This document shows positions 1 through 63,235 of a stretch of 63,235 nt of DNA, one piece after another. The notes beneath the pieces were generated by a model, which worked only from the letters and a program-made list of their open reading frames with translations, ran no database searches and had not been told where the DNA came from. Numbering within the stretch: the stretch's first letter is position 1; each line of letters opens with the position of its first letter. Source of the stretch: Candidatus Micrarchaeota archaeon (GTDB lineage: Archaea > Micrarchaeota > Micrarchaeia > Anstonellales > Bilamarchaeaceae); contig CAZPWA010000002.1 in NCBI GenBank assembly GCA_964590665.1, forward strand, positions 1 to 63,235, given 5' to 3'. The position numbers and the translations under genes were made by a program.

Positions 1-1
1 C

Positions 2-475
2 AAACCAATAGACTCTGCTCCTGATTCATTTGCATTTCTTTTTTTGGATTTTTTACGATCAAACGGAATCCAAAGCGGAAAAATTTTGGAAATAGAGGGG
101 TCAAATCTTGCAAATATGAACCTTTTTTTCTCTAATCATTTTGAGCCTTCGGTCATGTCTCCAACTGATAAATCTGATTTAAACTTTGATCAATATGGAA
201 TTGCATTCTATTGCCATTCTCCCTTTGATTACTGGCCATTTGAAGATCTGCATTTCAATTTCATTTTTGATTTGCACACAAATTTTTCTTCATTGGATTT
301 AGGTTTGCTTCATCTATATGTTGAGAATTTTTCTCGAACATTGGTTTTAGGGGGTTTTGGGGCAGTTGCGTTTGAGGAATCTAAATCTCCCTATTTTCTC
401 TCCTTATTTGAAAAGCATGGCCTGGTTTTAGAAAAAAAATGTGAAAATGAAATTTTTATTTTAAGAAAAATCTAA
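2..475 (+). CDS. hypothetical protein, probably 5'-partial (frame open to window edge)
   Basis: The ORF track gives 44..475 starting at an internal TTG. The same frame has no stop back to nt 2 (KPIDSAPDSFAFLF-LDFLRSNG), so the gene likely starts left of the window. No motif recognised. Confidence 0.5.
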   Translation, partial: KPIDSAPDSFAFLFLDFLRSNGIQSGKILEIEGSNLANMNLFFSNHFEPSVMSPTDKSDLNFDQYGIAFYCHSPFDYWPFEDLHFNFIFDLHTNFSSLDLGLLHLYVENFSRTLVLGGFGAVAFEESKSPYFLSLFEKHGLVLEKKCENEIFILRKI

Positions 476-3159
476 TTTCTTTCTCCGTATTCTTGCAAGA
501 ATCTTTCGTACTCTAAAAGAAGTTCTCTTGTGATGGATGGTTTTCTTTTGGTAATTAATTCCAGTGCAGTTTCTGTATTTACTTTTCCTTCTTTTCCTGA
601 TATTTTTTCTTTCAATTTACTCATTTTGATATTTTGACAGATTGCTGCGATATCTGCACCTGAGAATCCTTCTGTGTTTTGGGCTAATTTTTCCAAATCC
701 ATTTCCTGCGCAATTTTTCCCAAATTCAACTTGAACATTTCTTTTCTGCCTTCTTTGTGAGGTTGTGGTATGTAGAATATTTTATCAAATCTTCCCGGTC
801 TTAAAATTGCACTATCTAAATTGGCTGGCTTATTTGTTGCTCCAATCACTAAAACCCCTTTCAATTCCTTTATTCCATCCATTTCTGATAAGAATTGGCC
901 TAATATTTCACTATTTACTGAAGTTCCTCTGCTTGGTGCAAATGTTTCTATCTCATCTATGAAAATAATTGAAGGGCTGTTTTCCCTTGCTCTGTTGAAC
1001 GCTTCTTTAATTACTGTTACTGCCTGCGTGTAGCCTTTTTGCATCAACTCTGCTCCGCTTAAAACCTGGAATGAGGCTTTAAGTTCATTTGCTGCGGCTT
1101 TAACAATCATTGTTTTTCCTGTTCCTGGAGGCCCAAAGAGCAGTATTCCTTTTGTTGGTTTTATGTCCAATTCTTTCATTTCTTTTTCATGCAAGAGCGG
1201 TAGTTGTATTGTTTCTAATAATGACTCCTTGACTTTATCTAAGCCTACGACATCTTCCCATTTTACGCCTCTCTCTTCCTTCTTATTTTCCTTCTTTTTT
1301 GAGGTGCTTCTTCTTTCAAAATCCAATTTGAATTGTTCGTATTTATCTAATTGTGCAATTGCAGTGCTGGGTTTGACATCGGAAATGGTTTCGACTATGT
1401 GCTCTTGAGTAATTGGAACTACCTTGTTTTTCACTATTGCTTCCTTTGCTGCTCTCTCCTTTGCTTCATTTACTATGTTTTTGATGTCTGCGCCGGAAAA
1501 TCTTTCTGTTTTCTTTGCTAAAATTTCCAGATTCATATCTTCTGAAACTGGTACTTTTGAAAGGTGCACTTTGAATATTTCTTTTCGAGCATCCAAATCC
1601 GGAAGGTGCATATAAATTATTTTATCAAATCTTCCAGGTCTTAAAATCGCAGGATCTAATTCATCTGGAATGTTTGTCGAACCTATGACTATGACACTTT
1701 TATCGCTTTTGACTCCGCCATCCATTTCCTGAAGCAATGTTGTCAAAACATTTGCTCCAACCGTATCCATCTTGTTTGTCCCTCTTTTTCTGGCAAGACT
1801 GTCTATTTCATCAAAAAACAAGACGGTTGGTGCATTTTTTCTTGCATTTGCAAATACTTCAATAACATTTTTTTCTGCTTCTCCAACCCATTCTGAGAGA
1901 ATCTGTGCACATCTTACTTCAATGAAATTGAATTTCAATTCCTTTGCAAGCGCTCTCATCATCATTGTTTTTCCTGTTCCTGGAGGTCCAAAGAGTAAAA
2001 TTCCGCTTGGAGGTTTCATTCCATATGTATATGCGATTTCTTTTTTCTTTAGTGGGATAAGTATCGCTTCTTTAAGTTCTGTTTTAACGTCGTTATACCC
2101 TCCTATTTCATCAAGTGTTTTTTCTGATGAAGCAAGTGACATATCTGACATTCCAAATTTTCCATATGCTTTCATTTTTTCTGCTCTTGTCACTTCACTT
2201 TCCTTTGAAATGTTGAATCCAATTTGCTCTAAAATTATGAAAAATCCTATTGAAATAATCACTTCAATTAAGAATTCTACTCTAAATTCTCCCCCGTATA
2301 AAATAGAAATTACATAGTTTCCAACGAGGGGAAGTAGAAGCGCAAAGGAAGCGATACTTTGTCCTCTTTTTTCTATTTTATTTGGCAAATACCCAATTAA
2401 ATAGAGGCCGATTCCCCAGAAAATCAGTTGTAAAAAGAGTGAATCTGAAAAAAGCATTATTCCTGTATTTTGAGCTATTTTTCCAACTGCGCTCCAAATT
2501 TTTATTAGATTGTCTGCATTTAGGAATCCTGAAAATGATGCTGCTGCATTTGATGGCAAACTTAAAAGTTCTGATGCAGCCTTGCTAAATCCAAAATCTG
2601 CTTCCTTCTCATACAAGGATAATTTTAGTGGTAAATATGCGCTGTTTTCGACAAACAATATTGAACTAAGTAGCAATATGACAAATATTGCCGGAATTGA
2701 TATTAGTGTGCTTCTTTTGGATCCAAGGTACAAACTTCCGGCAGCCATTCCTATTATTGTTAGTGTTCCAACTAATGGAAGTCCGCTTAGTGCAAAAGGG
2801 GAAAATATCAATATTTGAAGAAATGCTATTATGTTCCAATTTTCGTGTGCTCTAAAAAGAATTAATGCAAAGACTAAGAGAAAGAAAAACGCAAACGGTG
2901 CTGACTGATAAATTACCGAAATTATTCCAAAAAATGAACTTATTATGACTGCAACTTCTGGCTTTTTTATTGCAATTAATGCGCAAAAAATCGCTATGAT
3001 TCCAACAACCTGTATCGGAAAAAATGGAATTGCGCTCAAAAGCGCTATTGTTCCTAAAAATATCAAAAATCCATTCCAGAATTCTTTGCTGTTTTGAATT
3101 TGTTTTACTGTTGCCTTTACTGATTGGACTTGCAAGGATTCTGCCTTTACTTTTTGCAT
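472..3159 (-). CDS. membrane-anchored tandem AAA+ ATPase (CDC48/VCP-like D1+D2 behind a ~330-aa polytopic N-terminal domain)
   Basis: 895-aa ORF with two Walker A copies (GPPGTGKT), Walker B FFDEIDS and IFIDEIE, and two RPGRFD second-region-of-homology segments. The first ~330 aa are runs of hydrophobic helices (about 8-9 TM by eye) in place of a CDC48 N domain. Confidence 0.85.
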   Translation of the reverse strand: MQKVKAESLQVQSVKATVKQIQNSKEFWNGFLIFLGTIALLSAIPFFPIQVVGIIAIFCALIAIKKPEVAVIISSFFGIISVIYQSAPFAFFFLLVFALILFRAHENWNIIAFLQILIFSPFALSGLPLVGTLTIIGMAAGSLYLGSKRSTLISIPAIFVILLLSSILFVENSAYLPLKLSLYEKEADFGFSKAASELLSLPSNAAASFSGFLNADNLIKIWSAVGKIAQNTGIMLFSDSLFLQLIFWGIGLYLIGYLPNKIEKRGQSIASFALLLPLVGNYVISILYGGEFRVEFLIEVIISIGFFIILEQIGFNISKESEVTRAEKMKAYGKFGMSDMSLASSEKTLDEIGGYNDVKTELKEAILIPLKKKEIAYTYGMKPPSGILLFGPPGTGKTMMMRALAKELKFNFIEVRCAQILSEWVGEAEKNVIEVFANARKNAPTVLFFDEIDSLARKRGTNKMDTVGANVLTTLLQEMDGGVKSDKSVIVIGSTNIPDELDPAILRPGRFDKIIYMHLPDLDARKEIFKVHLSKVPVSEDMNLEILAKKTERFSGADIKNIVNEAKERAAKEAIVKNKVVPITQEHIVETISDVKPSTAIAQLDKYEQFKLDFERRSTSKKKENKKEERGVKWEDVVGLDKVKESLLETIQLPLLHEKEMKELDIKPTKGILLFGPPGTGKTMIVKAAANELKASFQVLSGAELMQKGYTQAVTVIKEAFNRARENSPSIIFIDEIETFAPSRGTSVNSEILGQFLSEMDGIKELKGVLVIGATNKPANLDSAILRPGRFDKIFYIPQPHKEGRKEMFKLNLGKIAQEMDLEKLAQNTEGFSGADIAAICQNIKMSKLKEKISGKEGKVNTETALELITKRKPSITRELLLEYERFLQEYGERN

Positions 3160-3211
3160 GGTTTGCTTTCGTCAAAGTATTTTATAAATTATCTCTATCT
3201 ATAATTTTTCT

Positions 3212-3910
3212 ATGTCTGATGTTTCAAACTTGTCTTTGGTTAGTGAAAATATTGACCTTAAATCCATTTTGAAGTTCATTTTGCCCCTTTTAGTTATTCC
3301 CATAACCCTTCTTGCGGTTCATTCTTTTGGTCATGTTGCTGGAGATATTATTATTGGGATTGCATTCTTTGCATCAATTGTTTTTCTTGCAAAAACCCAA
3401 AACGAACGACGCCTTATGATTGTTATGTCTATTTTTGCAATGCTTTTTGAAACTGCAAATGTTGCAATTGGCATCTACAAATACGAATATACGGTGCAAA
3501 TTCCGGTCTGGGTTGCAATTGGCTGGGGTGTTTTAGGCTTCTACATTTACAAAAATCTTCCAATTACAAAGCTTCTTAGTTTGAAAAACTCCCTTATCCT
3601 TTCCTTCATTATCTTTATTTTGGTCTGGGTTTTGATGGGCTCTTCATTTAGCGGCGCAAATGGAATAGTTGCTCTTTTGATTATCATTGGATCTATTTTC
3701 GTGCTCTCTAAGTCCTCATCTTTTCCACATTCATTCTATCTACATATGGCATTATCCGGAATGCTTATTGAATATCTTGGAACTTCGATTGGGGTTTGGA
3801 CTTATTCTGATCCAGCAACAAAAACTGTAATGACTGTTCCTCTTTTGGGTCTTGGAATGGCCTATGCATCAGTTATGTCCTTTTGCATTTGGATTTCAAA
3901 ATTAGAATAA
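3212..3910 (+). CDS. polytopic membrane protein, unknown function
   Basis: 232-aa ORF made almost entirely of hydrophobic helices. No catalytic motif recognised. Confidence 0.6.
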   Translation: MSDVSNLSLVSENIDLKSILKFILPLLVIPITLLAVHSFGHVAGDIIIGIAFFASIVFLAKTQNERRLMIVMSIFAMLFETANVAIGIYKYEYTVQIPVWVAIGWGVLGFYIYKNLPITKLLSLKNSLILSFIIFILVWVLMGSSFSGANGIVALLIIIGSIFVLSKSSSFPHSFYLHMALSGMLIEYLGTSIGVWTYSDPATKTVMTVPLLGLGMAYASVMSFCIWISKLE

Positions 3911-4174
3911 TTATTTTTCAATTTTTACTTCTGCTTCTATTTTTCTCCAATTCCCATTCATAAAATGCTGCAATGTTTTTGTTGTCGAGTCATAAACAAT
4001 GCTCATTTTTGATGCAACATTTATTGGACGATCTATTTCTATTAGTGCATATCTTCTCATCCACTCTATTTCATCTTTAAATGGATTTCTCTCTATTACG
4101 TAGGTCCTGTTTCTCTCTCGTTTGATGTTTTCGCACCAATTCATTACTTTCTCTATTTCTTCCTTTTTGACCAT
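3911..4174 (-). CDS. small hypothetical protein
   Basis: 87-aa ORF filling the gap between flanking genes, with normal charged composition. No motif recognised. Confidence 0.4.
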   Translation of the reverse strand: MVKKEEIEKVMNWCENIKRERNRTYVIERNPFKDEIEWMRRYALIEIDRPINVASKMSIVYDSTTKTLQHFMNGNWRKIEAEVKIEK

Positions 4175-4238
4175 TTTGTCAAGCCCCTCTTATTCTCTGC
4201 ACTCTCTTTTTTATTGATTTTCATTCTATCTCTTATTT

Positions 4239-5105
4239 ATGAAAAACCTCTTCATCCTTTTGATTCTTATTGGAAGTGTTTTTGCAATTCCTATCTCTGA
4301 GTGTATGGAAATCACTTCTCCAGGAGAATATGAATTGATTCGTGATCTTTCTGCAGGATCAATACCTTCCACATCTGTTGGCGGAAATGCATGCATTAGG
4401 GTAAGCGTTTCCCAGGTTTCAATTAATTGCAATGATCACATTATTTCTGGCACTTCTCAAGCAAAATACGGAATTTTACTTGAATCTAATAACTTCCAAA
4501 CTCTCGAAAATATTGATATTTCTCGTTGTGAAATTCAGGGATATGAAGTGGGCATTTTTTCCCCAAAAACAATTCGTTCTTCATTTACTAACTTGACTGT
4601 TTCCGACCTTTCTGGTTATGGTTTGTATTTTTGGGATACTGATAATTCTGTTTTTGCCAATAACTCTGTTTATGATACTGAGGAAACCGGAATTTACTTA
4701 TCATTGGGTTCTGATGCAAATTCCATCTTAAATAACAGTATTAGAAATTCAAATCATCATGGTCTTGCTGTTATGGGAAATGAAAATCAGCTTCTTGGAA
4801 ACGTTATTTTTGACAATAGGGGTAGCGGAATCTTCGTAATTGGCCAAAGTTCTGGAAATACCATAAATCTCAATACTCTGTATGGAAATATGGGCGATGG
4901 AATCGCATTTGAATCAAATGGCGAATCTCGAAACCAGAATCTTGTTAATTTGGATTATGGGAATCGAGATCTTTCTGCGCAAGGTTCGGCTTCTTCATCT
5001 GCTACGAACTCTTCCCCTCTTGCTCGACCTTCGCCATCATCTTCTGCCTGTTGCGCTCCGGTATTTATGCTTGTTGTTTTGGCCTTCCTTTCCAAATCGA
5101 TTTAG
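4239..5105 (+). CDS. secreted right-handed beta-helix (PbH1/NosD-like) repeat protein with C-terminal TM anchor
   Basis: N-terminal signal peptide (MKNLFILLILIGSVFA). Repeated ~22-aa N/G/S-rich units (NNSVYDTEETGIYL, NNSIRNSNHHGLAV, GNVIFDNRGSGIFV, NTLYGNMGDGIAF). Ser/Pro-rich linker followed by a hydrophobic C-terminus (APVFMLVVLAFLSKSI). Confidence 0.7.
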   Translation: MKNLFILLILIGSVFAIPISECMEITSPGEYELIRDLSAGSIPSTSVGGNACIRVSVSQVSINCNDHIISGTSQAKYGILLESNNFQTLENIDISRCEIQGYEVGIFSPKTIRSSFTNLTVSDLSGYGLYFWDTDNSVFANNSVYDTEETGIYLSLGSDANSILNNSIRNSNHHGLAVMGNENQLLGNVIFDNRGSGIFVIGQSSGNTINLNTLYGNMGDGIAFESNGESRNQNLVNLDYGNRDLSAQGSASSSATNSSPLARPSPSSSACCAPVFMLVVLAFLSKSI

Positions 5106-5195
5106 TGTGTTATTTTATCTTTCTTTATGAGTTTCCCAATTCCTTTTTAAATGCTTCTGCTCACAGTTTGTGTTGCAATAATCAATTTTATGTAA

Positions 5196-6023
5196 ATGGG
5201 TGGATATATGAGTTCAAAAGAATTAGTTACTCCAAAAGTTAAGAGAGAAGGTCCTGTAGTTGCTCCAGTAGCACCTCCAAGAAGAACTGCATTTGCAAGA
5301 TTTGCAGGTGTTGCAGTTGTTGCAGCATCTTTAGCAAGATGCGCAGGCGAAGAAATGCCAGCAGCTCCATCATGTGATGAAGCAACTCAATCTTGTGATG
5401 GCGGATCAAGAAGAGATGCATCAACTGATGTTCAAATGCCAAAGACTGATGCAGGAATGACTCCTGTTTCTGATGCAGCAGTTGCAAGGGATGTTCCAGT
5501 TGATTCAGCAAGACCAAGAGACAATACTGGTGCTCTTTTAAGAAGCGGTACAACTCTTCCTTCAACAGAAGGTGAATGTGTCCGATCTGGTCCTTCAGTT
5601 GCTTTCGATTGTGCTCCTTCCTCAAATGGTAATGTTTACACTTTGAGAAACGTTAATTTGGCAAATCCATTGTCTGTTTCATTTAGAGATGCAGAAGATG
5701 GAACCTCATTCGGTTCTCACAATGTGGTTTTCTTCGGCAGCGTTAGAAATGCAACCGGTGCATTATCTGTTTATGCAACCACAAGAAACGTAACTGCTGA
5801 TGAAGTTTGTGCATTAGGTTCAATTACAAGATTGGACTTCCCAACAAATTCAACTACCTTCACTTACACTGTAAATGTCGGTACTGTTAAATCCCAACGA
5901 GTTGAGCAACCAGTTCGTGTAACTATGACTGGTGTTGCATCTTCAACTTCTGGTGATGCAGTAACTGCAGCAACTGTTGAATTACAAACTGTTGGCGGAT
6001 GCGTTTCAGCAAACCTTCAATAA
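5196..6023 (+). CDS. secreted or anchored Ala/Val/Arg/Asp/Thr-rich protein, unknown function
   Basis: 275-aa ORF with an RR-containing signal-like N-terminus (PPRRTAFARFAGVAVVAASLA). Codon choice (gca/gtt/aga/cca/ggt) resembles the tuf gene. The antisense frame also lacks stops, producing a shadow ORF. Confidence 0.6.
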   Translation: MGGYMSSKELVTPKVKREGPVVAPVAPPRRTAFARFAGVAVVAASLARCAGEEMPAAPSCDEATQSCDGGSRRDASTDVQMPKTDAGMTPVSDAAVARDVPVDSARPRDNTGALLRSGTTLPSTEGECVRSGPSVAFDCAPSSNGNVYTLRNVNLANPLSVSFRDAEDGTSFGSHNVVFFGSVRNATGALSVYATTRNVTADEVCALGSITRLDFPTNSTTFTYTVNVGTVKSQRVEQPVRVTMTGVASSTSGDAVTAATVELQTVGGCVSANLQ

Positions 6024-6061
6024 CTTTAATTTTTAATTTTTTATCTTCATTTTATTAATTT

Positions 6062-7015
6062 ATGAAATACTCGAATCTATTCGCGCTTCTTATGTGCGCC
6101 CTGCTTCTGTTTTCTTTTGGTTGTATTAATGAAAAACCAAAGAGCACTGAAAATTTATCCTCTGTGAATTCAACTAATGTTAATTCAACTTTAGACGAAA
6201 TTCCTGATTTTGAGCAATCTTCATCTGATTGTCAATTCACTTCATCCTTTATTGATCCTAAAAACCTCAAACTCTCATTTTCAACTTCTATTACTGGAGA
6301 AGTAACTTGCGCCAAAAACAAGGTTTTCATTCTAAAACTCGACGGAGTTGAAGTTTCAAGACAAAAAATTGAAACTGATTCTCCAACTCCAATTGAATTT
6401 ACTTTTTATCCTAAAAAAGATGGTCAAACAGAAATTTCAGTCTCTTCATTAAGTTCAAGAACCCCACTTTACACAAAAACCCTCAATGTTTCTCCTCTTG
6501 GAGAATCAAGAACTTCTGGGAAGGAAACTGATGATTTTTCATTTAAAAGCTGGCTTGCCTATCAGTTTGAGGTAAAAAATCCAATCAATTTGGATTCAGT
6601 TAGGGCTTTTTTAAGAAGACGAGATTCTGCTGCACAGGAATTCACTAATGTTCGAATCCAGATCTATCCTGATTTGAATGGCGTTCCATCTAAAACTCCA
6701 ATTGCATCTTCTTCACGGTCTATTTCAGATCTTGGCTTAGATGATAAGTGGTTGATCTTTCAATTTTCTCAAAAACCAAATCTAAATTCCGGTAAATACT
6801 GGGTTGTTCTAAATATCGAAGATCATCCTGAAATTCGGGTTGTTAGCGATACTATTGGAATTAGGACAATTTATGGGAACAAGGATCAAAAGGGCAATGA
6901 TTACACTAAATTCATGCGCCTGGATGTAACTCCTGAAGGCGTTGCAACTCAAACGTCTTGGCAAAACTTGCCTTTTGATAGAACCTACTCGATCACAATA
7001 CATGCGCAAAATTAG
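6062..7015 (+). CDS. putative lipoprotein or secreted protein, unknown function
   Basis: Signal peptide ending in a lipobox-like LFSFGC, followed by a Ser/Thr/Asn-rich mature part. No enzymatic motif recognised. Confidence 0.6.
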   Translation: MKYSNLFALLMCALLLFSFGCINEKPKSTENLSSVNSTNVNSTLDEIPDFEQSSSDCQFTSSFIDPKNLKLSFSTSITGEVTCAKNKVFILKLDGVEVSRQKIETDSPTPIEFTFYPKKDGQTEISVSSLSSRTPLYTKTLNVSPLGESRTSGKETDDFSFKSWLAYQFEVKNPINLDSVRAFLRRRDSAAQEFTNVRIQIYPDLNGVPSKTPIASSSRSISDLGLDDKWLIFQFSQKPNLNSGKYWVVLNIEDHPEIRVVSDTIGIRTIYGNKDQKGNDYTKFMRLDVTPEGVATQTSWQNLPFDRTYSITIHAQN

Positions 7016-7437
7016 ATTTTTTCTTCTCTTTTATTTTTTCCCCTTTCATCTACTTTTTTTGCAATAATTTTTAGCTGATCAAATCTTCTATGCATATCAT
7101 TTTCTATTTCTTCTAAAGTTTGCTCAAGCGTTGTTCCTCGTAAATAATAATTTCTTCCATCTTTAATTACGATTCCTGATCTTTGAAACATATTCAAATG
7201 ATATATGACCGCAGCCTGGCTTACTTCGCTTAGTTGCATTATGTCTCTTGATGAAATTCCCTCCCCCTTTCTTCCTGCTCTAACTAATGCCTTAAACACT
7301 TCTCTGCCCAAATCGTCCTTTTCATCTCCAAGTCCAAGACACTGATAAATATATTCTATTTCTGCATCTCCTTCATCTTCTGGCGCAATAGTGATGTACC
7401 TTACAATTATTTGTCTGTAGTATTTTCTTTGCGTCAT
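7012..7437 (-). CDS. winged-helix (ArsR-like) transcriptional regulator
   Basis: HTH-like core ISSRDIMQLSEVSQAAVIYHLNMFQRSGIVIKDGRNYYLRG. Transcribed divergently from hsp20. Confidence 0.6.
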   Translation of the reverse strand: MTQRKYYRQIIVRYITIAPEDEGDAEIEYIYQCLGLGDEKDDLGREVFKALVRAGRKGEGISSRDIMQLSEVSQAAVIYHLNMFQRSGIVIKDGRNYYLRGTTLEQTLEEIENDMHRRFDQLKIIAKKVDERGKNKREEKI

Positions 7438-7537
7438 AAACTAGATTTGCCGCCAAAATATTTAAAAACCTTTTGTAATATTTAACATTTTGTTAAAAAA
7501 TTAAACAAAAAATGAAAAATTAAAAAGAGGTGGAAAA

Positions 7538-7972
7538 ATGAATTATGTAAGAGTTTATGACCCTTTTGGGCAAATAAAAAGATTTGATATGGATGAATTG
7601 TTTTCTGCGTTCCTGTTTCCTTCACCTCCTTCCAAGGAGGTAGCAAATGTTAGAGTTCCGCTTTGTGATTTTGAAGATACAAAGGATTCTTTCCTTATCA
7701 CAATGGAGCTTCCTGGAGTAAAAAAGGAAGACATTAAAGTCACTCTCAATAATAATATTTTGAGTTTAAGTGCTCAGAGGAAAATCGATCGGGAAGCAAG
7801 TTCCAAAAACCCGCATCATTATGAGCGCAACTACTCTTCATTTCAAAGGACTTTTGAATTGCCCTCTAATGTCTCTTATGACTCAATTGATGCGCAATTC
7901 TGTGATGGTTTGTTGAATTTAACTATAAAAAAGCTAAATGCAAATAATGTAAAAGAAATCCAAATAAGGTGA
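7538..7972 (+). CDS. hsp20: small heat shock protein, Hsp20/alpha-crystallin family
   Basis: Alpha-crystallin domain (FLITMELPGVKKEDIKVTL...FQRTFELP...DGLLNLTIKK). Strong SD gaggtgg 5 nt before the ATG. Confidence 0.9.
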   Translation: MNYVRVYDPFGQIKRFDMDELFSAFLFPSPPSKEVANVRVPLCDFEDTKDSFLITMELPGVKKEDIKVTLNNNILSLSAQRKIDREASSKNPHHYERNYSSFQRTFELPSNVSYDSIDAQFCDGLLNLTIKKLNANNVKEIQIR

Positions 7973-8093
7973 TTGTATCTCTAAAGATGCGCAAAAACAT
8001 ACTGAAAAAGAAATTTCAAATCCAGAAAATCAAGTTCCATCTTCTGGGGTTGCACAATTAGATGAAAAAGTAAAATCTCTTGAGGATCGGATC

Positions 8094-8480
8094 TTGAGGC
8101 TTGGTGCGGATTTTGAAAACTACAAAAAGCGCGCTGCAAGAGAAAATGATTTTGTTCGAGAAAATGCCTCTTCAGACATTCTCTCAAAAATTCTTCCTTT
8201 TTTGGATGAATTTGAAATTGCCTTAAATCATCTGCACTCAAAAGATGCAGAATTTGCAAAAGGAATGAAGATGGTTTTCCAAAAGCTTCAAGATACTCTC
8301 AAAAAAGAAGGTTTGGAAGAAACTGGAAAAATTGGAGAAACTTTTGATCCTCATCTTCATGAGGCAATTAGGCACATTTCCGGTGAAGATGGAAAGATAA
8401 TTGATGTTGTTCAAAAAGGTTATTTGCTTCGGGGAAAACTTCTTCGAGCTGCAAAGGTGAGTGTTGGAAATGGTAACTGA
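8094..8480 (+). CDS. grpE: nucleotide exchange factor GrpE (canonical-start ORF; conserved region continues upstream to ~7987)
   Basis: The GrpE helix LEDRILRLGADFENYKKRAARE straddles the TTG at 8094. The frame is open back to 7968 with no ATG/GTG/TTG. The C-terminal part (FDPHLHEAI...GYLLRGKLLRAAKV) is typical GrpE. Confidence 0.85.
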   Translation: MRLGADFENYKKRAARENDFVRENASSDILSKILPFLDEFEIALNHLHSKDAEFAKGMKMVFQKLQDTLKKEGLEETGKIGETFDPHLHEAIRHISGEDGKIIDVVQKGYLLRGKLLRAAKVSVGNGN

Positions 8481-8627
8481 TGAAAAAATTTCAAAAGTAG
8501 GGCATCATGTGAGTGCTCAGGAGCAGAACGCAAAAGATTCTGCATTTTATGTTTCGATTATGAAATCAATGAATTTTCCCGTTGTAGTTGGGATGGCAGG
8601 TTAATGTTTATAAAAAGGTGAAAAATT

Positions 8628-10511
8628 ATGGCAAAAATAATTGGTATTGATTTAGGAACTTCAAATTCGGCAGCAGCATACTTGGAAGGAGGCTCTCCAA
8701 AAATTATTCCAAGTGCTGAAGGAATGACCCAATATGGAAAAGCATTCCCAAGTTATGTGGCTTTTACCAAAGATGGAAAGCTTTTGGTTGGTGAACCTGC
8801 AAGAAGACAGGCTGTAACTAACCCTGAAGGTACCATACGCGCAGTAAAGAGGCTTATGGGTTCTGGCCAAAAAGTAAAAGTCAAAGTTGGCTCCGAGTAC
8901 AAAGAATATACTCCTCAGGAAATTTCAGCTTTCATTTTGCAAAAAATCAAAAGGGATGCTGATGCCTTTTTGGGTGAAGATGTAAAATCTGCAGTCATCA
9001 CTGTTCCTGCTTACTTTAATGATAATCAGAGGCAGGCAACAAAAGATGCTGGAACTATTGCAGGTTTGAGCGTTGAAAGATTAGTCAATGAGCCAACTGC
9101 CGCATGCCTTGCATTTGGTGTTGATAAAGGCGGCAAAGACATGAAAATCATGGTCTTTGATCTTGGTGGAGGAACCTTGGATGTAACCATCATGGACTTT
9201 GGCGGAGGAGTTTTTGAAGTCAAATCCACAAACGGTGACACTCAACTTGGCGGAACCGATATGGATCGCATTATTGCAGAATTCCTCACTGATCAATTTA
9301 GAAAAGAAAGCGGTGTTGATGTTTCAAAAGACAAACAAGCCCAACAACGATTGATTGAAGGAGCTGAAAAAGCAAAGATTGAGCTTTCAACTACGTTGGA
9401 AACAGAAATCAATCTTCCATTTCTATCTATGATGAATAATGAACCTAAGCACTTTATTTACAAATTAACTAGGGCAAAGTTGGAAGATTTGATTAGACCA
9501 ATTGTGGATAAATGTCGTGGTCCAGTTGAAAATGCTCTTAAGGATGCAAAACTCACTCCTGCACAAATTGATAAAATTATTTTGGTTGGCGGTCCAACAA
9601 GAATGCCAATAATTCAAAAATTCGTTGAGGATTTGGTTGGCAAAAAGGTTGAGCGGGGAATCGATCCAATGGAATGTGTTGCAATGGGCGCAGCAGTCCA
9701 AGGGGGTGTTCTTTCTGGCGAAGTAAAAGATATTTTGCTTTTGGATGTAACTCCTCTTTCTCTTGGTTTAGAGACTATGGGTTCAGTTATGACCAAATTA
9801 ATTGAAAGAAACACAACCATTCCAACTAAAAAGAGCCAGGTGTTTTCAACTGCCGCAGATATGCAGCCTGCTGTTGATATTCACATTTTGCAAGGGGAAA
9901 GACCTATGGCAAAGGACAATGTTTCTTTGGGTAAATTCACTTTAACCGGAATTCCACCTGCGCCAAGAGGAACCCCACAAATAGAAGTTACTTTCGATAT
10001 TGATGCAAATGGAATTTTGCACGTTTCTGCAAAAGACAAGGCAACCAATAAAGAGCAGAGTATGCGTGTTACTGCGCCATTAAAGATGAATGAAAATGAC
10101 ATCAAATCCAAGATGCAGGATGCTGAAAAATACGCTGAAGATGATAAAAAAGCACTTGATTTAGCAACTGCCAAAAACGAAGCAGAATCAATGTCTTATG
10201 TGGCTAAGAAAACTTTGGATGACTTTAAGGATAAAATTAAAGATGACTTAAAGACCAAAATTGACGAAGCAAGAAAGAAATTGGATGAAACTGCAAAAAC
10301 CGACGATGTTTCAAAAATCAAAACTGAAACAGAATCTCTCAAAAAGATTCTTGAAGAAGTTGGCGCTTCTGTCTATGGGCAGCAGCAAGGTGCTCCGGGC
10401 GCAGGCGAAGCAGGCTCCTCAACTAACTCATCAAACGACTCCAAAAAAGGTTCGGATGGTGATGATGTGGTTGAAGGAAACTTCGAGAAGGTTGATGATA
10501 AGAAAAAATAA
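8628..10511 (+). CDS. dnaK: Hsp70 chaperone DnaK
   Basis: [19 protein letters not shown] and the [11 protein letters not shown]-type motif across a full-length 627-aa protein. SD aggtga upstream. Confidence 0.98.
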
Positions 10512-10550
10512 TTTTTTAACTTTTTAATTCTTTTGATCTAAGGGGTTCTG

Positions 10551-10940
10551 ATGGCATTTAAGAAAAATTATCATTTGGTTCTGGGGGTTTCCAAAAGCGC
10601 TTCGCAAGATGAAATAAAGGCAGCTTATCGAAAATTAGCATTGGAATTTCACCCTGACCGAAACAAAAACCCTGATGCAGAAAACAAATTCAAGGAAATT
10701 AGTGAAGCCTACGCAATTTTATCTGGCAAAATGGAAGAGCCTAAAATTGAAGAGCCAATTTACAAAACATCAACCCAAGTGTGGAATGATTTTTTCAAGC
10801 AAAACGTTCTAGTTGAAGAGGCAATTCATTTGAGAATGTGCAAAATCTGTAAAAAGAATCGAAACAATTGCCAAAATTATGCAATGATTAAATCTCTTAA
10901 GTCTATATTTACTAAAGAATCTGATAATGCTTATGTTTAG
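10551..10940 (+). CDS. stand-alone J-domain protein (DnaJ N-terminal paralog)
   Basis: 129 aa with a J domain carrying HPD ([33 protein letters not shown]). It lacks the G/F region, zinc finger and C-terminal domains. Confidence 0.8.
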
Positions 10941-10951
10941 CGGTGTTTTTT

Positions 10952-12064
10952 ATGAGCGCAAAGGGAGACTACTATGAAATTTTAGGCGTTGCAAAAAACG
11001 CTTCTGCTGATGAAATAAAAAGCGCATATAGAAAACTTGCTCTAAAATATCATCCTGATCGAAATAAGGATGCAGGGGCAGAATCCAAATTCAAGGAAAT
11101 TAGCGAAGCGTATGCGGTTTTATCTGATTCAGATAAGCGCTCCAAATACGATCAATATGGCCACGCTGGATTCGATCAAATGTATTCACAGGAAGATATT
11201 TTCCGTGGCGCCAATTTCCATGATTTTGATGATATTTTTGGCGGAGATAGTCCCTTTGGTTCAATGTTTGGATCTATGTTTGGCTCCATGTTTGGAGGCT
11301 CTAGAAGAAGAGGCGATTATGGATCCGATTTACAAGCTGAAGTTGAAATAACTTTGGAAGAAGCTGCTAAAGGCGTAAAAAAAGACATCATTTATTCAAG
11401 AAACAAAGTTTGTGATCACTGCGAAGGAGATAAGGCTGAGCCTGGAACTGATACTAAAAGATGTGAAACCTGTAAGGGAAGAGGCCAGGTTCAACAAGCA
11501 AGACGGGCGGGTCCAATGCAGTTTGTTCAAGTGGTAACTTGCCCAAATTGTGAAGGTGAAGGAATTTCTTTTGATAAACCCTGCTCAAAGTGCAAGGGAA
11601 GCGGAAGAACTTCAATTAAGGAGCATCTCAAAGTTGATATTCCAGAGGGAATTGATTCTGGAATGAGGCTTCGCCTTTCTGATTTAGGTGAATACGGATC
11701 CGATGGAAGCGGTGATTTGTATGTTCTTGTAAATATCAAAGATCATCAAATCTTTACTCGAGAAGGCGAGGATTTGAAAATCGATATTCCGATTTCATTT
11801 TCAACTGCTGCTCTTGGCGGATCAATTGAAGTTCCAACTCTTTTTGGAAAAGCAAAACTATCAGTTCCATCAGGAACTACTTCTCACACTACTTTTAGGT
11901 TAAGAGATGAGGGTATGCCTCGTCTTAGAAAAACCGGAAAGGGAGATGAATTAGTTCGTTTAATTATCGATGTTCCAAAAAAACTTACTTCCAGGCAAAA
12001 AGAATTATTGGAAGAATTTGAAAATGAAAATAAAACAAAGAAAAAAGGTTTATTTGGATTTTAG
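10952..12064 (+). CDS. dnaJ: type I co-chaperone DnaJ
   Basis: J domain (HPD), a G/F-rich stretch ([14 protein letters not shown]), four CxxCxG zinc-finger repeats and C-terminal domains. The track starts at GTG 10943; ATG 10952 gives [13 protein letters not shown]. Confidence 0.95.
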
Positions 12065-12900
12065 TTTTTCAAAAATTCAACTAAAAGATCATCAAGTTTT
12101 GGAGTGACTGACCCCTCAACTCCGAATATTTCGGATCCATGCCCCTCTGGATATGCTTTTAGCTGCTTTGAACCTGCGCCAGTGATTTCCATCATTGAAT
12201 TTACTGAATTTCTAGAATCTGGGTCATCATTTGCGCTTGTGACAATCAACAACTTTCCTCTAAAGTTTTGAATTGCTTCCCGTGTACTTACATCTCTATA
12301 GCCAAATGCAGGGGATAAAAGTGCTTCTTTTGTAAATTCTCTATCTTCACTTGCAAGGATTGTTGCAGTTGAACCAATGCTTGCGCCTACTGCATACGCT
12401 TCTCTAATACTTGGATATAGATTTTTTGCATAATTTTTAGCTGCAATTACATCGTTTTTCATATTTGCGATATCTTGCGTTTGCAAACTTATGTCATCTC
12501 CCAAATTGGTGCTTCTTCCATGGCCTCGTAAATCTATTGCCATAATTATTGAATTAGGAATTTCATTTTGCATTTTTTCAATAAAGTAGTCTGGATAATC
12601 ATACCTGTCGTGCGAGTACATGTGTGCTAAAACAATCACTTTTGTCGGATTATTCGAGTTTCTATGCATGGTCGCATATATGTTCCATCCATCTGAATTG
12701 AAATTTACTTCTCTACTTTCAAAAACGCTTGTGCTTTGTGTATCATCTGTATTTTGATTTGTATTTGTGCTTCCTGAGTCTGAGGTCTGAGTTACTTGAT
12801 TACTCTGTCCTGTCTGTGTTGGACTTTGGGGCGTACTTTGGCCAACACAGCCAAATAATAATATTGCAAAAAGCAATCCTATCAATATGTAGTTTTTCAT
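12061..12900 (-). CDS. secreted alpha/beta-hydrolase fold protein (putative lipoprotein)
   Basis: Lipobox-like LLFGC, a Thr/Ser/Gln-rich linker, HGRS and a GxSxG nucleophile elbow (GASIGS). Confidence 0.65.
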
Positions 12901-12934
12901 AATTAGGTTTTTTCTCTATTTTTTATAATTGTTC

Positions 12935-13678
12935 TTATTTTGCAAGTAAATTGCAAATTTCTAAAACTGCCTCTTTATCTAGTGTTTTTGCCCTTTTAGT
13001 TGCATAATCTCCTATTTTTTCTATTTCTTCTTTTGAATACTTTTTAGAGTCCAAAAGTGCATTTCTAACTGTTTTATTCTTGTGCTGATATAAAAATCGT
13101 ATTATGTCTTCCTGCTCCTCTGTTAATTTGGCATTTGTTGGAATTATTTCTATTATTGCCGAATCAACTTGAGGCATTGGTCTAAATAGGTGATTTGGAA
13201 CTGTTTTGAGTATTTTTGTCTTGAAAAAAATCTGACTGGTTACGCTCAATCTCCCGTAATTTCCCTCTCCGTGTTTTTGTACCATTTTTTTAGCGAATTC
13301 TTTTTGAACCATTAAAATTGCTTTTTCTATTTTTTTGTCTTTAAGGGCAAATATTATCTCTGATGAAATGTAATATGGTATGTTTCCAAAAACCACATCT
13401 ACTTTTGGAAATTCAATTTCTAAAAAATCTCCTTCAATTACTTCGATTCTCTTGCTTTGTGCAAATTTCTCTCTTAAAATTTGTGCAAATCTTGAATCTT
13501 TTTCAACTAAATATAATTTTTCTGGATTTTTTGCTTCTATTATTTCTGAGAGTCTTCCATCTCCTGGTCCAATTTCAAGAACTGTCTTTCCCTCTAGTTT
13601 TCCAGCTGCTTCTGCTTCGTATCTAAGGATGTTTTTATCCTCCATAAAGCATTGGCCTAGTGATTTTTTTCTCTGCAT
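12935..13678 (-). CDS. rsmA: 16S rRNA (adenine-N6,N6)-dimethyltransferase KsgA/Dim1
   Basis: LGQCFM...VLEIGPGDGRLSE (SAM motif I) and FGNIPYYISS (catalytic NxPY), at the typical length. Confidence 0.9.
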   Translation of the reverse strand: MQRKKSLGQCFMEDKNILRYEAEAAGKLEGKTVLEIGPGDGRLSEIIEAKNPEKLYLVEKDSRFAQILREKFAQSKRIEVIEGDFLEIEFPKVDVVFGNIPYYISSEIIFALKDKKIEKAILMVQKEFAKKMVQKHGEGNYGRLSVTSQIFFKTKILKTVPNHLFRPMPQVDSAIIEIIPTNAKLTEEQEDIIRFLYQHKNKTVRNALLDSKKYSKEEIEKIGDYATKRAKTLDKEAVLEICNLLAK

Positions 13679-13714
13679 TTTTTCATTCTCGTTTTTCCAT
13701 TCTCTTTTGGATTT

Positions 13715-13966
13715 TTATAATATGTGTTTTTCCCGTATTCCCTCTAAAATCAAAATCGCATCCATAAAACCATATGCATAATTGGCCGCTCCAAAACTCG
13801 TAAAATAATCTCCGTTTTTGTAAAAATGCTCTGCATCTTTTCCATAATTTCGTGCAGTTTCCATCAACGCAGGATATTTTACTGAAAGATTCAAATGATC
13901 TACTATGTCCATTATGGCCCAAAGTTTTTCCAAATCTTTTTTTGCCCTCTCTTTTTCATCCATCAA
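13715..13966 (-). CDS. small conserved archaeal protein, DUF357-like
   Basis: 83 aa with a GDYFTSFGAANYAYGFMDA motif, sitting immediately upstream of ksgA as in many archaea. Recalled from memory, not searched. Confidence 0.45.
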   Translation of the reverse strand: MMDEKERAKKDLEKLWAIMDIVDHLNLSVKYPALMETARNYGKDAEHFYKNGDYFTSFGAANYAYGFMDAILILEGIREKHIL

Positions 13967-13968
13967 AA

Positions 13969-14475
13969 TCAGACCTCAAAAACCAATTCCTTCATCATTC
14001 TTTTGGGTTTATCTTCTGCATCTGTTTCGGAATATCCAAGTGCAAGCAGGGCAACCGGAATTTCATACTCCTTTGCATCAACTGCGCGAAGTATTTCAAG
14101 AGGGTGATAGTCGTTAATGAATACTGATGCAACTCCTTCATTTGTTGCACACAAATGCGCATAGTTCGTTGCATTGAGGGCATCTCTTATTGCAATTAAT
14201 TCTGATCTTTCTCCATATTTTGTTTCTGCTTTCTTTATGTCTGCGCAAAAGAGAACCAAAACAGGAGCCTTTGTTATGAATTCCTGATAATCGCAAGCAA
14301 CCATCACATTGTCCTTGGCTTTTTCGCTTCCAATGACATATATTTTGTATGCCTGAAGCTCACTTGGAGCTAAAATTGCACTTTGAATTATTTTTCCCAG
14401 TTTTGAATATTCAACTGGCTTCTCTAAAAAATTTGGTAATTTTTCCTTGGATCTAAGTAATTCCAAAAAGTCCAT
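13969..14475 (-). CDS. nitroreductase-family protein
   Basis: N-terminal pattern LLRSKEKLPNFLEKPV...IIQSAILAPSELQAYK resembles the R-S-x-R...APS..N.QP nitroreductase signature. Size 168 aa. Confidence 0.55.
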   Translation of the reverse strand: MDFLELLRSKEKLPNFLEKPVEYSKLGKIIQSAILAPSELQAYKIYVIGSEKAKDNVMVACDYQEFITKAPVLVLFCADIKKAETKYGERSELIAIRDALNATNYAHLCATNEGVASVFINDYHPLEILRAVDAKEYEIPVALLALGYSETDAEDKPKRMMKELVFEV

Positions 14476-14573
14476 CTAATCATCTTCCTTATGTATTACT
14501 AATATTAGAAGTATATTATTAGAAAGTATTTGATTTATGATTTTATTTAAAATTAGTTGTGTTAATATAAGGT

Positions 14574-14687
14574 GTCAGCAGCAGCGTACTTTCCCACCCG
14601 AAGGGTAGTACACATAGCGCCGTGAAAAAGCTTAACTTCTGAGTTCGATAAGGGATCAGGTGTTTCCTTTTTCCTATGACCGCTGAC
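14574..14687 (-). rRNA. rrf: 5S ribosomal RNA (stand-alone, boundaries +/-5 nt)
   Basis: The minus strand reads gtcagcggtcatagg...cctgatccc.tatcgaactcagaagttaagc...ggcgc...gtactac...gggaaagtacgctgctgctgac. The ends pair (gtcagc/gctgac). It is a GC-rich island in AT-rich spacer. Confidence 0.85.
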
Positions 14688-14711
14688 ATTCAATATATAT
14701 GATGATATTGG

Positions 14712-14719
14712 TTTATAAA
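14712..14719 (-). promoter_or_regulatory. TATA-box candidate for the 5S rRNA gene
   Basis: tttataaa centred ~28 nt upstream of the inferred 5S 5' end, which is the expected archaeal TATA-to-TSS distance. Confidence 0.45.
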
Positions 14720-14743
14720 CATTCGCTCGTTCATTCGTAATTT

Positions 14744-15613
14744 ATGCTAAAATCTTTGTCCCAAATCTGGATTCTATATCGTGAATCTATAAAAAAATCT
14801 CTGGATTCTCTCGTTTCTCTCGGCTTTGAGTTTGCAAAACTTGACTTCGCATCCTCGTTACTTGGCCTGCTTTCTGTTTTTCCAATCCTCGTTTTTCTCT
14901 ATCTTTTTGGATCCACAGTTCTTGATACTCTCTCTGCAATTTTTACTTCAAATGATCCGCTCTCTCATATGAATTCTCTAATCTCATCTCCTCTTTTCTG
15001 GATTGTTCTGGCATTATATGGATTAATTTTGTTGGTTCTTTCACCTCTCTTCTATTCGCTTTCTCTTTACAAATATATTCTGGTCGATTCCAAAAAAACT
15101 TCTTCTATAATTGATTATACAAAATCAAACTATGTTAGGTTTTTTGTTTTTGGTCTTATTAGTTTTGCAATTTTATCTCTAGTTTCTCTGTTCTCTCTTT
15201 TGATAGCATACACGATACCATTTGTAGGATTTTGTATTTTCTTTATTCTTATATTTCTTCTTTTGGTGTGGCTTATTTTTGCAATGCCTTATGCTTCGAT
15301 CACTATCGCCCTGACAAATCTTTCTCCGTTGGATTCAATAAAAAATGGTTTGGATTTGGTAAAAAAAGCGCCTTCAAAGACCTTCTTTTATCTCGTTTTT
15401 CAACTTTTAACGGCTCTTCCATTTATTGCTCTAAACTTTGTTTTCGAATTTATTTGGAGTATTATTTACGGTGTTTTATCCGCTTTCTCTCCTTTGGTTG
15501 CTGATATTTTGGATTTTTTTGTTTTAAATGTCGGATCTTACTTGATTATGCTTCCTTTTGCCATTTTTTCAGTTATTTTTGTTTATGGAGTCTGGAAGAG
15601 CATCCAAAAGTAA
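14744..15613 (+). CDS. polytopic membrane protein, unknown function
   Basis: 289-aa ORF with about 6-7 hydrophobic helices. No motif recognised. Confidence 0.55.
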   Translation: MLKSLSQIWILYRESIKKSLDSLVSLGFEFAKLDFASSLLGLLSVFPILVFLYLFGSTVLDTLSAIFTSNDPLSHMNSLISSPLFWIVLALYGLILLVLSPLFYSLSLYKYILVDSKKTSSIIDYTKSNYVRFFVFGLISFAILSLVSLFSLLIAYTIPFVGFCIFFILIFLLLVWLIFAMPYASITIALTNLSPLDSIKNGLDLVKKAPSKTFFYLVFQLLTALPFIALNFVFEFIWSIIYGVLSAFSPLVADILDFFVLNVGSYLIMLPFAIFSVIFVYGVWKSIQK

Positions 15614-15677
15614 AATCATCTATTTTTTTATTCTCTACTCTATAGTATTTCTCTATAATATTAATTGAGGCTTTATT

Positions 15678-17213
15678 ATGAATGATCAATCAAAAGCAAA
15701 CGAAGCAAAACATCAACACTGGTCAACTTGGCTTGCCCAAAAAGTAATTTCTGAAAAAAAGGAACCATATGTTATTTCTGGAGGTATGACTACTTCAGGG
15801 CCAGCACATTTGGGAACCTTATGCGAATTTTTATTTCCATCTGTAATTAGGGATGCTCTAAAGAAAGAAGGGAAAGATTCCAAATTCTATTTTGTTGCAG
15901 ATATTCTCGATGCATTTGATTCTGTTCCTTTGGATATGGAAGTCCATAAAGCATTCCTTGAACCTCACTTGGGAAAACCTCTCTGTTTTGTTCCTGATCC
16001 AACTAAAACCAGTAAAAGTTTTGGTGATTTCTACTTGGATGAAGCACATGCTCTTATGAAAAAATTCCACGTGGAGCCTCAATTGATTCGCATTAATGAA
16101 TATTATGAACAAGGTAAATTCGATGACTGGGCAAAATTCTACTTAAAAAATGAGGCAGAAACCCGAAAAATTGTTGAAGAAACAAGCGGGAAAGCCGAAA
16201 AGAAAGATTGGTCTCCGATTCAGCCAATTTGCCAGGGTTGTGGCAAAATTGCAACAACTCGTGTTCTTTCGCACACTGTTGATGAATATAGTTATGTTTG
16301 CGATAAAGATGTCAAATACACAAAAGGCTGCGGTTTTAGCGGCAAAAACAAGATTTCTGATCACAAATACAAATTGGTTTGGCGTCTACACTGGCCAGCC
16401 TGGAAGCAAATTTTCGGAACTAGTATTGAAGGTGCTGGAATTGACCATCATACTAAAGGCGGATCTGAAGATACTTGCTGCGCAATTACTACTCAACTTT
16501 TCAAAAAAGAACACGAAATAACCTATCGATACGGTTTCATTTTGTTCCAAGGTAAAAAATATTCAAAATCCAAAGGAATCGGTATGGGAGTTAGAGATAT
16601 GGTAAAGCTTCTTCCTCCTGAAGTAATCAAATACATTTTAGTGAGACCTGACTTGGAGGAAAACATCGATATCGATCCAAACCCCGAAAACCTTCTTAAA
16701 AGTTTAGAAGATTTTGAAGGCTCATCAAAACTAGATCAATCTAAAATGGAAGAAATGAATCGGGCAGATAGAAAACGTGCAATTGCGTTTTCTCTTTGTA
16801 CAAAAAAACTTCATTGGGTTTCCTTTTTGGATTTATTATTGTACTACCAAATTTACCAAAATTGGGAGCAGGTTGCTAAAAAAACTGGAGACGTTGAGGG
16901 ATCCAAATATCTCGCCCCATTCATTGAAGAATGGATAAGAAGAGATTTTATCCCTGAAGAATACAAATTCAAATATCAACCTAAAAAAGATGCACCAAAG
17001 CACGTAAAGGATCTGATTTCTTCCTTAAATGATTCTATGGATGCTCTTGCAATACATCATGCAACTTTTGAATTTTCAAAAGCACATTCAATTGAACCAA
17101 AGCAGATGTTTGCCGATATCTATAAATCGCTTTTAGGGAAAGAAAAAGGTCCTCGTGCTGGAAAACTGATTGCAGCTTTAACTCCATCAAGGATAAAGTC
17201 AGATCTTAGTTAG
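15678..17213 (+). CDS. lysS: class I lysyl-tRNA synthetase
   Basis: HIGH-type motif (GPAHLGTLCEF), KMSKS-type motif (KYSKSKG) and a Cys cluster CQGCGK. Archaeal class I LysRS architecture at ~511 aa. Confidence 0.9.
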   Translation: MNDQSKANEAKHQHWSTWLAQKVISEKKEPYVISGGMTTSGPAHLGTLCEFLFPSVIRDALKKEGKDSKFYFVADILDAFDSVPLDMEVHKAFLEPHLGKPLCFVPDPTKTSKSFGDFYLDEAHALMKKFHVEPQLIRINEYYEQGKFDDWAKFYLKNEAETRKIVEETSGKAEKKDWSPIQPICQGCGKIATTRVLSHTVDEYSYVCDKDVKYTKGCGFSGKNKISDHKYKLVWRLHWPAWKQIFGTSIEGAGIDHHTKGGSEDTCCAITTQLFKKEHEITYRYGFILFQGKKYSKSKGIGMGVRDMVKLLPPEVIKYILVRPDLEENIDIDPNPENLLKSLEDFEGSSKLDQSKMEEMNRADRKRAIAFSLCTKKLHWVSFLDLLLYYQIYQNWEQVAKKTGDVEGSKYLAPFIEEWIRRDFIPEEYKFKYQPKKDAPKHVKDLISSLNDSMDALAIHHATFEFSKAHSIEPKQMFADIYKSLLGKEKGPRAGKLIAALTPSRIKSDLS

Positions 17214-18247
17214 AACCATTGTTCTAATTTGGATTGATTTCCTTTTTCCTTTGTTATTCTTATCAATTCGTCAACTGTTTTTTCGACCCTCTCCAAATTG
17301 AAATCATGTTCTTCAACAAGGATTTTTTTAATTTCCTCCTTTTTAGGCTCTTCAAAAATTATTTTTCCTGGATCTGTAAACGGAGGCTCGATAAACATTT
17401 TATATACTTCTTCAATATCAACTTCAAATTCGAAATTGTGTTTCTCTTTCAAATACGCAACCAGTTCATTTAGGCTCTTTACTTCTGAAACTATTTTGAG
17501 TGCCTTCTTTGGTCCAATTCCTTTAACTCCATCGTTAAAATCTGTCCCAACCATTATTCCAACTAAAATTAGTTGCTCTCTAGTCAATTTCAATTCGCTA
17601 AGCACTTTAGATAAAACTATTTCTTCTGTTTCAACAAGTATGTATTTATCTTGTCTTGGGATTTTTCTTCTTCCTGTTATTGAAATGTTTCTAACTAACC
17701 GATCCGATCCAAAAAGCAGCGCATCGTAATCTTGGGATCCTGTTGCATATGCAAGGCCTTTTTGAACCATCACTGAAGCCTGGGCTTCTCCATCAACAGG
17801 AGCCTGAACAAAAGGAACTCCAAGTGCTTTTAAAAATTTCTTGCTCTCTTCAACCATCGGCATTGTCAATCTGGAAGTTGCCTGAGCATATTTTTTAGCT
17901 TCTTCGAATTTTTCTTCCTCTATTGCCTTTTTCCATTTTTCATTTGCGCTCAGTTTTAGTTCGTTTCTTGCATCGATTGTTTTTCTCTTCAAGTCTGATG
18001 CCTTTCCATCAAAAACAAATACTGGTTTTATTCCATGTTCTAAAAATCTAGTCGTTCTATAAAAAAGTCCTGAAAGGTGTGCCGTTGGGTTTCCCTTAAA
18101 ATCCATTAAAGGTGTTCCATCTTCTTGTCTTATTGATGATAGAAATTGGTATATCATATTGTAAGCATCAATTGCGATTACTTTTCCATTTAGATAATCT
18201 AGGGAAATCGTATTTTTTTCGACAATTCCTCCTAAATCAACTCCCAT
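17210..18247 (-). CDS. fen: flap endonuclease 1
   Basis: MGVDLGGIV...IAIDAYNMIYQFLSSIRQEDGTPLMD...THLSGLFYRT, then the I-domain GSQDYDALLFG and an H3TH region. Confidence 0.95.
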   Translation of the reverse strand: MGVDLGGIVEKNTISLDYLNGKVIAIDAYNMIYQFLSSIRQEDGTPLMDFKGNPTAHLSGLFYRTTRFLEHGIKPVFVFDGKASDLKRKTIDARNELKLSANEKWKKAIEEEKFEEAKKYAQATSRLTMPMVEESKKFLKALGVPFVQAPVDGEAQASVMVQKGLAYATGSQDYDALLFGSDRLVRNISITGRRKIPRQDKYILVETEEIVLSKVLSELKLTREQLILVGIMVGTDFNDGVKGIGPKKALKIVSEVKSLNELVAYLKEKHNFEFEVDIEEVYKMFIEPPFTDPGKIIFEEPKKEEIKKILVEEHDFNLERVEKTVDELIRITKEKGNQSKLEQWF

Positions 18248-18256
18248 CCAATCCCT

Positions 18257-18760
18257 TCAGTTTTTCTTCATTTGCGCTTCTAAAAGGTCTGCAAGAGTTG
18301 GCTCGCTAAACTTTTTGGTTGTAACTACCGTTGGATTTACTTCCTTTGCGATTTTTTCAACCAATTTTACATTTAATTCCTTTTCTAGTTTCTTTGCAAC
18401 GCTAATTGATGGGTTTACTCTTCCATTTTCCATTGCATGAAGGTAACTTTCAGTTTCCTTTATTCTTTCTGCAAGTGTTGCAGTTGGAATATTCATTTTT
18501 TCTCTTGCACTTTTGATTATTGATGAGAAATTTTCAACTACTTCTTCCCCACTATCGAACGCTGGTTTGTTTTCTCGTACTGTATTATCATTGACTGCTT
18601 CCTTTGCCCTTTCTTCGTTTTCAAATATCTGTATGACCTTTCCGCCTCTTCCGCAGTTTCCACAGGTCATCATTTTTGCGCCTTCTATCTGAACTAATGC
18701 CTTAACTGAGGCTTTTCCGCAAATTTCACAATATGCTTTGGTGATCATTTTACTCCCCAC
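18257..18760 (-). CDS. mbf1: archaeal multiprotein-bridging factor 1 (zinc ribbon + HTH)
   Basis: N-terminal CEICG...CGNCG zinc ribbon and a C-terminal Cro/C1-type HTH (TLAERIKETESYLHAMENGRVNPSISVAKKLEKEL). Confidence 0.8.
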   Translation of the reverse strand: MGSKMITKAYCEICGKASVKALVQIEGAKMMTCGNCGRGGKVIQIFENEERAKEAVNDNTVRENKPAFDSGEEVVENFSSIIKSAREKMNIPTATLAERIKETESYLHAMENGRVNPSISVAKKLEKELNVKLVEKIAKEVNPTVVTTKKFSEPTLADLLEAQMKKN

Positions 18761-18842
18761 TAATTACTAATTTATCTATTAGTTATACTATACTATTACT
18801 ATTTCCAAATCTATAAAAACTAGTATTAGTTTATTCTATTTC

Positions 18843-20003
18843 ATGATATTTGCATTTTTGATCTCTTTAGTGGCACTTGGGCTCTTTGCTCTTATTTTGA
18901 ATTTGAATGTTCCTGGAACCTGGAAATTTGGTCTAGCTGTTCTTGAAATGTATCTTGTTTCAAAAGTCTTTTCAAAAAAATATAATTTCCAAACTGAAAT
19001 GGGGATGATTCTTCTTCGAAGTAAAAAAGGCCTTGAAATTATTGATAAAATTGCACAAAAAGGGGAATCAATTTTCAATTTCTTTGCTGATACTGGTGGA
19101 TCAATCGGTTATGGCCTTTTGAGTTTGGTATTTTTCAAAAAAACCACAAATTGGAAAACCTTGATTGTTGGAATTGCCGTTTTGGCTGTTTTGGTCCTCT
19201 TTATTGCTCCAAATGCCCTTTACTTTTTGGTGAATGTTGTTAAAGTTCAGACGATGGATAAAACTTCAAATATCGGTGCAAATACTGACGGTTCTCTTAG
19301 TCTTTTTGGAATTTTGAGCATGGCTGCTCTTGTTATTGGAGGTCTTTTCTTATTTATTGTAATTAGTATGCTTTACTACTCATTCATCGTCTTTAATGCA
19401 ATTTATTCAACAGTTGCTCACGGAACTAATGCAATTGCAACTACTGCTCCAGGTGGATCATTTTTGCTTCCCGGAGTCAATCTTCCTTTTGTTGAAGGAA
19501 TTCTTGCTTTGGCCATTGTTTTAATTGTTCATGAAGGCGCTCATGCAGTTTTAGCTAGAATTGGAAAAATCCCTGTTTTATCTTCAGGTTTGGTCCTCTT
19601 TGGTGTTTTACCTGTAGGTGCTTTTGTTGAACCGGATGAAGCAGAATTAAATAAATCTGATGATGTTAAGCAAACTCGTGTTCTTATTGCCGGTTCAACT
19701 TCCAATCTATATACGAGTCTTATTTTCTTTTTGCTCTTTATTGGTTTTGTTTACTTCCTTAATTCAGTAAATGTTATTGGAACAATTTTCCAAGCTCCTG
19801 CTAAGTTTATCTATATCCTTCTTGGATTAACCTTTTCGCTAAATTTCATTGTAGGTACGGTAAATTTGCTCCCTGTTCCTCTTTTTGATGGACACCGGAT
19901 TTTAGATGTGAATTTGAAGAATAAGTTGATTGTCAAAATTCTCTCTTATGCAACTTTGGCGGCATTTATTGCAAACTTCTTACCGTGGTTGTTTAAGCCT
20001 TAA
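18843..20003 (+). CDS. site-2 protease family (M50) intramembrane metalloprotease
   Basis: HExxH within a TM helix (VHEGAHAVLAR) and the second motif NLLPVPLFDGHRIL. Polytopic. Confidence 0.85.
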   Translation: MIFAFLISLVALGLFALILNLNVPGTWKFGLAVLEMYLVSKVFSKKYNFQTEMGMILLRSKKGLEIIDKIAQKGESIFNFFADTGGSIGYGLLSLVFFKKTTNWKTLIVGIAVLAVLVLFIAPNALYFLVNVVKVQTMDKTSNIGANTDGSLSLFGILSMAALVIGGLFLFIVISMLYYSFIVFNAIYSTVAHGTNAIATTAPGGSFLLPGVNLPFVEGILALAIVLIVHEGAHAVLARIGKIPVLSSGLVLFGVLPVGAFVEPDEAELNKSDDVKQTRVLIAGSTSNLYTSLIFFLLFIGFVYFLNSVNVIGTIFQAPAKFIYILLGLTFSLNFIVGTVNLLPVPLFDGHRILDVNLKNKLIVKILSYATLAAFIANFLPWLFKP

Positions 20004-21766
20004 TTTCTTTTCAATTTATTCACTTTCTTCTTTTTTGCTTTAAACAATCCTAAAAGTTCGTTGAAAAAGTATTTTTTGATTTTTCTCTTTTTATCCGATT
20101 TTCCTTTGTTTTCTTGAATTCTTTGCTTGGTTTTTTGGGTTTCCCTTCTTTCTCTGGTTATTGGTTTTTGTTTTATTTTTTCTCCAAGAACTTGATTAAC
20201 TGGGCGTTTTTGATCATTACTTTTCTTTATTTTATCTTTACTTGTTTCCTTTTCCGTAAGTTTTACTTTGATTTTCTCAATTTTACTAACCTGCATTTTT
20301 TGTTTTTTGATTTTTTCTGCTTTAATTTCTGTTTTTTCTGTAATTTCTTTTTTCTCCTCATTGTTTCTAATTTTTTTTGCTTTAATGATTTTGACCTTAT
20401 CAATTTCATTAATTTTATTTTTGGTTGATTCTCTCTCTTTTTGTTTGTTGACTTTTTCTTCTTTTTTGGGAGTATTTATTTTTCCCAAATTGTGTATCTT
20501 GAGCTTTCCTTTCTTTTCTTTGGGTTTTGTTTCTACTTCCGGTGCTTTAGATGTATGGTTGAATTTTATCAAAACTTGTTTTGCTCTGATTTGCTCTCTC
20601 TCTCTTGGAGTTGTTCTTTCTCCATCTGTCATAAGTGTTTCTGATTTATCCAATTCTTCCTTATGGAGCATCTCTTGTTTATGTGCTATATTTTTTATTT
20701 TTTGAACCGTTTGTTCCCTTGAAATTTCTGGATCATCTTCCTTTGTCCTTCTCCCAGTTTCTATTTTTGTGTGTGCCAATTCGTATTTATCTAAAACCCG
20801 TGGATTTGGAATGTTTTCTTCTTGTTTTTCTGCTTTGTATCGAGGCTCTCTAATGATCTTGATGCGATCTAAACCGTTTTCTCTAACTATTTCTACTCTG
20901 TATTCTGCGTTGTCGTTTGCAACTTTTAATCCGCCAAATTCTATTGTAGTTGCTCTCTCTTCTATCTGTCTTCTTTCGTTATTTGCATCTTTGGATAAAC
21001 TTGTAATATTTTGGGGATTTTGAATTAGGGGTAGACTAACTAACTCTAAATCTCCAAATCTTTCTTGTGTGTTGAGCGTTTGAGATATTTGTGTGACTGG
21101 TTGCAAAACTATTTTTTCTTCTCTTATTGGCTGCACTCTTTTTTCGCTATTTATCTCTGCAACACTCATTATTTCTCCGGTTTTAGGATCTATTGCAACC
21201 ATGTTGTCGCTGTTTGCTTCAATTGCATATGTTCTTGTTTCTCCATGTGCGCAAGCAATTTTCTCTCTGTTTTGCTGCCCCTTCATAATTTCCTGTGCTC
21301 CTGGACTTATCGCGACTCCTCCTTGGTAGAGGTTGCTCATTTGCTCTATTGTTGTTGGATTAACCTGAAAATTTACTCTGCTAAAACTAAATTCGGTTGC
21401 ATTTCCATCTATTGTAATTTCTGAAGCATTTGGAAATTCAATCCCATTTCCATTACTTACCATTGGGATACAGTTTTTCATGAAAAAGTGGATGTCTTTA
21501 TCTAGCACTGTGTTTCCAATTCTTATTCTTTCTATTTGTGATGCATTAAATTCCGGATAATATTTTTTCTCAACAATTCCGCCTCTGCTTTCAATTGCCC
21601 TTTGAAAAACCTCATCAAGTTTTTCTCCAACTCTTGCAACGGTATAAATTGTTGTATTTTCGATGTTAAATTTTATTATCATTCGATCTGCAGCATATGC
21701 AAGAAACGCATTGGTTTTTCGAATGAGTGCTTCGCTTTTTGGAGCGTAAGCTAGTGTGTGGTTCAT
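20000..21766 (-). CDS. hypothetical protein with a ~250-aa Lys/Glu-rich C-terminal tail
   Basis: 588-aa ORF. The N-terminal ~330 aa look globular with no recognised motif. The C-terminus is a continuous K/E/I/N low-complexity tract, encoded by a purine-rich coding strand over 20000-20750. Confidence 0.6.
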   Translation of the reverse strand: MNHTLAYAPKSEALIRKTNAFLAYAADRMIIKFNIENTTIYTVARVGEKLDEVFQRAIESRGGIVEKKYYPEFNASQIERIRIGNTVLDKDIHFFMKNCIPMVSNGNGIEFPNASEITIDGNATEFSFSRVNFQVNPTTIEQMSNLYQGGVAISPGAQEIMKGQQNREKIACAHGETRTYAIEANSDNMVAIDPKTGEIMSVAEINSEKRVQPIREEKIVLQPVTQISQTLNTQERFGDLELVSLPLIQNPQNITSLSKDANNERRQIEERATTIEFGGLKVANDNAEYRVEIVRENGLDRIKIIREPRYKAEKQEENIPNPRVLDKYELAHTKIETGRRTKEDDPEISREQTVQKIKNIAHKQEMLHKEELDKSETLMTDGERTTPREREQIRAKQVLIKFNHTSKAPEVETKPKEKKGKLKIHNLGKINTPKKEEKVNKQKERESTKNKINEIDKVKIIKAKKIRNNEEKKEITEKTEIKAEKIKKQKMQVSKIEKIKVKLTEKETSKDKIKKSNDQKRPVNQVLGEKIKQKPITRERRETQKTKQRIQENKGKSDKKRKIKKYFFNELLGLFKAKKKKVNKLKRN

Positions 21767-21841
21767 TATTTCTCCCGCAGGGGTTTAATTCGTGCTTTTC
21801 TTTTATATTCTTTTGCGCTGCTTCTCTAAAAAATTAAAAAA

Positions 21842-24070
21842 TTATTTTGATTTTTCTTTAATTTCTTTGTGCAATTTTTGGATAAATTCTTCTACTTTGA
21901 CTCCTTTAATTTCAGTTCCGCTTCTGTCTCTAACTGAAATTATTTTGTCCTTTTCCTCATTCGCACCAATTATTATCATATATGGGACCTTTAGTGATTG
22001 ATAATCTCTGATTTTTGCCCCAATTGTTCCTGTTTTGGTTTCAATTTCAACTCTAAATCCTTCTCTTTTTAGTGCTGCATAGACTTCTTTCCCATATTCC
22101 ATCTGATTGTCTGAAATTGTCAAAACCGCAACTTGAAGGGGAGCCATCCAAAGAGGGAATTTTCCTTCAAAATGCTCAACTAAAATTGCAAAGAATCTTT
22201 CAATTGAACCTGCCGCAACAGAGTGCAAAATAACTGGATTTTTTTGAGTTGAATCTTTATCTTCATAAGTTACTTTGAACCTTTGAGGCATTTGGAAATC
22301 CAATTGCTGCGTTGCGCACTGCCAGCTTCTTCCAAGAGAATCTTTAATATGGAAGTCTATTTTTGGGCCATAGAAAGCGCCATCTCCTTCATTAATTTTG
22401 AATTTCTTTCCAAGTTTTTCAAGTGCTTTTCTAAGTGCATTTTCTGCAACATCCCACTGCTCATCACTACCCATTCTTTTTGGAGGTCTTGTTGAAAGTT
22501 CAAGTGAATATTCAAACCCAAAAGCGCTGTAAAATTCGTCAATGTATCTAAGTCTTCTTTCAACTTCTTCTTCAACTTGCTCCATTGTACAATATACGTG
22601 CAAATCATCCTGTGTAAATGCACGAACTCTAAATAATCCGGATAAAACTCCAGAGTATTCGTGTCTGTGAACCAAACCAAATTCTGCAAGTCTTAATGGA
22701 AGTTCCCGATAAGATCTTCTTGAATTTTTAAATACTTTAATTGAGCCTGGGCAATTCATTGGTTTAAGTCCGTTTAATTTGCCATCAATTGTTGTAAAGT
22801 ACATATTCTCTTTATAGTGATCCCAATGGCCAGATTCCTTCCACATTTGGGCATCTACAACTATTGGAGTTTTGATTTCAACTATCTCATATTTGTTATT
22901 CAAATTCCGCAAATATCCTTCGATTTCATTTCTAATTATCATTCCTTTTGGGTGGAAAAACGGCATTCCTGGTGCAACCTGCTGTATAGAAAATAAATCT
23001 AGGGCAGTTCCTAATTTTCTATGATCTCGGTCCTTTGCCTTTTCCCTCATTACTAAAAAGTTTTGAAGTTGCTCTTCACTTGGGAATGAAAAACCGTAGA
23101 TTCTTTGAAGTTGTGCTTTTGATGAATCATTTAACCAATATGCACCGCTAACCCAACTCAAATCGATTGCCGTTAGTTTGGCTAAATTGTCCAATGGCGA
23201 AATGTAACTTGGAATGCAAACTTCTCCCGCGCAAATTACATTCAAGTATGCCCCCTCTGGGGTTTGATTTGCCAAGTCCAAAAGATATGGTTCATTCTTT
23301 TTTGAAAATAATTCCTGAGCTTCCTTCTTTTTCAAAAGTTTTTGGGTGATTTTTTCATCTTTTATTGCCTTTTTCATTTGCTCTAGCATTTGTGGAAGTT
23401 CTTTTGGGGAAATTGCTCGTCCAAAATCAATATCCATTGAAAATCCATCTTCAGTTAATTGCCCAAGTCCAAGTTTTGCATTTGGGTGATTCATTTTTGC
23501 AGCAACTGCAAATGCCAAAGCAGCTGTTATTCGGTATGCATTTTTATCCTGAGCAAAGCTGATTGTTCTTGCTTCTTCAAGCATTACACTATATAGTACT
23601 TCATTTAGTGTGTGAGCATCTCCGCTTTTTGGCTTGTGTCCGCCTTCAACAAATCCTCCAATCTGTCTTGAAAGTTCTGATAATGGGTGTCCTTTTGATT
23701 TAATGTTAAATGCCTTATACCATCCAAATGGAGAGTGATCGCAGACAAATCCTTTTTCATTTAATTTGCTTTGAGTTTTTAGTAAAACTTCCTGTGCTAC
23801 TTTTGGCGAACTTGGATTCGATGTTAAGTGGACCCAAGGGTGCAAAAGAATATTTTTACATTTAAGTTGGTCGCTAACTCCAACTATTTCCTTAATTAGT
23901 TTTTCGCAGACTTCTTCGACATTTTCATCTCCCTTTTCAACTGCGCTAAAGACAACCAATACTTCATCGTATCTTTTTGGATACGTTCCATTTAGTACTT
24001 CTGGTTCCTTAATTGCCTGTTTTTTGACATCTACTTCAATAAAGTCTGCATGCACTGTTAAAATTCTCAT
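21842..24070 (-). CDS. thrS: threonyl-tRNA synthetase with an archaeal N-terminal editing domain plus an N2-like domain
   Basis: MRILTVHADFIEV...HPWVHLTS...KGHPLSELSR is the archaeal ThrRS editing domain. An N2-like segment follows (KLGLGQLTEDGFSMDIDF...GAYWLNDSSKAQLQRIYG). The class II core is RDHRKLG, FRVRAFTQDD and GPKIDF. An anticodon-binding domain closes the protein. Confidence 0.95.
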   Translation of the reverse strand: MRILTVHADFIEVDVKKQAIKEPEVLNGTYPKRYDEVLVVFSAVEKGDENVEEVCEKLIKEIVGVSDQLKCKNILLHPWVHLTSNPSSPKVAQEVLLKTQSKLNEKGFVCDHSPFGWYKAFNIKSKGHPLSELSRQIGGFVEGGHKPKSGDAHTLNEVLYSVMLEEARTISFAQDKNAYRITAALAFAVAAKMNHPNAKLGLGQLTEDGFSMDIDFGRAISPKELPQMLEQMKKAIKDEKITQKLLKKKEAQELFSKKNEPYLLDLANQTPEGAYLNVICAGEVCIPSYISPLDNLAKLTAIDLSWVSGAYWLNDSSKAQLQRIYGFSFPSEEQLQNFLVMREKAKDRDHRKLGTALDLFSIQQVAPGMPFFHPKGMIIRNEIEGYLRNLNNKYEIVEIKTPIVVDAQMWKESGHWDHYKENMYFTTIDGKLNGLKPMNCPGSIKVFKNSRRSYRELPLRLAEFGLVHRHEYSGVLSGLFRVRAFTQDDLHVYCTMEQVEEEVERRLRYIDEFYSAFGFEYSLELSTRPPKRMGSDEQWDVAENALRKALEKLGKKFKINEGDGAFYGPKIDFHIKDSLGRSWQCATQQLDFQMPQRFKVTYEDKDSTQKNPVILHSVAAGSIERFFAILVEHFEGKFPLWMAPLQVAVLTISDNQMEYGKEVYAALKREGFRVEIETKTGTIGAKIRDYQSLKVPYMIIIGANEEKDKIISVRDRSGTEIKGVKVEEFIQKLHKEIKEKSK

Positions 24071-24173
24071 AATAAATACCTCTTTTGGAAAATCATTTTG
24101 TCAATTCTAATACTCATAATTAAATTTAGCCCTAGTTTTAAATCTTCTTTTAATTCTTCGGCGTATCTTTCAC

Positions 24174-24941
24174 TCATTTTACCACCTGCTCAAAATGACT
24201 TGGAATGCCATTTTCATATATTAGTTTGGCACCTTCAGTGATCGCCTGTATCTTTTTGACTAGTTTCCACCCTTGGCTTGTTTTTAGTGCAACATTGTGC
24301 CAAGGAGCGTTGCAAAAAGGACTCTCTGGAATTAGATTAACCCAAAATCTTTCTGCTTCTATTGGGCTTTTATGTATGCTTAAGCGAATCGAGCCTTCAA
24401 AATTTTCCTCCAGATACTTTGAATATGCCCTATTTCTTGCAATCATCCTCAGGGCTATTTCTTTTGCCCTTCGCTCTCTTGCTCTTGAGCTTAGATTCCC
24501 TTCATCCAAATCATCAAACCAGAATCTGGATAATTCTGCATATTGCTTTGTTGTGTTCTGATTTTCATCTATTTCTCTTCTTATTTCGTTTTGTGTTTGA
24601 GAATATTTTTCATCAAGCAAAATCTGAATTTTTTCGCCTTTACCCTTATCCTCAAAAAAATCAAACCATTCTATCCTTTTTGGTTTGTGATCATAGTTTT
24701 CAACTATTTTTTGAGAATATACAATGACTTTTTCACTCTCTATCTCAACTATATCTGAATAAGTAAACCCATCCAGGGCAATAATTAGTCTTATTCTTGC
24801 ATTTTCAATTTTCACAATCTCTTCTTCTAGTCTGGCAAGATTTTCAAGTGCTAATTCTTCTGCCTTATCAGGAAGATCTCCGAGAACTTTTTTCACTTTG
24901 TTTTTTGATTTAAATGGGAATGCAGGTAGTACAAACACCAC
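24174..24941 (-). CDS. isonitrile synthase-like protein (PvcA/DIT1 family); true start probably ATG at 25098 with a frame change
   Basis: VFVLPAFPFKSKNKVKKVLGDLPDKAEELAL and IRLSIHKS...APWHNVAL match my recollection of the DIT1_PvcA family signature. The frame is open upstream to 25079 with no canonical start. Confidence 0.55.
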   Translation of the reverse strand: MVFVLPAFPFKSKNKVKKVLGDLPDKAEELALENLARLEEEIVKIENARIRLIIALDGFTYSDIVEIESEKVIVYSQKIVENYDHKPKRIEWFDFFEDKGKGEKIQILLDEKYSQTQNEIRREIDENQNTTKQYAELSRFWFDDLDEGNLSSRARERRAKEIALRMIARNRAYSKYLEENFEGSIRLSIHKSPIEAERFWVNLIPESPFCNAPWHNVALKTSQGWKLVKKIQAITEGAKLIYENGIPSHFEQVVK

Positions 24942-25258
24942 TTCATTTCTTTGCTCTATTTGAGTCTGTATTCTTCTAATTAGTTTTTCCTTTTCTATCT
25001 GCTCCTCAATCGGATCCTTTCTTTTTACTCTTATTCTATCTAGTTTTGAAAAAATTTCATTCGCCTTTTTGCCTGGTTTCTAAACACCCTTTATACATTT
25101 TTCCACCTCGAAAATGGGAAACTATTCAAACTAACTGTTAGTCACTTTTTTATCAAAACTTTGTGGGACTAACTAAATAGAATTAGTTTGTTTTAGTTGT
25201 TAATCCCAATTTCATAATTTATTTTGGAATTTTATTTCTATATAAAGTTATGTAACAA

Positions 25259-25768
25259 CTATTGACTGTTTCTGTTTTTCTTTATAAGTTCAAATGCTTT
25301 GTTGTCTTTGTGGATTTTTACATAGTTTTTTATAAATGCTAAAAAGAGGATTGGTTTTTCAATAACATGCCGGTCTCCATTTCTTCTTATCATAAATCCA
25401 AGTCTCAAAAAGAGCATTTCATCCTTTTGATTCAATTTATTTAGAAACACTACTCCTTTTTCATCTATTCCACCCGTTGCATCAAAAAGGCCAGCCAAAT
25501 AATTTGCTGCGTATTCATTTAGGTATTTGAATCTCTCCAGCTGGTCTTCTTCAATTTCCTGGAAAAATTTCCTATATGCAGTGTGATAAAAATAAATCCT
25601 ATCTTCATTGACTAGAAGTTTTTCTGAAGTTGTTAATTGTTTTTGGAGTACTTCTTCGCTAAAAATTTGATGTAAATCTTCTCCTTTTACTCCAATTCCT
25701 TCGAATGTTTTCCTTTTTCGCCAAAACCCAATCAAGTATGATAGTTCTGGGGTTAATTTAATTTTCAT
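25259..25768 (-). CDS. free-standing LAGLIDADG-motif protein (homing-endonuclease-like)
   Basis: YLAGLFDATGGI is a good LAGLIDADG motif. A weaker first copy sits near the N-terminus (LSYLIGFWRKRKT). Size 169 aa. Confidence 0.45.
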   Translation of the reverse strand: MKIKLTPELSYLIGFWRKRKTFEGIGVKGEDLHQIFSEEVLQKQLTTSEKLLVNEDRIYFYHTAYRKFFQEIEEDQLERFKYLNEYAANYLAGLFDATGGIDEKGVVFLNKLNQKDEMLFLRLGFMIRRNGDRHVIEKPILFLAFIKNYVKIHKDNKAFELIKKNRNSQ

Positions 25769-25844
25769 TAATTTAGACCTCGGTGTGAACTTATTTCTTA
25801 TCTTAACAAAGGAATTTAAATAAATCTTTTTTCGCCTAAATTAA

Positions 25845-26390
25845 TCACAACTTCATTTTTTTCCTTTCCTGGGGAATTTCAGGTTCAACTATTTCTCTAT
25901 TCCTCTTTGCTCTGCTAGGTATTGCAACGTCTATTCCCCTGCTGCCTTCTATAAACTCGTTAATTTCTTCTGCGATCAATTCGTCAACTTGGCTTGAAAA
26001 CCATCTTGCTGTTTTTGCTGAAATATATGATCTTTTGAAAATATCTGATAATTCCTTTTGTTCACTTGCAGTGAAGGCTTTGGTCGCTCCATTTTGAACT
26101 CGATCTTCCGCAAGGTGCAAAATCTCTCCAAATCTTATTATGTCCTTTCTTCCTGCCCCTCCTTCACTGAGGGCAGCAAGTATTCCTTTTGACAAAACTG
26201 TATTTCTTTTGCCTGTTTTTGTTAAAAGGTTCTCAAGCTTTCTCAATTCGAGGTTACTTAAGCCTCCTCGTTTTGCAGCATCCAAAACCCTTGATGCGAA
26301 ATTTAGAAAGGATCCTCCAAATACCATAATCTTCTCTTCTCTTACTAGGAGAAACTTAATAAATCCTAGATATTCCCCTGGATTTTTCAT
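25845..26390 (-). CDS. hypothetical protein
   Basis: 181-aa ORF with no motif recognised. The start is uncertain because of an internal Met at residue 22. Confidence 0.45.
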   Translation of the reverse strand: MKNPGEYLGFIKFLLVREEKIMVFGGSFLNFASRVLDAAKRGGLSNLELRKLENLLTKTGKRNTVLSKGILAALSEGGAGRKDIIRFGEILHLAEDRVQNGATKAFTASEQKELSDIFKRSYISAKTARWFSSQVDELIAEEINEFIEGSRGIDVAIPSRAKRNREIVEPEIPQERKKMKL

Positions 26391-26434
26391 TTTTTAAACA
26401 ACCATTTAAATCCCTCTTAGATTAATTATTCTAC

Positions 26435-27424
26435 ATGAAGTACTCCATCAACGTTTCTCATGTTAAAAAAATCCAAGATTCTATTTGGGATAAAATAAAA
26501 GGAACCTTCAATTTCCGAAAAGGAGTTGGTGAGCCTCTTCCTGTTTTTGGTCATTATGGCGGACTCTTTAAGTGTGGAAATGAAACTCTTGTTATGCACA
26601 CTGACGGAGTTGGAACAAAGCTTCTTGTTGCCCAAGCTCTAAATAAATTCGATAGTGTTGGAATCGATGCAGTTGCAATGAGTGTAAATGATATTCTTTG
26701 CGTTGGAGCTGAACCCTTAGTTGGTCTTGATTATATTGCCCTTGCAAAAGAAGATGATGTGTTAGTTGAGCAAATTATGGAAGGTTTGGTTGATGGTGCA
26801 ACTCAATCTCGTTGTGCAATTATCGGAGGCGAAACTGCAATTATTCCTGAATTAATTCACGGTGGAGAAAAACCATTCGACTTAACATTCACTGTTGTTG
26901 GGAGAATAAAAAAACAAATCTTAGGGGACAAAGTCGTTTCTGGAGATGTTATTGTTGGTTTAGAAAGTTCTGGAATCCACTCAAATGGATACACCCTTGC
27001 AAGAAAGGTTTTGGATATTAAAAAATGGGGAAACGAAATGCTTATTCCAACAAAAATCTATTGTGCCCCTGTTCTTGAAATGATTGATTTATGCGAAATT
27101 CATGGGTTGGCTCACATAACTGGCGGAGCCTTTTCCAAAATTACAAGATTAAACAAGAATGTTGGTTTTGTATTTGATTCTCTTCCAAAATTAACTCCAA
27201 TTTTCCAGGCATTAAGTGATGCAATTGGAGATCAAAGGCAGCTTTACACTACTTTCAATATGGGAGTGGGTATGGCAATTGTTGTTCCTGAAAAAGAAGC
27301 TTCGAAAATTATCTCAATTGCAAAAAAGCACAATCTCAAGGCTCAAATTATTGGCCATGTAACTGATAAAAAAGGAGTTTATTTAAGAAATTCAAAAAAT
27401 GAGGAAATTGATCTTTCCCTTTAA
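26435..27424 (+). CDS. purM: phosphoribosylformylglycinamidine cyclo-ligase (AIR synthase)
   Basis: MHTDGVGTKLLVAQ, GIDAVAMSVNDILCVGAEPL, IIGGETA and SSGIHSNGYTLARK. Confidence 0.9.
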   Translation: MKYSINVSHVKKIQDSIWDKIKGTFNFRKGVGEPLPVFGHYGGLFKCGNETLVMHTDGVGTKLLVAQALNKFDSVGIDAVAMSVNDILCVGAEPLVGLDYIALAKEDDVLVEQIMEGLVDGATQSRCAIIGGETAIIPELIHGGEKPFDLTFTVVGRIKKQILGDKVVSGDVIVGLESSGIHSNGYTLARKVLDIKKWGNEMLIPTKIYCAPVLEMIDLCEIHGLAHITGGAFSKITRLNKNVGFVFDSLPKLTPIFQALSDAIGDQRQLYTTFNMGVGMAIVVPEKEASKIISIAKKHNLKAQIIGHVTDKKGVYLRNSKNEEIDLSL

Positions 27425-28299
27425 TTTTCATTTCTTTGGGCGCGCATTTGAGCTAATTGAGTTAGTGTGCTAACAAACCTGACCATTCTTGTGTCAGAAT
27501 AGACATCTAGGTATTGAGAATTTGCTCTTATTCTTTCTGAAATCACTCGAAATGCTCCGGCTGGATCATTTTGTGCAAATGAATCCATCATCCTCTCAAA
27601 AGTTCCTGATCCTAAATTCTGATCAAGTATTCTTTGAACTTCGCTAAAGTTTCCATTCTCGCTAATTATTGCATTTCTTAGTGCTTGTGGTCCAACAACT
27701 CTTTCCATCAATATCATGCTTGCTGTGTGAAATGGATATGTCATTGGTCTTTGGGTTTCATTTGGAAATGTTGATGCAGCAACGTAGTTTGTCATTGCTT
27801 CTTCAAATGCCCTATACGTATGTATTGATCGCACTCTTCCATTGATGTTGTATGTGGTATTATCTCCTCTAAGTATGTGCCCAAGTCCGTGCATAAGTTC
27901 GTGTCTTGATGTTTCAACTTCTCTTTCTGGTTTTGCAACTCCTGCATCTGTGAGTACAAGTATGTTTGCACTTCTTTGTCCAACTAAGGCAACTCCATAA
28001 AGATGCAGGTCTCGATCCGCATCCTCAATTCTAAGCATTCGTCTTGCATCTGCTTCATTCATTCTCACTCCAACTGGATTATATTGTGCAACTGCTCTTT
28101 CGAATCTCGAATCACTATTGAAAAACCCTCGAAGCGTTTGTATTTCTCTGGTTATGTTACTGCTACAATCCTGCATTTGCGTACTTCGCATTCCCCTCTC
28201 ATTTCTCAAATAATTTCTTGCCTGATCGAAATTTTCGACTCTCGTTTCAAATAATCTATCTCCTCTTGCATGTTCATGTGCCAATTGAAATATGATCAT
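27421..28299 (-). CDS. lysine-depleted, Arg-rich HExxH protein (putative zinc metallopeptidase)
   Basis: 292-aa ORF containing SRHELMHGLGH. By my count it has 1 Lys versus about 35 Arg, mostly AGA codons. No signal peptide. Confidence 0.6.
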   Translation of the reverse strand: MIIFQLAHEHARGDRLFETRVENFDQARNYLRNERGMRSTQMQDCSSNITREIQTLRGFFNSDSRFERAVAQYNPVGVRMNEADARRMLRIEDADRDLHLYGVALVGQRSANILVLTDAGVAKPEREVETSRHELMHGLGHILRGDNTTYNINGRVRSIHTYRAFEEAMTNYVAASTFPNETQRPMTYPFHTASMILMERVVGPQALRNAIISENGNFSEVQRILDQNLGSGTFERMMDSFAQNDPAGAFRVISERIRANSQYLDVYSDTRMVRFVSTLTQLAQMRAQRNEN

Positions 28300-28309
28300 T
28301 TTATCACCC

Positions 28310-28600
28310 CTAATCTATTATGACTCCAAAACCCTCTTTTTTCTCGTATGCTTGGGCAATTAGTGATTTTATTTCTGAATCAAAAATCATTGCCAAATCC
28401 GGTCTTTTTTTATTCAAGTTTGAATGCAGCTCTTTGATTTCGGCCATTAAAATTTCAACACTGAACTTGTTTGTGTTGTCTATTTTGTTATCTAGTTCCA
28501 AAATTGCTTTTTGGGTTTTTATGTAATCTTCGTCATATGCGACGTTTTCGATGCTTTGTGCAAGTTCTTCAACTTCCCCAATACTCATCTTTTTTCCCAT
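28310..28600 (-). CDS. small acidic helical protein (chaperone/immunity-like partner of the downstream HExxH gene)
   Basis: 96 aa, rich in Glu/Asp/Lys and helix-like, ending 10 nt upstream of the 27421..28299 gene on the same strand. Confidence 0.5.
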   Translation of the reverse strand: MGKKMSIGEVEELAQSIENVAYDEDYIKTQKAILELDNKIDNTNKFSVEILMAEIKELHSNLNKKRPDLAMIFDSEIKSLIAQAYEKKEGFGVIID

Positions 28601-28640
28601 AAGAAATTCTTTTTAAGAGAAGCTTATAATTATACTTGTT

Positions 28641-28955
28641 ATGAGAAATCTATCAAAATCTCTTGTTTTTGCTTGCGCTTTATCCTCTTGTCTTGGTCCG
28701 CTTCCCCCTCTAAATCGTGCACCTGTTAGGTCCTTAACTCCTCTCACTGAACTGCATTTTGATTCCAGTTCTAATCATCTTCCCTGCGGTGTTCTTGGAG
28801 AACGAGTCTTGGCCGGGATGGATCGAAACATGACCTTAGATCAAATTGGTCGTGAATTAAACACTCCCATTCCCGATGTAATTATGAGCGCATGTTGTCT
28901 TATTAGGCACAATCAAATCCGCTCCGAATCCTTAGCTCCGGCCTGCGGTCTTTAA
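28641..28955 (+). CDS. small Cys-rich putative lipoprotein, lysine-free mature part
   Basis: Signal peptide with lipobox-like ALSSC. The only Lys lies in the signal n-region. Several more Cys occur in the mature part. Confidence 0.45.
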   Translation: MRNLSKSLVFACALSSCLGPLPPLNRAPVRSLTPLTELHFDSSSNHLPCGVLGERVLAGMDRNMTLDQIGRELNTPIPDVIMSACCLIRHNQIRSESLAPACGL

Positions 28956-28993
28956 TCATCTCTCTTTATATATTTCTCTTTCTTTAGGCATTT

Positions 28994-29248
28994 ATGTCTG
29001 ATTTGTTTGGAATTTTGGGTTTAACCCTTTTGCTTCTAAGCTGGATTCATGAGGCATATCAGACCGTAAAAACAAAAGAAGCAAAAGTTCCCCTTGAATT
29101 CTGCGTTCTTTATTTTGTTGCAAGCCTTTTCCTAACTTACCACGCTTATCTTCTTTCAGATCTTATCTTTATGGTGCTTAATCTTGCAACTTCCCTCATT
29201 TCGCTTCTTAATTTATACTATATAATTAAGTTTCCACGCAAGGTTTAG
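28994..29248 (+). CDS. small 3-TM membrane protein (PQ-loop/SemiSWEET- or LAB_N-like)
   Basis: 84 aa with three hydrophobic helices. The segment WIHEAYQTVKTKEAKVPLEF between TM1 and TM2 resembles PQ-loop-type proteins. Weak call. Confidence 0.35.
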   Translation: MSDLFGILGLTLLLLSWIHEAYQTVKTKEAKVPLEFCVLYFVASLFLTYHAYLLSDLIFMVLNLATSLISLLNLYYIIKFPRKV

Positions 29249-29392
29249 TGCGGTTTAATTCCTTTTTGTTCAAGACAAAACCTTTAAAAACCTCAGCCAA
29301 CTAAATCAGTTTATACTTTTTCTAAAGGTAGTAATGTAAATTACTCTCTTAAACAAGAAAAAGAAATTATGTGTATTTAGGAGGTTATGAAT

Positions 29393-30658
29393 ATGGCAAA
29401 GAAAGAACACTTGAACTTAGTGTTTATCGGACACGTCGATGCAGGTAAATCGACAACAGTAGGTAGAATTTTGTATGAAACAGGCGCAGTTTCTGAGCAG
29501 GTTTTAAACAAATTGAAGGAAGAAGCATCCCGGTTAGGTAAGGCAACTTTCGAATTTGCATTCGTTATGGACTCTTTAAAAGAAGAAAGAGAACGTGGTG
29601 TTACTATCGACATTTCTCACAGAGAATTCGAAACACCAAAGTACCACTGTACTATTATTGATGCTCCAGGCCACAAAGACTTCGTTAAGAACATGATTAC
29701 TGGTGCTTCTCAAGCAGATGCAGCATTCTTGGTAGTTTCAGTTAAAGATGGTGTTCAGCCACAAACAAAAGAACACGCATTCTTGGCAAAGGTTTTGGGT
29801 GTATCTCAATTTGCAGTCAACATGAACAAGATGGATGCAGTTGGATACAAAAAAGAAGAATTCGACAAAGTCAAGGGCGAAGTCGAAAAGATGCTCAAAT
29901 CAATTGGTTACAAGACTGAAACAGTCCCATTCATTCCAGCATCATCATATGGTGGAGACAACATTACAAAGAAATCTCCAAACATGACTTGGTACACCGG
30001 TCCAACAATCATCGAAGTTATCGATTCATTCAAGGTTCCAGCAAAGCCAATTGACAAGCCATTAAGATTACCAGTTCAGGATGTTTTCACAATTACTGGT
30101 CACGGTACTGTTCCAGTTGGAAGATTGGAAGCAGGAAAAATGAAGCCAGGAGACATGGTAGTTGTCATGCCAGGTGGCGCAAAAGGTGAAGTTAAGAAGA
30201 TCGAAATGCACCACCAAGAATTGCCAGAAGCAATTTGCGGAGACAACGTTGGTTTCAACATCAAGGGTATTGAAAAGAAGGACATGAAGAGAGGAGATGT
30301 TATCGGTCCAGCAAATCACCCACCAGTTGTTGCAGCTGAATTCACTGCACAAATCATTGTCTTGAACCACCCAACTGCAATCACAATTGGTTACACTCCA
30401 GTTTGTCACATCCACACTGCACAATTTGCAGGTAAGATTACTGAACTAGTTGAAAAGAAGGATCCAAAGTCCGGTCAATCAGCTGGTAAACCAGAATTCT
30501 TAAAAACTGGTGATGCAGCAGTCGTAAAGATCCAACCATTAAAACCAATGGTAATTGAAAAATTCTCCGACTTCCCAGCATTGGGTAGATTCGCAATCAG
30601 AGATATGGGTCAAACTGTTGCAGCTGGTATCATCTTGGATGTCAAACCAAAGCAATAA
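29393..30658 (+). CDS. tuf: translation elongation factor EF-1 alpha
   Basis: [17 protein letters not shown] and NKMD across a full-length protein. The SD aggagg (29379-84) favours ATG 29393 over the track start at 29387. Confidence 0.98.
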
Positions 30659-30806
30659 TTTAATCTTTTTTACTTATTTTCTAATTTTTATCAAGGAATA
30701 AATATGTTTTCTTCAATTACAATTTGTAAAAATAAACCTAAATCAGCACTTTACGCTCCTTTTGGTTTGTTTTTTGTGAGGTAATTTTCTGTCAGGTTTT
30801 TCATTA

Positions 30807-32051
30807 TTGAACATTTCGCAAAAAATTCTTTTGGCTTTGAATGAATTAGGTTTTACTGAACCAACAACTGTTCAGCAAAAAACAATTCCTCTTATGGTAT
30901 CTGGTACTCATCTTTTGGTTCGATCCCAAACTGGAACTGGAAAGACTGCTGCTTTTGGAATAGGTCTAATTGAGCGTTATTTACAAGGAAAATCAAAGCA
31001 TGCACTGGTCTTAACTCCAACTCGTGAACTTGCAGTCCAAGTGGCAAATGAAATTCAAAGTCTTTCAAAACACACTCAAATAAACATTCCTGTCGTTTAT
31101 GGCGGATCCAGTATGGATGTGCAGATTGCATCGATTCGGCAGGGTATGCCAATTCTTGTTGCAACTCCTGGGCGGCTTTTAGATATTTCAAGACGCGGAG
31201 AAATAGATCTTTCCAAATTCGATACTGTTGTTCTTGATGAAGCAGACCAAATGCTGGATATGGGTTTTATTGAAGATGTTTCTTTTATTTTGGATTCTGC
31301 AAAAAAATGCAACCCCTTAATTGTTTTAATTTCAGCAACTCTTGATTATGCAGTTATGCAGGTTGCAAACAAATATTTAGTTAATCCAAAAACGATTGAA
31401 GTCGGTGACGTTTCTGTTGCATCTACTGTTGAGGAAGAATATATTGAAGTTACGGATATGGAAAAACTTTCCCGCTTGGTTGAAATTCTTCATAATCATC
31501 AGGGTCAAAAAATCCTTATCTTTAGAGAAACAAAAATGGCTGTTTCACGTTTAGAATATGATCTTCAACGAAAAGGATTCAAAGTAGGATCTCTTCAAGG
31601 AGATCTTTCTCAATCTAGGCGAAATGCAGTTATTGAAGCAATCAAAGAGGGTTCTTTGGACATTTTGGTTGCAACAAATGTCGCATCTCGTGGTCTTCAT
31701 ATTGATAATTTGAATTTAGTCATTAATTATGATCCCGCACAATCTGCAGATGCACACGTTCATCGTGTTGGGCGAACTGGTCGTATGGGAAGCGAAGGAA
31801 AGGCAATTACTTTTGTTCGAAAAAGCGAATCAAAAGAATCAAGAATGTCTGATGATCACCCTGATTTTGCCTGGATGAAAGGAGGAAATCCAACTTCAAC
31901 TTATCAAAACCAAAGAAGGTATCCAGACCGAAGATCAAGTTCCTCATCCCGATTTGGCTACTCTCAAAATCGCTCAGAAAATCGAAATTCTTCTGAATCT
32001 TCTGGAGAAAACCCCCCAAGAAAAAGATTCCATAAAACAAGAAGATACTGA
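30807..32051 (+). CDS. DEAD-box ATP-dependent RNA helicase
   Basis: Q motif (FTEPTTVQ), Walker A (SQTGTGKT), DEAD (VLDEAD), SAT and HRVGRTGR, with an R/S-rich C-terminal tail. TTG start. Confidence 0.93.
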   Translation: MNISQKILLALNELGFTEPTTVQQKTIPLMVSGTHLLVRSQTGTGKTAAFGIGLIERYLQGKSKHALVLTPTRELAVQVANEIQSLSKHTQINIPVVYGGSSMDVQIASIRQGMPILVATPGRLLDISRRGEIDLSKFDTVVLDEADQMLDMGFIEDVSFILDSAKKCNPLIVLISATLDYAVMQVANKYLVNPKTIEVGDVSVASTVEEEYIEVTDMEKLSRLVEILHNHQGQKILIFRETKMAVSRLEYDLQRKGFKVGSLQGDLSQSRRNAVIEAIKEGSLDILVATNVASRGLHIDNLNLVINYDPAQSADAHVHRVGRTGRMGSEGKAITFVRKSESKESRMSDDHPDFAWMKGGNPTSTYQNQRRYPDRRSSSSSRFGYSQNRSENRNSSESSGENPPRKRFHKTRRY

Positions 32052-32065
32052 TTTTTTTACTTATT

Positions 32066-32737
32066 TTAGCTTCTTGCTCTTCTGGGTATCGCATCCCTGT
32101 GTTCTGCTAAAAATGCATGCCTCGATTCTCTAAGTGCGGCCGTATCTATTACGACATCTCTCCCCCCATCTGGGTTTGGAAGAATTGTTGCCCTTGAACC
32201 AAGCTCTCGTATAAAATCAATTGCTAAATCTGGTCTTGGAACCGATCCTGGCGGATACGAATTTACCATAGTTGGAAGCATCAAATCCGCAAGCTGCGGA
32301 TTAACTTCTCTGACCATAACATACCTGGTCAAATTTATCCTAAAAACTTCTGTCTCATTTTCATTTCGAGGGTTAATTATTCCCAAATTTCCTGCCGATC
32401 TGTTTATCCCTCTTATTGATGTTTCAAAACTATATTGGTCCATGTTTCCAGAACTTCGTGATGTGAAATATGTTCCAATAACTTGAGCCATTGTCTCATT
32501 ATTTATTCTGCCTGCTCTAAAATTGAGGTTTTCTGTTGCAAATTCTCGAATTTTTAGCGCTAAGTTTGCTGCATTATATTCCAAAGATCCGACTCGAAGC
32601 CTCTCCTGAGGTGGATTCATGACATACTGACGAACCAAATTTTCATCAAAACCGAAAACTCTTGCCACCTGCCCGACTAGTAAGCTTTGGCTTTGCGTTA
32701 ACTCCTCGCGCATTCTTACTGGTTCCATCATTGCCAT
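32066..32737 (-). CDS. lysine-depleted, Arg-rich hypothetical protein
   Basis: 223-aa ORF with 1 Lys and about 26 Arg by my count. No signal peptide and no motif recognised. Confidence 0.55.
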   Translation of the reverse strand: MAMMEPVRMREELTQSQSLLVGQVARVFGFDENLVRQYVMNPPQERLRVGSLEYNAANLALKIREFATENLNFRAGRINNETMAQVIGTYFTSRSSGNMDQYSFETSIRGINRSAGNLGIINPRNENETEVFRINLTRYVMVREVNPQLADLMLPTMVNSYPPGSVPRPDLAIDFIRELGSRATILPNPDGGRDVVIDTAALRESRHAFLAEHRDAIPRRARS

Positions 32738-32836
32738 TTTTTCGACCTATTTTTCAATTCTCTTTTAGTTCTTTTTAATCTTTGTCTCATTTTATTTTTA
32801 CACCTATTTTTATTTGTTTTTGGATATTTTTCCTGT

Positions 32837-34129
32837 ATGATTAGCCAGATCTCAAAAATATTTCTTGAAAAATTGGAAGGAAAGGAAGTTTCTCTTCGTG
32901 GTTGGGTTTATCGAACCAGATCCAGCGGAAACATGGTCTTTGCTGTTGTTCGTGATTCAAGCGGCATCATGCAAGTAACGGTAAAAAAAGATAAGGTTCC
33001 TGAAAAAGATTGGCTTGCTGCAACATCTGCTTATGTTGAAAGTTCACTTATTGTTCGTGGTGTTGTAAAAAAGGATGAAAGGGCTCCAGGTGGATATGAA
33101 ATACAGGCAACTGGATATGAATTAATTTCACAGGGTGAGCCATTTCCAATTTCAAAGGATCTTTCTGAAGAATATCTATTGGATGTTAGGCACCTGTGGC
33201 TTAGATCTCAAAAAATGACAAACATAATGAAGGCAAGATCATACATTGTAAACTATTTACGCGAATTTTTTGCAAAAGAGGAATTTTTCGAATTGCCTCC
33301 TCCAATTATTACTAAATCAGGCTGCGAAGGCGGAGCAACCCTCTTTGAAATGAACTACTTTGGAGAGCCAGCATACTTGACTCAATCTTCGCAAATGTAT
33401 GCAGAGGTTTTCATCTACTCTCATGAAAAAGTCTATGTTCTTGCTCCTTCTTTTAGGGCTGAAAAATCAAGAACTATTAGACATTTGGCAGAATATTGGC
33501 ACCTAGAGCCTGAAATGGCATTTTATGATCAAAAAATGAACATGGAACTTCAGGAAAGAATGGTTCATCATGTTGTTTCAAATATGGTCAAGCACCACCC
33601 AGAACTTCTAAAAGCATGCGGGAGAGACCCACTTGATTTGGAAAAAGTAACTCTTCCTTTTGATCGATTGGATTATTCAAAAGCAGTTGATCGGGTTAAT
33701 GAACTTGGCGGCAAAATGAATCATGGCGAAGATTTCGGTGCTGATGAAGAAGCACTTTTAACAAAAGACACATTTAAACCTCTCTTCATTCACAACTTCC
33801 CCAAAGATATTAAGGCATTTTACATGAGGGAAGATCCAAACAAACCCGGAACTGTTTTGAATGCTGATTTGCTTGCTCCCCAAAAGCACGGTGAAATCAT
33901 CGGAGGCTCCGAAAGAATCTGGCACTACGATGAATTAATCACTCGTATGAAAGAGCAGAACTTAAAAATTGAAGATTACCAGTGGTACGTTGATTTAAGA
34001 AAATACGGGAGTGTTCCTCACTCTGGTTTTGGCTTGGGCGTTGAGCGATTGGTCAAGTGGACTTTGAACTTGGATCACATTAGAGATACTATCCCATTCC
34101 CAAGAACAATCAACCGCTGTTACCCATAA
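32837..34129 (+). CDS. asnS: asparaginyl-tRNA synthetase
   Basis: Class IIb core with FRAEKSRTIRHLAEYWHLEPEMAF and GGSERI...WYVDLRKYGSVPHSGFGLGVERL, the WY.DLR.YG..PH pattern that favours AsnRS over AspRS. Confidence 0.85.
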   Translation: MISQISKIFLEKLEGKEVSLRGWVYRTRSSGNMVFAVVRDSSGIMQVTVKKDKVPEKDWLAATSAYVESSLIVRGVVKKDERAPGGYEIQATGYELISQGEPFPISKDLSEEYLLDVRHLWLRSQKMTNIMKARSYIVNYLREFFAKEEFFELPPPIITKSGCEGGATLFEMNYFGEPAYLTQSSQMYAEVFIYSHEKVYVLAPSFRAEKSRTIRHLAEYWHLEPEMAFYDQKMNMELQERMVHHVVSNMVKHHPELLKACGRDPLDLEKVTLPFDRLDYSKAVDRVNELGGKMNHGEDFGADEEALLTKDTFKPLFIHNFPKDIKAFYMREDPNKPGTVLNADLLAPQKHGEIIGGSERIWHYDELITRMKEQNLKIEDYQWYVDLRKYGSVPHSGFGLGVERLVKWTLNLDHIRDTIPFPRTINRCYP

Positions 34130-34168
34130 TCTCCTTTCTTTTTATTTTTTCTTAATTATATTCTTATT

Positions 34169-34588
34169 ATGGATCCATGTGTTTTTTGTAAAATTGTTTG
34201 TGGCGAAATTTCATCAACCAAAGTTTATGAGGATGATTTGGTTCTCTCTTTTATGGATATCAATCCGATAAATCTGGGTCATTTATTAGTTATTCCAAAA
34301 AAACATTCTCGTTTGGTTCGTGATATGGATCCAAAAACCTCTGCTCATTTATTTGAAATTGCCCAGAAAATAAGTTCTGCAATGCGCCTAAGTGGCATAA
34401 ATTGCGAAGGGATTAATTTTTTGATTAATGATGGTCGATCTGCTGGTCAGGAAGTTGAACATACTCACTTACATCTGATCCCACGATTCTCTGGAGATAA
34501 ATTCAAAGTTTCATTCATCTCTTCAATTGAGAGGCCAAAAAGAGAAGTTCTGGATGAAATTTCTAAAAAAATAAAATATAAAATTTAG
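34169..34588 (+). CDS. HIT-family (histidine triad) hydrolase
   Basis: CVFCKI at the N-terminus and the histidine triad HTHLHLIP. Confidence 0.9.
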   Translation: MDPCVFCKIVCGEISSTKVYEDDLVLSFMDINPINLGHLLVIPKKHSRLVRDMDPKTSAHLFEIAQKISSAMRLSGINCEGINFLINDGRSAGQEVEHTHLHLIPRFSGDKFKVSFISSIERPKREVLDEISKKIKYKI

Positions 34589-34595
34589 TTTTCTA

Positions 34596-35291
34596 TTAAA
34601 TTGAAATTACAATCGCAACCATTTCAAAAATAGCTGCGCTCATTTTTCCATCATTTTTTACTCTTGCATTTGCTGCAACATATCTGCTTGTGCTAGTGAT
34701 ACTTTCAAATCCCCCCTCTGTCTCTATAAACATTGTGTGAAGCAAATCTTCTGCCTTAACTAATGAAACTCGTGAATTTGGGGTTTGGACTAAAGTATTT
34801 GATTTTAGGTATTCCAAACGGTATTTTTCCACTCCTTTTTCAAAACCCTCTTGATCAAAAGCTCCTTTATCGAAAATTCCTCCAAAATGCACTCTTTCAA
34901 GATCTCCAAAATCTAATGTTGCATTTGGAAATATTCCATTTCCAAGAGTTGCCTCAATCATCTCTCTTCTCCCTTTTGCATCCTTTGCTCCTTTTATTTG
35001 GGCAAGAAGTTTAAATCCGCTTTTATCCAAATATCTTGCTGGAATGGTTTCTTCTCTTGGGGCATTTCTAAGTCGATTAATCACATTTTTTAAATCGATC
35101 AAATCCTCTCTAACTCCTTTTTTCAATTTATCTGCTTCTTCAATTACTCCTTCTAAAAGCGCTCCAAATCTTTTTGTTTCCACTTCTTTAGATGCAACTC
35201 CTCTGCATCTTTTCAATTTGTCTCCATTTGCATCTTCAAAACGAGCTAGGAATCTGACACTGTGAACTCGTGTATTTGCTTGGGTAATCAT
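34596..35291 (-). CDS. hypothetical protein
   Basis: 231-aa ORF with ordinary composition. No motif recognised. Confidence 0.5.
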   Translation of the reverse strand: MITQANTRVHSVRFLARFEDANGDKLKRCRGVASKEVETKRFGALLEGVIEEADKLKKGVREDLIDLKNVINRLRNAPREETIPARYLDKSGFKLLAQIKGAKDAKGRREMIEATLGNGIFPNATLDFGDLERVHFGGIFDKGAFDQEGFEKGVEKYRLEYLKSNTLVQTPNSRVSLVKAEDLLHTMFIETEGGFESITSTSRYVAANARVKNDGKMSAAIFEMVAIVISI

Positions 35292-35345
35292 GATTTTATT
35301 TTGTGGTTATCTATTTATATTCATGTTGCTTAACTATTTCTATTA

Positions 35346-35852
35346 ATGATCATTTCTACTCGTACAAACTATCGAAAATTATGTGATGCTGTTCATGGAG
35401 TTGACAAATCTTCAGTTTCTCCAAAGCATGATTTTACTCTCTATTATGATCTTCTTTCTGAGCACCCTGTCGGTTTACAAATGGTTTCACGAAGGTTTCA
35501 CTCTGGAGGTTCCGATTCTCTTGCATTTTTATCTTCTGATGGAAAAAGCGTAGTCAAAGTCACCAGACGAAAACTTCCAAATGATGCAGGAAAACGACCT
35601 TTTGATCTTCCTTTTTCTGATTTTCATGAGTTGGGAATTGTCGGCAAAGCAACCAAGTTTTTCGTTTATAGACAACCTTTGGTTCAAATGTCCGTTTCAA
35701 TTGAAGCTCTTGATCGATTCTGCGATTTTGTCCGATCCTGCGGTTATCGGGAAACTGATCTTAAGGGACGCTTAGATCAAGTGGGTTATGATTCTGATGG
35801 TTCTGTTAAATTAGTTGATTACTTTGCAGTTAGTTCTAGATTTTTAAAATAA
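35346..35852 (+). CDS. hypothetical protein (weak minimal protein-kinase-like pattern)
   Basis: 168 aa. GGSDSLAFLSSDGKSVVKVTRR resembles a G-loop plus VxK, and SVKLVDYFAVS resembles a DFG-like strand. The catalytic HxD/N is not evident. Confidence 0.4.
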   Translation: MIISTRTNYRKLCDAVHGVDKSSVSPKHDFTLYYDLLSEHPVGLQMVSRRFHSGGSDSLAFLSSDGKSVVKVTRRKLPNDAGKRPFDLPFSDFHELGIVGKATKFFVYRQPLVQMSVSIEALDRFCDFVRSCGYRETDLKGRLDQVGYDSDGSVKLVDYFAVSSRFLK

Positions 35853-35873
35853 GAATTTTTAAAAAGTAAAAAA

Positions 35874-36335
35874 TTATTCATCTGAAGCGTAAAGGAAACC
35901 TTCAGTTATGAGTTTGTAGTTGAAAAGCTCTTCGTTTTTAAAGAATCTTGCAACTTCCTTAACTGCGGCTTCTTTAGAATCTGATGCATGGATAATATTT
36001 CTTGAAGTGCTGTTTGAAAAGTCTCCTCTAATTGTTCCTGCTGGAGCTTTTGAAGCATTTGTTGGTCCGACAATGTTTCGGATAACTTCGACTGCTTCCT
36101 TTCCTTCAACAACTACTGCGACTACTGGGTTCTCAGTCATGAATTTTTCCAAATCTGGATAAAATGGCTTTGAAACCAAATGTGCATAGTGCTCTTTAGC
36201 TAAAGCAGGGGAGATCTTAATCATCTTTAATCCGACAATTTTGAATCCCTTGACTTCAAACCTTTCAAGAATTCTTCCAATTAGCCCTCTCTGGAGCGAA
36301 TCAGATTTTAATAAAAGCAAAGTTCTTTCCTTCAT
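35874..36335 (-). CDS. ndk: nucleoside diphosphate kinase
   Basis: ERTLLLLKSDSLQRGLIGRILERFE...GTIRGDF...NIIHASDS (active-site His). Confidence 0.95.
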   Translation of the reverse strand: MKERTLLLLKSDSLQRGLIGRILERFEVKGFKIVGLKMIKISPALAKEHYAHLVSKPFYPDLEKFMTENPVVAVVVEGKEAVEVIRNIVGPTNASKAPAGTIRGDFSNSTSRNIIHASDSKEAAVKEVARFFKNEELFNYKLITEGFLYASDE

Positions 36336-36339
36336 AAAA

Positions 36340-36585
36340 TCACTTTTTTGATTTTACTGCAGGAGCTTTTACTTCTTTCTTTGCCTTTATTGCAGAATCT
36401 ACTTTGAATTGTCTTGCTGCAGGAGTCCATTTGACCCTTCTTCCTTCTCTTCCTAATTTAAGGAAATTTTTCTTTTCCTTACTTGAGAAGAAGTGCATTA
36501 CTGTACCATCTTTTTTGATGTACATTATGCCAGTGCCCTTTGGAATCTCCTTGCCAGAAAATGAACATTTAACCATTGTTTTCAC
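36340..36585 (-). CDS. rpl24e: 50S ribosomal protein L24e
   Basis: [38 protein letters not shown]. The likely start is the Met at 36576. Confidence 0.9.
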
Positions 36586-36800
36586 CTGGCTTTAATTTCC
36601 TTAGCTTCTCGGTCAGTGTCCAAAAGAACTACGATCATTCCTTCTTTGACTGGACCTTTGATATTTCTCAATATGACTCTTCCTGCATCCGGACCTTCAA
36701 GAACCTTACAAAGAACCTGGTATATTTCGCCATATACTCCAGTTTTTGCGCGAATCTCTACGATCTCGGCAGGATATCCTTCATCTGCCATGAATATCAC
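36582..36800 (-). CDS. rps28e: 30S ribosomal protein S28e
   Basis: [50 protein letters not shown]. Confidence 0.92.
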
Positions 36801-36809
36801 ACCTTAAAA

Positions 36810-37178
36810 TTACTTCTTCTTCTCGTGCTTTGGAAGCTTCTTGATGATGTCCTGCAATTTTTCGGTTGCTGCGCCTGGGTTTTCAACTGCGACTGCAGAT
36901 GTTCCGACTGCAATTCCAACTGCTCCTCCCAAATCTTTCTTGGTTGGAACAAACACGTATGGAATTCCGTTTTCCTTGCATAATGCTGGAATATGGACAA
37001 CTATTTCTTCTGGAGTAACATCTCCTGCAACGACAACTAATTGTGCTGTTTTTCTTTCAATTGCCTTTGTGGTTTCGTTAATTCCTTTTTTAACTTTTCC
37101 TCCATCTTTTGCGACGGAAAGCATTTCAACTACTTGTGGAACCAATTCTGCTGGAACTTCATAATCTACGTATCCCAT
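36810..37178 (-). CDS. rpl7ae: 50S ribosomal protein L7Ae
   Basis: KKGINETTKAIERKTAQLVVVAGDVTPEEIVVHIPALCKENGIPYVFV. It heads the conserved L7Ae-S28e-L24e-ndk cluster. Confidence 0.95.
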   Translation of the reverse strand: MGYVDYEVPAELVPQVVEMLSVAKDGGKVKKGINETTKAIERKTAQLVVVAGDVTPEEIVVHIPALCKENGIPYVFVPTKKDLGGAVGIAVGTSAVAVENPGAATEKLQDIIKKLPKHEKKK

Positions 37179-37321
37179 AATTTACACCTCATATTTTCAT
37201 CGGTGCTAGATTTTACTATTGTATATTTCTATAATTAGTCTCTAGCTTTCAAATATTGAACTTAAGTGTTTAAATATCTTATCTTCTCTAACTTCTTGAT
37301 TTTATTAAATGAGTATTATAT

Positions 37322-37420
37322 GCTAGAAACCGCAGTTAACGGTTTCTAGCCTTAGGTGGGAGGATAACAAGTTCGGGAGCCAACCTGGATGAGTTGGCGG
37401 GAGGTGTCGGCTCCCGAGCC
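37322..37420. ncRNA. GC-rich structured RNA candidate (two hairpins; strand and family unknown)
   Basis: An ~100-nt GC-rich island in AT-rich spacer. It has a perfect 11-bp hairpin (37322-37332 with 37340-37350). A second 11-bp stem pairs gttcgggagcc (37371-81) with ggctcccgagc (37409-19), counting one G-U pair. No tRNA, 5S, RNase P or SRP architecture could be fitted by eye. Confidence 0.4.
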
Positions 37421-37436
37421 TTGCCATCAATATGAA

Positions 37437-37922
37437 TTAAGTCGGAAGAAAGAATACTTTCTTCCCAACCTGGACCTTTTTCAAAAGTCCAAGTTCAAAG
37501 AGGCGATTTAATCTCGCACTGGCTGCATTTTTGCCTTTGTAGTGAAGCCTGGATCTAATATCTTCAGCAGTTGCCTTTCCTAGTTCTTTCACCACTTTCA
37601 TGATGTCTTCATCCACTTGCGGAAGAAGGACCTCATTTTCCTTTGGTATTTCCTTGGTTTCGCTTGGAGCTGCTTGGGCATTTGATCCGATTTTTGCTTC
37701 AAGAGAATCAATCTTCTGCATAAGCGTTTTGAGCAACCTGTTTGTGTTCTCGCGCTCTTCCATCAACCTGTAAACTAACTCTCCAAGAACTACTGGATCC
37801 TTGAACTTGTCTAAGTTCTCCTGTAAGTCTTGGCGAATCTGTTCGCGAAGCTCGATAGGTTTATATTGATTCTCTGCCACATTTGCACCGTCATTCTCAT
37901 GACATTGTTGCAATATAATCAT
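37437..37922 (-). CDS. coiled-coil protein with C-terminal winged-helix DNA-binding domain
   Basis: C-terminus MKVVKELGKATAEDIRSRLHYKGKNAASARLNRLFELGLLKKVQVGKKVFFL looks like a wHTH. The N-terminal half is helical and charged. Confidence 0.55.
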   Translation of the reverse strand: MIILQQCHENDGANVAENQYKPIELREQIRQDLQENLDKFKDPVVLGELVYRLMEERENTNRLLKTLMQKIDSLEAKIGSNAQAAPSETKEIPKENEVLLPQVDEDIMKVVKELGKATAEDIRSRLHYKGKNAASARLNRLFELGLLKKVQVGKKVFFLPT

Positions 37923-37950
37923 GCAACAATCATGATATGATCATGATATA
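37897..37950. promoter_or_regulatory. TCATGA-motif array plus an inverted repeat spanning the start codon of the wHTH gene
   Basis: tcatga occurs at 37897, 37930 and 37941, and tcatgc at 37917. The last two tcatga copies are 11 bp apart. The inverted repeat attgttgca (37904-12) / tgcaacaat (37922-30) brackets the ATG (37922-20). An A/T-rich TATA-like tract follows at 37945-37956. Confidence 0.4.
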
Positions 37951-37986
37951 TTTATTAAGCTTTGCTTTCACGTCGTAGGTGTTTGT

Positions 37987-38526
37987 GTGAAATCGTTTAG
38001 GGAAATGGCAAATGAAGTTTATGAATCATTCAAAAACAAAGATCAGCGACGTATGAGAAAACTAAATGACGAAATCATGATTCGTGCTTCTGCTTCATCA
38101 GATTCCCCATTTCTCAAATTATCTATTTTTTCCTATATATTATCTAAGATTCTATCCAAACCTCGATATTTGGAAGTATCATTTCACTCAAAACTGGAAA
38201 AAGTTTCAGAAAATCTGCGTTTGCTTTCAACATTATCCGAAGAGGATCCAAAATGCGATGTTCTTTTTGCAAAACTTGAGCTCTCTATAGTGGATCTTGA
38301 AAACAAGGACAAGCGATTTGTTACTGATTTAATTACAAAAGGAAAACTAAAAATGGCTGCAACAATTTATGCACAGGGTTTTTCCCTCGGAGTTGCATCA
38401 ACTAAAATCGGTCTTGAAAAACAGGAAATCCTTTCTTATGCCGGTGAAACTATGATGTTTGATCGAGTAAAAGAGGATTTGAAACTTGTTGATCGAATAA
38501 AAATTGCAAGAAAATTCCTCTCTTAA
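37987..38526 (+). CDS. hypothetical protein
   Basis: 179-aa ORF with a GTG start, helical. No motif recognised. Confidence 0.5.
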   Translation: MKSFREMANEVYESFKNKDQRRMRKLNDEIMIRASASSDSPFLKLSIFSYILSKILSKPRYLEVSFHSKLEKVSENLRLLSTLSEEDPKCDVLFAKLELSIVDLENKDKRFVTDLITKGKLKMAATIYAQGFSLGVASTKIGLEKQEILSYAGETMMFDRVKEDLKLVDRIKIARKFLS

Positions 38527-39455
38527 TCTATTTCTAGTGCAATACTTCTCATTCTTTCCTCTACTTCTTGATATTCTGGTCTTTGCTGCACATTTTTTTC
38601 TGCCATCTTTATTAAAAGTTCTTTAAATTTGTCTGGCATGCTTGCACTTCTTTCTATTGTTTTTTGGAATTCTCCTTTCATGTGAAATTCAACTACTGAA
38701 TTCAAAAGAGGTTCTGCATCTGCAACGGTTTCTTCTGTTTGTGCTGCAAGGGGATGCACTCCTTCAACTAGTTCAAAAAACATGACTGCGAGGGAGTAAA
38801 TGTCTGATCGTCGGTGCTCCTGAACCATCAGTCTTTCTCTTGGCATGTATTTTACTGTCCCGCTACTTGTTTCTAGTTTTCCTATTGTCGCCTCTTTTAT
38901 CGCAATTCCAAAATCTATTACATACACGTTTCCAAATCTATCAAAAATCAAATTCCCTGGTTTTACATCTCTGTGAAGCACTCCGTATTCCTCTACTAGT
39001 TTTGCATATATCTGAGCAATTTTGTTTAGCAATTGGAATGTTTCTTTTCTATTTTCTCTCCTTGCAGTTTCTCCCTTTAGTTCTGAAATCGCAACTCCTT
39101 CAAGAAAATCCATGATCATAAATGGTTCCAAATTACCTGATGATTTTTCTCTTGCTAGGTGCGCAACTGATTCAAAATTCCTCAAATCTCCAAGTATCTT
39201 CTTCTCATTTGCTATTGAAAGTGCATCTGTGCTTTCTTCTTTTTGGATTTTGAGTGCTCTTAGTTTCCCGCTTTTTTTCTCTTGAATTGCATGAACTACT
39301 CCACTTCCACCTTGACCCATCCGTATTAGCGGTTCGTATCTTCCTTTTACACTAAAAAGTCGTTGTGCTCGTTTTATTTCTTCTCTAGTTGTTTGTGGAT
39401 TTGTGAAGTATGCTTTCCAATATTTATCTTCTGCTGCCTTTCTAAGCATCTCCAT
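38523..39455 (-). CDS. Hanks-type serine/threonine protein kinase
   Basis: G-loop GQGGSGVV, the ALK lysine, catalytic loop HRDVKPGNL, DFG (VIDFGIA) and an activation segment ending YMPRE. Confidence 0.88.
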   Translation of the reverse strand: MEMLRKAAEDKYWKAYFTNPQTTREEIKRAQRLFSVKGRYEPLIRMGQGGSGVVHAIQEKKSGKLRALKIQKEESTDALSIANEKKILGDLRNFESVAHLAREKSSGNLEPFMIMDFLEGVAISELKGETARRENRKETFQLLNKIAQIYAKLVEEYGVLHRDVKPGNLIFDRFGNVYVIDFGIAIKEATIGKLETSSGTVKYMPRERLMVQEHRRSDIYSLAVMFFELVEGVHPLAAQTEETVADAEPLLNSVVEFHMKGEFQKTIERSASMPDKFKELLIKMAEKNVQQRPEYQEVEERMRSIALEID

Positions 39456-39540
39456 AAATTACTTATTATTATAACTCTTTATAAACTAATTTCTCCTTCT
39501 TTTTCAAAATCATTATTAACTTTGTTTCCTATTTTAGTTA

Positions 39541-40224
39541 GTGAAAACCCGCGATATCGTTGTTGATTCAGGCGTTTTGATATCTTTAACTTCAATCACG
39601 CTTGAAGGTATTTTTCGTTTTTTTAGTGAAAAGCACAATGTCAGATTTCTAATCCCTCCTTCAGTTGTTTCCGAATGCGTTGATTATCCGATTGAAAATC
39701 GGGTAAAGCGATATCTTTTTTCTGCTCTTAAAATAAAAGAACTTATTGATGAAGGAATTCTTATTGGCCTTACTGATTCATCAACAAAAAAAGCACAGGA
39801 GTTTAAAAAAGCCGCAAACAATTGCTATTTTGCTTCTGGAAAACCTTTGGAATTAGTCGGTTCTGGCGAAGCTGAAGTTTTAGCATCCAGTGTTGATTTG
39901 GATGTCCCCTATGTTCTTGTTGATGAGCGCACAACGAGGCTTTTAGTCGAATCTCCTCTTCTTCTAAAAAAACATTTGGAAGACGAATTTTCTGTAAACA
40001 TTATGGTGAATAAGGAAAATTTGCGTGCAATTTCATCAACGTATTCTCAATTAAATCTATTAAGAAGTTGCGAATTAGTTGTTCTTGCTTATGAAAAAGG
40101 ATTTTTTGATCATTTTGGGGATTTGAAAAAAGATGCTCTTGAAGCTGCTCTTTTTTCAGTCAAATATTCGGGTTGCTCAATGAGCTTTGATGAAATTGCT
40201 GAATTTATGAAAACGGTGAAATGA
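39541..40224 (+). CDS. PIN-domain-like protein
   Basis: N-terminal IVVDSGVLISL, mid GSGEAEVLA and VDERTTRLL resemble the acidic PIN residues. Weak, by eye only. Confidence 0.35.
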   Translation: MKTRDIVVDSGVLISLTSITLEGIFRFFSEKHNVRFLIPPSVVSECVDYPIENRVKRYLFSALKIKELIDEGILIGLTDSSTKKAQEFKKAANNCYFASGKPLELVGSGEAEVLASSVDLDVPYVLVDERTTRLLVESPLLLKKHLEDEFSVNIMVNKENLRAISSTYSQLNLLRSCELVVLAYEKGFFDHFGDLKKDALEAALFSVKYSGCSMSFDEIAEFMKTVK

Positions 40225-40872
40225 TTGAGTGTTGAAATAATTGTTGATACGCGTGAAAGTGATCAGTTTGTCGATCTTTTTAAAAATTTTGGAGCCTCTC
40301 CAAAAAAATCAATGCTTAAAGTTGGGGATTTCATCTGCTCCTCAAATTTAATCATTGAAAGAAAAACTCGCAATGATTTTGAGCAATCTATAATTGATGG
40401 AAGACTTTTTTCACAAATTCCCAATTTACTTGAAAACTATCCTCGCGCTGTTATTATTGTTGAAGGAACAGCTGATGCAAACCGTCTTTCCAAAAGTGCT
40501 CTTTTAGGAGCTTATACTTCATTAATTTCTGATTTTGGAGTTTCTCTTTTTTTCACAAAAGATTTGGATTCAACTGCGGAATTAATTTTTCATTTTGCAA
40601 AGCACGAGCAGAATACGAAAAATCACCCTATGCGAATTTATGCAAAAAGAAAAACATTGACTCCTTCTGCCCTCTCAAGATCAATTGTCGAATCCCTTCC
40701 AACTGTTGGTCCAAAACTTGCAAAAAAACTTCTCGAATCATTTGGCTCTGTTGATAAAATCTTTAGTGCTTCTATTGAAGAATTGAAAAAAATCGAAGGA
40801 GTTGGAGAAAAAAAGGCTCTTCTGATTCACAATTCCATCCGATATCTATACTTGCAAGATGAAGATTCCTAG
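40225..40872 (+). CDS. xpf: short XPF/ERCC4-type structure-specific nuclease with (HhH)2
   Basis: IVDTRES, GDF and ERKTRNDFEQSIIDGRLFSQ (ERKxxxD) form the ERCC4 nuclease domain. The C-terminal tandem helix-hairpin-helix is LPTVGPKLAKKLL...IEGVGEKKA. TTG start abutting the upstream stop. Confidence 0.85.
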   Translation: MSVEIIVDTRESDQFVDLFKNFGASPKKSMLKVGDFICSSNLIIERKTRNDFEQSIIDGRLFSQIPNLLENYPRAVIIVEGTADANRLSKSALLGAYTSLISDFGVSLFFTKDLDSTAELIFHFAKHEQNTKNHPMRIYAKRKTLTPSALSRSIVESLPTVGPKLAKKLLESFGSVDKIFSASIEELKKIEGVGEKKALLIHNSIRYLYLQDEDS

Positions 40873-40909
40873 ATCAAGTGTTTTTAATTTTGTCCTTGTT
40901 AAATAGTGG

Positions 40910-41809
40910 ATGAAGATTCAACTCGACGATTGCTCTATTTCTCTCGATAATTCAAAAGGAGATATTGCATTTTTATCTCATGCACACTCTGATCATTTGT
41001 TTGGGACTTCAAGGGTAAAACATCTTATTTCTTCTAAAGCAACCTGCGACTTGGCAAAAATTGATAAAGAAATTTCTTCTTTTCCCAATTTAAAAATGCT
41101 CGATGCTGGCCATATTTTAGGCGCAAGGCAATTAGTTATTGAAGCTGATGGAAAAAAGATAATTTATAGCGGTGATTTTTCACTAAAACCAAACATCTTC
41201 AATTTAAAATGTGAAATTGAGGATTGCGACCAATTAATCATGGAAGCAACTTATGGAGATCCGAAATATGTTTTTCCTGATTTAAGCGATGTAATTAAAC
41301 AAATTTCTTCATTTGTCAAAACTCACGAAAACAAAAACCTTATTTTCGGTTCTTACGAACTTGGAAAAGCACAGTCTCTAATTAGAATCCTAAACGAATA
41401 TGGAATAACTCCAATTGTTTCAAAAAAGATAGATGAATTTTGCTCTGTTTACGATAATCATGGACTAAAACTCTCAAGAATTTGTGTTGGAAGTGATGAG
41501 GCGGAAGAAGCATTCAACCATCCATTTGTTGCAATTGTTAAAATGCGTCTTGCAAATTTTTCATTTGCAAAAAAGATTGAGCAAGCTTACAATCGCAGAA
41601 CTTATTGTGCCGTTGCAACTGGCTGGGCAGAAAAATATCGTTTTTCTTCTCATGCTGCATTTACTCTTTCCGATCATGCAGATTTCAATGATTTAGTTGA
41701 TTATGTTGATCAAACAAATGCCAAGGAAGTTTCTTTCTTTTGTGGTGATGGCTCAAAAGTTCTTGAAAAATCAAAATGCTCTAAAATGAGTATGATTTTA
41801 AACAAATAG
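40910..41809 (+). CDS. metallo-beta-lactamase-fold nuclease (short beta-CASP-like)
   Basis: HxHxDH motif (LSHAHSDH), DAGHILGA and C-terminal LSDHADFNDLVDYV, typical of beta-CASP and ligase-associated MBL exonucleases. Confidence 0.7.
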   Translation: MKIQLDDCSISLDNSKGDIAFLSHAHSDHLFGTSRVKHLISSKATCDLAKIDKEISSFPNLKMLDAGHILGARQLVIEADGKKIIYSGDFSLKPNIFNLKCEIEDCDQLIMEATYGDPKYVFPDLSDVIKQISSFVKTHENKNLIFGSYELGKAQSLIRILNEYGITPIVSKKIDEFCSVYDNHGLKLSRICVGSDEAEEAFNHPFVAIVKMRLANFSFAKKIEQAYNRRTYCAVATGWAEKYRFSSHAAFTLSDHADFNDLVDYVDQTNAKEVSFFCGDGSKVLEKSKCSKMSMILNK

Positions 41810-41878
41810 GCAAACAATTAGTATGCTACTTTTAGCGAATTAGTTTCTACTGAAGCTTTTTGCTAAATTTATTTGACT

Positions 41879-41950
41879 GGCTACGATGGCGTAATGGCAG
41901 CGTGAGAGGTTGTGGCCCTCTAGGCCCGAGTTCGATTCTCGGTCGTGGCC
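41879..41950 (+). tRNA. tRNA-His: tRNA-His (anticodon GTG) with encoded G-1, no encoded CCA
   Basis: Acceptor gctacga/tcgtggc (one G-U pair) and U8. D stem gcgt/gcgt pairs with two G-U. Anticodon stem agagg/cctct with loop ttGTGgc. T arm ccgag-ttcgatt-ctcgg. An extra 5' G (41879) sits opposite discriminator C (41950). Confidence 0.9.
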
Positions 41951-41996
41951 CTTATTTTGTTTATCTGGTCTGTTTTCCTCTAAATGGAACGACAAA

Positions 41997-42446
41997 TCAT
42001 AGTTCGATAAATTCACTTTTTAGCTGTTTTAACGAGCTGATGGTTATAATTTTTCTAATCCCCTTCCTAGATACAAAATTCTTTACTAATTCGTAGTATT
42101 CGACCTGATCCTTTGTTCTGACTTTGATTATTATCTCCCATGTTCCAGTGCAGATGTCTACACTTTCGACATTGGCACTTCGGGCAAGGTCTTTCGCTAT
42201 CCTTTCAGGGTTGCCATACTCATCCGAAGAAATACTTATCATGACGAATGCACAAAATCCTTGATCGATCTTCCTGTGATCGAATACTGCTTTGTAAGTT
42301 TTTATTGCGCCTTCATCTTCTAGTTTTTTCACATTGTAGTGTATTGTTGTTGCAGCTTCCTTGGTATCTCTGGCTATTCTGGCAATTTGGGGAGTACAAT
42401 GCCCAATCCTAAACATTTCTATTAGTTTAGTCTTTATGTTCTTCAT
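41997..42446 (-). CDS. Lrp/AsnC-family transcriptional regulator
   Basis: N-terminal HTH (TPQIARIARDTKEAATTIHYNVKKLEDEGAIKTY) followed by a RAM-like C-terminal domain. 149 aa. Confidence 0.8.
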   Translation of the reverse strand: MKNIKTKLIEMFRIGHCTPQIARIARDTKEAATTIHYNVKKLEDEGAIKTYKAVFDHRKIDQGFCAFVMISISSDEYGNPERIAKDLARSANVESVDICTGTWEIIIKVRTKDQVEYYELVKNFVSRKGIRKIITISSLKQLKSEFIEL

Positions 42447-42490
42447 AATTTGTATGATATACGAATTTCTTATAAATTTATGCTGATTAT

Positions 42491-43234
42491 TTGAATATTA
42501 TTCAACTAAATATATTAGGTTACTCACTTAACCAACCTTTCATGATACATAAAACGTTAGGTGTGATTGGAGGTTTAGGGGTTCAGACCAGCCAATTATT
42601 TTGCACAAATGTTGTCAAGAAAGTAAGGGACACAACAAAGATCCAACCCTCCATTCTTTGTCATACTGTTAATCTTTCCCTTGTTTTGGAATCTGATCTG
42701 GTCTATAGCCGACCTTCAAAAGAGCATCTCTCTGTTCTTCTCGATTCTATCAAGTTGCTGGAATCTGCAGGGGTAAGCAAGATTGCAATCCCCTGCAATA
42801 CGGTGCATATTTTCATAGAAGAAATGAGGGCTTCTTCAAAGGTGCCTATATTGAGCATTATTGATGAGACTGCACAAAGGATGGCTGCTGAAGGTTTTGG
42901 AAAGGTGGGCCTCTTAGCATCTTCAACATCAATAAATGCAGGTCTCTATCAAAGAGAATTATCAAAACATCGAATTGGGGCACTGGTGCCAACCAAAGAT
43001 GAACAAAAAATGATCAGCGACCTTATTTTCAAGATTCTTAATGGGACCAATTTCTCTGCTGATTTAACAAGAGTCATTCAAGTTATCGAAAATTTGGAAA
43101 ACCATGGTGCAGAGGCATTTATTTTGGGATGCACGGATTTAAGGTTGATAAATTTACCTTCAAATGTTCCTATGATTGACTCCACAAGTGTTCTTGAGGA
43201 TGTAGCGATTCGTTATTTGGTTGATTTGAATTAA
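42491..43234 (+). CDS. aspartate/glutamate racemase-family protein (aspartate racemase-like)
   Basis: LGVIGGLGVQTS, first catalytic Cys motif IPCNTVH and second ILGCTDL. The likely start is an internal Met near 42544. Confidence 0.8.
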   Translation: MNIIQLNILGYSLNQPFMIHKTLGVIGGLGVQTSQLFCTNVVKKVRDTTKIQPSILCHTVNLSLVLESDLVYSRPSKEHLSVLLDSIKLLESAGVSKIAIPCNTVHIFIEEMRASSKVPILSIIDETAQRMAAEGFGKVGLLASSTSINAGLYQRELSKHRIGALVPTKDEQKMISDLIFKILNGTNFSADLTRVIQVIENLENHGAEAFILGCTDLRLINLPSNVPMIDSTSVLEDVAIRYLVDLN

Positions 43235-43316
43235 GCCTAAGCAATCCGCCCATCCATGTCGAAAATTATGGCTCTTATCATACTTCTCATTTTTCCTTTC
43301 AATTCTTTTATCTCTT

Positions 43317-44621
43317 TCATTTGTTTTGTTTTATTATTTGGGTCATAATTGGAGGCACAACAAAAGTTGTAATTAGTGCCATTGCTGAAATTATTGAATA
43401 TTGCGCACCATTTAACGCTCCTGCACTTAATCCAAGTGCTGCAACAATTAATGCAACTTCTCCTCGCGGAGCCATCCCAACTCCGATTAATAGGCTCTCC
43501 TTGGTTGGAATTTTCGCCACTATCGCTCCAATTGCACATGGGATTATTTTGCTCAAAAGTGCAATTGCACTGATTATCAAAATTGGAATGCTAAATTGTA
43601 TTAGCGCATCAACCTGCACAAGTGTTCCTAATGAAATGAAAAATATGGGCATAAATAACATTTCAAGTCCATATGTTTTCTCTTCAATTTCACTTATGTG
43701 CTTGCTTCTATTCAATATCACTCCTGCCATAAATGCTCCGACTATTGCAGAAAGTTTTATGAATTCGGCGATGTACGCATAAAAAAGCATCACGCATAAA
43801 ACTAAAAGAAACCGTCTTGCGCTCAACTCTTTCCTATCCAAATACTCAATTATTTTATTTCCTGCAATTATGGCTCCGCTCATGAAAATTATTGCGCTTA
43901 AAAGAGTAATTGCAATAGGCTCTATTGTAAATTCTCCTCCTGAGACATTCAAAACTGCGGACAAAACCAATAGGCCTAAAACATCATCAATAATTGCTGC
44001 TCCTATTATTATTTGTGCAAATTTTTCTTCTATTAATTTTGCTTCTTTCAATATCGCAACGCTTACTCCTACGCTTGTGGCTGTGAGGGCTGCTCCTAAA
44101 AACATTGAATATGCAAAATTTTCTCCACTAATTGTAGCATATAAAAAACCTGCAATAAAAGGAAAAACAACTCCAAGTACTGCAACAATTATATTTTCCT
44201 TGGAAAATATTCTCTCTATTTTATTGTGCAGCCCAACCTTGAATAATAAAATTACTCCTCCTAGTTGTGAAAAAACCTGAATTATATTTTCAAGCCTTAT
44301 TATCTCTGGGTTCTGTTTTGGAATAAAAGGAATGTTAAAAGAGCTCAAATAATTCCAAAAAATCTCGATAAAACTATGGCTTAAAAAAATTCCCAAAACC
44401 ATCAATATCATAACTGAGGGCAATTTTAGGTAAATCACTGCTAGTTCTCCTGCAACTGCAAGTAAAAGCAAAAACACTATTTCAAAGTATATGTGCTTTT
44501 CCTCTTCGACATGGCCAAAGATGCTCGTTCTGATGATGCTTAGTAGAAGTCCAATGAATACGATTAGGATTATTGTGGGTATGAGTGAGCTTATTTTTTT
44601 GTCCATTAATTGAATTTGCAA
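43317..44621 (-). CDS. monovalent cation:proton antiporter (CPA2/Kef-NapA type)
   Basis: 434-aa polytopic protein with AGELAVIYLKLPSVMILMVLGIFL near the N-terminus and a GMAPRGEVALIVA motif typical of Na_H_exchanger family proteins. Confidence 0.8.
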   Translation of the reverse strand: MQIQLMDKKISSLIPTIILIVFIGLLLSIIRTSIFGHVEEEKHIYFEIVFLLLLAVAGELAVIYLKLPSVMILMVLGIFLSHSFIEIFWNYLSSFNIPFIPKQNPEIIRLENIIQVFSQLGGVILLFKVGLHNKIERIFSKENIIVAVLGVVFPFIAGFLYATISGENFAYSMFLGAALTATSVGVSVAILKEAKLIEEKFAQIIIGAAIIDDVLGLLVLSAVLNVSGGEFTIEPIAITLLSAIIFMSGAIIAGNKIIEYLDRKELSARRFLLVLCVMLFYAYIAEFIKLSAIVGAFMAGVILNRSKHISEIEEKTYGLEMLFMPIFFISLGTLVQVDALIQFSIPILIISAIALLSKIIPCAIGAIVAKIPTKESLLIGVGMAPRGEVALIVAALGLSAGALNGAQYSIISAMALITTFVVPPIMTQIIKQNK

Positions 44622-44656
44622 AATACTATTTTATTTCTTCCCTGTTATTCATATCT

Positions 44657-45637
44657 ATGTTGTTTGAGTTTTCTGCTCTTATTTTCTTCCTAATTCTTCT
44701 TGGGAAATCTGCCGATTTGGTTGTCGATCACGTTTCAAATCTTTCTAAATATTTCAAAATTTCTTCCTTGGCCGTAGGATTTCTTTTAGTTGCTCTCACA
44801 ACGAGTTTGCCTGAACTTACTATTTCTGTCCTCTCTTCCACTGCTTCTGAGGGAGAAATTGCTGCGGGAAATGTTTTTGGATCTAATATTGCAAATATCC
44901 TTCTTATTTTGGGCATCGGCTCCCTTTTTTATGGCGTAAAAATCTCTGCTGAAGATCAAAAAGAAATTCGTCTGGTTCTTATTTCCACTTCCTCATTGAC
45001 AATTCTAATTTTACTTGGAAGCTCTCTTTTAAACTACTCTCTGTCTCTTTTTGATGGACTTCTTCTTCTCTTGTTTTTTGTTCTCTACTGCATTTATTCA
45101 CTAAAAAAGAAGTTTTCTGATGATTTAGAAAAGCAATTTAATTTGACTAAAAAACAGGCAGCCTTTTCGTTTGTCTTCTTTTTTATAGGGATTTTTTTAG
45201 TTCTTATTTCGTCTTCGTTTGTTGTGCATTTTTCTGTCTCTTTGGCAAAAACAGCTCATCTTTCTGAAAGTTTTATTGGTTCAACTTTTGTTGCAGTTGG
45301 AACCTCTCTTCCCGAGCTTTCAACAACTATTGCCGCTCTTAGAAAAAAAGAATACTCTCTTGCTCTAGGTGATTCCATTGGAAGTAATCTGGTCAATCTT
45401 ACTTTGGTTCTTGGTTCTGCAGCAACTATAAACCCAATTTCAATTCTGGTTTTGCCTATCTTCACCCTGGTTCTTGTTTTTGCTCTCTTATCTGATTTCC
45501 TTTTATTTATTTTTTCCTCTTTCTTTCCCTATCTTGGCAAATTCGTGGGGGTTGTCTTTTTAATATTCTATTTGCTTTATTTATTTTTGTTATTCAACTT
45601 TCAGTTTTCTTCTCTTACTGATTTGGTGTTCTTATGA
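44657..45637 (+). CDS. Ca2+/cation antiporter (CaCA, YrbG-like)
   Basis: Two alpha-repeats: TTSLPELTISVLSS...GNVFGSNIANILLILG and GTSLPELSTTIAAL...GDSIGSNLVNLTLVLG. The track start at 44585 overlaps the divergent antiporter; ATG 44657 is preferred. Confidence 0.85.
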   Translation: MLFEFSALIFFLILLGKSADLVVDHVSNLSKYFKISSLAVGFLLVALTTSLPELTISVLSSTASEGEIAAGNVFGSNIANILLILGIGSLFYGVKISAEDQKEIRLVLISTSSLTILILLGSSLLNYSLSLFDGLLLLLFFVLYCIYSLKKKFSDDLEKQFNLTKKQAAFSFVFFFIGIFLVLISSSFVVHFSVSLAKTAHLSESFIGSTFVAVGTSLPELSTTIAALRKKEYSLALGDSIGSNLVNLTLVLGSAATINPISILVLPIFTLVLVFALLSDFLLFIFSSFFPYLGKFVGVVFLIFYLLYLFLLFNFQFSSLTDLVFL

Positions 45638-46092
45638 ATCAAAAAATCTCTCTTGCTCAGGCAACTGTAATCGATATTGTGATGCCCGGTCAAACCAATC
45701 ATTATGGAACTCTCTTTGGTGGCGTTTTGATGGCGCAGATGGATAAAGCAGCAAATATTGCAGCAACAAGATATGCAAAAACTGATTGCGTTACTGTGAG
45801 TGTTGATAATTTGGTCTTTCAAAAACCCATAAAATTAGGTGAAACTGTAATTGCAACTGCAAATGTGATTTATGTTGGTAAGACTTCTCTTTTAGTTCGT
45901 GTTAAAGCCGAATCTGAAACTCAAAGTGGCGAGAAAAAGCTAATCATTGCGTGTGCTGATTTTGTTTTCGTTGCAGTTGATAAAAATGGAAAGCCTCTTC
46001 ACGTTCCTTCTCCTCTTTTAGAAACAGAGGAAGAAAAAAGGCTATTTTCCAGAGGAAAAGAAATCAAGGAAAACATGCGTCGAATGTGCTAA
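45634..46092 (+). CDS. acyl-CoA thioesterase (hotdog fold, YciA-like)
   Basis: VMPGQTNHYGTLFGGVLMAQMDKAANIAA plus the typical ~150-aa length. Confidence 0.8.
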   Translation: MNQKISLAQATVIDIVMPGQTNHYGTLFGGVLMAQMDKAANIAATRYAKTDCVTVSVDNLVFQKPIKLGETVIATANVIYVGKTSLLVRVKAESETQSGEKKLIIACADFVFVAVDKNGKPLHVPSPLLETEEEKRLFSRGKEIKENMRRMC

Positions 46093-46922
46093 TGTATTAG
46101 TCCGATTTTACTTAGTATAAATGGGATAAGTGCAATCAACCCTATTATCAATGTAAAATAGTAGAATTTTATTCTTTTTACTAATTCAAGCATAAAATTC
46201 ATTGTCAAATATGATGAAGCTGTTGATGCAACTATCCCTGCAATTACGATTGGTATGCTTAGTTTCTCAAATCCATCTGTAAAGTTGAATAATAGGACTG
46301 CTGCGCTAATCATCGGGATGCTCATTATGAAACTGAGCCTCACTGCCCTTTGCTTGTCTATGTTTTGAAGCAAGAGTGAACTTGTAGTTATTCCGCTTCT
46401 ACTTATTCCGGGCAAAACTGCAAGCCCTTGTGCCATTCCGCTGATTATTGTTGTCTTTAAATTGAGTTTGGCATCTCCCCCTTCTTTTTTTGAAACGTAT
46501 TGTATTACTGTCATTAAAATTAACATCAATCCTATAAATGCCAAAAGCGTATTTGATGCAATGTCGCTGAAAAATCCTCTGACTCCTAAATAGAGCGGGA
46601 CTCCAACCAAAGCAGTAAAAAAGAGAGAAATTCCCATAAAATAAAATGTTTTTTTGTGCTCCTCTAATTCTTCTATTTTCCAAATTTCATTGGTTTTTGG
46701 GACTATTCCGATCATTGAAACAAGTTCTTTTCTAAAAAGATAGATTGATGCAATTATATCTCCAATATGTACTGCAATTGCAAATGATAGAAGTTCCTTA
46801 AATGAAAGTCCAAAAAGAATTGTTCCAAAAAGAATTACCTGTGTTTTGCTACTTACTGGAATGTATGCAGTTATTCCCTGAACTATTCCTAAAATTACTG
46901 CCTGAAAAATGTCCATATTCAA
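46089..46922 (-). CDS. uppP: undecaprenyl-diphosphate phosphatase
   Basis: ILGIVQGITAYIPVSSKTQ and PGISRSGITT motifs. Polytopic, 277 aa. Confidence 0.88.
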   Translation of the reverse strand: MNMDIFQAVILGIVQGITAYIPVSSKTQVILFGTILFGLSFKELLSFAIAVHIGDIIASIYLFRKELVSMIGIVPKTNEIWKIEELEEHKKTFYFMGISLFFTALVGVPLYLGVRGFFSDIASNTLLAFIGLMLILMTVIQYVSKKEGGDAKLNLKTTIISGMAQGLAVLPGISRSGITTSSLLLQNIDKQRAVRLSFIMSIPMISAAVLLFNFTDGFEKLSIPIVIAGIVASTASSYLTMNFMLELVKRIKFYYFTLIIGLIALIPFILSKIGLIH

Positions 46923-46994
46923 ATCTATTTCTTCATTTATTTATCTCTTTGCACAATCAAAAATCTTTTATATTTCCTAAGTGTTTTACTTAAA

Positions 46995-48011
46995 ATGGCA
47001 AAAACTTCTAAAATAAATCCTGCAGATGGAAAAATGTCTGTTGAAAATGGTCAAAGTGTATATCTTAATGGAGAATACAAAGTGGTTTTCACTCAACTTC
47101 CGATGAATTATGGACCGGGTTCTCTTTATATTCGTCTTCAAAATTTGAAAATTCTCAAAAACAACAAAAAAATTGTTGAGTATGTGATTTCCCAAGAATC
47201 CAAAATGAATAATATGCAAGTGTCTCTTACTTACTTTTTGGAAGTTTTGGAGCCAACTGGCGATTCTTTTACCTTGCGAACCTTCAATGCATTTCCAGAT
47301 CCTCAACTTTCTGCAGTTTCTGCTCTTGAAGAAGCAATCAAATTTGAAGAAACTTCCCTCAACGGAATGGATGCAGATGAATTTTCTAAACTTAAAACTA
47401 CTGCAATTGATGAGATGAAAAAGCTCTATCCTCAATCTCGTTTCTACAATTTCAAGGGAACATTTGGAAACTTTTTCCTCTTTGTCTTTGAGCCTCAGCA
47501 AACCTATTACAATCACTACATCGGAGTTGCATATGATTACAAAAATAAGCGCTTTTATTTCCTTACAAATATGAATAGTCTTGCTCAGTTTTTAACCAAA
47601 AACAAGCTGGAATTAGTTGGTTCAAAAAAGAAGCTTCTATCTAATGAAAACTTGCCTCTTTTGACTCTTTTATTCAAAATCACTGCTGAAAATTCCTACT
47701 CCCGTTTTATTGCAGATTCTGAGCAGATTCTTTTGACTTCTCCATACAACACCCACTCGGTAACTGCTGAATTTCCATCCAGAATTGAAAAATACAAAAA
47801 ACTTTTGATTGCGCCAAAAATCGAAGAGGGTTCATTTATTCTTCTAACGGTTGAGCGCTCATACCCATCGGCTCTTTTGAAATGGACAATTAGTGAATCT
47901 TCTGGAAAATATTCAATAAAAAAGGAAACTTTGGTCGAGGATTTATACCTTCCTGATTTTATTAGAAAAGACCCGGTTTCTCCTGAAGATGGCCAAAATT
48001 ACATTCGCTGA
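46995..48011 (+). CDS. hypothetical protein
   Basis: 338-aa ORF with ordinary globular composition. No motif recognised. The 176-aa antisense ORF is rejected. Confidence 0.55.
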   Translation: MAKTSKINPADGKMSVENGQSVYLNGEYKVVFTQLPMNYGPGSLYIRLQNLKILKNNKKIVEYVISQESKMNNMQVSLTYFLEVLEPTGDSFTLRTFNAFPDPQLSAVSALEEAIKFEETSLNGMDADEFSKLKTTAIDEMKKLYPQSRFYNFKGTFGNFFLFVFEPQQTYYNHYIGVAYDYKNKRFYFLTNMNSLAQFLTKNKLELVGSKKKLLSNENLPLLTLLFKITAENSYSRFIADSEQILLTSPYNTHSVTAEFPSRIEKYKKLLIAPKIEEGSFILLTVERSYPSALLKWTISESSGKYSIKKETLVEDLYLPDFIRKDPVSPEDGQNYIR

Positions 48012-48052
48012 TTTCGAGCAATTTATATTATCTTTCTTTATTTTTTCTATTT

Positions 48053-48370
48053 GTGATAAAAACTCGTGATATTGAGAGAAATCTCGCTAAAGAACCTGTT
48101 GAAATTCTTTTTTATGAAGCAATTGAAAAAGAAGGAAAACGGATGCTAAAGCCTCTTTCATTCAAAGGCGCTTTGACCCTTGGAATAATTCGGGCAGTTT
48201 TAGATAATACTATCACTTCTAATTTTTATGAAACTCTTTCAAAAGATTTAATCAAAAAAGGCGTTTTAAGTGGATCCACTATTCAACTGAGGGCAAAATT
48301 CAATGAAAATCATACTCTCTATGATCCAGTTTTAAAGGGAACAAAAGTAATCTGTGAAATAAAAGTTTAG
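48053..48370 (+). CDS. hypothetical protein
   Basis: 105-aa ORF with a GTG start. No motif recognised. Confidence 0.4.
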   Translation: MIKTRDIERNLAKEPVEILFYEAIEKEGKRMLKPLSFKGALTLGIIRAVLDNTITSNFYETLSKDLIKKGVLSGSTIQLRAKFNENHTLYDPVLKGTKVICEIKV

Positions 48371-48633
48371 CCCCCAACGCCTTCTACTTCCTCTTTCTTG
48401 CCCTCTATAACGACAAAAATCAATATTTCATTTGAAATATTTTCTATTTCATATTCGCTATTCTTTGCTATGAATATGCTATCATTCTTGGTTAATTTGC
48501 TCTCCTCTTTATCAGAGATTATTTTCGCTTCTCCATCCAAAATTACAATCATTTGATCCATTTTGGCTTTGCTTTTGTTTTTTTCTTTAGGTGCAAGAGC
48601 AACCGCAGTACCTTTACCTTCGCCTTTCATCAT
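48367..48633 (-). CDS. small cupin-like protein
   Basis: 88 aa. The beta-strand pattern DQMIVILDGEAKII...NDSIFIAKNSEYEIENISNEILIFVVIEG resembles a single cupin barrel. Weak call. Confidence 0.4.
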   Translation of the reverse strand: MMKGEGKGTAVALAPKEKNKSKAKMDQMIVILDGEAKIISDKEESKLTKNDSIFIAKNSEYEIENISNEILIFVVIEGKKEEVEGVGG

Positions 48634-48684
48634 ACTTTATTTCTCCTCTTATTTATTTAATCTTAATTCTTCATCTTTATTTTC

Positions 48685-49068
48685 ATGAAAAACATTTCTA
48701 GTTTAATTTCGCTTTCAAAAAAGAATCTTTCGGTTTGTCCTTGGTGCTCAGTTAAGCCTTCTTTAGAATACTTCAAATTTTTAAAAGATGAAGTTGTGGA
48801 ACTTGAAGAGGCTCTAAAAAAAGATGATTTGGACAACATTGAAGAAGAGTTGGGCGATGTATTGTGGGTTACTTTAACATTAATTCTAATTTGTGAGCGA
48901 GAAAAAAAGGTTCAAAGTGAAATGCTTGTTGATCGAATTTTAAAAAAATTCATTGGTCGAAAGCCTTGGCTTCTCACTAATGAAAAAGTTACTTCTGATG
49001 AAGCCGTAAAAATTTGGAATGAAGCTAAAAAGAAAGAAAAAGAAGCCAAACTTTCTAAGAATAAATAG
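48685..49068 (+). CDS. MazG-like nucleoside triphosphate pyrophosphohydrolase
   Basis: EVVELEEALKKDD...EEELGDVLWVTL matches the ExxE...EExxD MazG metal-binding pattern. Confidence 0.75.
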   Translation: MKNISSLISLSKKNLSVCPWCSVKPSLEYFKFLKDEVVELEEALKKDDLDNIEEELGDVLWVTLTLILICEREKKVQSEMLVDRILKKFIGRKPWLLTNEKVTSDEAVKIWNEAKKKEKEAKLSKNK

Positions 49069-50239
49069 ATGCAATTTTTCCTAATTTTTCCCCAAATTTT
49101 CTAATTTCTTCCAAACTATTATATGCATAGGCGCTAACCCTCACGCCTCCCTCTTTTGATCCAAGCGCATCGAGTGCGGGTTGGGCGCAAAAATATCCGC
49201 TTCTAACTGCCACATCTTCTTTATCTAGCATAAGCGCCAAATCGTGAGCTTTTGCTCCATTTATGTTGAATGTGTAAAGCGCGCTTCTTTTTGATTTTAA
49301 ATCTCCCAATACTCTGGCATTTGCTTTTTGCAATTCCTCAAGCAATGCAGATCTAAGTTTTTCTTCGTGTTCTTCGATTTTGGAAAAACTCTTTTGATTT
49401 ATGTAATTGCACGCTTGCGAAAAACCAATTATGCCTGCAAAATCTGAAATTCCCGCTTCAAATCTTTCGTGGTTTTGGAGCATTTCAACTTTCTCTAAAG
49501 TTACTGTTTTTACTGTTCCTCCCCCGCAAACAAGTTCTTTAACTTCTCTAAGTAAATCTTTTTTCATGCAAAGTGCCCCAACTCCTGTTGGGCCCATCAT
49601 TTTATGGGATGAAAAACAAAGAAAATCAATGCCTTCTTTTTTCATATCGCACTTTTTGTGCGGGACCCCTTGAGCTCCATCGATAAGAATTTGCGCTCCC
49701 TTTTCATGTGCAATTTTCGAAATAAGTGTGATATTCTGAAATATTCCTGTTGTGTTACTAGATGAATGTGTTGCAACTAGTTTAGTATTTGTATCAATTG
49801 CCTCTTTCCATGCTTCTTCGCTAATTAGTCCCTCTTTTGATTTTATTATTTTCAGTTCTATTTTTCCTTCATCTCTAAGTCGAAGAAGCGGCAAAATAAG
49901 GGCATGATGTTCCAGATCCGTTGTTACTACTTTTCTTTTTTTGGAATAATCAATTCCCTTGATTACTATGTTGAGGCCCTCTGTAGTGTTTTTTGTAAAT
50001 ATTGTGCCCTCTGCATCTGCATTTACAAATTTCGCAATGTTTTCTCGGCTCTCTTCTATTTTTTCGCTGGTTTTTCTTCCATATTTATGTGCGCTTCTGC
50101 CGGCACATGCCCCAAATTCCTCATAATATGAAGTTTCCGCATCAATTACTTTTTGCGGTTTAATGCTTGTGCATGCACTATCAAGGTAAATCAAATTTGG
50201 GTTTTTTACAAAGAAAGGAAACTCGTTTTTATCTATCAA
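49055..50239 (-). CDS. sufS: cysteine desulfurase (class V aminotransferase, SufS/Csd-like)
   Basis: YLDSACTS, the PLP-lysine motif SSHKMMGPTGVGAL and the active-site loop RSGYFCAQP. Confidence 0.88.
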   Translation of the reverse strand: MIDKNEFPFFVKNPNLIYLDSACTSIKPQKVIDAETSYYEEFGACAGRSAHKYGRKTSEKIEESRENIAKFVNADAEGTIFTKNTTEGLNIVIKGIDYSKKRKVVTTDLEHHALILPLLRLRDEGKIELKIIKSKEGLISEEAWKEAIDTNTKLVATHSSSNTTGIFQNITLISKIAHEKGAQILIDGAQGVPHKKCDMKKEGIDFLCFSSHKMMGPTGVGALCMKKDLLREVKELVCGGGTVKTVTLEKVEMLQNHERFEAGISDFAGIIGFSQACNYINQKSFSKIEEHEEKLRSALLEELQKANARVLGDLKSKRSALYTFNINGAKAHDLALMLDKEDVAVRSGYFCAQPALDALGSKEGGVRVSAYAYNSLEEIRKFGEKLGKIASIYS

Positions 50240-50240
50240 G

Positions 50241-51146
50241 TTAATTCGCCTCTTCTACTAGTCTTTTCATTTCTTCATATGTTTTTGGTCCAACTACTGC
50301 TTTTCCATTTATGAAGAAAGTCGGAGTTGCATAAATATGCGAATCCTTTCCTTCTTGTATATATTCGCTTAGTGCAAGGCCTGTTTCATTATTGTCAAAA
50401 CAGATATTGAACTCGCTCATGTTCAATCCGACGTTTTTGGCAACTGTTTTTATTGCAAGTTCTCCTGAAGTTGTGCAACTTTCCATTCTTCTAAATATTT
50501 CTTCTCTCATCTCCCATGATTTATTTTGTTTTTCTGCGCACAAAACTGCTCTTGCAGCATCAAAACTGTTATTATGGTTTGGAAGTGGGAACGGTTTGAA
50601 CACATAATAAATAGTTTCATTCTTTTCCTTAAGCAATCTCTCTACTGTTGGTTCTGCTTTTTTGGTATATGGACAAGTGAAACATCCAAATTCAACAATT
50701 ACGACGCTTGCATTTGGGTTTCCACTGTTAATTCCTTTTAGTGATGTTGGGGCAATCAATTGCGTTGGGCTGCTAAATCGTCCATAATCTCCAGTTAAAT
50801 CGTTGAGTATGCATGCTTGCGTTGCATTTGGTCCATCACAATTTCCATAGACATAGAAATTATACCCTCCATAAATCATATATGCAAAACTTGCAATGCT
50901 TAAAAGTACAAAAATCCACGAAAGAATTGTAAAATTCCTGTTGATTATTTTTGCAATTGCTGGTGAGAATTTGAGTACTGATGAAACAATTTCTGCTTTT
51001 AATTGCTCATCCAGCCCCGTGTCACAGGGCTTAAACGTTATTGTTCTAAAGACACATCTAACTGCCTCCTTTGCAAGAGGCCTGTATTTAGCTGAAAAAA
51101 TTGATAAAACAAGAAAAACTGCGGCTGCAATTAAACAAAGAACCAT
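50241..51146 (-). CDS. membrane-anchored DsbA-like thiol:disulfide oxidoreductase
   Basis: N-terminal TM helices followed by a thioredoxin-fold domain with CxxC (EFGCFTCPY) and a conserved TPTFFING-type motif. Confidence 0.75.
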   Translation of the reverse strand: MVLCLIAAAVFLVLSIFSAKYRPLAKEAVRCVFRTITFKPCDTGLDEQLKAEIVSSVLKFSPAIAKIINRNFTILSWIFVLLSIASFAYMIYGGYNFYVYGNCDGPNATQACILNDLTGDYGRFSSPTQLIAPTSLKGINSGNPNASVVIVEFGCFTCPYTKKAEPTVERLLKEKNETIYYVFKPFPLPNHNNSFDAARAVLCAEKQNKSWEMREEIFRRMESCTTSGELAIKTVAKNVGLNMSEFNICFDNNETGLALSEYIQEGKDSHIYATPTFFINGKAVVGPKTYEEMKRLVEEAN

Positions 51147-51206
51147 TAGAATCTCCCTATTTTAGGTATAATTCTATTGGTCTTCTCTCTTTAAATCGCT
51201 TTTCAA

Positions 51207-51569
51207 TTAGCCGCTTCTAACTACTCTTAGTCTTGGGGGTGCTTCAACTGTTGCTGGGCCAGGACCCTTAAATCTGATTTCGCTTGTTCTTGCTTCGTTC
51301 GAATCTCTAACTGGGTTTCCTTTTCCATCAAGAATTTCGTTAACTCTTTCTAATATTCTGGCTCCTCTAGGTTCTCCAAATTTATCAATTCTCTCTAATA
51401 CAAATTCGATGCAGATTTCTCCAAATCCTTTATCTACCATTAATCTGGCTGCCTTGAGAAATTCTGCTTCAATTATTGAATCTGGCAATTGGAAAATTCC
51501 ATTTAATGCACTAAATATCTCTTCTTTCTGACTTTTTCTTCTAAATACTGATGGTTCTTCTTTTGTCAT
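51207..51569 (-). CDS. hypothetical protein
   Basis: 120-aa ORF, Arg/Glu-rich. No motif recognised. Confidence 0.45.
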   Translation of the reverse strand: MTKEEPSVFRRKSQKEEIFSALNGIFQLPDSIIEAEFLKAARLMVDKGFGEICIEFVLERIDKFGEPRGARILERVNEILDGKGNPVRDSNEARTSEIRFKGPGPATVEAPPRLRVVRSG

Positions 51570-51715
51570 TTTTTTCTCCTCATTTTAGACCTGTTTAATT
51601 CTAAAGTTAGTATTTTTACTGTTAATTATAATGGCTGTTTGTGTTTATATATCTTTTTATTTTCCTTATTGCTTTAGAATGCTTGAGTTTTATTTCTTTT
51701 CCTTTCTAATACTTC

Positions 51716-52912
51716 ATGGCAAATTCAAAAAAGGCAATTCTTCTTATTATGGATGGAGTTGGAGATCTCCCAACTCCAAAAACTCCGCTTCAAGTGGCAA
51801 AAAAGCCAAACTTGGATTCCCTTGCAAAAAAAGGAAGCTTGGGTCAACTTTATCCAGTTAAACCTTTTGTCACTCCTGGAAGCGATACTGCGCACTTGAA
51901 TATTTTAGGTTATGATCCCTATTCAATTTATCAAGGAAGGGGTCCTTTGGAGGCATTAGGTTTAGGAATGACTCTTCTTCCTGGCGATGTCGCATTTAGG
52001 GCAAATTTCGCAACAATTAAGGATGGAAAAATTGTTGATCGAAGAGCAGGGCGAGTAGATACTCAAACAAGTTCAAAGCTTGCTCCTCTTCTAAATATGA
52101 AAATTGATGATGTTGAAGTGATTTTCAAAAGCGCATCTGAACACCGAGGAGCCCTTATTTTAAGAGGTCCTGCTTTATCTCCAGCAATAACTGCAACTGA
52201 TGCACACGAATCCGAAATTCTTCCTCAATGCACCCCCTTAAACAAGGATGGTGCAAAAACTGCTCGAATTGTTAACGAATTTACAAAAATTTCTATGGAA
52301 AGGCTTGCTTCTTCTCCTCTAAACTCATCAAGGTCTCTTCCGGCAAATGTTCTTCTTTTAAGAGGCGCTGCAACCTTCACTAAAGTTCCAACTTTTAAAG
52401 AAAAATACGGGATTGATGCAGCCTGCGTTGCAGGCGGTGCATTATACAAGGGCGTTGCCCGATATATCGGAATGAACGTTTTGGACGTTCCTCTTGCAAC
52501 TGGAGATAAAAATACTGATTTATCTGCAAAAGCAAAAGCTACTCTAGATGCTCTAAAAACCCATGATTTTGTTTTCCTCCACTTTAAAGCAACAGACAAT
52601 GCTGGTCATGATGGTGATTTTGCCCTTAAAAAGAAAATGATTGAGCGAGTTGATAAAGAATTAATCCCTTCTTTAGTCAAAAGTGGGGCCTATCTGGTTG
52701 TGACAGGGGACCACTCGACTCCTGTTTCAAGAAAAGCCCACTCTGGCCATCCCGTTCCGTTTTTAGTTTATGGAAAAGATGAGAGGCCTGATAAAACCAA
52801 AAAATTCGATGAGTTTGAATCTGCTCAAGGTTCTCTTGGAAAAATAGATGGACAAAATGTAATTCCTCTTATTTTGAATTTATTAGAAAAAGGTAAAAAA
52901 TACGGAAGTTAA
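51716..52912 (+). CDS. apgM: 2,3-bisphosphoglycerate-independent phosphoglycerate mutase, archaeal type
   Basis: [24 protein letters not shown] and [15 protein letters not shown], characteristic of ApgM. Confidence 0.9.
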
Positions 52913-52938
52913 AAAAAATTTAAAAATTTTAATTTTTT

Positions 52939-53544
52939 TTATTGTGCTTGTACTACTCCGCTCAATGTTGCAACTGCTAATTTTTCTATTCCTGCAACAT
53001 CTCCCTGAGATGTATATACTATTGCCAAACTTCCCTTAAATTCAGAGTTTGGTGCAAGTTGCATTATTGCTCCTGTATCTGCATTGTAGCAATTTACTGT
53101 AGTTACTGTACTTGTGTTAGTTCCCAATACTCTAGATCCTCCTTGTGGGATTGATATTGCTGTTGATAATCTTGGGATAACCTGTGCTTTTTGGATGTTT
53201 GCAGCTGGTGCGCTTGAGCATCGAACTCCAAGAACATTTATTTGTCCATTTTGCTGATTATCTAGTTGGAACACCAATCTTACGTTATTTGAAGAGTCTG
53301 CTAAAATTGCATGCTTTTTAACATTGCACGAAAGTCCTGGCTGGCTAAATTGACAGTTTTCTGGTGGCTTTAATGTTGGCAATACTACTGTTACCAAAAC
53401 GGCCAAAACAATTAGAATTACAACAAGTGCAACTCCATATGTCATCAAGTATTCCATCATTGCCTGTCCTTTATGGGCAGCTGGGATGCTTGCAAGTCTT
53501 TCCTTTTTTTGTTTTTTGTTTTTTTCAACTTTTTTCTTGGTCAT
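52939..53544 (-). CDS. archaeal type IV pilin-like protein (class III signal peptide)
   Basis: KGQ/AMMEYLMTYGVALVVILIVLAVLV matches the class III signal (KGQ-x-x-x-E-[FY]-L plus a hydrophobic helix). It is the last gene of the ATPase/platform operon. Confidence 0.8.
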   Translation of the reverse strand: MTKKKVEKNKKQKKERLASIPAAHKGQAMMEYLMTYGVALVVILIVLAVLVTVVLPTLKPPENCQFSQPGLSCNVKKHAILADSSNNVRLVFQLDNQQNGQINVLGVRCSSAPAANIQKAQVIPRLSTAISIPQGGSRVLGTNTSTVTTVNCYNADTGAIMQLAPNSEFKGSLAIVYTSQGDVAGIEKLAVATLSGVVQAQ

Positions 53545-53564
53545 TTTTTCACCAACTCGAATGT

Positions 53565-54650
53565 TTATACTAAAGTTGCAAATACACTGTCTAAGAATCC
53601 TCCAATTAGGGTATAGACTGCATATGCAACTATCAATATGAATGGCAGGTATTTCATTCCCTGGTTTTTAGTTCCTGATCTAATTATACTTACTATGAAT
53701 GATGATATTAGTGCAGTTACAAAAATCATTGGAACTGCAAAATAAAAGAAATCTTGGGAGCTTATTGCTGGGCCGCTGAATTTAAGTGCGCTTAATGCAC
53801 TAAACGATCCCCCTAGGGCATTTGCCCCGCTTAGGTCTCCTGCTCCAGATATCTGCGGTGCTATTTTTTCAAAAATCTGGATTATTTTTCCTCCTATTGC
53901 AAAGAGAAATGGCGCTCCAAATGCGGATGCTATCAAAACAAACATCTCATATATTGTAAGTGATGCTGCAATTTCTTTTCGCATAATCACGGTGTTTCTT
54001 ACATCTTCTGCTGTTTTTTCAAGTATGCTAGTTAGTTCTCCTCCTGTTGTGGATGCTTGTTTAAGGAGCATTATTGTTCTTCTAAATGTTCTTGAATCAA
54101 ATCTTGTTGCTAATTTATCTAATGATATTTCAAGTGTTTCTCCAGAAAAAGCTCCCTTTATAGTTTCTTTTATTTCAGTCGACAAAACTCCAAATTCAGG
54201 TTTTGCTGAATACCAAAGAGCCTGATCTAGTGTCATTCCTGATTTTATGTTGGATCCAACCAAAAGAAGAAAGTCTGGAAGGTTAGTCTCTAATTTTGTT
54301 CTTCGATTATCCGCATTCATCAAAAGATATGTTGTTGTAAGTCCTCGGATGCTTATGTAAACGACTCCTAGTGAAATCAAAAGCATTATTATTGCAGTTA
54401 CGAAAAAGGGGAGAGTTAATCCAAGTATTTGCATTGTTAGTTTATCAAAAAATTCCACTGCTGGCCTGTGCAAAACTAGGATCGTTGTTAGGAAAAATGT
54501 TCCAACTATTATGTTGATGCTTATGTAGCCCGCAAATGATTCAGCTGGAAGTTTGATTCCTGCTGCGCCTATTTTTCCTTCATAATCTTTGATCTGGTTT
54601 CTTGTGAAAAACAAGCGTCCAAATTTTTCAAATATTGTTTCGTTTGCCAT
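53565..54650 (-). CDS. type II secretion system F-domain platform protein (TadC-like)
   Basis: A single T2SS-F domain (SNIKSGMTLDQALWYSA...LLKQASTTGGELTSILEKTAEDV) flanked by TM helices. Confidence 0.8.
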   Translation of the reverse strand: MANETIFEKFGRLFFTRNQIKDYEGKIGAAGIKLPAESFAGYISINIIVGTFFLTTILVLHRPAVEFFDKLTMQILGLTLPFFVTAIIMLLISLGVVYISIRGLTTTYLLMNADNRRTKLETNLPDFLLLVGSNIKSGMTLDQALWYSAKPEFGVLSTEIKETIKGAFSGETLEISLDKLATRFDSRTFRRTIMLLKQASTTGGELTSILEKTAEDVRNTVIMRKEIAASLTIYEMFVLIASAFGAPFLFAIGGKIIQIFEKIAPQISGAGDLSGANALGGSFSALSALKFSGPAISSQDFFYFAVPMIFVTALISSFIVSIIRSGTKNQGMKYLPFILIVAYAVYTLIGGFLDSVFATLV

Positions 54651-54663
54651 TTTGTTTCCCTCT

Positions 54664-55569
54664 TTAGTTTAGATATCTTGGCCTTGAACTTTCAATCAAC
54701 CCTAAAAAGAGAACTTGAATCAAGGCAACCAAAACTCCGATTCCCATCAATGAAACTGAGTTTATCGGGCTCTTTCCTCCTACTATTGACGAAATTATTG
54801 CTGTTAGTAGTACTATTCCCAAAGTTGGAACAACTATTCCCAAAACCATATAGAGCATGACAAAAGGAGTTAGTCTTTGGCTGTATTCTTTTAGCGAAAT
54901 TAATTGCTCTTTTGAAATCTGATCCAAAATACTCTCCAGGCTGCTTCCAATATCTGCACCGCTGTTGATCGAGTTTGCAACTTGGATCATTGTGCGGTTA
55001 AAGTATGCCGATGGGTTATTCATTGTAACTTCCTTTATTGCCTGGTTTGCCGGGACTCCTAAAACTATTTTATCTACTATTTTTGAAATTTCTCTACTTG
55101 CAAGTCCATAGTCCTTTGTTGCTCCTGCAAAAGAATCAAAAAGAGGCATTCCTGATTTGAGTGCTATTGCAATGTGCCTTGCTGCAAAAACTATTTCATA
55201 GTCAATTTCCCTTTGTCTTCTTATCGTTATCAGTGTTGGGTACATCAAAAGGTAATTATATGCTCCAACTGGGATAAATAGTATCAAAAGTATTATCAGT
55301 ATCAGCGCTGAAAAATTTGATTTTGAAATTGCTTCAAAAATGAAATCTTTTGTAAATAATAACAAGACTATGATAAGTCCAAATGAGAGTATCAATGTGC
55401 TTCGCAATGTTTTTTGCACAAACTCCTGCGGACTTATCGTCAAATCTGCCATTTTGAGTTTTTCCTTTAAGTCTGCATTTTTAGATGCCAGATATTCCGA
55501 GACACTAAAGATTAGGTCTTTTCTATTTTTTGAACTTTCTCCCTGTCTTTTTATCTCTTCATTTTCCAT
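54664..55569 (-). CDS. type II secretion system F-domain platform protein (TadB-like)
   Basis: A single T2SS-F domain (ALKSGMPLFDSFAGA...VANSINSGADIGSSLESILDQI) flanked by TM helices. Confidence 0.8.
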   Translation of the reverse strand: MENEEIKRQGESSKNRKDLIFSVSEYLASKNADLKEKLKMADLTISPQEFVQKTLRSTLILSFGLIIVLLLFTKDFIFEAISKSNFSALILIILLILFIPVGAYNYLLMYPTLITIRRQREIDYEIVFAARHIAIALKSGMPLFDSFAGATKDYGLASREISKIVDKIVLGVPANQAIKEVTMNNPSAYFNRTMIQVANSINSGADIGSSLESILDQISKEQLISLKEYSQRLTPFVMLYMVLGIVVPTLGIVLLTAIISSIVGGKSPINSVSLMGIGVLVALIQVLFLGLIESSRPRYLN

Positions 55570-56988
55570 CTAATCCGTCTCCGGGAAATACTTGTCTATG
55601 ACCTTTTTATTTACTCCTTTTTCCTTTGCAATTGCAATTTTTGCTTTCAATACTGCTTTGCTCTTGCTCAACTGCTTTTTCTCGTATTTTTTGTAAACTT
55701 CCGGTTTGTTGGCTTTAAGGTAATTTAGAAGTGCTGTTGGAGTCATCGTGTCTATTTCTTCAATTTCCTCGATTCCTTTGGAATCTTCAACACTTGCTTC
55801 TCCAAATACCTTTGCTGTCGCATTATCTATGAGCGCATCTAATTCTTTTGCAATTCCAATTTTCACTTCTTCAAACTCATTCGAGTATGCTTTGATTGAT
55901 TGCTCTATCTGGTCTTCCTTGTCGTGTGCTTCACTGATGTTCTTTAACTCGGATCTTTCCATTGCAATTATCTTATCTCTCTTTTCCTGAGTTTCAGTTC
56001 CGATTCTCTCAATTATTTCCTTTATTTTTGAAACAAGTGCTTCGAATTCTGTTTTTCTTTCATTATCGTTTTTTGCAGAACTTATTTTTATTGAGAAATC
56101 TTCTCTAAGTTTGTTTAATTCATCATTATATCTTTCATCTATCTCATCTGCAACGGAATTTGCTTCATTTGTGTATTTTTCCAATATTGCATCTATGATT
56201 ATTGGCTGATTTTGTGCTGTTGGGACTTTGGTCTCTTCTTGAATTTGGCTTTCTCCGCTTAAGAGTCTCTTGAGCATGGAAATTTCTGTTTTTATTTCTT
56301 CTTTTTTGGAAGTGACTTTTTCCTTAAACAACTGCTTTGTCAACTCTAGCATGCGCATCTTGATTTCTTTTTCGCTCATGTTGTTTGGTACTGTTATTTT
56401 TGGTTTTGGCAAATTCTCTTCCAAAAATTCAGGAACTTTTCTTACTTCTCTTTCAGTTTCTGCAATCAAGGGCTCTCTGCTTTCTATTTTTTGCTCCTTT
56501 ATTGCTACTGGTTTTTGCTCTTCAATTATGGATTCTCTGCTTGTTTGTGGAATTTCTCTTTCAATTATTTCGCTTTGTTTTGGCGAATCTTTTTCAAATT
56601 CAATTGCAGGTTTTGTTTCTTTTTCTAATTCTATTTCAATTTCAGGTTTTGGACTCTCTTTAACCTGTGCAATTTCCTGTGCAGTCACTAGTGTTTTTTC
56701 TGTATTTTTTTGCATCTCCAGTTCGATTTCTTTTGCAACTTTTTTCTCTTCTTCTTTGATTTGAGGAGTTCCTTTGATTAGGATTCCGCTCTTGTATATG
56801 CTTATTATTTTTTCGACTTTTTCGTATTGATTTATCAAATCTGCAAATTCGACTCTCTGCATTTCTATTTCAAGTAGTTTATTGCAGTCTTCCTTCTTCT
56901 GTGTTTCATATGGAAGTGCATTTTTTTCTATACTTCTTGCTTCTTCAACACTTTCTTGAAAGTTCATAATCGTTACCTCGATTCCCAT
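55570..56988 (-). CDS. E/K-rich coiled-coil protein, unknown function (pilus-operon member)
   Basis: 472-aa ORF dominated by Glu/Lys/Ile heptad-like low complexity. It overlaps the ATPase gene end by 16 nt and abuts the TadB-like start. Confidence 0.6.
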   Translation of the reverse strand: MGIEVTIMNFQESVEEARSIEKNALPYETQKKEDCNKLLEIEMQRVEFADLINQYEKVEKIISIYKSGILIKGTPQIKEEEKKVAKEIELEMQKNTEKTLVTAQEIAQVKESPKPEIEIELEKETKPAIEFEKDSPKQSEIIEREIPQTSRESIIEEQKPVAIKEQKIESREPLIAETEREVRKVPEFLEENLPKPKITVPNNMSEKEIKMRMLELTKQLFKEKVTSKKEEIKTEISMLKRLLSGESQIQEETKVPTAQNQPIIIDAILEKYTNEANSVADEIDERYNDELNKLREDFSIKISSAKNDNERKTEFEALVSKIKEIIERIGTETQEKRDKIIAMERSELKNISEAHDKEDQIEQSIKAYSNEFEEVKIGIAKELDALIDNATAKVFGEASVEDSKGIEEIEEIDTMTPTALLNYLKANKPEVYKKYEKKQLSKSKAVLKAKIAIAKEKGVNKKVIDKYFPETD

Positions 56989-58526
56989 GGCTTGTTTTTA
57001 TTGACCAAGTTCATGATTTCACTTGGCTCCTGATAATATCTTGAAACAATGGATCCAACTTGATCCACCTTATCATAATCATTTTTGACCATCCAATTTA
57101 ATACCTTGGATTTTTCTTCAATGTCATTTTCGATGTCTTTTTGGTCAAATCCGGCATATAATTCAAGCATGTTTGCAAGGCGGCTCATCTTTCCAATTCC
57201 TCTAACCCGATCGTTTTTGACTTCCCACCTGTAGAGTGTATTTGCTTTTGCCGCATCTGTTATTTCTGAAAATTCCAAAACTCTTCTCATATTGAGCCTT
57301 CTGTGTCTAAACATTACTACTAATCCTGCAAGTGCATCGAGCATCGCCGGAGGCACATTTATGGGAGGGTTTGTCAAACGCGAAACTGCCTGCTCTGAAT
57401 TATCTGCATGAACTGTTGCATAAACACTGTGCCCGGTGTGCATTGCTTCAAACATGACTTCTGCTTCTTTCTGTCTTCTTATTTCTCCGACAAACATTCT
57501 ATCTGGTCTTTGACGAAGTGCATTGACCATCAAATCCAGCATCGTTATTTCTCCCTTTCCTTCTGGGTTTGCTTCTCTAACTGTCATTGGAACCCAATGC
57601 AAAAAGGTTGGAAGAGTCAATTCTCTTGTATCTTCTATTGTGATTATTCTCTGGTTTGCAGGAATCAATCCGGCCATTGCATTCAAAAATGAGGTTTTTC
57701 CGCTACCTGTTCCCCCTGCAACAATCAAGGAGAGTTCATTTTGGATGCACATCCAAATCAATGATGCCATTTCTATGTCTATTGTTTTTGTTTTCAAAAA
57801 GCTTGTTATTGTCCAAGGATTTTTGGAAAACTTTCTGATCGTTATTGTATTTCCATATGATGAAATTGGAAATAGTGTTGCATTCACACGGTCTCCTGTT
57901 GGAAGGTGTGCATCCAAAAGTGGATTTAGTATGTTTATCTGTCTTCCGACTTTTCTTGCAATTGTGGATGCATAATCATATACCTGCTCTTCATTTTTTA
58001 TCTTCAGATTAGTTTTGCACCATCCGAATTTTTTGTGATATACCCAAACAGGTTCTTTTGAATTGTTTATTACAATTTCTTCCAATTGCTCATCTGATAA
58101 AAGTGCTTCTATTTCTCCAAGTCCTAATGTGTTTTGGAGAAGATACACTGCAAGGATTTCTTTTTTGTCTTCTGGAAGAGATGGGAAATTTTTAGTTAGT
58201 ATTTTTTTTGCAGCTTCGAGGAATTTTACTTTGACTCCCGAGTATTTTTTGGGATCTAATATGTCTGCTATATCTAACTTTACTTCTGTTACTAATTCTC
58301 CCTTTAATTTTGTTTCCAATATTAATTTGGTTCCTTCTGCAATTCCCTGTATTGCAACTTCGTATTTTGGAACATATTCGGTTACTGAATCCTTTTTTAT
58401 TATTCTGACTTCGACCAAAATTCCTTCGCTTTTGAATGTGTATGAACTGACTAGTATGTTTTTTGATTTTGCTGCAATCTCTTCTTCTTTAACTGCCCCC
58501 TGAACTTCTATTTTTTCATCTGCCAT
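56973..58526 (-). CDS. type II/IV secretion-family ATPase (archaeal PilB/FlaI/TadA-like)
   Basis: Walker A GGTGSGKTS, IITIEDTRELTL, Walker B-like RMFVGEIR and His box VYATVHA. The N-terminal domain has LGLGEIEALLSD...EEIVIN typical of archaeal FlaI/PilB. Confidence 0.92.
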   Translation of the reverse strand: MADEKIEVQGAVKEEEIAAKSKNILVSSYTFKSEGILVEVRIIKKDSVTEYVPKYEVAIQGIAEGTKLILETKLKGELVTEVKLDIADILDPKKYSGVKVKFLEAAKKILTKNFPSLPEDKKEILAVYLLQNTLGLGEIEALLSDEQLEEIVINNSKEPVWVYHKKFGWCKTNLKIKNEEQVYDYASTIARKVGRQINILNPLLDAHLPTGDRVNATLFPISSYGNTITIRKFSKNPWTITSFLKTKTIDIEMASLIWMCIQNELSLIVAGGTGSGKTSFLNAMAGLIPANQRIITIEDTRELTLPTFLHWVPMTVREANPEGKGEITMLDLMVNALRQRPDRMFVGEIRRQKEAEVMFEAMHTGHSVYATVHADNSEQAVSRLTNPPINVPPAMLDALAGLVVMFRHRRLNMRRVLEFSEITDAAKANTLYRWEVKNDRVRGIGKMSRLANMLELYAGFDQKDIENDIEEKSKVLNWMVKNDYDKVDQVGSIVSRYYQEPSEIMNLVNKNKPWESR

Positions 58527-60239
58527 TTATTTTCCCTCATTTTCCCATAGTTTCTTTATGAGTTTTTTAAGTTCCTCTCTCTTCTTTCTGTATTCCATTT
58601 CCTCTTCCTTTGTCAAGTCTATTTGTTTTTTGATTTCTTCTTTTTTCTCTTGCGCAATCTTTGCAACCTGAGGAGTTTCTGGAACTGGCTCTTCTTTTCT
58701 AATTGAGAGTAGTTTTGCTTCCCTTGCAATCAAAGTTATCTTTTTATTTAGGTTTTCCGAGCTTTCTGAAAGTTCATCTATTGTATCTTTTATTTCCTGT
58801 GCTATTTTTTGTTTTTCTTTAATTGTATTTACTGTGTTTACTATTTCCTTCATCTCTGGTTTTTTGAGAAGCTCAGCAACGTTTTTACTCTCCTTTTCAA
58901 TTTCTTCTTCTTTGTTTAGCGCTTCCTTAATGGAGCCGTCCAATTCGCCCTTCATTTTTTCTATTCTCTTTTCAAATGTCTCTATTGAAGCTGCGATTTT
59001 TTCACGTATTTTCTGATAAGCAAAATAAGTTGATTTTTCTTCTTCAAGTGAGTTTGCAATTGAATCCAATTCCTTCTTTATCTGAACTAACTTATCATCA
59101 ACTGCAAAATTCAGCTCTTCAAATTCCATTGACGCTGTTGCATTTCCGGAAACTGCATCTATTATTTTAGCCAAGGCTTCAACTTTTTCATCTATTTCGT
59201 TTTGCTCTTTCTCTATTTCCTGAAGTTTTTCCCTAGTTTCACTCTCTTTATCTAATCTTTTTATTGCTCCCTTGGCATTTGTGTATGTTTGATCAAATCG
59301 TTCAAGGACTTCTCTGTTTTCTTCAATTTTTTGAGCTATCTCATCTACTCTTTTTGTGACATTTAGTGCTTCTTGTGAAACTTCTGCCATTTCTTCTCTT
59401 AATTTTTCAAGAACTGATGCCTTTTCATCTATTTCCAAAAACACTTCTTTAACTGCGCTCGCTCCTTCAATCGCATCTCTCAAATCTTCCTTTAATTCAA
59501 GTCCCTTTGTTCTGATTACTAAAAATTCTTTTTTGAACTGATCAAATTTCTTCTTTATTTCTGCAACCGATGGAAGGTTCAGATCTTCTTCCTTGTTTTT
59601 TATTGTTTTGGTTTTTACCTGAGATATTTTTTTCTTTATTTCTTCAATTTGAGAAACCAAACCTTCTGTTTTTTCGATGCTTTTCTTATTCTCTTGCTGC
59701 ATCTCTTCAATATTAATTGCTCTTAATTCGTTTCTCAATTCTTCTAGTTCCTGGTTTAGTTGCTCTACTTCAACCTTGTTTTTCTCAATTAATGATTCAA
59801 CTTCCTTAAATCCATCTTCCTGGGGTATTGCAGGCATTTTTTCAAGTTCTTGTTCCACTTTTTCAAGCTTGCTTGCTGTTTTTGCGTAAAATTCGTTGAA
59901 TGATGTTATGAATTCTTTCAAGTCTTCCCTTTCCTTATCCATCCTTTCTTTTATCTGCTCTGATTCATCTGCAATTTCTCTTTTTTGTGTAACTATTCTT
60001 TCTTCTTTTTCAACTACTTCTTCCTCGGTTGGCTTAATCCAAACCAGATAAACTTTTGTGAGTCTATACTCTATTCTTAAGATTCCTTCTTCTTCAAGCA
60101 CTCTTGACCAGTCTTCAATAGTTTCGCTTGGAATGTTTAGTGTTTTTGATGCTTCTTCCAATTCGACCTTGCTTTTTTGTTTTACAAGTCGAACTAAGGC
60201 ATCTACTCCTGTAGTAATTAGTAGTTCATCGAACTCCAT
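58527..60239 (-). CDS. coiled-coil protein with N-terminal winged-helix-like module (first gene of the pilus operon)
   Basis: 570 aa. The N-terminal ~70 aa (VDALVRLVKQKSKVELEEASKTLNIPSETIEDWSRVLEEEGILRIEY) resemble the repeat module of the divergent gene. The rest is an E/K-rich coiled coil. Confidence 0.6.
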   Translation of the reverse strand: MEFDELLITTGVDALVRLVKQKSKVELEEASKTLNIPSETIEDWSRVLEEEGILRIEYRLTKVYLVWIKPTEEEVVEKEERIVTQKREIADESEQIKERMDKEREDLKEFITSFNEFYAKTASKLEKVEQELEKMPAIPQEDGFKEVESLIEKNKVEVEQLNQELEELRNELRAINIEEMQQENKKSIEKTEGLVSQIEEIKKKISQVKTKTIKNKEEDLNLPSVAEIKKKFDQFKKEFLVIRTKGLELKEDLRDAIEGASAVKEVFLEIDEKASVLEKLREEMAEVSQEALNVTKRVDEIAQKIEENREVLERFDQTYTNAKGAIKRLDKESETREKLQEIEKEQNEIDEKVEALAKIIDAVSGNATASMEFEELNFAVDDKLVQIKKELDSIANSLEEEKSTYFAYQKIREKIAASIETFEKRIEKMKGELDGSIKEALNKEEEIEKESKNVAELLKKPEMKEIVNTVNTIKEKQKIAQEIKDTIDELSESSENLNKKITLIAREAKLLSIRKEEPVPETPQVAKIAQEKKEEIKKQIDLTKEEEMEYRKKREELKKLIKKLWENEGK

Positions 60240-60301
60240 GACTTGATTAAATTGAGTATGTTAATAAAGATTCTCCTCATTTAATAACTAACTGAATTTG
60301 C

Positions 60302-61786
60302 GTGATTGAGATGGATCTCTCTAATGATTACAAAATTAAAAAGAACGAAAAAGGCCCTCTTCAGAGGTTCAAGAATCAAAATCTTATCCTAAAAAAATTC
60401 GGAGACCTTGGCCTTTCTGTCTATAAGGCAATTACTGGAAAACGCTCTTTAAGCGAATTAAAAAATGATGTTTCTGTTGATCCAAAACTATTTGATCAAA
60501 TGATCGAGTTCATGGAAAAGAATGAACTAATTATTCTTGAAAAACCCTCTTCCTCCAAGGACGAACCTTCTGTTGATTCAGAGCCTGTTTCAGAAGAGGT
60601 TCCTATTGAAATGCCAAAGAAAAAAACATCTTCCAAAAAGAAAGTTGTCGATGAGCTTCCTCCAGAACCCGAGCCTCCAAAAGAAGAGATTGCTCCAGAA
60701 CCATCTTACTCTGAATCCACTTCCTCTTTTGATGATGAAATAAAGCCAATCGATTTGGATCTTCCATCAACTGATTCCAAAAAGAAAAAAACTGTTGATG
60801 AGCCTGAACCATTGGATTTTGTTGAAACTCCAAAGGAAAGCGAACCTATCGAAACTCCTCCACAAGAACCTTCAACTCCAGAGCCTGATATTTCTCCTAT
60901 TGAAAATACTTCTACTTCTCAAAGCCGTTCTCTTGGAACTCTTGAGCAGATAATTTTCGATAAATATGGTGATTTGGGCCTCAAAGTCTACTCTTTGATT
61001 GACGGTCAAAGAACTGCTGAAGAAATAATGCGCCAGACTGGTCTAACAGAATCCAAATTAGTTGAAATTCTTGACTTTTTGGATGAGCAGGGAATAATCA
61101 AATTGGACTATCCTAGAAATAATGCCCCTCCTTCTTCTCCCCCATTGCAGCAAAATGCATTTTCCGGGGGAAGCTCAAATTATGCTGCTCCTTCAAACTA
61201 CACAAACCCTCAATCAAATTATGCTGCTCCTTATTCTCCCCCATCGTCACAACCAACTTCTGGCGGTTTCTCTCCTATGATCGAAGGGGAAACAAAAAAC
61301 GATGAAAATTCTCCAGTTCCATTTCCTGTTGAAATTTATTCAAAAGCTCCTGTTGATATTGTTCGGGCAGTTCAGCTTAAGACAAAAATTCTTCTAAAAT
61401 ATGGAGATCGGGGAAACAAGATCATGGAAATGATTGATGGCAAAAATGATGTTTTAGATATCTGCCTAAAACTTTCCCTTCCGCTTTACACTGTTTATGA
61501 ATTAATCAACTTTATGATGGAAAATGGTCTTCTAATTAGAAGGGCTTCTTCCCGTTCTGAAGTTAAATCCAAATACGGTGATGAAGGCTACACAATATAC
61601 AAAAGATATGGCCGCGAAGGTCTTCTCTTTTATGAACTTGTTGGTAAGGAAATGGGCATAAAAGCAATGGCTGATATGGTTTCAAAGGATAAAAACAAGG
61701 TTCTTGAAATGTTTATTTTCATCTACCAGGTTTTAGGTGTTGAGCTTCCTGTTGATAAGAATCTTCTTGCCAAAGAACTCAACTAA
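60302..61786 (+). CDS. protein with four winged-helix-like repeats separated by Pro/Ser/Glu-rich linkers
   Basis: Four ~50-aa modules share [KR][FY]GD.G..VY..I.G.....E......L....L.E.L.F....G.I. Module 1: KKFGDLGLSVYKAITGKRSLSEL...MIEFMEKNELIIL. Module 2: DKYGDLGLKVYSLIDGQRTAEEI...ILDFLDEQGIIKL. Module 3: LKYGDRGNKIMEMIDGKNDVLDI...LINFMMENGLLIR. Module 4: KRYGREGLLFYELVGKEMGIKAM. Confidence 0.6.
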   Translation: MIEMDLSNDYKIKKNEKGPLQRFKNQNLILKKFGDLGLSVYKAITGKRSLSELKNDVSVDPKLFDQMIEFMEKNELIILEKPSSSKDEPSVDSEPVSEEVPIEMPKKKTSSKKKVVDELPPEPEPPKEEIAPEPSYSESTSSFDDEIKPIDLDLPSTDSKKKKTVDEPEPLDFVETPKESEPIETPPQEPSTPEPDISPIENTSTSQSRSLGTLEQIIFDKYGDLGLKVYSLIDGQRTAEEIMRQTGLTESKLVEILDFLDEQGIIKLDYPRNNAPPSSPPLQQNAFSGGSSNYAAPSNYTNPQSNYAAPYSPPSSQPTSGGFSPMIEGETKNDENSPVPFPVEIYSKAPVDIVRAVQLKTKILLKYGDRGNKIMEMIDGKNDVLDICLKLSLPLYTVYELINFMMENGLLIRRASSRSEVKSKYGDEGYTIYKRYGREGLLFYELVGKEMGIKAMADMVSKDKNKVLEMFIFIYQVLGVELPVDKNLLAKELN

Positions 61787-62075
61787 TTCTTGAAACACTT
61801 ATTCTTTCTATTTCTTCAATTTCCGCTTTTTCTCTTTTTGCTCCTTTTATTGAAATTATCTTTTCCAAATTGAATTCAATTTCTATTTCTTCCTTTCCAT
61901 TTTCTGCCCATTTTTTTGCTTCTCTTATGTCTTTTTTTCCACTTAGAAAGAGAAGGAATTCCAAATCAAAATTTTTTGCAATGTTTATTTTTCTTTTAAA
62001 AGTTTCTTTTGCGCTTTCAAATGCAACTGTTATTTCCTCTTTGGAAACTTCTTTTTTAGTGAGTATTTTGAACAT
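61779..62075 (-). CDS. small protein, possibly a short Cgi121-like KEOPS subunit
   Basis: 98 aa. DLEFLLFLSGKKDIREAKKW resembles the Cgi121 LE.LLY.SG.RQI..A segment. Weak and from memory only. Confidence 0.3.
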   Translation of the reverse strand: MFKILTKKEVSKEEITVAFESAKETFKRKINIAKNFDLEFLLFLSGKKDIREAKKWAENGKEEIEIEFNLEKIISIKGAKREKAEIEEIERISVSRIS

Positions 62076-62158
62076 TTAATCCAACATTGCTTCAAGGGAA
62101 GAGTTAAAAAACCTTATTTCGCTTAATCTATTCTAGTATTACATTTAGAGGAATTTAT

Positions 62159-62542
62159 ATGCAACAATATCACAAGCCACATGGTAAAAAGGTCAGCAGC
62201 GGTAGCGGCGGAAGAACTAGAAAGTTCAAGGACAAAAAACTCTCTCACGTTGGTGGGGTATTTAGTTCAACAAAAGTTTCTACTTCACAAGTCACTTCAA
62301 AAGTCAGAACTAGAGGCGGAAGCTTAAAAACCAAGGTCAAAAAGGCAGCACATGTCAATGTCGTTACAAAAAGCGGCACAAAAGTTGCAAAGATCTTGAG
62401 AGTTTTGGAAAGCCACAACTCTGAGTATGTTCGTATGAACATTTTGGTCAAAGGAACAATTATCGAAACTGATCTTGGAAAAGTAAAAGTAACTAATAGA
62501 GTTGGCCAAGACGGCGTAGTTAACGGCGTTTTAGTTTCTTAA
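62159..62542 (+). CDS. rps8e: 30S ribosomal protein S8e
   Basis: HGKKVSSGSGGRTRKFKDKKLSHVGG...VRTRGGSLKTKVKK...NILVKGTIIETDLGKVKVTNRVGQDGVVNGVLV. Confidence 0.9.
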   Translation: MQQYHKPHGKKVSSGSGGRTRKFKDKKLSHVGGVFSSTKVSTSQVTSKVRTRGGSLKTKVKKAAHVNVVTKSGTKVAKILRVLESHNSEYVRMNILVKGTIIETDLGKVKVTNRVGQDGVVNGVLVS

Positions 62543-62665
62543 ATTTTTTTAAATAATTTCTCTGATTTTAATCTTAAGATTTAGCTAAGAATCTTTCTCT
62601 AAGCCCATCTTTTTCGATTAGTATATTATTTTGCTGATCATGCGTAAACTGACGATCGTTTTCTC

Positions 62666-63235
62666 ATATTTATTTGACTTTGGTTAATTCGAAACAAGAA
62701 GATAACCAACATAATACATTTCATCAAGATTTCAATACCACTTTGGTTAATTCGAAACCCATTAGAAAAACACCTTCATTTGGAGATATTCATATTTCAA
62801 TACCACTTTGGTTAATTCGAAACGGGCACTTCTCCGATTGAAATATTTAACTGATCAATATTTCAATACCACTTTGGTTAATTCGAAACGTTTGTGTGGG
62901 CAACTGCTCGATAGTGGCAGGGTGATTTCAATACCACTTTGGTTAATTCGAAACCATATTTATTTGAGCACAATCTGATTCTTTTGTATTTCAATACCAC
63001 TTTGGTTAATTCGAAACAAAGACACGGAAGGCAATTATTCCCAGAAAATATATTTCAATACCACTTTGGTTAATTCGAAACTTTGCGAGATTTTGCATGG
63101 TTATTTTTGCATCTAAATTTCAATACCACTTTGGTTAATTCGAAACCTCAGGGAAATAAAGCAACTCCAACTGCAACCCTATTTCAATACCACTTTGGTT
63201 AATTCGAAACCAGGAGTAAGAATCAGACCATCTTC
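62666..63235 (-). CRISPR. CRISPR array, 30-bp repeat, 8 perfect + 1 degenerate/truncated repeat, truncated by the window end
   Basis: Plus-strand repeat atttcaataccactttggttaattcgaaac starts at 62729, 62794, 62860, 62925, 62988, 63052, 63117 and 63181. A degenerate copy ends at 62695. Spacers are 33-36 bp and all different. The reverse complement gtttcgaattaaccaaagtggtattgaaat ends in attgaaat (an ATTGAAA[CG]-like tag). With the degenerate repeat at the low-coordinate end, this suggests minus-strand transcription with the leader beyond 63235. Confidence 0.95.

Follow-up and report, generated by a model that had tools for sequence, protein, structure and literature searches.

What role do large, partly coiled-coil proteins play beside the motor of an archaeal type IV pilus? 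This question is raised by a locus of a tiny, symbiotic Micrarchaeota (DPANN) archaeon, which was analysed within a window of 63,235 nucleotides (contig CAZPWA010000002.1, assembly GCA_964590665.1). A preliminary description had placed a pilus ATPase between two giant coiled-coil proteins and had guessed at a DPANN cell, in agreement with the source organism. The general kind of locus, pilus genes together with coiled-coil proteins in DPANN, is already reported (PMC11291902). As judged from its sequence, the present locus carries three cytoplasmic, uncharacterised helper proteins. Two of them, CC2 and a protein of repeated winged helices (wH-repeat protein), are seen only in Micrarchaeota-type loci, while the other, CC1, is common to other DPANN phyla.

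Operon structure and pilus machine

Direct reading bore out the layout that had been described: six tightly packed ORFs on the minus strand, at 52939-53544, 53565-54650, 54664-55569, 55570-56988, 56973-58526 and 58527-60239. The junctions 58527/58526 and 55570/55569 abut, the CC1 stop codon being followed directly by the ATG of the ATPase, and the two gaps measure 13 and 20 nt. The reported overlap of 16 nt at 56973-56988 holds with the annotated start of CC2 (472 aa), but becomes a gap of 5 nt if CC2 starts at Met8 (56967). Met8 is preceded by a GAGGT Shine-Dalgarno-like motif and gives the 465 aa of the closest homologue, and is probably the true start.

Shine-Dalgarno-like motifs are found on the abutting or nearly abutting ORFs, a TATA-like box before CC1 only and an oligo-T tract after the pilin only. 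The TATA-like sequence (TTTATTAA) precedes the CC1 ATG by about 26 nt, within a 62-bp, AT-rich divergent intergenic region (60240..60301), the putative promoter region. The T-rich tract, with T5 and T8 runs directly past the pilin stop codon (52905..52938, minus strand), is a candidate archaeal oligo-T terminator; apart from it, the operon contains only one run of at least six T. The six ORFs are a real operon and would be transcribed together. Across all genes, dN/dS values of 0.03-0.15 indicate strong purifying selection.

The core genes confirmed a type IV filament operon with an ATPase, a split platform and one pilin. In the case of the ATPase (517 aa, 56973..58526), the HMM search matched T2SSE (PF00437, 5.5e-37), and the sequence GGTGSGKTS is present, as in the FlaI/PilB family of secretion ATPases. 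Against NCBIfam, FlaI scores 280 bits, under its cutoff of 550, and TadA 196 bits. The best PDB matches are archaeal GspE2 (2OAP, 218 bits) and FlaI (4II7, 210 bits), with CpaF behind at 164 bits. Homologues in 80 genomes are 48-80% identical. The platform proteins F1 (301 aa, 54664..55569; PF00482 5.9e-17, four TM segments) and F2 (361 aa, 53565..54650; PF00482 3.5e-13) each hold one T2SSF domain and are paralogues (hhalign probability 97.9%, E 5e-13). F2 resembles the C-terminal half of two-domain platforms, aligning with UpsF 260-481 of 484 and ArlJ 179-464 of 465. This split had been called atypical for archaea, a view we do not share, since archaeal pili often have split platforms. A pair of tadC-like genes is the rule in clade 1 and frequent in clade 2 (PMC4858521), and the Epd-like/Tad clade is defined by such pairs (PMC6668835).

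The last gene of the operon (201 aa, 52939..53544) encodes a class-III-signal (type IV) pilin precursor without a Pfam match and with a dN/dS of 0.15. Its predicted cleavage site, KG/QAMMEYL (cleavage at the slash), would leave Gln at +1 and Glu at +5, and is followed by a hydrophobic helix of 21 residues; we take G/QAMMEY to fit the Flp-type G/XXXXEY motif. In about 55 orthologues the N-terminus (K/R)G/QA(A/V/M)MEYL(M/I)TYG is nearly invariant. As had been proposed, the pilin is single, with no class-III signal in the window's other ORFs of 45 aa or more, and none of the window's multi-TM ORFs is a prepilin peptidase of the A24 type.

Three predicted cytoplasmic accessory proteins

CC1 (570 aa, 58527..60239) opens with an acidic winged helix (residues ~1-70) and continues with seven to eight long helices. 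The AlphaFold2 model (mean pLDDT 71) places the HTH at 2-50 and helices at 72-568, with a pTM of 0.28 that does not fix the three-dimensional arrangement of these helices. Four of them show heptad power at z = 4-10, and two of the helix breaks coincide with the invariant residues P223 and G365. The protein has a net charge of -32, the winged helix a net charge of -4 with an acidic third helix. A total of 172 full-length homologues (560-595 aa) are 34-40% identical, and with a dN/dS of 0.039 the constraint equals that of the ATPase. No P-loop, TM segment, signal peptide or class-III signal was found in CC1 (maximum KD19 0.97), nor any Pfam, NCBIfam or PDB family match; its Foldseek search gave nothing at E < 0.001.

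The winged helix itself is widespread. It gave 1013 representative-cluster matches; of the 150 listed, nearly all carry it at the N-terminus and are 370-730 aa long. It also forms the cytoplasmic tail of TM proteins (P0286, P0298) and is found repeated five times in P0209. Genes of other DPANN show a CC1-like N-terminal motif, WA/WS...LEE(E/Q)GI...Y(R/K)L, followed by a coiled coil. Such a gene directly precedes T2SSE-T2SSF-T2SSF in Aenigmarchaeota (L072, L073), in Woesearchaeota (L081), in a 'DPANN group archaeon' (L084) and in L076 and L085. Because this gene precedes the ATPase and both platform genes in other DPANN contigs, CC1 probably corresponds to the 'coiled-coil protein' that Hamm et al. 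(2024, PMC11291902) reported for DPANN pilus loci, matched by gene position and description.

CC2 (55570..56988) had been described as a second giant coiled coil. AlphaFold2 predicts instead, together with the conservation profile, a modular protein: a conserved N-terminal module (~16-70), a disordered P/E/K linker (110-199, pLDDT ~33), the motif KKMLELTKxLFKEK (211-243), a confident three-helix bundle (264-395) and a small helical C-terminal module (400-467). Its hydrophobic periodicity is 3.6 residues, compared to 3.5 for a heptad repeat. The estimate of more than 1000 coiled-coil codons was therefore overstated, as heptad-type long helices occur only in CC1 (~500 residues). Short orthologues of 210 aa retain just the N- and C-terminal modules. 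CC2 shows a dN/dS of 0.08 and a net charge of -21; no signal peptide, class-III signal, TM segment or P-loop was found (maximum KD19 0.65), no Pfam or NCBIfam match, and no PDB match by sequence or fold. Its homologues with an organism name are all from Micrarchaeota and all 'hypothetical'. Because the loci of Aenigmarchaeota and Woesearchaeota do not contain CC2, we do not regard it as a core component. That both large ORFs defied assignment holds for the family databases (Pfam, NCBIfam, PDB), but coiled-coil proteins of DPANN CpaF/TadC loci were already known (PMC11291902).

The third protein lies outside the coordinates of the preliminary description. Divergent from the operon and co-conserved with it, the wH-repeat gene (60302..61786, plus strand) encodes 494 aa in which P/S/E-rich linkers connect four winged-helix modules. 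Pfam gave weak wHTH matches only (HTH_47, 2.7e-6), and profile self-alignment detected the internal repeats (probability 99%). Net charge is -21 and dN/dS 0.12; no TM segment, P-loop or PDB sequence match was found.

Conservation of the locus

In most of the 80 related species that were sampled, the locus is kept in the same place, usually flanked by ribosomal protein S8e and apgM. The recurrent order in Micrarchaeota is wH-repeat (-), CC1-ATPase-CC2-F1-F2-pilin (+), apgM (-), and in the closest relative (L083) the gene order is identical. Of the 53 loci with full flanks, 35 contain all seven genes. The F1-F2 pair was found in 66/68 loci and an orthologue fills the CC2 slot in 64/76, while the wH-repeat gene is present and divergent beside CC1 in 41 of the 60 loci with enough flank. 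CC1 and CC2 are syntenic in many relatives, but the adjacency of CC1 is not universal: among 70 loci with enough flank, 49 have CC1 directly before the ATPase, and in the other 21 it is not adjacent. CC1 may be dispensable or encoded elsewhere, since several lineages keep ATPase-CC2-F1-F2-pilin with no CC1 within 8 kb. In two lineages (L015, L035), CC1 and the ATPase are separated by a giant ORF (1875-2541 aa) that has a hydrophobic N-terminus and probably encodes a surface protein.

Scaffold reading, alternatives and known systems

Taking these observations together, we lean, with some reserve, towards a vertically inherited type IV pilus operon in which CC1, CC2 and the wH-repeat protein are motor-associated scaffolds or adaptors, because none of the three has a membrane segment. 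In such a machine, the FlaI/PilB-type hexameric ATPase would power a membrane platform built from two T2SSF proteins of half size, as in the fission form known from Epd-like and Tad systems. This platform would assemble the class-III-signal pilin, whose processing would fall to a prepilin peptidase from another part of the genome. The accessory proteins would sit as a layer on the cytoplasmic side of the motor, with a function analogous to that of ArlCDE/ArlX in the archaellum or of PilM/TadZ in bacterial pili. Acidic winged helices may serve as protein-protein docking modules and not as DNA binders, and CC2, with its two end modules and a variable, partly disordered spacer, could tether two partners at variable distance. 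We infer that the accessory proteins associate physically with the ATPase and that the pilus functions in host attachment.

An unlikely alternative is that CC1, the wH-repeat protein or both regulate the operon by binding DNA in the 62-bp divergent promoter region, with the coiled coil serving for oligomerisation only, in the fashion of TrmB. The CC1 N-domain does superpose on wHTH factors (5duk_B, rmsd 0.9 A over 51 residues), including Lrp, DeoR and archaeal transcription-factor domains; weak TrmB, ArsR and HTH_47 Pfam matches exist, and a gene divergent from a shared short intergenic region is a classic regulator arrangement. However, the recognition-helix region of CC1 (SETIEDWSRVLEEE) and the whole domain are acidic, and the ~500 residues of coiled coil, length-constrained throughout the family, far exceed what dimerisation needs. 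The TM-protein tails and five-fold repeats better suit docking, and CC1 abuts the ATPase gene and matches its constraint. A winged helix could still bind DNA, which speaks against a docking-only reading.

We consider it improbable that the coiled-coil proteins are exported or exposed at the surface as attachment or penetration factors, with a pilus-like machine delivering them to touch or breach the host cell. A structural likeness of DPANN coiled-coil proteins to nucleoporins and to the sigma-1 of reovirus has been proposed (Hamm et al. 2024, PMC11291902), the CC1 profile touches sigma-1 (6gaj, E 0.03) and Nup p62 (3t97, E 0.035), and the giant ORF of L015 and L035 would fit a surface role. 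Yet sigma-1 and Nup stand among ~120 generic coiled-coil matches (SMC, IFT81, haemagglutinin HA2, designed bundles) with equal or better scores, and the Foldseek search offers no counterpart. CC1 and CC2 are highly acidic, CC1 starts with a typically intracellular winged helix, and because both lack a signal peptide and TM segment, as well as a class-III signal, we read them as not being surface or contact structures themselves. Very improbable, finally, is an SMC/Rad50-like chromosome or cytoskeletal role of CC1, with the pilus neighbourhood kept by chance or co-regulation only. Database names ('chromosome segregation ATPase', 'Smc'), weak NCBIfam coiled-coil matches to ASRP, SMC and Rad50 (1.9e-6 to 4e-4; 15-27 bits against cutoffs of 300-1000) and the 21/70 non-adjacent loci point that way, but CC1 has no Walker A/P-loop or head domain and the matches are limited to coiled-coil segments. 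Moreover, at least three DPANN phyla have a wH-coiled-coil gene right before that of the ATPase, which would not be expected by chance.

The scaffold reading can be set beside four known systems. The DPANN CpaF/TadC loci with coiled-coil proteins come from cluster-2 DPANN, Aenigmarchaeota and Woesearchaeota among the named lineages, and from Undinarchaeota (Hamm et al. 2024, Nat Commun, PMC11291902). They share a CpaF/FlaI-type ATPase, TadC-type platform genes, adjacent coiled-coil protein(s) with generic similarity (sigma-1, nucleoporin) and, in Aenigmarchaeota and Woesearchaeota, CC1-type genes in the upstream slot. The present organism, in contrast, belongs to cluster 1 (Micrarchaeota), and the main text of that study mentions no N-terminal winged helix, CC2 or four-winged-helix neighbour. 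The Epd (EppA-dependent) pili of Methanococcus maripaludis and the Epd-like/Tad clade (Denise et al. 2019, PMC6668835; clade 1 of Makarova et al. 2016, PMC4858521) have the two tandem single-T2SSF genes, the one ATPase and pilin residues Gln+1 and Glu+5 in common with our locus. They differ in their major pilins of ~50-80 aa, compared to 201 aa here, and in the EppA-type 9-TM peptidase, TadZ/FleN-like ATPase and minor-pilin set that are absent from our operon; the ATPase here scores higher with archaeal GspE2 and FlaI than with CpaF.

Halobacterial pilus loci of subclade 4F, whose ATPases also occur in nanoarchaea, encode arCOG07564, an intracellular coiled-coil protein proposed as a regulatory subunit (Makarova et al. 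2016, PMC4858521). Compared by description, it is likewise intracellular, coiled-coil and tied to an archaeal pilus locus, but no N-terminal winged helix like that of CC1 is reported for it. In the archaellum, a FlaI-type ATPase is likewise accompanied by soluble or peripheral proteins that are in part coiled-coil (ArlC/D/E, ArlX and ArlH) and are thought to form a cytoplasmic ring or scaffold. Our accessory proteins, however, have no sequence or fold match to the FlaC/D/E or FlaX families, no ArlH/KaiC-like gene, archaellin or ArlF/G was found within the operon, and the ATPase stays under the FlaI equivalog cutoff (280 vs 550 bits). As a separate observation, one CC1 homologue is labelled 'FlaC' by JGI.

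Layout and core components of the operon

The preliminary description of the locus had listed six head-to-tail ORFs on the minus strand, among them a secretion ATPase of the PilB/FlaI/TadA family with a Walker A motif, two platform proteins with one T2SSF domain each and a single class-III-signal pilin, and had noted that the window holds no prepilin peptidase. All of these points were borne out. In the ORF listing, the six genes run from 60239 down to 52939 with exactly the coordinates claimed, and encode CC1 (570 aa, winged helix and coiled coil, 58527..60239), the ATPase (517 aa), CC2 (a modular protein of 472 or 465 aa, 55570..56988), the platform proteins F1 (301 aa) and F2 (361 aa) and the pilin (201 aa, 52939-53544). 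As described, the genes abut at 58527/58526 and at 55570/55569, and the other gaps are 13 and 20 nt. A 16-nt overlap of the ATPase and CC2 genes, which had also been claimed, holds if the first ATG of CC2 is used and disappears if Met8 (56967) is used. Because Met8 has GAGGT upstream at Shine-Dalgarno distance and the closest CC2 homologue (P0121, 94% identical) is 465 aa long, a 5-nt gap is more likely than an overlap. SD-like motifs also precede the ATPase, F1, F2 and pilin genes. A TATA-like sequence, TTTATTAA, is located ~26 nt upstream of the CC1 ATG, and a T5/T8 tract lies directly 3' of the pilin stop codon; besides this tract, the 7.3-kb operon contains just one T-run of at least 6. 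Altogether, this pattern would fit a single transcription unit.

The ATPase was identified as T2SSE (PF00437, 5.5e-37) with the Walker A motif GGTGSGKTS. Among PDB structures its closest matches were archaeal GspE2 (2OAP, 218 bits, 2e-63) and FlaI (4II7, 210 bits, 6e-61), with a lower score for CpaF (164 bits), and the NCBIfam models ranked FlaI above TadA. Searching with this ATPase retrieved 80 species-level genomes at 48-80% identity, nearly all of them with Micrarchaeota labels (Micrarchaeia, Bilamarchaeaceae, Anstonellales) and a few with Aenigmarchaeota labels. Many Micrarchaeota orthologues carry a K/E-rich N-terminal extension of 30-70 residues that the ATPase in the window does not have (e.g. 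L033, L039, L043, L066, L021 and L032). The extension was seen in most lineages in which CC1 is not adjacent, and in some in which it is.

The two platform proteins each matched PF00482 once (5.9e-17 and 3.5e-13) and contain 4-5 TM segments. F1 and F2 are adjacent paralogues (hhalign probability 97.9%), and F2 aligns with the C-terminal half of UpsF and ArlJ. Of all ORFs in the window with 45 aa or more, the pilin alone carries a class-III signal. It begins with a basic leader, KG↓QAMMEYL (the arrow marks the cleavage site) and then a 21-residue hydrophobic helix, and had no match to the Pfam Class_IIIsignal model. The cleavage region KG↓QAMMEYLMTYGVALVVILIVLAVLV, with its basic leader, G at -1 and E at +5, is conserved in ~55 orthologues of 175-221 aa, in which the near-invariant N-terminus reads (K/R)G↓QA(A/V/M)MEYL(M/I)TYG.

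Among the multi-TM ORFs of the 63-kb window, no A24 prepilin peptidase (FlaK/PibD/EppA) was found. In archaea this enzyme is usually unlinked, e.g. MIA14_0570 (PMC5498576), and Golyshina et al. 2017 described Micrarchaeon Mia14 with two pilus loci and one unlinked FlaK-like peptidase (PMC5498576). It can be added that a membrane-anchored DsbA/thioredoxin-like protein is encoded 1.8 kb from the pilin gene (50241-51146, minus strand), and that a Cys is conserved among the pilin orthologues immediately behind the N-terminal helix (...APE(T/S)C...); a disulfide link between the two is possible.

The accessory proteins

CC1 has 172 full-length homologues of notably uniform length (560-595 aa, 34-40% identity), named 'hypothetical', 'chromosome segregation ATPase' or 'Smc'. 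Its best-conserved part is residues 1-~75 (MEFDELLITTGVDALVRL...WARVLEEEGI..IEYRLT..YL.W), where T9-D13, W44, L48-E50 and W67 are invariant. The AlphaFold2 model (mean pLDDT 71) places a three-helix HTH at the N-terminus, followed by predicted helices at 72-133, 142-174, 177-211, 225-291, 295-363, 365-458, 461-515 and 523-568, with helix breaks that coincide with the invariant P223 and G365. Four helices show a strong 3.5-residue hydrophobic periodicity (z = 4-10), while a coherent heptad phase across the whole protein is absent; CC1 is therefore a segmented coiled coil and not a single rod. Pfam and NCBIfam scans of both CC1 and CC2 gave only sub-threshold coiled-coil or wHTH noise, PDB profile searches with either protein gave generic coiled-coil or apolipoprotein-type matches only, and Foldseek comparison of either AlphaFold2 model with the PDB returned nothing at E < 0.001. 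CC1 contains neither a P-loop nor a TM segment. An identity as SMC or Rad50 was rejected, as CC1 is without an ATPase head and has no G-x4-GK[ST] motif; the NCBIfam SMC, Rad50 and ASRP models reached 15-27 bits (cutoffs 300-1000) through the coiled coil only. The database names 'Smc' and 'chromosome segregation ATPase' are mislabels.

To follow the winged helix (wH) by itself, CC1 residues 1-80 were compared by phmmer with 1.84 billion representatives. This matched 1013 clusters, 172 of them at E <= 1e-10, and in nearly all of the 150 listed of the 1013 the winged helix is N-terminal in proteins of 370-730 aa. Since every non-Micrarchaeota context examined (Aenigmarchaeota L072 and L073, L076, Woesearchaeota L081, 'DPANN group archaeon' L084, and L085) reads wH-coiled-coil, T2SSE, T2SSF, T2SSF, the wH-coiled-coil gene is a cross-phylum signature of DPANN pilus loci. 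Other architectures were also detected. In P0209 the wH is repeated five-fold with P/E/K linkers, resembling the divergent neighbour of CC1 in the window. P0286 and P0298 (~450 aa) start with a large region at the N-terminus, continue with one hydrophobic segment and end in a wH tail that is predicted to be cytoplasmic; P0298 is labelled Micrarchaeota, and no pilus genes were found nearby on the short contigs that carry it (loci L086 and L087).

In the case of CC2, a single-sequence, word-indexed search gave 4 matches, as E/K-rich words swamped the choice of candidates; further homologues came from a profile built on the C-terminal half, which is conserved, and from profile searches run locally on related loci. 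Those with an organism name belong without exception to Micrarchaeota, carry the label 'hypothetical' and lack Pfam domains. Conserved blocks at 16-60, 211-243 (KKMLELTKxLFKEK), 270-390 and 410-470 are interrupted by a variable P/E/K stretch at 75-205; the invariant residues include K210-K224 and L420-Y435. AlphaFold2 predicted residues 110-199 to be disordered (pLDDT ~33) and, with confidence (pLDDT ~90), a bundle of three helices at 264-395, whose periodicity is 3.6 and not 3.5 residues; it further placed a small helical domain at the C-terminus. Orthologues in the CC2 slot range from 75 to ~690 aa, and 210-aa versions (L055, L056) retain the N and C modules alone. In the Aenigmarchaeota and Woesearchaeota loci the slot holds no gene, and in the most distant Micrarchaeota (L060, L074, L079) profile comparison failed to connect the ORFs found between ATPase and F1 with CC2. 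On account of this length range, the short two-module versions and the empty slot in Aenigmarchaeota and Woesearchaeota, CC2 looks like a Micrarchaeota-specific, two-ended tether with a variable spacer.

Divergent from CC1, the gene at 60302-61786 (plus strand) encodes a 494-aa protein in which P/S/E-rich linkers separate four winged-helix modules (self-alignment probability 99%); in most Micrarchaeota loci it is conserved together with the pilus operon. This wH-repeat protein matched no PDB entry or curated family in a PDB profile search and in Pfam and NCBIfam scans, where only sub-threshold noise appeared. Its repeats show weak similarity to the CC1 N-domain (hhalign probability 48%, E 2e-4), so that both may possibly belong to the same family. 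A K/E-rich ORF of 98 aa (61779-62075, minus strand) runs convergent to the wH-repeat gene and shares 8 nt with its 3' end; Micrarchaeota loci conserve this ORF at the same position (phmmer E down to 2e-14), and it matched no family.

Conservation of the locus and relation to known systems

The usual gene order in related genomes is S8e (-), a small ORF (+) and the four-winged-helix protein (-), then CC1, ATPase, CC2, F1, F2 and pilin (+), then apgM (-). Among the loci with sufficient flank, F1 and F2 are adjacent in 66/68, the pilin is found in 56/67, the wH-repeat neighbour in 41/60 and all seven genes in 35/53. The preliminary description had named a lack of synteny of the coiled-coil genes in relatives as an argument against its reading. 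This does not apply to CC2, which occupies its slot in 64/76 loci. It applies in part to CC1: the gene is adjacent in 49/70 loci, and the 21 Micrarchaeota whose ATPase has no CC1 beside it include JAZDDV01, JBBIHC01, RFJG01 and OY970229. Several lineages (L033, L039 and L061-L065 are examples) retain ATPase-CC2-F1-F2-pilin, yet the 8 kb upstream contain no CC1. In L015 (170-7795) and L035 (1896-7523), a giant ORF of 2541 and 1875 aa, respectively, immediately precedes the ATPase gene and shares its strand; its hydrophobic N-terminus was noted, and it is likely a surface protein. In L035 it stands between the ATPase and CC1, as the 3' part of the CC1 gene is found further upstream, where the locus begins.

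The closest relative, L083, has a gene order identical to that of the window, and dN/dS values were calculated between the two (Nei-Gojobori). These were 0.030 for F2, 0.031 for the ATPase, 0.039 for CC1, 0.050 for F1, 0.082 for CC2, 0.119 for the wH-repeat protein and 0.151 for the pilin. Given this conservation and the low dN/dS, CC1 and CC2 are genuine, constrained genes, and the operon as a whole is real and conserved. As the locus is syntenic across most sampled Micrarchaeota and surrounded by housekeeping genes, it is probably a core trait and not an island.

With its ATPase, T2SSF platform and class-III-signal pilin, the operon belongs to the superfamily of type IV filaments. Two homologous single-T2SSF platform genes are the fission form that, according to Denise et al. 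2019, defines the Epd-like/Tad clade (PMC6668835). However, the short major pilin of that clade (Flp/Epd, ~50-80 aa) is absent, the sole pilin in the window having 201 aa, and the operon lacks a TadZ/FleN-MinD-like ATPase. It differs from bacterial Tad in having just six genes, without the secretin RcpA, TadD or the TadE/F/G pseudopilins. Membership in the archaellum was rejected: the ATPase reached 280 bits on the NCBIfam FlaI equivalog (cutoff 550), and no Arl genes (ArlH, ArlF/G, archaellins, ArlC/D/E, ArlX) were found in the operon, with no Pfam or NCBIfam matches.

Makarova et al. 2016 reported two tadC-like genes for clade 1 and also for many archaeal pili of clade 2, and described from the loci of subclade 4F a family of intracellular coiled-coil proteins, arCOG07564 (PMC4858521). 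Hamm et al. 2024 described two conserved CpaF/TadC loci with coiled-coil proteins in cluster-2 DPANN and Undinarchaeota, expressed in the proteome, the coiled-coil proteins having only sigma-1-like or nucleoporin-like resemblance (PMC11291902). The present locus is similar in that CC1 abuts the ATPase, placing a coiled-coil gene beside ATPase and TadC-type genes, an arrangement also seen in L072, L073, L076, L081, L084 and L085. Weak sigma-1 and Nup62 matches, amid many generic ones in the case of the CC1 profile, are likewise common to CC1 and those DPANN proteins. In view of these three papers (PMC6668835, PMC4858521, PMC11291902), the split platform, which had been called atypical, is ordinary, and the pilus plus coiled-coil combination is already known in DPANN. 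The preliminary description was thus largely right, and its claims of atypicality and novelty were overstated. In the literature, so far as we found, there is no description of the system as it occurs in Micrarchaeota, of CC1's N-terminal winged helix, or of CC2 and the wH-repeat partner. The finding therefore extends a published observation and does not reveal a new kind of machine.

Possible roles and other features of the window

We propose that the ATPase and the F1/F2 platform would assemble the pilin, cleaved beforehand by an unlinked peptidase, into a filament, while CC1, CC2 and the wH-repeat protein may together form a layer on the cytoplasmic side of the motor that acts as scaffold or adaptor. 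These three proteins are acidic, have no membrane segments and are closely linked to the ATPase gene. The main rival is that the winged-helix proteins are regulators binding DNA. The sole meaningful Foldseek match of the CC1 and CC2 models is that of the CC1 N-domain, which superposes on wHTH factors (5duk_B, 0.9 A over 51 residues); CC1 has a net charge of -32, and the winged helix itself is acidic. A role as exported 'attachment' factors is unlikely, because any export signal is absent.

Beyond the motor scaffold or adaptor proposed here, a further reading, which we regard as improbable, is that the acidic winged helix of the CC1 type serves as a docking domain specific to DPANN, linking the pilus motor with cell-envelope proteins in a cytoplasmic lattice. 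It would then occur in three architectures: heading a length-constrained coiled coil encoded beside the ATPase, in 4-5 copies strung like beads along disordered segments (the divergent neighbour, P0209), and at the cytoplasmic end of single-pass proteins whose extracellular domains are large (P0286 and P0298). Such a lattice would couple surface or host-contact receptors to pilus assembly or retraction. If true, it would amount to a layer of control specific to symbionts, to which nothing in the characterised type IV filament systems corresponds.

Cultivated DPANN archaea require cell-cell contact with their hosts, and type IV pili are prime candidates for mediating it. The accessory proteins of this locus, CC1, CC2 and the one with four winged helices, are wholly uncharacterised, although they are conserved and under strong selection. 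They gain tractability from the cross-phylum wH-coiled-coil signature, the modular anatomy of CC2 and the winged helix on membrane-protein tails, which offer concrete targets for interaction mapping and for cryo-ET of pilus bases in existing Micrarchaeota co-cultures.

Elsewhere in the window, an 895-aa double-AAA (Cdc48-like) ATPase is encoded at 472-3159 (minus strand). A simple Kyte-Doolittle scan marked about eight hydrophobic segments in its residues 1-~300; if real, this membrane-anchored architecture would be unusual. The only structured RNA genes detected are a stand-alone 5S rRNA gene (14573-14687, minus strand) and tRNA-His(GTG) (41880-41951, plus strand). Downstream of the S8e gene, an AT-rich, leader-like region precedes a CRISPR array at 62729-63210 that runs to the window end (63235), with eight exact 30-nt repeats, ATTTCAATACCACTTTGGTTAATTCGAAAC, and unique spacers of ~34-36 nt; a degenerate partial copy of the repeat is located at ~62675.
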